DNA of 26,926 nucleotides from a gamma proteobacterium symbiont of Bathyaustriella thionipta (lineage in GTDB: Bacteria; Pseudomonadota; Gammaproteobacteria; Chromatiales; Chromatiaceae). A program made the translations under genes and the position numbers. The stretch covers positions 1-26,926 of the forward strand of contig JAHXHF010000397.1 in assembly GCA_025656895.1 (NCBI GenBank). Reading direction: 5' to 3'. Positions 1-26,926 of the stretch are shown in pieces (within the stretch, counting starts at the first letter, position 1; each line of letters opens with the position of its first letter). The notes under the pieces were generated by a model. It was not told where the DNA came from and did no database searches. It saw only the letters and a list, made by a program, of their open reading frames with translations.

Positions 1-46
1 GATACAGGCATTATAATCTTTAGTCCACTGAACAGTATATAGATTA

Positions 47-454
47 TTGTTTTTCTTAGGGTTTAATCGTTTTCGTTCAAACACTAATTATCGGGTGCAG
101 GCTGTTTCACAACAGTCGCTGCCGGTTTTGTTGAAGCGCCTGCCCAAAATATGGCGCCCCGGTGTGACCAGTATTGAAGAAGGGGTGAATGCGGCTGCCA
201 GAGCGGTGAATTTTGCGGCCCGTTATTTCGGCTGGCTGGACAGTTGTCTTGTGCGTTCGCTGGTAACCGGCGTGTTGCTGGCCGGGCAGGATAATGTCGA
301 GCTGGTGCTGGGGTTTCAGTCCGGTACGGAAGGTGTGATAGAAGGGCATGCCTGGCTGGAGGTGGGGGGATTGGCGGTCATTGACCGGCCTGATAGCTTA
401 CGGGCTTACACCGAAAGCCGCCGTTTCAATATGAGCGCAAGGGTTGACCGATGA
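47..454 (+). CDS. Lasso peptide biosynthesis B2-type protein (transglutaminase-like Cys protease)
   Basis: Motifs SCLVRSL (catalytic Cys) and GHAWLEV (His) are typical of the lasso B2/transglutaminase-like core family. The stop overlaps the next gene's ATG (ATGA, 451-454). The start is uncertain: TTG at 47, no clear SD, in-frame stop at 29-31. Confidence 0.8.
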   Translation: MFFLGFNRFRSNTNYRVQAVSQQSLPVLLKRLPKIWRPGVTSIEEGVNAAARAVNFAARYFGWLDSCLVRSLVTGVLLAGQDNVELVLGFQSGTEGVIEGHAWLEVGGLAVIDRPDSLRAYTESRRFNMSARVDR

Positions 455-2142
455 AGCCGGCAGCAACCAAACATCAGCGCTTGCGGTTTTCCACGCTGAT
501 TGGTTTTGTAACCCCTTATCGGTGGTTGCTGTTGCTATCTCTGGGGCTGATGTTACTGGAAAGTGGTGTCACCTTGCTTACTCCCTGGTTAGCGGGGCAA
601 TTCACCCAGGGTTTATTGCAAGCTGACAGTGCCTATGGCGGGTCGTTAAACCGCTTGCTGGCCCTCTGGTTGCTGGTTCTGCTGCTGAAAGCGGTGTTGC
701 ATTTTGCCAGCCGCACACTGGTTGTTCAGACGGGTGAGCAGATGCTGGCGAACCTGCGCTGTCGTTTGTATGACCATTTGCAGGCTTTACCCTTGAGTTA
801 TTACCAGCATAACAAACGCGGTGAAACACTCGCTTTGCTGACCAATGACGCGGCCCTGATCGGTCGCTTTGTTACCGTAACACTGCTGCGGCTGCTGCCG
901 CATTTTCTTACTCTGGCCGGTGCGCTGCTGCTGGTGTTTCTGTTAAATCCCATAATGGCATTATTAGCGGTATTGCTGTTGCCTTTGTTGTTTCTCATTA
1001 TGAAGTTATTGGGCAGGCGGATTCGGCCGGCATCGCGCGCTATGGTGGATGAATACGCCGCAACCTTTTCCATTGTTGAGGAGAACCTGAATCTGCTGCC
1101 GGTAATCAAATCTTTTGCCTGTGAAACACGTGAGTCACAGCGTTTTCAGCAAGGCAATCAACGCTTGTACCAGCTGACCCGGCGTTATTTGCTGTTTCAG
1201 TCGGCTTTATCGCCACTGATTCATTTACTGACTGGCAGCAGTATTCTCTTGTTACTGTGGCTGGGAGTGGAGCAGGTTCAGGCCGGGCAACTGACGCCGG
1301 CCGAGTTGGTCAGCTTGTTACTGTATGGTTTCCTGATGAGCGCCCCTATGGGCGCATTGGCCGATTTATACGGCCAGATTCAGACCAGTCGGGGCGCGGC
1401 TGAACGATTGCAGGCGGTGTTCGCATTAGCGCCAGAGCCGCAACAGCAAGGCGCAGCCCGGCTTGCCAGCGCCAAGGGCGATATTGAATTTCGCGGCGTG
1501 CATTTTCAATATGCCGGCCGGGATGAGTTATTGAGCGGGCTGGATTTGACCATTCGTGCGGGTGAAACCATTGCCATTACCGGCAATAATGGCAGCGGAA
1601 AAAGTACTCTGGCGCATTTGCTGATGCGTTTTGTTGATCCGCAAAAAGGGCGGATTTTGATCGATGGTGTGGATATTCAGCAAGTCAGCCTGAGCAGCCT
1701 GCGCCGGCAAATGGGGCTGGTGCAGCAACATGTGTTGCTGTTGAACGGCAGTGTGCGTGACAATATCGCCTTCGCTCATCCACAGGTAAGCGAAGAAGAG
1801 TTGCGGGCGGCGGCAGAGGCCGCGCGCGCGCTTGAATTCATAGAAAATCTGCCGCAGGGTTTTGCTACCCTGATTGGTGATCAGGGTGTGCGTCTGTCCG
1901 GCGGGCAGAAACAAAGGCTGGCGCTGGCCAGAGCTTTGTTAAAGGATCCGCCCATTTTGCTGCTGGATGAAGCGACTGCCATGTTCGACCCGCAGGCCGA
2001 GCAAAGCTTTATTCGCCAGTGTCACGAACATTTGCGGGCAAGAACGGTTATTCTTATTACGCATAGACCCGCATCTCTGGCACTGGCTGATCGCATTCTT
2101 GAGTTGCGCGACGGGCGTTTATTTGAACAGGAAAAAAAATGA
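451..2142 (+). CDS. ABC exporter, fused TMD-NBD half transporter (ABCB/MsbA-like), no C39 peptidase domain
   Basis: Hydrophobic N-terminal half; Walker A GNNGSGKST, signature LSGGQ, Walker B LLLDEA, H-loop ITHR; atypical D-loop AMFD. Confidence 0.95.
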   Translation: MKPAATKHQRLRFSTLIGFVTPYRWLLLLSLGLMLLESGVTLLTPWLAGQFTQGLLQADSAYGGSLNRLLALWLLVLLLKAVLHFASRTLVVQTGEQMLANLRCRLYDHLQALPLSYYQHNKRGETLALLTNDAALIGRFVTVTLLRLLPHFLTLAGALLLVFLLNPIMALLAVLLLPLLFLIMKLLGRRIRPASRAMVDEYAATFSIVEENLNLLPVIKSFACETRESQRFQQGNQRLYQLTRRYLLFQSALSPLIHLLTGSSILLLLWLGVEQVQAGQLTPAELVSLLLYGFLMSAPMGALADLYGQIQTSRGAAERLQAVFALAPEPQQQGAARLASAKGDIEFRGVHFQYAGRDELLSGLDLTIRAGETIAITGNNGSGKSTLAHLLMRFVDPQKGRILIDGVDIQQVSLSSLRRQMGLVQQHVLLLNGSVRDNIAFAHPQVSEEELRAAAEAARALEFIENLPQGFATLIGDQGVRLSGGQKQRLALARALLKDPPILLLDEATAMFDPQAEQSFIRQCHEHLRARTVILITHRPASLALADRILELRDGRLFEQEKK

Positions 2143-2432
2143 TGAATCTGCATGAATTGTCGGCCCATTTGCAAGATGATCAAATCAGCGAAACTGTGCT
2201 GGAAGACGGCTCGGGCGTGTTGCTGGATCTGGCCGGGCAAAGAGTGTTAAGCCTGAATGACAGCGGTATGTTGCTGGTCAGTCAGTTACGTAATGGCGTG
2301 GCCGAACGGGTGCAACTGGTTGCTGCCATGACGCAGGCATTCGAGGTAAGTCATGAACAGGCGGGCGCTGATGTGGATGATTTTTTGCAGGAACTGCAGG
2401 GGCTGTTTACAGGCGCTCCGCAAAAAGAATAA
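2139..2432 (+). CDS. PqqD-family RiPP recognition element (lasso B1-like)
   Basis: About 97 aa with the pattern 'GVLLDL...LSLNDSG...L...AFEVS.EQA.ADVDDFLQEL' typical of PqqD/RRE proteins. ATGA-type overlap with the ABC gene; two genes from a B2 protease. Confidence 0.8.
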   Translation: MMNLHELSAHLQDDQISETVLEDGSGVLLDLAGQRVLSLNDSGMLLVSQLRNGVAERVQLVAAMTQAFEVSHEQAGADVDDFLQELQGLFTGAPQKE

Positions 2433-2439
2433 CCCGCCC

Positions 2440-2784
2440 TTAAGCGAAAGTACCGTTGTTCCAGCCCCACAGATGGCGCTCGCCATTTTTGAATTCAATA
2501 TAAACCCGTTGCGCGGCAACACCCAGTTGTTCATCGCACAGAGCGCAGAGTTTTTCTGCAAACAGGGCGCAATCATCTTCAGGCAGCCCCAGGCTTTTCA
2601 GTTCCAGGTAAGCCAGAGGCTCGTTATTGCCGGCAAACATCATATGAGGGTTGTGGCGGTAGCTGACCAGAACATAGCTTTCCGGTTTGCCCAGCATGGT
2701 GCTGACCGCGCTGGAAAAGCGCGCGCATAGCTTTTCTGCAGCATGCTCGGGTGTTGCGTTACTTTCTATGCTGATTAGTGGCAT
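2440..2784 (-). CDS. MIF-like (phenylpyruvate tautomerase) family protein
   Basis: Start reassigned to ATG at 2784, giving M-P-LISIESN with a catalytic Pro-1. GKPESYV, ELKSLG, RVYIEF and WGWNNGTF match the MIF family pattern; 114 aa. Confidence 0.9.
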   Translation of the reverse strand: MPLISIESNATPEHAAEKLCARFSSAVSTMLGKPESYVLVSYRHNPHMMFAGNNEPLAYLELKSLGLPEDDCALFAEKLCALCDEQLGVAAQRVYIEFKNGERHLWGWNNGTFA

Positions 2785-2788
2785 AGGC

Positions 2789-3235
2789 TTATTTGCAGAA
2801 TTTTTTAATATTTTTTTGCATTTTTTCTTTTTCACTGACGCGCTGTTCGGGCGTCAGGCGGGTATATTCGCCATTCAGCCTGTAGAGCCGGTTGGGTGGG
2901 CCATTAAGCCCACTCATATTGTGGCGGGCCGCTTCACAATTGGCTTTGTTCTGTTGCGCTTCCTGCTTTTGTTTGGCCGCTTTTTGTTTGGCCAGTTCAC
3001 GATCTTCCTGCAGGTCAGCCGCTCTTTGCAGCAGGTCATTGGTAGGCGATTGGTTGGAGGAAGGCGGAGGCGGTGGTGCTGCCTTAATGATCTCCACGGC
3101 CTGGCCGGCAGGAGGTGTTTGTGAATAAATGGTCTGGCCGTTTTCATCCACCCATTTGTACATTTTGGCGTGGGCGCTGAGCGGTAGCAGCACAATCAGA
3201 GTAGCTGCCAGCAGGTATTTGAGCATAATGTTCAC
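2789..3235 (-). CDS. DUF4124-type exported protein
   Basis: Signal peptide ending SAHA, then KMYKWVDENGQTIYSQTPP (DUF4124 pattern), a Pro-rich linker, a helical segment and a Cys pair. The start may be ATG 3226. Confidence 0.85.
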   Translation of the reverse strand: MNIMLKYLLAATLIVLLPLSAHAKMYKWVDENGQTIYSQTPPAGQAVEIIKAAPPPPPSSNQSPTNDLLQRAADLQEDRELAKQKAAKQKQEAQQNKANCEAARHNMSGLNGPPNRLYRLNGEYTRLTPEQRVSEKEKMQKNIKKFCK

Positions 3236-3353
3236 CTTGCCTGGTTCTGGAAATATGCCGCTAATCCTAGCTTATTCGCCCGGGGTTTGCATGTATTCAC
3301 ACATTCATGCAGCCCTTTTGTATTCATCTCCATCCAAAGAGCGCACAGGATTC

Positions 3354-3382
3354 TTGACGAAAAACCAGAAAAGCAGTAATTT
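3354..3382 (+). promoter_or_regulatory. Candidate sigma70 promoter for ilvIHC
   Basis: TTGACG (3354-3359), 17-bp spacer, TAATTT (3377-3382), in the divergent intergenic region. Sequence match only. Confidence 0.35.
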
Positions 3383-3527
3383 ATCCGGTTCGGAGCTGAT
3401 TTTTTCCTGATTCGCTTGTCTGCAGCGAAATTCATTGTTTATACAATGTGTTTGCGGCACGCTTGATAAGGCCGAAATCAGCCAAATAGATTTTTTCTTA
3501 CCTGAGAAGGGTATGCGGGAGCTTGCA

Positions 3528-5258
3528 GTGGAACTGAGTGGTGCCGAGATCGTCGTACGGGCGTTGAAAGACGAAGGCGTAGAGTATGTGTTCGGTTATC
3601 CGGGCGGTGCGGTGTTGCATCTGTATGATGCTATTTTTCAACAGCAGGATGTGCGTCATATTCTGGTGCGCCATGAGCAGGGTGCCACCCATGCCGCCGA
3701 TGGTTACGCGCGCGCCACCGGGCGTCCGGGTGTTGTTCTGGTTACTTCCGGACCGGGGGCGACGAATGCGGTCACCGGGATTGCCACCGCTTATATGGAT
3801 TCCATTCCAATGGTGGTTATTACCGGTCAGGTTCCTTCGGCGGTTATTGGCAGCGATGCTTTTCAGGAAGTGGATACGGTCGGTATCACGCGTCCCTGTG
3901 TTAAACACAATTTTCTGGTAAAGCGAAGCGAAGACATTGCCGAGGTGGTCAAAAAAGCCTTTTATGTCGCTACTACGGGTCGCCCCGGACCGGTTGTGAT
4001 TGATATTCCTAAAGATATTACTGATCCGGCTGTAAAAATACCTTATGTCTATCCGGATAAGGTCAAAATGCGCTCTTACAAGCCGGTTACTGAAGGTCAT
4101 CCCGGACAGATCAAGCGTGCGCTGGAAATATTGCTCAAGGCAAAGCGGCCGGTTATTTATAGTGGCGGTGGCGTGGTTCTGGGTGAGGCCTCTAAAGAAT
4201 TGACCACGCTGGTGCAGGAAACCGGTATTCCTATTACCCAGACCCTGATGGGGCTGGGTTCTTTTCCGGCCAGTGATGACCACTTTATCGGCATGCTGGG
4301 TATGCACGGCAGTTATGAATCCAATATGGCTATGCATGAGACCGATGTTCTGCTGGCCATAGGTGCGCGTTTCGATGACCGGGTAACCGGCAAGATTGCC
4401 AATTTCTGTCCGCATGCAACCATCATCCATATTGACATTGATCCGGCCTCAATCTCTAAAAATGTACGTGTGGATGTACCTATTGTTGGCTGTGTCAAAA
4501 CAGTTTTGAAAGAGCTGCTGAAGGGTTTGAAGGCCAGCAAGAAGAAAATAAGCAAAGATTCGCTGAAAGACTGGTGGAAGCAGATTGATGGCTGGCGCGA
4601 CATGAAGTGCATGACTTATGTGCACAGTGACCAGGTTATCAAACCGCAGTTCGCGGTAGAAACCTTGCACAAGGTAACCGATGGTGATCTGTACCTGACC
4701 TCGGATGTCGGTCAGCACCAGATGTGGGCCGCACAATATTATAAATTCAACAAGCCACGCCGCTGGATCAATTCAGGCGGGCTGGGCACCATGGGCTTTG
4801 GCTTGCCGGCGGCCATGGGCGTACAGTTGGCCCATCCGGATAAAACAGTGGGTGTGATTTCCGGAGAGGCTTCCATCCTGATGTGTATTCAGGAACTGGC
4901 AACCTGTATGCAGTACCAACTGCCCCTGAAAATTATTTTGTTGAATAACGGCTATATGGGCATGGTGCGCCAGTGGCAGGAGTTCTTTTATGACAGCCGT
5001 TATTCACATTCTTATGTGGATGCATTGCCCGATTTTGTCAAACTGGCGGAAAGCTTCGGTCATGTGGGGATGCAGGTTGAAAACCCGGCTGATCTGGAAG
5101 GTGCCATGCAGGAAGCTTTTGCCATGCAGGACCGGCTGGTATTTATGAATGTGATTGTTGATCCGGCAGAAAATGTTTATCCGATGATAGAGGCGGGTAA
5201 AGGACACCATGAAATGCATTTGCCGCCACATTTGCGTGCCGAGAGGGAGTTGGCCTGA
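3528..5258 (+). CDS. ilvI: Acetolactate synthase (AHAS III-type) large subunit
   Basis: GTG start at 3528 after GGGAG; ELSGAEIV, FGYPGG, RHEQGA, TSGPGATN, SGGLGTMGFG, LNNGYMGMVRQWQ; followed by ilvH and ilvC. Confidence 0.97.
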   Translation: MELSGAEIVVRALKDEGVEYVFGYPGGAVLHLYDAIFQQQDVRHILVRHEQGATHAADGYARATGRPGVVLVTSGPGATNAVTGIATAYMDSIPMVVITGQVPSAVIGSDAFQEVDTVGITRPCVKHNFLVKRSEDIAEVVKKAFYVATTGRPGPVVIDIPKDITDPAVKIPYVYPDKVKMRSYKPVTEGHPGQIKRALEILLKAKRPVIYSGGGVVLGEASKELTTLVQETGIPITQTLMGLGSFPASDDHFIGMLGMHGSYESNMAMHETDVLLAIGARFDDRVTGKIANFCPHATIIHIDIDPASISKNVRVDVPIVGCVKTVLKELLKGLKASKKKISKDSLKDWWKQIDGWRDMKCMTYVHSDQVIKPQFAVETLHKVTDGDLYLTSDVGQHQMWAAQYYKFNKPRRWINSGGLGTMGFGLPAAMGVQLAHPDKTVGVISGEASILMCIQELATCMQYQLPLKIILLNNGYMGMVRQWQEFFYDSRYSHSYVDALPDFVKLAESFGHVGMQVENPADLEGAMQEAFAMQDRLVFMNVIVDPAENVYPMIEAGKGHHEMHLPPHLRAERELA

Positions 5259-5749
5259 TGCGTCATATAATTTCTATTTTGCTGGAAAATGAATCAGGTG
5301 CCTTGTCCCGTGTTGCCGGCCTGTTTTCTGCGCGTGGCTATAATATCGAGTCATTAAGTGTGGCTCCCACAGAAGATCCGACATTGTCACGGATGACACT
5401 GGTAACAACCGGCAATGAAGCCATTGTCGAGCAGATCAAAAAGCAGTTGAACAAGCTGGTTGATGTCATCAAACTGATGGATCTGACCGAAGGTTCGCAC
5501 ATTGAACGTGAGATGATGCTGATCAAGGTAACGGCCAAAAAGTCACATCGTGAAGAATTCAAACGTCTGGCTGATATTTTTCGAGCCAATATTATTGATG
5601 TAACCTCATCCAGCTATGTGGTTGAACTGACCGGGCGCAGCCGTAAGCTGGATGCCTTTATCGCTGCGGTAGGCTTTGATCATGTTATTGAGGTGGTGCG
5701 TTCCGGCCCGACCGGTATTTCCCGCGGGGACAAAGGGCTCACACTTTAG
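5258..5749 (+). CDS. ilvH: Acetolactate synthase small regulatory subunit
   Basis: ACT-domain start MRHIISILLENESGALSRVAGLFSARGYNIESL; 1-nt overlap with the ilvI stop. Confidence 0.97.
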   Translation: MRHIISILLENESGALSRVAGLFSARGYNIESLSVAPTEDPTLSRMTLVTTGNEAIVEQIKKQLNKLVDVIKLMDLTEGSHIEREMMLIKVTAKKSHREEFKRLADIFRANIIDVTSSSYVVELTGRSRKLDAFIAAVGFDHVIEVVRSGPTGISRGDKGLTL

Positions 5750-5756
5750 GCGCTGA

Positions 5757-6854
<1,098 letters not shown>

Positions 6855-6866
6855 ATCTTTGACTGG

Positions 6867-6901
6867 AACAGCCCGCCAGGCTCCTGGTGGGCTGTTTTTT
6901 T
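6867..6901 (+). terminator. Intrinsic terminator after ilvC
   Basis: AACAGCCC (6867-6874) pairs with GGGCTGTT (6889-6896), with an inner CCAG/CTGG stem, followed by a T-run. Confidence 0.9.
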
Positions 6902-6977
6902 ATGTGCCGCCGGTGGTATGCTGAGCTTCACGAAAGCGGAAAATAGAAGCGCACTATAGTTAAGTGGAAGCCAAACG

Positions 6978-7751
6978 ATGGATGACTTGAACGAAACCGC
7001 TGGTGAGCCGAAGAAAAAACGTTCCCGGGGCATTTATCTGCTGCCGAACCTGTTTACTACTGCGGCACTTTTTTCCGGTTTTTATGCCATCCTGGCCTCT
7101 ATGTCGGCTCATTATGAGCCGGCGGCCATCGCTATTTTTGTGGCTATGTTGCTGGACGGTCTGGACGGTCGGGTAGCACGCATGACCAACACGCAAACCG
7201 ATTTCGGCGCTGAATATGACAGCCTTTCCGATATGGTTGCCTTTGGTCTGGCTCCCTCTTTGGTCATGTATCAATGGGCTTTGCATGATCTGGGGAAAAT
7301 CGGCTGGCTGGCGGCTTTTGTCTATGCCGCCGCCGCAGCACTGCGGCTGGCACGCTTCAATACCCAGTTGGGAAAATCTGAAAAACGCTATTTTCAAGGT
7401 CTGCCCAGTCCGGCCGCCGCCGCCGTACTGGCCGGGGCTGTGTGGGTGGGCGCCGATATGCAGATGGATGGCAGCAGTCTGTCCTGGCTGGCAGCGGTGT
7501 TGACCCTGACCAGTGGTTTATTGATGGTCAGTAATATTCGTTTTCGCAGTTTTAAGGATTTTGATATTCGTGGCAAGGTTCCCTTTGTCATGCTGGTCGG
7601 AGTCATGCTGCTGTTTGCACTGATTCTGTTGCAACCGCCACTGGTGTTATTTCTGATATTTTTCCTGTATGCAGCCGCCGGTGTTTCAGGTACCTTGCTT
7701 GGCTTGCGGCAAAAAAAACGGGATCGACAGTCGGCGGCTGACAACCCCTGA
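6978..7751 (+). CDS. pssA: CDP-diacylglycerol--serine O-phosphatidyltransferase
   Basis: GIYLLPNLFT; CDP-alcohol phosphotransferase motif DGLDGRVAR...G...DSLSD; LRLARFN; usual position after ilvC. Confidence 0.95.
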   Translation: MDDLNETAGEPKKKRSRGIYLLPNLFTTAALFSGFYAILASMSAHYEPAAIAIFVAMLLDGLDGRVARMTNTQTDFGAEYDSLSDMVAFGLAPSLVMYQWALHDLGKIGWLAAFVYAAAAALRLARFNTQLGKSEKRYFQGLPSPAAAAVLAGAVWVGADMQMDGSSLSWLAAVLTLTSGLLMVSNIRFRSFKDFDIRGKVPFVMLVGVMLLFALILLQPPLVLFLIFFLYAAAGVSGTLLGLRQKKRDRQSAADNP

Positions 7752-8006
7752 TCACGGTCGGCTTTTTAAGCTGACATTCTCAGTTGGCAATAGCCGGAAT
7801 GGTGGGACTCGCATCTGGCCTTGCCCATGTATTGGAACGCAATAGCCTTTCAATGGGTCTTCACAAGAGTAGACTTCCTGTAAAGAATGAGGTGCATCCG
7901 TTCTTGTCAGGTGTGAGCCGTTCCTGAAATTATTGCAATACGGTAGATCGCCCTGTGCGCGCCCGGTCACGCCAGAAACGGGCTTTTTCTTCGTCCTTAA
8001 GCGCGT

Positions 8007-8837
8007 TTAAGCTACCATTCTGGTAAACCTGTGCGAGACTGTGCTGTGCATGGCAAGAATATTACCGTTTTGGGCAGCCCTGGTTAGCCAGAATAAAGCC
8101 TTTTCCGGGTTGGACTTTACGTCCAGAGCGCCATTCGTGTAGCGCAGTGCCAGTTCATATTGAGCGTGAGGGTCGTTCTGAAGAGCACGCTCATGCAGAC
8201 GCTGGTAATTTTCCTGGGTCAAGGGGGTGGCTTCCTTGACCAGTGATTCAATCAGCCCCGACAGATGCACCGCCTCAAGATGCCCATTGGCCGCAGCGCG
8301 ACGTAGCCATTGCAGCGCGGTATTCTGATCCTGCTTAACGATAACTCCCTCGTGATGCATGCGCCCCAGCAGATATTGGGCATTCGGATTGCCTTCTTCG
8401 GCAGCCTGACGGAGCCATTTTCCGGCTTCCTGCGTGTCTTTTGGCACGCCATTTCCTGCCAGCAGCGCTTTGGCCAGATAGTATTTCGATTCGGTATTAC
8501 CTTTTTCGGCTGCCCTGCGCCACCACTGGGCCGCTTTCAGTGTATTTTTCTCAATACCCTTGCCTTGTGAATAGGCATTTCCCAGTACCATGCATGCGTA
8601 GGCATTGCCTCTTTCAGCTGCTCGCCGTATCCAGACCAGTCCCTGACCTGCATCTGCTTTGAGGTTGTAGCGTCCTTCGATCAAGGCCAGTCCATAGAGC
8701 AATTCGTCGCCTGCATCGCCTTGCAATGCTTGCTGTTTGATGAGGTCAACTTCAGAAAGCTGGTCGTCATCTCTGGCGCAGGCAAGAGTAGCTGTTATCA
8801 GGGTAATGCCGAGAAGTAACCATATTTTAGACTTCAT
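8007..8837 (-). CDS. Secreted Sel1-like repeat protein; C-terminus frameshifted (restored gene would end at 7930)
   Basis: N-terminal signal peptide and five Sel1 repeats (...W.RRAAE.G). A sixth repeat (LAQVYQNG...KDEEKARFWRDRA) continues in another frame after a 5-bp duplication. The start overlaps the sulP stop. Confidence 0.9.
   Translation of the reverse strand: MKSKIWLLLGITLITATLACARDDDQLSEVDLIKQQALQGDAGDELLYGLALIEGRYNLKADAGQGLVWIRRAAERGNAYACMVLGNAYSQGKGIEKNTLKAAQWWRRAAEKGNTESKYYLAKALLAGNGVPKDTQEAGKWLRQAAEEGNPNAQYLLGRMHHEGVIVKQDQNTALQWLRRAAANGHLEAVHLSGLIESLVKEATPLTQENYQRLHERALQNDPHAQYELALRYTNGALDVKSNPEKALFWLTRAAQNGNILAMHSTVSHRFTRMVA
8039..8048. repeat. 5-bp tandem duplication CTGTG-CTGTG causing the Sel1 gene frameshift
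   Basis: Read directly: GAGA-CTGTG-CTGTG-CAT. Removing one copy restores ...AMHSLAQVYQNG... on the minus strand. Confidence 0.85.
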
Positions 8838-10590
8838 TGGCTGGCTCCTTGTCGTTCTGTACCTGTTGTTCCGTATTTTGCTCCTCCAGTTTGCGTTGCA
8901 GCGAAACTACCGCAGTTTGTACGGAAGGATAAACATTCTCCTTGCCCACCAGTTCACACACTCCGGTACGATCAAAAGTCTCCAGCACGTTTTCCTTCAG
9001 ATTGGCAAAAGACAGACCTACACCCGACTTGGACAGCCGGTCGAGAAGATTGCGTAACATCTCCACTCCTGACGCATCCAGTCCATTGATGCCATCACCC
9101 ACCACCAGAATCTCATGCAGGTCAGGATCTGAGCCAATCAGGTAAAGTACTGCATCCTCGAAATAGCTGACATTGGCAAAATAAAGCTGACCATCAAAAC
9201 GGATAGCGGTTATCTGGGGGTGAAGTTTTGGCAGGTTGTAGCGTTTGGCACTGCGCAGAACACCCTGTTCATCAATACCCAGCATGACAACGCCCGGACG
9301 CATGGTACGGAACAGAAAAAGTACCAGTGACAAGAGGATGCCGGTAAGAATACCGTTCTGAATATTCGGTGCAAAAGCCAGTGTGGCAAAAAAAGTAACG
9401 ATAGCGGCCATGCCATCCTGCGGCTGGGCCTTCCAGGCATCCAGGATTGTTTCAACATTAATCAGACCAAAAACAGCCATCATAATGATGGCGGCCAGTA
9501 CCGGCTTGGGCAGATGGTGCAACAGCGGTGTTAAAAAGAAAAGAGTGAGTAATACAACCAGTGCGCTGATGACGGATGCCAGACCGGTTTTGGCGCCGGT
9601 GGCCAGGTTAAGCGCAGAGCGGGAGAAAGAACCACTCACCGGCATGCCATGACTGAATGCTGCGGCTATCTTGGCCAGGCCTTGTCCGATCAGCTCCTGA
9701 TTTTCATCCCAGCGGGTACGTGTCTTGATGGCAATAATCTTGGAACTGGACATGGCCTCCATGAAACTGATAATGGCAATAACGAAGGCGGCTGGCAGCA
9801 TGTGCAGGCTGGCCACCAGATCGAATGGCGGCATGCTCAACTTAGGCGGTCCCTGTGGAATAACGCCTACAACCACGCCACCTTGTGCTTCAAACCCTGT
9901 CAGATAGCTGATCACTGTGGTGATGATCACAACCATCAGCACGCCGGGTATTTTGGGCGTGAAGCGTTTAAACAATATAAGCAGCAGTAGTGAGCCAAAT
10001 CCAAATGCCAGTGAAGGCAGATGAGTGCGGGCAGAGTGCTCGATAACATGCAGTACATCAATCATGAAGTGCGGGCCGTGCTCCAGATTGAGCCCCAGCA
10101 TGGCTGGTAATTGCGCCAATGCAATAATCAGGGCCGCCGCATTGATAAATCCCCGCAGTACCGGATAGGAAAGAAAATTGATCAGTACTCCCATGCGCGC
10201 CACGCCCAGGATGATCTGCATCAAACCGGACAACAATGCCATGAGAATGACGTAGGCAAAAAACTGATCCGTGCCGAACTTGGCCAGGGTCATGACGCTG
10301 GCTGCCGTCAGTAGTGAAGTCATGGCTACCGGCCCGGTCGAAAGGGCTGGTGAAGAACCCCACAGCGCACCAATAATCACCGGCAGGAAAGAGGCATAAA
10401 GACCGTAATAAGGAGGTACTCCTGCCAGTTGGGCGTAAGCCAGAGATTGCGGAATAGCCACCAGTGCCACGGTGATACCGGCAATCAGATCGGCCCTGAT
10501 CGTTTCCCGGTTCACCTGCGGCAACCAGGCTATAAATGGAAGCAGGCGTTGCCACAGTGATACATGCGTGCGTTTGATAATAATGGTCAT
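8827..10590 (-). CDS. sulP: SulP/SLC26 family anion transporter with C-terminal STAS domain
   Basis: ADLIAGITVALVAIPQSLAYA, GLY, TGPVA, SGSFSRS, STAS-type RFDGQLYFANV and LDASG. Start reassigned to ATG 10590, preceded by GGAG. The substrate cannot be assigned from sequence. Confidence 0.95.
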   Translation of the reverse strand: MTIIIKRTHVSLWQRLLPFIAWLPQVNRETIRADLIAGITVALVAIPQSLAYAQLAGVPPYYGLYASFLPVIIGALWGSSPALSTGPVAMTSLLTAASVMTLAKFGTDQFFAYVILMALLSGLMQIILGVARMGVLINFLSYPVLRGFINAAALIIALAQLPAMLGLNLEHGPHFMIDVLHVIEHSARTHLPSLAFGFGSLLLLILFKRFTPKIPGVLMVVIITTVISYLTGFEAQGGVVVGVIPQGPPKLSMPPFDLVASLHMLPAAFVIAIISFMEAMSSSKIIAIKTRTRWDENQELIGQGLAKIAAAFSHGMPVSGSFSRSALNLATGAKTGLASVISALVVLLTLFFLTPLLHHLPKPVLAAIIMMAVFGLINVETILDAWKAQPQDGMAAIVTFFATLAFAPNIQNGILTGILLSLVLFLFRTMRPGVVMLGIDEQGVLRSAKRYNLPKLHPQITAIRFDGQLYFANVSYFEDAVLYLIGSDPDLHEILVVGDGINGLDASGVEMLRNLLDRLSKSGVGLSFANLKENVLETFDRTGVCELVGKENVYPSVQTAVVSLQRKLEEQNTEQQVQNDKEPANEV

Positions 10591-10638
10591 GACTGCTGTT
10601 TCTCCATCAGGAAGCTCTTTTGCAAGTGCCGGACTCAC

Positions 10639-10761
10639 TAGCCGATATTGATATTGTGAAGGCGGCCAGGAGTCGTATTAATATTAGTAGTTTTTAATTT
10701 TACCAAACGTCTGTATTGATGTATAGTACATAAATTATTAAATAAATTTAAACGTTAATTA
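10639..10761. promoter_or_regulatory. AT-rich divergent control region between sulP and the XRE-Ehr operon; inverted repeat ATGTA-N3-TACAT at 10719-10731
   Basis: Visibly AT-rich compared with the flanking CDSs; divergent gene starts; the short palindrome was read directly. Confidence 0.55.
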
Positions 10762-11028
10762 GTGATGATAACAGGAAGTCAAATGAAGGCAGCTCGCGCT
10801 CTGCTAGGCATAGATCAGCGCCAACTGGCAGATTTGGCCGATCTATCGTTGCCCACTGTACAGCGTATGGAGTCATCTGAAGGCGTCGTACGTTGTAATG
10901 TAGAGTCCATGATGCGGATTATGGAAGCCTTGCGGCAGGCCGGGGTGGAACTGATTGCCGATGACGCCGATAGTCAGGGCAGTGGGCGTGGTGTACGTTT
11001 GCTTGTCGCAGAGGCTGGGCACTCATGA
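10762..11028 (+). CDS. XRE/Cro-family helix-turn-helix transcriptional regulator
   Basis: ITGSQMKAARALLGIDQRQLADLADLSLPTVQRME...EALRQAGVELI...GRGVRL. The stop overlaps the hyfB-like ATG (ATGA). The start may be ATG 10765. Confidence 0.9.
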   Translation: MMITGSQMKAARALLGIDQRQLADLADLSLPTVQRMESSEGVVRCNVESMMRIMEALRQAGVELIADDADSQGSGRGVRLLVAEAGHS

Positions 11029-13037
11029 CGGATTTTTCGCCTCTGCTACTGGCCGAACTGGCTATTCTTGCGGTTCTGTTGTCGGCCCTGTCTGCGCTGG
11101 CCACCCGGCACCTGCCGGCATTGATGCGTCAACTGGTGATTCCGCTGATGGGATTTTCCGGTCTGCTGGCCTTGCTGGCCGGCGTGTGGACACTGGGCAC
11201 GGGGCAGAACAGCACAGCCATACTGCCTATAGGGTTACCCTGGTTACCCTGGCAATTGCATCTGGATGCATTGGCCGGGCTGTTTCTTTCTCTGGTTGGC
11301 GGTATTACTTTCATCGTTTCCTTTTACGCGCCGGCTTATGTGCGTGAGTTCGAGCATGGCAATGATTCGCTGCCTGCACTGGGTGGCTTCACCGGCCTGT
11401 TTATTGCCGGCATGCAAATGGTGATATTGAGTGATGGTGCCTTTGTATTTATGGTCAGCTGGGAGCTGATGTCACTCAGTTCCTACTTTCTGGTTACCTT
11501 TCAGCACGAAAAAGCGGCCAATCGCCGTGCCGGTTTTCTTTACTTGCTGATGGCGCATATCGGCGGACTTTCCATCCTGCTGGGCTATGCGCTGCTGGCC
11601 GCCTACGGTCATGGCCTTAGTTTCGAGGCTATGCGTGCCGCCAGTTTGCCTGAAGGCTGGGCTACCCTTGCCTTTTTGCTGGCCCTGTTTGGCTTTGGCA
11701 TGAAAGCCGGTCTGTTGCCGGTGCATGTGTGGTTGCCGGAAGCGCACCCGGTAGCGCCTTCGCACATCTCGGCGCTTATGTCGGGCGTGATGCTGAAAGT
11801 TGCGGTTTACGGCCTGATCCGCTTTACCTGGGATCTGCTTGGCGATGTACACTGGCAATGGGGTGTAACCCTGCTGATTGTCGGTTCCCTTTCGGCGATT
11901 ATGGGTGTGCTGTATGCCATGATGCAGCAGAATATGAAGCGTCTGCTGGCTTATAGCTCGGTGGAAAATATCGGTATTATCTTTATCGGCCTGGGGTTGT
12001 CGGCCATTTTCAGTGGCACCGGCCATCCGGCACTGGCGGTCATCGGCCTGGTGGCTGCCCTTTACCATGCACTCAATCACGCCATGTTCAAGAGCCTTAT
12101 GTTCCTCGCGGCCGGTGCGGTGCTGCATAGCACGCGTGAACACGATCTTGATCAGATGGGCGGTTTGTTGCGGCGTATGCCCTGGACCGGCCTGTTTTTT
12201 CTGCTCGGTTGCATCAGTATCGCTGCCTTGCCGCCGTTCAATGGCTTCGTGTCCGAATGGCTTACTTTTCAGACTTCATTACAGGCCTGGGCGCTGGACA
12301 GCGGCATTTTGCGTACCCTGCTGCCCATTGCAGCCGCCGTGCTGGCGCTGACCGGAGCCATCGCTGCGGCCACATTCGTGAAACTCTACGGTATCGCTTT
12401 TCTTGGCCGGGCACGCTCGCGCCGGGCGCGTCGGGCGCGCGAAGTAAGTCTGGGTATGCGTAGCGCGCTGGCTATGCTGGCCATCGTCTGTCTGCTGCTG
12501 GGTATTCTGCCCACGCTGGTCATAGATACTCTGAATAGCATTCCTCAACAACTGCTGGGCAAGGGGCTAGAGCAAGCCACCGCCCATGGCTGGTTGTGGT
12601 TGACACCGGTATCTGCCGAAACCGCCAGCTATTCCGCTCCTTTGGTCTTTATCGGAGCCTTGCTCACCTGGTGGCTGGCACAGTTTTTGTTGCGCCGGGG
12701 CAGTGTTCGCAAAGTACGCTATGGCGACCCCTGTGACTGCGGCTTCGGTACGCCGAATGCTCGTATGCAGTACACCTCTGTGGCCTTCGCGCAACCCATG
12801 CGGCGGGTTTTTGCTGACCTTTTCCGGCTGCGCGAAGAAGTTACGCGTGATGAACAGGGACGCGAGCGTCACCAGTTGCAGGTTGAAGACCCGTTGTGGG
12901 ACTGGCTGTATCTGCCGCTGGCGCGGGCGGTTAATGCCTTGTCAAAACTGGTTTCACGACTGCAATCCGGTAATGTCCGTATTTATCTGGGATGGTCACT
13001 GGCAACTCTGGTGGTATTGTTATGGCTGATCTCCTGA
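11025..13037 (+). CDS. hyfB: Antiporter-like membrane subunit (HyfB/NuoL-M-N family) of an Ehr complex
   Basis: WELMSLSSYFLV, GFGMKAG..P.HVWLPEAHPVAPSHISALMSGVMLK, KRLLAYSSVEN, PPFNGFVSEW. Confidence 0.92.
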   Translation: MTDFSPLLLAELAILAVLLSALSALATRHLPALMRQLVIPLMGFSGLLALLAGVWTLGTGQNSTAILPIGLPWLPWQLHLDALAGLFLSLVGGITFIVSFYAPAYVREFEHGNDSLPALGGFTGLFIAGMQMVILSDGAFVFMVSWELMSLSSYFLVTFQHEKAANRRAGFLYLLMAHIGGLSILLGYALLAAYGHGLSFEAMRAASLPEGWATLAFLLALFGFGMKAGLLPVHVWLPEAHPVAPSHISALMSGVMLKVAVYGLIRFTWDLLGDVHWQWGVTLLIVGSLSAIMGVLYAMMQQNMKRLLAYSSVENIGIIFIGLGLSAIFSGTGHPALAVIGLVAALYHALNHAMFKSLMFLAAGAVLHSTREHDLDQMGGLLRRMPWTGLFFLLGCISIAALPPFNGFVSEWLTFQTSLQAWALDSGILRTLLPIAAAVLALTGAIAAATFVKLYGIAFLGRARSRRARRAREVSLGMRSALAMLAIVCLLLGILPTLVIDTLNSIPQQLLGKGLEQATAHGWLWLTPVSAETASYSAPLVFIGALLTWWLAQFLLRRGSVRKVRYGDPCDCGFGTPNARMQYTSVAFAQPMRRVFADLFRLREEVTRDEQGRERHQLQVEDPLWDWLYLPLARAVNALSKLVSRLQSGNVRIYLGWSLATLVVLLWLIS

Positions 13038-13987
13038 ATCCTGTTGACTGGCTGCTGGCGCTGTTGCAGGTGCTGCTGTTTGCGCTGGCCGCACCCTTGC
13101 TGGCTGCCTGGGTCAAACGCATCAAGAGTCGGCTGCAAAACCGCCGCGGACCTTCTTTGTTACAGCCTTACCGTGATTTACGCAAGCTGTTCAGAAAAGA
13201 AGCACGGGTAGCCAACAGTGCTTCTCCGTTATTCCGGGCCGCACCCTATGTGGTCTTTTCTGCAACCTTGATCGCGGCCTCTACGGTGCCGCTGCTGGCC
13301 GTACATCTGCCTACCGCCATTCTGGCTGATGTGATTGTTCTGGTCGGCTTTCTGGCTTTGGCGCGCTTTTTTCTGGCGCTGGCGGGCATGGATGTGGGTA
13401 GCGCATTCGGTGGCATGGGGGCTTCGCGTGAAATGCTGATTTCAGCCCTGGCTGAACCGGCCATGCTGATGGCGATATTCACGCTTACCATGAGCGCACA
13501 CAGCACCAACCTGTCCAGTGTCATTCAGCATGTACTGGATAGCGGGTTGCTGTTGCGACCCTCCTTTTTGTTTGCTTTGCTGGCGCTGCTGCTGGTGGCG
13601 GTTGCCGAAACCGGTCGTATTCCGATCGATAATCCGGCGACCCATCTGGAACTGACCATGGTACATGAAGCCATGATTCTGGAATATTCCGGTCGCCACC
13701 TGGCATTGATGGAATGGGCCGCCCAGATCAAGCTGTTGCTGTACGGCGTATTGATCAGCAATATTTTCCTGCCCTGGGGCATGGCGCAACAACTGGAACC
13801 GCTGCCGTTGCTGATCGGGCTGGCGGCCATTGCCGGCAAGCTGATGCTGCTGGGAGTGGTGCTGGCGGTTTCAGAAACCCTGGTAGCCAAAATGCGCCTG
13901 TTCCGGGTGCCGGCTTATCTCAATCTGGCCTTCCTGCTGGGCTTGCTGGGCATGCTCAGTCATGTGATTCTGGAGGTGGGTGTATGA
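13022..13987 (+). CDS. hyfC: NuoH-like membrane subunit (HyfC/HycD) of an Ehr complex
   Basis: RLQNRRGPSLLQPYRDLRKL, FGGMGASRE, ETGRIPIDNPATHLELTMVHEAMILEYSG. Start taken as ATG 13022. Confidence 0.92.
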   Translation: MADLLNPVDWLLALLQVLLFALAAPLLAAWVKRIKSRLQNRRGPSLLQPYRDLRKLFRKEARVANSASPLFRAAPYVVFSATLIAASTVPLLAVHLPTAILADVIVLVGFLALARFFLALAGMDVGSAFGGMGASREMLISALAEPAMLMAIFTLTMSAHSTNLSSVIQHVLDSGLLLRPSFLFALLALLLVAVAETGRIPIDNPATHLELTMVHEAMILEYSGRHLALMEWAAQIKLLLYGVLISNIFLPWGMAQQLEPLPLLIGLAAIAGKLMLLGVVLAVSETLVAKMRLFRVPAYLNLAFLLGLLGMLSHVILEVGV

Positions 13988-14661
13988 ACCTGGCGCAACT
14001 CGGTCTGCTGGAACAGTCTATTTTTGTGCTGGTGGCGCTGGCGCTGTTCCTTTCCTTTGTGCTGTTGTCGCAGGCACGTCTGACGACCATGATTCACGTC
14101 TTTGCCTGGCAGGGTTTTCTACTGGCTTTGCTGACCGCCATTGTGGCTGCTCTGGGAGACAATCCACATCTTTATATTTCGGCATTGCTTACTTTCCTGT
14201 TAAAGGTATTGCTGATTCCCGCCATGCTGCACCGTCTGATCAGGCGACTGGAACTGGAACGCCACCAGGAACGTCTGCAGAAACAGGCTCTGGTAATGAT
14301 GGCGGGGGCGGCTCTGGTTATCTTCAGTTATTGGGTGGTATTGCCTATCACCCACATGGAACTGGCGCATATCCGCAATGTGGTCAGCCTCAGTCTGGCC
14401 ATTGTTCAGTTGGGTATGCTGCTGATGGTGGCGCGTCGTCAGGTAGTGGCGCAGGTGATCGGTTTCATGTCCATGGAAAATGGCCTGTTTCTGGCAGCTG
14501 TGGCCGCTACTGCGGGTATGCCGCTGGTGGTCGAGTTGGGCATTGCTTTTGATGTGCTGGTGGCTGCGGTGCTGTTTGGCGTATTTTTCTTCCACATTCG
14601 AGACAGTATCGACACCCTGGATGTGGATCAGCTCACACGGCTGTCTGAGGAGGAACGCTAA
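13984..14661 (+). CDS. hyfE: HyfE-like membrane subunit (C-terminal NuoK-like region) of an Ehr complex
   Basis: Real start is ATG 13984, overlapping the hyfC stop; QVIGFMSMENGLFL...GMPLVVELGIAFDV. Confidence 0.9.
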   Translation: MNLAQLGLLEQSIFVLVALALFLSFVLLSQARLTTMIHVFAWQGFLLALLTAIVAALGDNPHLYISALLTFLLKVLLIPAMLHRLIRRLELERHQERLQKQALVMMAGAALVIFSYWVVLPITHMELAHIRNVVSLSLAIVQLGMLLMVARRQVVAQVIGFMSMENGLFLAAVAATAGMPLVVELGIAFDVLVAAVLFGVFFFHIRDSIDTLDVDQLTRLSEEER

Positions 14662-14663
14662 TC

Positions 14664-16136
14664 GTGAATGCCCTCTATGTGATGCTGGGTTTGCCTGCTG
14701 TCGGTGCCATTCTGTTTGTCGCCATCCATAACACACGACTTGCCGGCTGGCTGAATATAGGCGTCAGCGCCGCCAGTCTGGCCGCATCTGTGCTTCTGGC
14801 CTGGGCGGTTATGCAGCAGGGTAGCCTGCACAACGACAATTTTCTGGTGGATTCTTTCAATATCTATCTACTGGTATTGACCACCTTTGTAGGACTGACA
14901 ACAGCTATTTTCTCACGTCCCTATATGCAACATGTCTGCGAAGAGGGCCGCTGCAGCACAGTTCGTATGCGTTTGTATCACAGCATGTTTCAGTCGTTCA
15001 TGTTTACTATGTTGCTGGCTCTTTCAACCAATAATCTGGGGGTGCTCTGGGTGACGGTCGAGGGCGCAACACTGGCAACCGTCATGCTGGTTTCGATCTA
15101 CCGCACACCGGAGGCGGTGGAAGCGGCCTGGAAATATTTTATTCTGTGCGGTGTCGGTATCGCTCAGGCATTGTTCGGCACCATACTGCTGTATTTTGCC
15201 GCGCAGCATGTGCTGGTCAATCCGGAAGAAGGTCTGAACTGGCTGACACTACAGCAGCATTCGGCTGAACTGAGTCCCACGGTGATGGCCATCGCCTTTG
15301 TCTTTCTGCTGGTCGGCTATGGCACCAAGATTGGCCTGGTGCCACTGCATCAGTGGTTGCCGGATGCGCATTCGGAAGGTCCTACGCCCATGTCCGCCAT
15401 GCTTTCCGGTCTGTTGCTGAATATTGCCCTGTATGCCGTCATCCGGGTTAAGATGTTGACAGACAGCTCGCTGGCAGCCACACAACATCCACACATGGCT
15501 GGCCATTTGCTGATGGGCTTTGGTCTGATTTCGTTCCTGATTGCCGGCTTGTTTCTGCACCGCCAACGCGACATCAAACGCCTGTTCAGCTATTCATCCA
15601 TCGAACACATGGGACTGGCCACCTTTGCCTTTGGTATAGGCGGGCCGCTGGCTACCTTTGCGGCATTGTTGCATATGCTGGTGCATTCACTGACCAAATC
15701 ATCCATCTTTATTACGGTAGGGCATGCTACCCACATTGCCGGTACGCAGAATATCGAACATATCCGCGGCCTGATTCGTACCCAGCCGACGGTTGGCTGG
15801 GGGCTGCTGTTTGGCGTGGCCGCCATTGCCGGCTTTCCACCCTTTGGTATTTTCACCAGTGAATTTCTGTTATTGAATGCCACCATGCAAAGCTGGCCCT
15901 GGCTAAGTGTGTTACTGCTGATAGGGCTGGGCATTGCTTTTGCCGGTCTGTTCCGTCATCTGCATCCTATGGTATATGGAGCCACTCCCGAGGGACAATC
16001 GGCTGTCAAGGTAAATATGATTCCGGTCGCCATACAATTGTTGTTGGTGATCTGGATAGGTCTGGCCATGCCTGCTTTTCTGGCTGGCTGGCTGGATCAG
16101 GCAGTACAGTTGATCAGCGGAAAGGGATTACTATGA
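14664..16136 (+). CDS. hyfF: Second antiporter-like membrane subunit (HyfF) of an Ehr complex
   Basis: WVTVEGATL, EAAWKYFILCGVGIA, GYGTKIGLVPLHQWLPDAHSEGPTP, KRLFSYSSIEHMG, FTSEF. Confidence 0.92.
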   Translation: MNALYVMLGLPAVGAILFVAIHNTRLAGWLNIGVSAASLAASVLLAWAVMQQGSLHNDNFLVDSFNIYLLVLTTFVGLTTAIFSRPYMQHVCEEGRCSTVRMRLYHSMFQSFMFTMLLALSTNNLGVLWVTVEGATLATVMLVSIYRTPEAVEAAWKYFILCGVGIAQALFGTILLYFAAQHVLVNPEEGLNWLTLQQHSAELSPTVMAIAFVFLLVGYGTKIGLVPLHQWLPDAHSEGPTPMSAMLSGLLLNIALYAVIRVKMLTDSSLAATQHPHMAGHLLMGFGLISFLIAGLFLHRQRDIKRLFSYSSIEHMGLATFAFGIGGPLATFAALLHMLVHSLTKSSIFITVGHATHIAGTQNIEHIRGLIRTQPTVGWGLLFGVAAIAGFPPFGIFTSEFLLLNATMQSWPWLSVLLLIGLGIAFAGLFRHLHPMVYGATPEGQSAVKVNMIPVAIQLLLVIWIGLAMPAFLAGWLDQAVQLISGKGLL

Positions 16137-17728
16137 ATCGTTTCGACTGGTTATCAGAATATCTCGCCAGACTGGAAGACGAGCATGTGGTCGTGCCCTC
16201 TGGTAATACACAGTCGCTGGCTCCTGCGCATTTGCTGATTATTGATCCGGAAGACTGGGCCAAGGTGGCGGTGGTGGCAAAACAAATGGGATTACGCTGG
16301 GCAGCCATCTGGGGTGATGAACAGGATCATGACATTGTACTGACGGTTGTTCTGGTCTATCAGGGTGATTACATAGCCCTACGCACCGCCATGACTGGCG
16401 ATCATCCCGTTATTGCCTCTCACACACCGGTCTATGCCGCAGCTGACCGTATGGAACGGCACCTGGCGGATATGCTTGGTGTACAGTTTGACGGCCACCC
16501 GGATCCACGCCGCTGGACGCGCCACCGCGCCTGGGAAGCCGATGAATACCCCTTGCGCGCCCATTTTCCGGCCGCCGGCCAGGGTAACGGGCTTACACCG
16601 GCCGACAGTGATTACCCTTTTCCTCCCATTCAGGGTTCGGGGGTGTACGAAATTCCGGTCGGGCCGGTGCATGCGGGCATTATTGAGCCCGGACATTTCC
16701 GTTTTCAGGCTGCCGGTGAGCCCATTCTGAGGCTGGAAGAACGTCTTGGCTATGTCCACAAGGGCATAGAAAAACGCGCCATTGGACGTGACGCTGAAGG
16801 GTTGGCGCGACTGGCCGCACGCATCTCCGGTGACAGCACGGTAGCTCACAGCTGGGCTGCCTGCCAGGCACTGGAACGGGCCTGTCATGTAAAAATACCG
16901 GCAAAAGCCAGCCTCATTCGCGGTCTGTTATGTGAAAGAGAGCGCGTTGCCAACCACCTGGGGGATATTGGCGCCATCTGTAATGATGTAGGTTTTGCAT
17001 TCGCCCAGATGCAATGCCAGGCGTTGCGTGAACAATGGCTGCGCCACAGTCTGACGCTGACCGGCCATCGCCTGATGATGGATGTGGTGCTACCGGGGGG
17101 CGTCCGCGTGGATATTGATCAGGCAGGCCGTGAGCTACTGCGTGCCGAGCATGTCTGGCTACGCGAACAAATCGGTCCTTTGTTTGATATTCTCAACGAC
17201 CATCCTTCGCTGGAAGACCGCTTGCTCAGCAGTGGCTATCTGTCTCCGGCCAGTGCTGCGGAACTGGGAGTGAGTGGCTATGTGGGCAAGGCATCCGGAC
17301 AGGCTGTTGATTTGCGCAAGGATTCGCCCTATGCACCTTATTCCCGTTTGTCGTTCAGCGTTGCGTTGTCCGAGGCCGGAGACGTGGCGGCCCGCATGGC
17401 TATTCGCCAGCAGGAAATCTACAGCAGCCTCGAACTGATGAACGAAATGCTTGACATACTGGAGAATACAGCCGAATCAGAGCCGACGCAGGTAAAGCTG
17501 GCGCCCATACTCGGAGCCGAAGGGCTGGGGTTGATCGACGGCTGGCGGGGTGAAATCATCAGTCATGTACGTCTGGATGACAAGGGGCGCATTGCTCATT
17601 TCTTTGCCCGTGATCCCAGCTGGTTTAGCTGGCCGGCGCTGGAGCGCATTGTGCTTGGCAATATTGTTCCCGATTTTCCGGTATGCAATAAATCGGTAAA
17701 CGCTTCCTATTCGGGACAGGATCTGTGA
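16133..17728 (+). CDS. ehrL: Ehr large subunit: NuoC+NuoD/HycE-like fusion lacking Ni-binding cysteines
   Basis: NuoC-type ERHLADMLGVQFDGHPDPRR and HycE-type GPVHAGIIEPGHFRF...GYVHKGIEK. The L1 motif RxCGxC reads RISGDS; the L2 motif DPCxSC reads NASYSG. Confidence 0.9.
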   Translation: MNRFDWLSEYLARLEDEHVVVPSGNTQSLAPAHLLIIDPEDWAKVAVVAKQMGLRWAAIWGDEQDHDIVLTVVLVYQGDYIALRTAMTGDHPVIASHTPVYAAADRMERHLADMLGVQFDGHPDPRRWTRHRAWEADEYPLRAHFPAAGQGNGLTPADSDYPFPPIQGSGVYEIPVGPVHAGIIEPGHFRFQAAGEPILRLEERLGYVHKGIEKRAIGRDAEGLARLAARISGDSTVAHSWAACQALERACHVKIPAKASLIRGLLCERERVANHLGDIGAICNDVGFAFAQMQCQALREQWLRHSLTLTGHRLMMDVVLPGGVRVDIDQAGRELLRAEHVWLREQIGPLFDILNDHPSLEDRLLSSGYLSPASAAELGVSGYVGKASGQAVDLRKDSPYAPYSRLSFSVALSEAGDVAARMAIRQQEIYSSLELMNEMLDILENTAESEPTQVKLAPILGAEGLGLIDGWRGEIISHVRLDDKGRIAHFFARDPSWFSWPALERIVLGNIVPDFPVCNKSVNASYSGQDL

Positions 17729-17738
17729 GGGAACAGCC

Positions 17739-18263
17739 ATGTTGAGGATACTGAAACGCATCTATCACAGCGGCCTGCTCACCGAGAATGAGCCGGATTA
17801 TCTGCAAGACCCGGAGGTTCAAGCTCTGGGCAGTGAACTGAAAACGGTTGTGGATGCGCATTTCAATGGCAGCCTTGCCATTCGTGCGGTGGATGCCGGC
17901 TCCTGCAATGCCTGCGAACTGGAAATACACGCCATCAACGGACCGCACTATGACATTGAACGCTTCGGCGTACATTTTGTTGCATCCCCCCGGCATGCTG
18001 ATGTGTTACTGGTAACCGGACCGGTATCACGTCATATGGAAACCGCTGTGCGCCGAACCTGGCGTGCTATGGCTGCTCCGCGTTTTGTGATTGCCTGTGG
18101 TGATTGCGCCTGCAATGGTGGTGAATTCGGCAGCAGCTACGCCAGCTGTGGTGCTGTGGAGAACGTTATTCCGGTCGATTTGCAAATAGCAGGTTGCCCG
18201 CCATCCCCCGTCCAGTTGATGCGCGGTATTCTTGCACTGATGCAAAAGGCAAAAAAGATATAA
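17739..18263 (+). CDS. ehrS: Ehr small subunit (NuoB/HycG-like, one [4Fe-4S] cluster)
   Basis: GSCNACELE, ASPRHADVLLVTGPV, GDCA, GCPP: all four cluster cysteines are present. Confidence 0.92.
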   Translation: MLRILKRIYHSGLLTENEPDYLQDPEVQALGSELKTVVDAHFNGSLAIRAVDAGSCNACELEIHAINGPHYDIERFGVHFVASPRHADVLLVTGPVSRHMETAVRRTWRAMAAPRFVIACGDCACNGGEFGSSYASCGAVENVIPVDLQIAGCPPSPVQLMRGILALMQKAKKI

Positions 18264-18309
18264 AGCTGAACGGGATCTTCTGTTTTGGCGCAGCTCGACA
18301 AGTATGCCC

Positions 18310-18338
18310 TTGGCATTCAAAAAAGTTTGCGCTATATT
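18310..18338 (+). promoter_or_regulatory. sigma70 promoter of leuA
   Basis: TTGGCA (18310-18315), exactly 17 bp, TATATT (18333-18338). Confidence 0.7.
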
Positions 18339-18344
18339 CACGCT

Positions 18345-18449
18345 ATGAATTCCAGCATTAGTCATTGGTTCCCTGTTCCGGGTAGTTTCAACACCGGGCC
18401 AATGGCTGTGTCCGCACCCCGCCTGTTTCTGCTGCGACTGCTGCCCTGA
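18345..18449 (+). CDS. Putative Leu-rich leader peptide of leuA (34 aa; 15 aa if started at ATG 18402)
   Basis: MNSSISHWFPVPGSFNTGPMAVSAPRLFLLRLLP*: five Leu (all CTG) in the last 8 codons, directly upstream of leuA. Not listed in the ORF track. Confidence 0.65.
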   Translation: MNSSISHWFPVPGSFNTGPMAVSAPRLFLLRLLP

Positions 18450-18478
18450 GGGGCAAACTATCAAGCCCTGGCGAGGGC
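18442..18478 (+). promoter_or_regulatory. Attenuator-like alternative hairpins in the leuA leader
   Basis: TGCCC/GGGCA (18442-18455) and GCCCT/AGGGC (18465-18478); GGGC 18451-18454 can instead pair with GCCC 18465-18468. No U-tract follows the distal hairpin. Confidence 0.5.
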
Positions 18479-18537
18479 GTTACAATACGTATGATCACAT
18501 CGTAAAACATTCTTTATCTCCTTGAGGGGTACTGACT

Positions 18538-20088
18538 ATGAGTCAAGCAGAAAAATTAATTATTTTTGATACCACCTTGCGTGATGGCGAACAAAGCCCG
18601 GGCGCTTCCATGACCAAAGACGAGAAGGTGCGTATCGCCAAAGCACTGGAACGCATGCAGGTGGATATTATCGAGGCCGGTTTTCCGATTGCCAGCCAGG
18701 GTGATTTTGAATCGGTGCAGGCGGTCGCCAGAGAAGTTACCGGCAGTACCATTTGCGGGTTGGCACGGGCACTGGATAAAGATATAGATCGTGCCGGTGA
18801 GGCTTTGAAAGAAGCGACATCAGCGCGTATTCATACCTTTATTGCCACTTCCCCCATTCATATGCAGATGAAATTGCGTATGCAACCGGATCAGGTGGTG
18901 GAGCAGGCGGTGGCCTCGGTCAAACGCGCACTGCGTTATACCGATAATGTAGAGTTTTCTCCAGAGGACGCCGGCCGTTCTGAAAGTGATTTTTTATGTC
19001 GCATTATTGAAGCGGTAATCGATGCCGGTGCTACCACCATCAATATTCCGGATACGGTTGGCTACAACATTCCCTTGCAGTTTGGTGAGCTGATTCGCAG
19101 CTTGCGTGAGCGTATACCCAATTCGCACAAGGCCATTTTCTCGGTGCATTGTCATAATGATCTGGGGCTTGCGGTCGCCAATTCCCTGTCAGCGGTTGCC
19201 AACGGCGCGCGTCAGGTGGAATGTACCATCAACGGTCTGGGTGAACGCGCCGGTAATGCATCATTGGAAGAAGTGGTGATGGCGGTGCGCACACGCCAGG
19301 ATGTATTTCGTTGTGACAGCCGTCTGGATAGTACGCAAATCGTGAATTGTTCGCGTCTGGTTTCCAGTGTAACCGGCTTTCCGGTACAACCGAACAAGGC
19401 GATTGTGGGTGCCAATGCGTTTGCGCATGAGTCGGGCATTCATCAGGATGGTGTGCTCAAAAGTCGCGAGACTTACGAAATCATGCGTGCTGAAGATGTC
19501 GGCTGGAATGCCAACCGTATGGTGCTGGGTAAACATTCAGGTCGAAATGCGTTTCGCTCCCGCTTGCAACAATTGCATATCAGCTTTGGCTCGGAAGAAG
19601 AACTGAACGAAGCCTTTGCCCGTTTTAAGGAACTGGCAGATAAAAAGCACGAAATATTTGATGAAGACTTGCAGGCGCTGGTGTCAGAAACCCGTGATGT
19701 GGATGAGCGTCATGCGGCGCGTCTGGTGTCACTGAAAGTATGTTCGGAAACCGGTGAAACACCAACAGCGCGGATCATATTGAGTGTTGAAGGTGAAGAA
19801 TACAGTGGCAAAGCCAGTGGTGGCGGGCCGGTCGATGCGGCTTTTAAAGCCATCGAGTGTATTTTACAAACGCACAGTAATTTACAACTGTATTCGGTCA
19901 ACAGCATCACCAGCGGCACAGACGCACAGGGCGAGGTGACCGTGCGTCTGGAAAAGGCCGGTCGCATTGTCAATGGACAGGGAGCCGATACCGATATTGT
20001 GATTGCTTCGGCCAAAGCCTATCTGCATGCCTGTAATCGTATTGTTTTACCGGCAGAACGGGCTCACCCGCAAACCGGAGAGGTATAA
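18538..20088 (+). CDS. leuA: 2-isopropylmalate synthase
   Basis: [57 protein letters not shown]; C-terminal regulatory domain with GGPVDA. Confidence 0.98.
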
Positions 20089-20089
20089 A

Positions 20090-20842
20090 GTGGAAGCCCG
20101 CCGGCTGGCATATCTGCAGGCACTGGATATTCAGGCCTGGGAATTGCGTCAGCCGGACGGGTTAACAGAACAAAGTGCGGTTGAACAGCCGCACACAAGG
20201 ATCCCGCCTGTGGAACCCATTGAGGCAGCCGTTCCCCCTCTGGATTTTTCTGTCGATGCGGATGGATTGGGTCAATATGACTGGAAGCAGTTACAGGGGG
20301 CCGTTAGACAGTGCATGGCCTGTGACCTGCATAAGAGCCGCCAGCAGACGGTTTTCGGTGTGGGTGACGAGCATGCCGAATGGATGATTATTGGAGAGGC
20401 TCCAGGCGCGCAGGAGGATAAGCTGGGAGAACCTTTTGTAGGACCCGCAGGCAAGCTTCTGGATCAGATGCTGAGAGCCATGGGCCTTGAGCGGCAGACG
20501 GTTTATATTACCAATATTATTAAATGCCGCCCGCCGGGCAATCGTGACCCTCGCCCGCAGGAGAGCGCTGCCTGCCATGCTTATCTGCTGCGCCAGATTG
20601 AACTGCTAAAGCCCAAATTGATTCTGGCAGTTGGTCGCGTGGCCGCCCATCATCTGCTGGACAGCAATGAAACCGTAGGACGTTTACGCGGACGCCCCAT
20701 GCGCTGGGGAGAAGCCTCTATACCGCTGCTGGTAACTTATCATCCCGCCTATCTGCTGCACAATCCGGCCGATAAAGGGAAAGTATGGCAGGATTTACAA
20801 ACTGCCATGACGATGATGCAGGAAAATACACAAGATAACTGA
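20090..20842 (+). CDS. udg: Uracil-DNA glycosylase, family 4 (Fe-S type)
   Basis: GTG start at 20090; [30 protein letters not shown]. Confidence 0.93.
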
Positions 20843-20845
20843 AGC

Positions 20846-21322
20846 ATGAGTGCCGTTTTCAAACCTGTTCCGTTAAAACTGAGTCCAATGCAGGAAGAAG
20901 AATTGCCGGAAGTTATGCAGATTGAAGAACGGGCTTATGCTTTTCCCTGGAGCATCGGCATTATGCGGGGTTGTCTGCAACAGGGTTATTGCTGCTGGCT
21001 GGGCAGAGTGGGCGATGAAATTGTCGGTTATTTCATTCTGTCTATTGCAGCCGGTGAAGCGCATGTAATGAATATCTGTATTGATCCGGCCTGGCAGGGT
21101 CAGGGACTGGGACGACGTTTGATGCGGCAACTGATCTATATCGTCAGAAACCGGGATGTAGAAACCTTGTTTCTTGAAGTCAGAGCCTCAAACTACAAAG
21201 CCATTTCTTTGTATGAGTCTATGGGTTTTAACGAAATCCATGTACGTCGTGGTTATTATCCGGCCGGCAAAAAAAGAGAGGATGCCCTGATTTTTGCCTT
21301 GCCGTTTGTAAGCATGGACTAA
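20846..21322 (+). CDS. rimI: Ribosomal protein S18 alanine N-acetyltransferase (GNAT)
   Basis: FPWS, EAHVMNICIDP.WQGQGLG, LEVRASN..AISLY...GF....RRGYY, REDA. Confidence 0.93.
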   Translation: MSAVFKPVPLKLSPMQEEELPEVMQIEERAYAFPWSIGIMRGCLQQGYCCWLGRVGDEIVGYFILSIAAGEAHVMNICIDPAWQGQGLGRRLMRQLIYIVRNRDVETLFLEVRASNYKAISLYESMGFNEIHVRRGYYPAGKKREDALIFALPFVSMD

Positions 21323-21328
21323 GCCTTG

Positions 21329-21874
21329 TCAGGCCTTGCCGGAAACCACTCGTTCAATTGATTTGGATACTTCGTGAACTTCAAACTGCATACTTTGCAG
21401 ATCGCCTAAAACCCAGGTTGCGGGAGCTGTACCTACGCCACCCACGGTACCGGGGTTAACCAGGTAACAGGGCTCGCCTTTGCAACTCTGTAGCTGCTCA
21501 ATATTCACTTTATGACTGTGGCCGCAACAAACCAGATCCCAGTCTCCGGTGCAGGCCATCGCCCGTGCATAATGCGGGTAATGCACCAGAAAGATACGTT
21601 TGCCGTCCAGCTGCAGACCGGCATCCATACCCTGAAAATGAAAAATGCTGCCGGGTTTATTACACAGGCGGCTCATGGCGAAAAGGTCGCCACTGTTGTT
21701 GCCGTGTATGACATGCACCGGCAGGCCATATTTTTGCAAACAATGAAGCGTACTGGGCGCGACCACATCTCCACAATGAAGCACCGCTTCCGCGCCCAGG
21801 TCAAGGGCTTGTTCAACCGCATGGTCCAGCAACGGAATATGGTCATGGCTGTCGGACAGAATGCAGACTTTCAC
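21329..21874 (-). CDS. YfcE/MJ0936-type metallophosphoesterase
   Basis: SDSH, HCGD, HGNN, GHSH, NPG motifs. The GTG start overlaps the ppa stop. Confidence 0.9.
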   Translation of the reverse strand: MKVCILSDSHDHIPLLDHAVEQALDLGAEAVLHCGDVVAPSTLHCLQKYGLPVHVIHGNNSGDLFAMSRLCNKPGSIFHFQGMDAGLQLDGKRIFLVHYPHYARAMACTGDWDLVCCGHSHKVNIEQLQSCKGEPCYLVNPGTVGGVGTAPATWVLGDLQSMQFEVHEVSKSIERVVSGKA

Positions 21875-22422
21875 TAGAAATTGGGCTTTTCGGGTGCATC
21901 CTTAAACATGGCCACACTGTCCATGATTTCCTGTTTGGCTTCATCAGGGCCGGCCCAGCCATCCACACGCACCCACTTGCCTTCATCCAGATCTTTGTAA
22001 TGCTCAAAGAAATGCGCGATCTGATCGAGTAAGAGTTGCGGCATGTCATCGGTGCAGGAAGCATCTTTATAGGAACGGCACAGCTTGCTGATGGGGACAG
22101 CCAATACTTTGGCGTCATCGCCCGATTCATCCGTCATTTTCAGTACACCGACAGGGCGGCATTGAATGACAGAGCCGGGAATCAGCGGCACCGGAGTAAC
22201 CACCAGAACATCGACAGGATCACCGTCTTTTGACAAGGTATGAGGGACATAACCGTAGTTGCAGGGGTAGTGCATGGCGGTACTCATAAAGCGATCCACG
22301 AACATGGCGCCGGTTTTTTTATCCACTTCATATTTTACCGGATCGGCATGTGCCGGAATTTCAATGATGACATTAATTTCGTTGGGTACATCGCTGCCGG
22401 ATGTGACTTTGTCCAGATTCAT
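21874..22422 (-). CDS. ppa: Soluble inorganic pyrophosphatase, family I
   Basis: [42 protein letters not shown]. Start is ATG 22422 with a GGAGG SD. Confidence 0.97.
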
Positions 22423-22433
22423 ACAGGCCTCCA

Positions 22434-22465
22434 CAAATAAAAGAGGCCGGTGAAATACCGGCCTC
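22434..22465 (-). terminator. Intrinsic terminator between hppA and ppa
   Basis: Perfect 9-bp stem GAGGCCGGT/ACCGGCCTC (22443-22465) with a 5-nt loop; TTTTATTTG follows on the minus strand. Confidence 0.8.
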
Positions 22466-22528
22466 CTGGTCGAGCAGATTGTACTTTGTAGTTGCCTGCC
22501 GCGTCCAGCAGCAGGCAGCAGGTAACCA

Positions 22529-24565
22529 TCAGATCATCAGTGGAATAATCAACAGCGCAACAATATTGATGATCTTGATCAGCGGGTTAATCGCAGGGCC
22601 AGCCGTATCTTTGTACGGGTCGCCTACGGTATCACCGGTTACGGCGGCTTTATGCGCATCCGAACCTTTGCCGCCATGATTACCATCTTCGATGTATTTC
22701 TTGGCATTATCCCAGGCACCACCACCGGTGGTCATGGAAATGGCCAGGAAGATACCGGTGACGATGGAACCCAGCAGAACGCCACCCAGCGCTTGCGGAC
22801 CCAGCCACAGGCCAACAACAACCGGAACCAGAATAGGTAACAATGAAGGCAGAACCATTTCACGAATAGCCGCTTTGGTCAGCATGTCTACAGCACGTGA
22901 ATAATCCGGTTTCTGGGTATGATCCATAATACCCGGCATGGCTTTGAACTGACGGCGAACCTCGTTCACAATGCCACCAGCCGCACGACCAACCGCTTCC
23001 ATCGCCATGGCACCAAACAGGTAAGGCACCAGACCACCGATAAACAGGCCGATGATGACCATGTGGTTAGACAGATCAAAGCTGACGGACAGGCCGTTGG
23101 CTTCCAGCGTATGGGTATAATCAGCAAACAATACCAGTGCAGCCAGACCGGCTGAACCAATGGCGTAACCTTTGGTGACCGCTTTGGTGGTATTACCTAC
23201 CGCATCCAGTGGATCGGTAATGTTACGGATTTTTTCATCCATTTCTGCCATTTCAGCGATACCACCGGCGTTGTCGGTGATGGGGCCGTAAGCGTCCAGG
23301 GCAACAATAATACCGGTCATGGACAGCATGGAAGTTGCTGCAACCGCAATACCATACAAGCCAGCCAGGTCATAAGCACCCCAGATGGAAGCACATACCG
23401 CAATAACCGGCAGAGCGGTGGATTTCATGGAAACCCCCAGGCCGGCGATTACGTTGGTGCCGTCACCGGTGGTAGAGGCTTCCGCGATGTGGCGTACCGG
23501 ACTGTATTCGGTAGCGGTGTAGTACTCGGTAATAACAACCATGGCGGCCGTCAGTACCAGGCCAATTAACGCCGAGCCAAACAAGGCTATGGTGGTATTG
23601 GTTACACCGGGTATAACAACGTCGGCCATCATATAATCGGTCACAAAGTAAAAGGCTATGGCGGCAATAACACCGGCCACAATCAGACCTTTGTAGAGAG
23701 CAATCATGATTTTGGTATCGCCGGGCTTGGCTTTAACAAACCAGGTACCGATAATGGAGGCAATAATGGAAACACCACCCAGAACCAGTGGGTAAATCAT
23801 GGCTTCTGTACCTGCATTGCTCAGCATCAGGCCACCTAACAGCATGGTGGCAACGATGGTTACCGCATAGGTTTCAAACAGATCAGCGGCCATACCGGCG
23901 CAGTCGCCTACGTTGTCGCCCACGTTATCGGCAATAACAGCCGGGTTACGTGGATCATCTTCCGGGATGCCAGCTTCCACTTTACCCACAATATCGGCGC
24001 CTACATCAGCGCCTTTGGTAAAGATACCGCCACCCAGTCGGGCAAAGATAGAAATCAGGGAGCCGCCGAAGGCCAGGCCAACCAGTGCGTGAGCCGCATC
24101 GGCGCTTGGAACACCCATAGACAACAGGGCGGCAAAATAGCCCGCAACACCCAGCAGACCCAGACCAACAACCAGCATGCCGGTAATAGCGCCGCCACGA
24201 AAGGCAATTTGCAGGGCTGCGTTCAAACCTTTATGGGCAGCTTCCGCGGTACGCGCATTGGCGGCTACCGAGACATTCATGCCGATAAAGCCAGCCGCAC
24301 CGGAAAGGATGGCGCCAATAGCAAAACCGATGGCGGTAGTGGTTCCGATAAACCACCACAACAAGACGCACAGAATGACACCGACCAGGCCGATGGTGGT
24401 GTATTGGCGGTTCAGATAGGCTTTGGCGCCTTCCTGAATGGCGCCGGAAATTTCTCGCATACGCTCATTGCCTTCTGACTGGGACTTGATCCAGCGCACG
24501 GAAAAAAAGCCGTAGGCGATGGCAAGCACGCCGCTGGCTAAAGCAAACATTAAGCCGGTACTCAT
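22529..24565 (-). CDS. hppA: Membrane-bound proton-translocating pyrophosphatase, K+-independent type
   Basis: [68 protein letters not shown] carries the Lys diagnostic of K+-independent enzymes. Confidence 0.97.
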
Positions 24566-24782
24566 AGGTCTATACTCCTTCGTGTAACATTAAGAAAATT
24601 TGATAACGACTCGCTACGCCACTGAAACAGGTCTTGATCAAGGTTAAAAAACAGTTATTTACAGAGGTAAACGTCTATTGCCAACCTTGACTGGACGCAT
24701 GCCAGAGGCATTTTGAACCGTTACGCGGAATTTTTACTGCTTATATTCAATACAAAATTTATAGGAACAGGATTTTGATCAC

Positions 24783-24986
24783 TTAACCGGTTACTTTCGA
24801 GAAATCAGTGCCGCTTTTCAGATCAAATCGTTCATCCAGTTCAAGTTCACGTATCAGACCATCAACGGCAGCCTGACCGTGTGTTCTTTGCACTTCAGCC
24901 AGAATCAGGCGTACCGAATTGCGGTTATAGCCGCCACCAAATTCAAGCTGGGTTATGATTAATTGTCGGGCTTTATCGATAGTCAT
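24783..24986 (-). CDS. Small hypothetical protein (67 aa; 74 aa if started at ATG 25007)
   Basis: MTIDKARQLIITQLEFGGGYNRNSVRLILAEVQRTHGQAAVDGLIRELEL...: plausible helical protein filling the gap between pfp and hppA. No family recognised. Confidence 0.65.
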   Translation of the reverse strand: MTIDKARQLIITQLEFGGGYNRNSVRLILAEVQRTHGQAAVDGLIRELELDERFDLKSGTDFSKVTG

Positions 24987-24988
24987 CA

Positions 24989-25017
24989 GAAAAAAGAGGA
25001 GGTGCATAAGCACCTCC
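24989..25017 (-). terminator. Intrinsic terminator after pfp
   Basis: Minus strand GGAGGTGC-TTAT-GCACCTCC followed by TCTTTTTT, 9 nt after the pfp stop. Confidence 0.8.
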
Positions 25018-25026
25018 GCATTAATT

Positions 25027-26280
25027 TTAAAGTTCGAAAATATCCAGTTTCTTCTCAACAGCCGCATTATCCAGTGTGACGTATTTCGGCATACCGTTTT
25101 CATACGGAGGGTAATCTTCACCCTGAATCAGTGGGTAGAGATATTCTTTGCAGGCATCGGTAATAGCAAAACCATCATCCGTGATGAATTCCATTGGCAT
25201 CATTTTTTCGACATTGGCAACATCGCTTAAAGGCGCTTCACCAATAGACCACTTGTATGGGTTGGAAGATTCACGAACCACGGTCGGCATAATGGAATTT
25301 TTGCCTTCCAGTGCTTTTTCAACGGCCGCCTGTCCCAATGCGTAGGCTTGCTGAACATCCGATTCTGATGCCAGATGACGGGCTGCGCGTTGCAGATAAT
25401 CTGCCACCGCCCAGTGAAATTTGTAACCCAGTGCATCTTTAATAATGTTGGCTACAACCGGCGCTGCACCACCCAGCTGGGCGTGGCCGAAAGAATCGCG
25501 GGTGCCCTGCTCAGCCAGAAATTTACCGTCCGGCCAATGACAGCCTTCAGAAACCACAATGGTGCAAAAGCCGTGTTCTTTCACTTTGGCATCAACATTG
25601 GCAAGAAATTTTTCCTGGTTAAATTCCACTTCAGGAAATAGCGTGACCACAGGAATACCCTGGTCTTCAACCAGAGCTCCGGCCGCTGCAATCCAGCCAG
25701 CGTGGCGGCCCATAACTTCAATTACAAAGATCTTGGTAGAAGTGGCGGCCATGGAGCGGACGTCAAAAGAGGCTTCCAGGGTGGAAACCGCAATATATTT
25801 GGCTACTGAGCCAAAACCCGGGCAGTTATCGGTAATCGGTAAGTCATTATCGACCGTTTTGGGTACATGAATGGCTTGTACCGGATAGCCCATTTTTTCA
25901 GACAGTTGGGATACCTTGTAGCAGGTATCCGCTGAATCACCGCCGCCGTTGTAAAAGAAGTAGCCGATGTTGTGAGCTTTGAAGATTTCGATCAGGCGTT
26001 CGTATTCACGCTTGTTTTCTTCCAGGCTTTTCAGTTTGAAACGACAGGAACCAAAGCCACCGGACGGGGTGTTCTTCAGGGCGGCAATATTTTCGGCAGA
26101 TTCTTTGCTGGTATCAATTAGATCTTCGGTGAGAGCACCGATGATGCCGTTACGACCAGCATAAACGGTGCCGATCTTGTCGCTGTGTTGACGGGCTGTT
26201 TCAATAACACCGCATGCTGATGCGTTGATGACAGCGGTTACACCGCCGGATTGTGCGTAAAAAGCATTTTTGCTGCTCAT
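25027..26280 (-). CDS. pfp: Pyrophosphate-dependent 6-phosphofructokinase
   Basis: AQSGGVTAVIN, NGGGDS (Asp at E. coli position 104), PKTVDND (Lys at position 124), EVMGRHAGW. Start is ATG 26280 or 26286. Confidence 0.9.
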   Translation of the reverse strand: MSSKNAFYAQSGGVTAVINASACGVIETARQHSDKIGTVYAGRNGIIGALTEDLIDTSKESAENIAALKNTPSGGFGSCRFKLKSLEENKREYERLIEIFKAHNIGYFFYNGGGDSADTCYKVSQLSEKMGYPVQAIHVPKTVDNDLPITDNCPGFGSVAKYIAVSTLEASFDVRSMAATSTKIFVIEVMGRHAGWIAAAGALVEDQGIPVVTLFPEVEFNQEKFLANVDAKVKEHGFCTIVVSEGCHWPDGKFLAEQGTRDSFGHAQLGGAAPVVANIIKDALGYKFHWAVADYLQRAARHLASESDVQQAYALGQAAVEKALEGKNSIMPTVVRESSNPYKWSIGEAPLSDVANVEKMMPMEFITDDGFAITDACKEYLYPLIQGEDYPPYENGMPKYVTLDNAAVEKKLDIFEL

Positions 26281-26315
26281 TCCCATATTCTCCAAGTAAT
26301 TAGTGATACAAAAAT

Positions 26316-26660
26316 CTATAAGTTGCCCTGTTGTTTGGCATGATGATCTGCCTGTGCCTGCAGCAGAGCAACGGTACATTCGGCAAGATCTGTGTATTCC
26401 CGCTTGCCGGTATTGTATTGCTGATGCGGACGGTAAAAAAACTGTCCGCGATAATTTTGGTCGCCTGTTTTGAAAACAACAAAATGACAGCCGCCATCCG
26501 ACCAGTAAAGACTGGGGACGCTGGTCAGTTCCCGGTCACCGCGATGCAGACGTATTTCACAGTCAACCACCTGTAATTCAACATCCCGGTTGTAGCGTTC
26601 TTTTAGAGTGGTATCAACGAGCCACTTTTCGTTTTGGTTAATATCCGTTAATGTGCTCAT
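26316..26660 (-). CDS. Hypothetical protein (114 aa)
   Basis: MSTLTDINQNEKWLVDTTLKERY...LYW...FVVFKTG...YRGQFFY...QYNTG...DLAECTVALLQAQADH. Globular, aromatic-rich composition, same strand as pfp and about 30 bp upstream of it. No family assigned. Confidence 0.75.
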   Translation of the reverse strand: MSTLTDINQNEKWLVDTTLKERYNRDVELQVVDCEIRLHRGDRELTSVPSLYWSDGGCHFVVFKTGDQNYRGQFFYRPHQQYNTGKREYTDLAECTVALLQAQADHHAKQQGNL

Positions 26661-26871
26661 GCTGTTAGCTGGCTGCAAGTTTCCGATATTGTCGGGCGTC
26701 AGATTATGACAGCCGTTGTTATTCAAACGTACAGCTTAAAGCAAGGTCGAACAAGCCGACCAATGTATTAATTAGATACCGTCATGTGTTTTCTTTATTT
26801 GGTCGTTGATTTCATTGTTGGCTGGCAAAGCACCCGCTAGGAGTCTGTCGGACTTAACAGACATAATTTAG

Positions 26872-26877
26872 TATAAT
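26872..26877 (+). promoter_or_regulatory. Perfect -10 hexamer for a gene starting at or beyond the window edge (possible ATG 26911)
   Basis: TATAAT in an AT-rich divergent region; no convincing -35; the downstream gene is not visible. Confidence 0.35.
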
Positions 26878-26926
26878 AGTAGGAAGTTTATAACAAACCA
26901 AAAAAACAAAATGTCTGTAAAATTCA

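Follow-up and report, generated by a model that had tools for sequence, protein, structure and literature searches.

A sulfur-oxidising gammaproteobacterium carries what is almost certainly an intact hyqRBCEFGI-type operon, a subtype of the Ehr class

Based on the open-reading-frame list and a profile search of the window (the whole stretch of 26,926 nucleotides analysed here), six overlapping genes were found in the order hyfB-C-E-F-large-small. Their coordinates, domain matches and junctions (the genes overlap in ATGA at 11025, 13984 and 16133 and by 16 nt at 13022, the other two junctions being spaced by 2 and 10 nt) confirm the six tightly coupled genes described in an earlier note on this DNA. 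That note, however, overlooked a seventh, translationally coupled gene, hyqR (10765–11028), whose stop codon overlaps the start of hyqB in an ATGA. The features are:

8007–8837, minus strand: Sel1-repeat gene, paired with sulP (Pfam and NCBIfam matches)
8827–10638, minus strand: sulP, sulfate-permease subfamily (Pfam and NCBIfam matches)
10639–10764, no strand: control region shared by the divergent sulP-sel1 pair and hyqR (promoter scan, TATTGA boxes)
10765–11028, plus strand: hyqR, 87-aa XRE/Cro-type HTH protein (Pfam HTH_3)
11025–13037, plus strand: hyqB (EhrA), NuoL/HycC-like antiporter-type subunit, 670 aa (Proton_antipo_M 6.6e-56; HycC 1.2e-62)
13022–13987, plus strand: hyqC (EhrB), NuoH/HycD-like subunit, 321 aa (Pfam NADHdh 4.2e-39; HycD 5.7e-44)
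13984–14661, plus strand: hyqE (EhrC), HyfE-like membrane subunit (NuoJ/K-related), 225 aa (NCBIfam hydrogenase 4 membrane subunit 4.3e-27)
14664–16136, plus strand: hyqF (EhrD), NuoM/N-like antiporter-type subunit, 490 aa (Proton_antipo_M 2.9e-52)
16133–17728, plus strand: hyqG (EhrL), fused NuoC-NuoD/HycE-like large subunit without Ni-Fe ligands, 531 aa (HycE 1.7e-54)
16820–16837, plus strand: former L1 motif, RISGDS replacing RxCGxC (HMMER alignment to HycE)
17699–17716, plus strand: former L2 motif, NASYSG replacing DPCxxC (HMMER alignment to HycE)
17739–18263, plus strand: hyqI (EhrS), NuoB/HycG-like small subunit with four [4Fe-4S] cysteines (Oxidored_q6 4.9e-31)

HyqR is 64% identical over 73 aa to the HTH protein whose gene heads the hyq operon on pRL11 of Rhizobium johnstonii 3841, and the locus is therefore of the hyqRBCEFGI type; judged by sequence, it is almost certainly an intact operon of this type, a subtype of the known Ehr class. 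The earlier note's filing under Ehr, as a nickel-less, hydrogenase-derived complex, is thus supported, but its reference, Geobacter, has to be replaced: the closest described systems, with the same gene order, are the hyqRBCEFGI operons of Azorhizobium and Rhizobium. The Azorhizobium caulinodans ORS571 operon (AZC_4355–4360 and hyqR) was described as an 'endo-hydrogenase', and the Ludwig laboratory provided genetic evidence for its contribution to H2 recycling (PMC2650096, PMC2930871, PMC3357923). The window shares with these rhizobial operons the seven genes and their order, the HTH gene overlapping the first structural gene, the replacement of Ni-Fe cysteines by SGDS and SYSG, a HyqI with four cluster cysteines and the absence of a NuoI-type subunit. 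HyqG is 42% identical to its pRL11 counterpart, and window and rhizobial HyqG form one clade in the tree (SH-aLRT 97). The situation in the window differs in that the host, known from a mollusc metagenome, is a non-diazotrophic, sulfur-oxidising gammaproteobacterium in whose genome (99.9% complete) nifD was not found, that the promoter is sigma70-like whereas NifA/sigma54 elements were described for Azorhizobium, that the operon is divergently paired with SulP-Sel1 genes, and that HyqG, with a longer NuoC-like N-terminal part, has 531 aa rather than 504.

By the passages that deal with it in PMC6349859, PMC7894505 and PMC4758237, the Ehr complex of Geobacter sulfurreducens (GSU0739–0745), named by Coppi (2005) and treated by Marreiros (2013), is likewise a membrane-bound, group-4-hydrogenase-like set with antiporter-type subunits and a large subunit without Ni-Fe ligands; its subunits reach higher levels in cells grown on formate (PMC7894505). 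The hyc-like operon Rv0081–Rv0087 of Mycobacterium tuberculosis, regarded as an EHR complex, is also described as comprising seven genes, with a regulator at the head (PMC6728331). The class has already been described and is very widespread, and the window operon is an ordinary new member of it; more than 8000 database homologues were found. Its function is given in the literature as unknown (PMC10284858, PMC6728331); the statement of the earlier note that no reaction is established needs a qualifier, in that genetics tie hyq to H2 recycling (PMC2650096, PMC2930871, PMC3357923), while the data presented here oppose a NiFe mechanism.

The encoded machine is a six-subunit membrane complex resembling complex I and group-4 hydrogenases, made up of two antiporter-type subunits that keep their charged residues, a HycD-like, a HyfE-like, a HycE-like large and a NuoB-like small subunit, and a single redox centre is all that it can accommodate, namely the N2-type [4Fe-4S] cluster of HyqI. 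Escherichia coli HycCDEFG, of the formate hydrogenlyase structure 7Z0S, which together with hydrogenase-4 (Hyf) counts among the nearest known systems, gave the best solved match for HyqG (1.7e-54), HyqI (1.7e-31), HyqB (1.2e-62) and HyqC (5.7e-44), the last being far closer to HycD than to E. coli NuoH (2.7e-8). HyqB exceeds the cut-off of the NCBIfam model 'hydrogenase 4 subunit B', and HyqE matches that of the hydrogenase 4 membrane subunit under its cut-off (4.3e-27) and Oxidored_q2 weakly. PGAP-type models label two of the subunits 'hydrogenase 4 subunit B/F', an instance of the misannotation that the earlier note had ascribed to Ehr loci. The Glu of TM5 and the Lys residues of TM7, TM8 and TM12 in HyqB align with those of HycC and MbhH; in HyqF, aligned with MbhH, the TM5 Glu and the TM7 and TM12 Lys are present and the TM8 Lys is Asn, a substitution counted against the ion-translocating mechanism proposed below. 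In alignments, cysteines 56, 59, 123 and 153 of HyqI fall on those of the cluster in HycG, MbhJ and NDUFS7, in agreement with the four [4Fe-4S] cysteines noted before.

HyqG has the fused NuoC-NuoD-like architecture of HycE (domain matches to NuoC and to an N-terminal stretch of NuoD/NiFeSe_Hases), and its AF2 model (pLDDT 91.5) resembles 7z0s_E with TM 0.93 and an rmsd of 2.2 Å. In contrast to HycE, which has four Ni-Fe cysteines, the HMMER alignment of the two (7z0s_E, E-value 1.7e-54) places RISGDS under RVCGIC and NASYSG under DPCYSC, so that all four have gone, as had been read from the sequence earlier. The possibility, raised at the same time, that the cysteines are kept at other positions was not borne out: the six in HyqG (244, 251, 267, 283, 295 and 518) are all found away from ligand columns, and each of them varies within the family. 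HyqG does lack a C-terminal maturation tail, ending 3 residues past the last ligand position; this is not discriminating, however, because Cys-bearing sister hydrogenases of the same neighbourhood also end there.

In place of the cysteines, 74 divergent Cys-less representatives carry a conserved signature, R-x-S-G-D-[S/T] and N-L-S-Y-[S/A]-G, retained across 33–52% identity. The L1 columns contain S in 61 and A in 13, G in 70, D in 66, and S, T, E or N in 29, 20, 10 and 6, respectively; the L2 columns contain N in 58, L in 60, S in 66, Y in 65, S or A in 36 and 28, and G in 69. The derived Asp, found at the x of the former CGxC in 66 of the 74, is V, A or M in Cys-bearing sisters. Where the Ni-Fe site was, there is thus a conserved polar pocket (Ser232-Gly-Asp234-Ser235, Ser525 and Gly528), beside which the hydrogenase-type Glu185 and His239 are still present. 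The loss of the catalytic metal ligands by itself could suggest a decaying, functionless remnant of a hydrogenase operon; this reading, of negligible probability, was refuted by the conservation of the replacement residues, by dN/dS values of 0.04–0.13 for each of the six genes in comparison with the nearest relative (strong purifying selection), by the intact frames and conserved order in most of 80 related loci, and by the number of homologues in the databases.

Besides depending on the HycI protease and on Hyp proteins, HycE obtains its electrons from formate dehydrogenase via HycF and HycB. These have no counterpart in the window, where profile matches confirmed the earlier report of no hyp, protease, NuoI, formate dehydrogenase or NuoEFG gene. 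Elsewhere in the same genome there are true NiFe hydrogenases, HypD, a HycI-type protease and, on another contig, a separate complete complex I whose operon holds the only NuoI. The window complex shares with complex I (NuoA-N) a homologous L-shaped core, equivalents of NuoB, C, D, H, J/K and L/M/N, and the N2-type cluster, but lacks NuoEFG, NuoI and NuoA; in addition, both quinone head-group ligands of Thermus thermophilus Nqo4, His38 and Tyr87, are absent from HyqG (Ile184 and Gly233).

These features bear on whether the complex is a true 'endo-hydrogenase', that is, an H2:quinone oxidoreductase with H2 chemistry at HyqG and electrons passing via the HyqI cluster to a membrane quinone. The genetics of Azorhizobium speak for it: nodules of the hupSL hyq double mutant evolved 27 µmol H2 per g per h, compared with about 0.3 from each of the single mutants (PMC2930871), the operon is under NifA control (PMC2650096), and H2 evolution at <1 µM O2 was ascribed to Hyq (PMC3357923). 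In addition, the window operon groups in one clade with rhizobial hyq, and its genome does have hyp genes. However, the four ligands have all been replaced by residues that are conserved in their turn, the quinone ligands are missing, and HyqC is much more HycD-like than NuoH-like. Furthermore, in an even sample of the class (38 Hyq-bearing gammaproteobacterial genomes, each at least 90% complete), HypD was not found in 17 and nifD in 28, as nifD was not in the window's own genome, and the family is thus independent of the Hyp maturation system and of nitrogenase. The M. tuberculosis EHR complex was argued to be no hydrogenase because Hyp maturation genes are missing (PMC6728331), the same argument as the one drawn here from the carriers in which HypD was not found. 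In short, the window complex is not a NiFe hydrogenase, and H2:quinone oxidoreduction is quite improbable.

The 126-nt control region common to sulP and hyqR contains a sigma70-like promoter (TTTACC-17-TATAGT, 10699–10727) and two TATTGA boxes (10646–10651 and 10714–10719), the second inside the promoter spacer. In 35 related loci, too, hyqR precedes the operon in the same orientation, its product having a conserved N-terminus (MITxxQ) and C-terminal GRGVRL, and the AF2 model of HyqR (pLDDT 84) resembles restriction-modification controller proteins and HipB. Of the 35 loci, 16 have a TATTGA/TCAATA box ahead of hyqR (23 copies), against a shuffle mean of 3.7 loci (4 copies), and the box is also found on Rhizobium pRL11. 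It may act as an operator, at which HyqR probably autoregulates the operon and perhaps also regulates the divergent sulP.

Of the 80 related loci, 14 carry a SulP gene no more than 6 kb from the operon, and in four of the 38 evenly sampled genomes the two are adjacent, where about 0.4 would be expected; the sulP-Sel1 pair is thus a possible functional partner of the system. The adjacency, in several SulP subfamilies and orientations, the shared control region with its repeated boxes, and the antiporter residues kept in the membrane arm speak for an essentially redox-independent, Mrp-like cation/proton antiporter with a regulatory peripheral cap, which would support anion transport or pH homeostasis, here with SulP (sulfate or bicarbonate). 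We consider this unlikely. An adjacent SulP is missing from most carriers, that of the window is a member of the sulfate-permease subfamily and falls under the cut-off for BicA, and an Rfam search of the window and eight related loci detected no family, hence no fluoride riboswitch. Moreover, the four cluster cysteines are conserved in the window's clade (PMC3357923), which favours a redox or at least cluster-dependent role.

No electron-input module is encoded in cis: the only recurrent neighbours across the 80 loci are hyqR and, in a minority, SulP. The HyqI cluster would exchange electrons directly with a soluble low-potential partner (a ferredoxin, a flavodoxin or a soluble redox enzyme), which, to go by the missing subunit, might dock on the face covered by NuoI/HycF in relatives. 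Complex-I family enzymes are reversible, and proton-motive force could instead drive electrons uphill onto a carrier of low potential, ferredoxin or flavodoxin, to serve CO2 fixation, nitrogenase or biosynthesis; many carriers are, by their names, autotrophs needing reduced ferredoxin, and control by NifA, as in Azorhizobium (PMC2650096), would suit a role in supplying reductant. However, no electron donor site was identified, the quinone ligands being absent, and in 28 of the 38 carriers no nifD was found, so that such reverse operation has little probability.

Taken as a whole, an Hyq/Ehr operon with a redox-coupled ion-translocating mechanism is the explanation towards which we lean slightly, and it covers the H2 recycling genetics of Azorhizobium (PMC2930871) only indirectly; the mechanism itself, coupling through a single cluster, is put forward tentatively, its chances being well short of even. 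In it, one-electron redox changes of the cluster would drive or gate, by conformational coupling, an H+- or Na+-translocating module, and the Asp/Ser/Glu pocket might serve as a proton- or cation-handling site in place of the former H+/H2 chemistry. Most likely, then, the window encodes an ion-translocating module with a single cluster, by whose redox changes it is driven or gated.

Seven hyq genes were found on one strand of the window, with minimal or negative spacing at their ORF junctions:

10765-11028, + strand: hyqR, an XRE-type helix-turn-helix (HTH) protein of 87 residues, whose stop overlaps the hyqB start
11025-13037, + strand: hyqB, an antiporter-type subunit (Proton_antipo_M); best solved relative HycC (1.2e-62)
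13022-13987, + strand: hyqC, NuoH family; best solved relative HycD (5.7e-44)
13984-14661, + strand: hyqE, HyfE family
14664-16136, + strand: hyqF, an antiporter-type subunit (Proton_antipo_M)
16133-17728, + strand: hyqG, the large subunit (NuoC plus NuoD/NiFeSe_Hases); best solved relative HycE (1.7e-54)
17739-18263, + strand: hyqI, the small subunit, NuoB family; best solved relative HycG (1.7e-31)

The six structural genes were assigned to families with Pfam and NCBIfam, and the usual misannotation of such operons arises because two of these genes score above the NCBI cut-offs (NCBIfam) for 'hydrogenase 4 subunit B' and 'subunit F'. When solved structures were ranked, the subunits of E. coli formate hydrogenlyase came first and Pyrococcus MBH next, with complex I clearly behind. 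The AlphaFold model of HyqG (pLDDT 91.5) superposes on HycE with a TM score of 0.93 and an rmsd of 2.2 Å. In comparison with the nearest relative, whose large subunit is 88% identical, dN/dS is 0.04-0.13 for all six structural genes (dS about 0.8-1.1). The earlier note had filed these six genes as a nickel-less, hydrogenase-like Ehr complex, and the filing is supported: this is a membrane complex resembling the group 4 hydrogenases, with antiporter-type subunits and without the Ni-Fe ligands. It requires correction in one respect, in that the operon is a seven-gene, Hyq-type member of the class, headed by the HTH gene hyqR that the first reading had overlooked.

Our reference sequences for Hyq were those of the copy on pRL11, a plasmid of Rhizobium johnstonii 3841, where a gene annotated as 'helix-turn-helix transcriptional regulator' overlaps hyfB by 4 nt and is followed by the same six genes as in the window. 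HyqR is 64% identical over 73 residues to the pRL11 HTH protein, while the large subunits are 42% identical, and the ligand motifs read RTSGDS and NCSYSG on pRL11 and RISGDS and NASYSG in the window. When 103 large subunits were placed in a tree (a quick IQ-TREE search, midpoint-rooted for drawing only), the HyqG of the window and that of rhizobia fell in one clade of 19 rows with an SH-aLRT value of 97, and the cysteine-bearing hydrogenases formed a single compact clade elsewhere. The Azorhizobium hyq genes likewise form a tightly organised seven-gene operon, with the regulator gene first and without hyfA or hyfD (PMC2650096, PMC3357923). The Ehr class (Coppi 2005; Marreiros 2013), as described in PMC6349859, PMC10284858 and PMC4758237, comprises membrane complexes like group 4 hydrogenases that have antiporter-type subunits and no Ni-Fe ligands. 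Because of the shared gene order, the HyqR identity and the tree, together with the report that the canonical Ni-Fe ligands are absent from both ehr and hyq (PMC4758237), the locus belongs to the Ehr class and is of the Hyq type.

The nearest loci are those of Sedimenticola and Chromatiales metagenome-assembled genomes (large subunit 74-75% identical), followed at 51-62% by Chromatiaceae, Thiohalomonadaceae, Halothiobacillus and many methanotrophs. A word-based search recovered at least 8000 homologues, and a close homologue (E <= 1e-60) is carried by 38 of 300 gammaproteobacterial species genomes in an even sample, or about one in eight. Among public sequencing runs, only a mollusc metagenome, probably its source, contains the DNA of the window, and no RNA run containing it was found. 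On the plasmid of Candidatus Methylocalor cossyra (locus L092), an extra small ORF (8542-8853) is annotated between hyfF and the large-subunit gene. That plasmid copy is bordered by transposases, which suggests that the operon is a mobile cassette. In short, the locus adds one more intact and ordinary member to a family that is already known and very common, and it is no new kind of system.

The points of the earlier note that were checked all stand, and the loss of the nickel ligands is exact in the alignment: RISGDS (16820-16837) and NASYSG (17699-17716) lie directly under RVCGIC and DPCYSC of HycE. The six cysteines that HyqG does possess are off every ligand column, and none of them is invariant across the family. 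The missing C-terminal tail is real, since HyqG stops three residues past the last ligand position, but this feature does not discriminate: the cysteine-bearing hydrogenases nearest to Hyq/Ehr (among the representative proteins P0168-P0263) stop there too. Because they end three residues past the last Ni-Fe ligand, those hydrogenases lack the cleavable C-terminal extension of HycE-type maturation. In the small subunit all four [4Fe-4S] cysteines are kept, and C56, C59, C123 and C153 align with those of HycG, MbhJ and NDUFS7.

Residues at the former ligand positions were counted in 74 cysteine-less representatives, each from a separate 50%-identity cluster and 33-52% identical to the query.

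Residues at and beside the former Ni-Fe ligand positions (of 74 cysteine-less representatives)
Former Cys1: Ser 61, Ala 13
Residue after former Cys1: Gly 70
Residue preceding former Cys2 ('x' of the motif): Asp 66 (Val, Ala or Met in 17 cysteine-bearing sisters)
Former Cys2: Ser 29, Thr 20, Glu 10, Asn 6
Former Cys3: Ser 66
Former Cys4: Gly 69

The replacement of the lost cysteines is thus non-random across the family. The Glu of the hydrogenase-type EPGHFR loop is kept in 72 of the 74 and the His following L1 in 45. A derived, conserved Asp in a polar pocket beside the cluster argues for a putative new functional site rather than for decay.

Group 4 [NiFe]-hydrogenases (Hyc, Hyf, Ech and Mbh) bind their metal centre through RxCGxCxxxH and DPCxxC, whereas HyqG has no cysteine at any ligand column; what the complex shares with them is the large- and small-subunit fold, as the superposition on HycE indicates, and the ligands of the proximal [4Fe-4S] cluster in HyqI. 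The alternative that Hyq is nevertheless a true H2:quinone enzyme, an 'endo-hydrogenase', comes from A. caulinodans, in which nodules of the hupSL hyq double mutant evolved 27 umol H2 per g per h vs about 0.3 for either single mutant, a striking difference (PMC2930871). The published support for H2 activity of Hyq is genetic only (PMC2930871, PMC3357923). As a general function, however, this reading is opposed by the distribution of the accessory genes. Group 4 hydrogenases depend on Hyp proteins, whereas a search of the 38 gammaproteobacterial carriers, all at least 90% complete, detected HypD in 21 and failed to detect it in 17; a similar argument from missing Hyp proteins has been applied to M. 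tuberculosis (PMC6728331). The genome of the window (2.64 Mb, 99.9% complete) does contain one complete complex I, two loci matching true NiFe large subunits, HypD and a HycI-type protease elsewhere, and its HypD gene adjoins none of the hyq genes. As for nitrogenase, nifD was not found in this genome, and of the 37 other carriers only 10 have it, the search having found none in 27, so that recycling of nitrogenase-derived H2 is rejected as the general role. The Azorhizobium system, with its NifA/sigma54 control and its link to nitrogenase H2, differs in this from the window, where the promoter is sigma70-like.

The alignments also speak against the quinone side of the alternative. His38 and Tyr87 of T. 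thermophilus Nqo4, the two quinone head-group ligands in structures of complex I, correspond to Ile184 and Gly233 of HyqG in an ungapped HMMER alignment to 2fug_4, and HyqC is much closer to HycD than to NuoH. Three comparative results, on HypD, on nifD and on the quinone ligands, argue against a NiFe-containing, quinone-reducing hydrogenase as the general Hyq function.

The membrane arm is intact in its charged antiporter-type residues. In alignments with HycC, MbhH and MrpA, the Glu of TM5 and the Lys of TM7, TM8 and TM12 are all present in HyqB; in HyqF the TM5 Glu, TM7 Lys and TM12 Lys are kept and the TM8 position is Asn. Of these residues, the Glu and the Lys of TM7 and TM12 are shared with the MrpA/D-like subunits of Mrp-type cation/proton antiporters. 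However, the Mrp systems include the small subunits MrpB, E, F and G and lack a peripheral arm, whereas the hyq operon encodes NuoH-, NuoCD- and NuoB-like subunits instead.

As the earlier note had stated, profile matches revealed no NuoI/HycF-like gene, formate dehydrogenase or NuoEFG module within the window, and the sole NuoI of the genome belongs to its complex I operon. Every ORF up to 6 kb from the operon entered an all-against-all clustering over 80 related loci. In group 4 hydrogenases a NuoI/HycF-type 2x[4Fe-4S] subunit links the small subunit with the electron donor; such a subunit is absent from the hyq operon and does not recur beside these loci. The NADH-oxidising NuoEFG module of complex I and its connecting subunit NuoI are absent from both; no ferredoxin-like subunit, formate dehydrogenase or flavoprotein recurred within the 6 kb. 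The recurrent neighbours were only hyqR, upstream on the same strand, and SulP; further conserved partner genes were thus rejected. SulP genes, of several subfamilies and in several orientations, occur near the operon in 14 of the 80 loci. In the even sample SulP adjoins the operon in four of the 38 carriers (three genera plus the genome of the window), where SulP copy number and genome size predict about 0.4 by chance. In the window it is arranged as follows:

8007-10638, - strand: overlapping sulP (sulfate-permease type) and Sel1-repeat genes, divergent from hyqR

The sel1-sulP-hyq layout is conserved in the closest relatives (loci L012, L015 and L039), and in methanotroph loci unrelated SulP subfamilies adjoin the operon. 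The SulP of the window scores above the cut-off of the sulfate-permease model and far below that of BicA, so that bicarbonate uptake by it is not supported; among solved structures it is closest to plant SULTR proteins and members of the SLC26 family. The SulP pairing and the antiporter-type arm favour a less likely rival in which the complex is a redox-independent antiporter coupled to SulP; the retained cluster ligands speak against it. A fluoride riboswitch was also considered for the clade of the window and rejected: no Rfam family reached the gathering score in the window, an E-value scan of 10500-11200 gave two matches at chance level only, and no Rfam family was found in eight related loci without hyqR (144 kb).

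HyqR homologues head the operon in 35 fetched loci and have an N-terminal MITxxQ and a C-terminal GRGVRL motif in common, and hyqR is, by these features, a highly conserved and presumably dedicated regulator. Its predicted structure resembles the controller proteins of restriction-modification systems and HipB, which are small dimeric autoregulators. A promoter scan of the 126 nt between hyqR and the divergent sulP-sel1 pair located the sigma70-like promoter, TTTACC-17-TATAGT; no sigma54 element was seen upstream of hyqR when the region was read by eye. This intergenic region contains two TATTGA boxes, one within the promoter spacer, and a box is likewise found upstream of hyqR on pRL11. TATTGA/TCAATA is enriched upstream of hyqR (23 copies in 16 of the 35 loci; shuffled sequences gave 3.7 loci on average and 9 at most). 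A palindrome search revealed no inverted repeat common to many loci, the hexamer being the only enriched element.

Elsewhere in the window, three genes near its start overlap one another:

47-454: a transglutaminase-like protein, overlapping the ABC exporter gene
451-2142: an ABC exporter, overlapping its neighbours on both sides
2139-2432: a PqqD-like protein, overlapping the ABC exporter gene

By family, they resemble the portion of a lasso-peptide-type RiPP cluster that supplies the protease, the exporter and leader recognition, in a cluster truncated by the start of the window. Between hyqI and leuA (18538), a 34-codon ORF (18345-18449) ending ...LFLLRLLP is preceded by a good sigma70-like promoter, TTGGCA-17-TATATT (region 18310-18449), and may encode the leucine leader peptide of a leuA attenuator; a clear terminator was not found, and the promoter would put the transcript start almost at the ATG. 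At 21874-26379 on the - strand, genes for a membrane H+-pyrophosphatase (22529-24565) and a PFK-family protein (25027-26379) are grouped with one for a soluble pyrophosphatase. If the PFK is PPi-dependent, the group suggests a pyrophosphate-based energy economy, a feature of chemosynthetic symbionts.

The membrane complex thus has six hydrogenase- or complex-I-like subunits. Only one redox centre is possible in it; its antiporter-type arm is intact, its pocket is conserved and free of cysteines, no electron-input module is encoded in cis, and it depends on neither Hyp nor Nif. We propose, tentatively, that it would translocate ions, and that redox changes of the lone N2-type cluster would drive or gate this movement. 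The cluster would pass electrons to and from a soluble partner, without an intermediary, on the face that is bare of a NuoI/HycF subunit, and the Asp/Ser/Glu pocket would be a site handling protons or cations; the mechanism as a whole is possible, with the odds against it. Reverse electron flow through the complex is an unlikely rival. Speculatively, the Azorhizobium phenotype could be accounted for by a soluble hydrogenase or reductant pool that delivers electrons to the proposed module. A more specific extension, which we regard as improbable, is that the conserved Ser-Gly-Asp-Ser/Ser-Tyr-Ser-Gly pocket, with Glu185 and His239 retained beside the lone [4Fe-4S] cluster, would form a new non-NiFe active or ion-binding site, and that Hyq/Ehr complexes would be redox-gated ion pumps energising or balancing anion traffic (sulfate or bicarbonate via SulP); if true, it would explain the recurrent SulP pairing at the locus of the window.

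The family has homologues in rhizobia, Burkholderia, Cupriavidus, methanotrophs, Geobacter and mycobacteria, and few groups of the complex I superfamily that still lack a demonstrated reaction are as widespread as Hyq/Ehr. The comparative results sharpen the question of its function, pointing to a complex with no dependence on NiFe or nitrogenase, no complex I quinone ligands, a polar pocket of its own with an Asp, and a dedicated regulator. The polar pocket, the derived Asp, the conserved regulator and the missing ligands give mutagenesis and biochemical work in tractable carriers specific points to start from.
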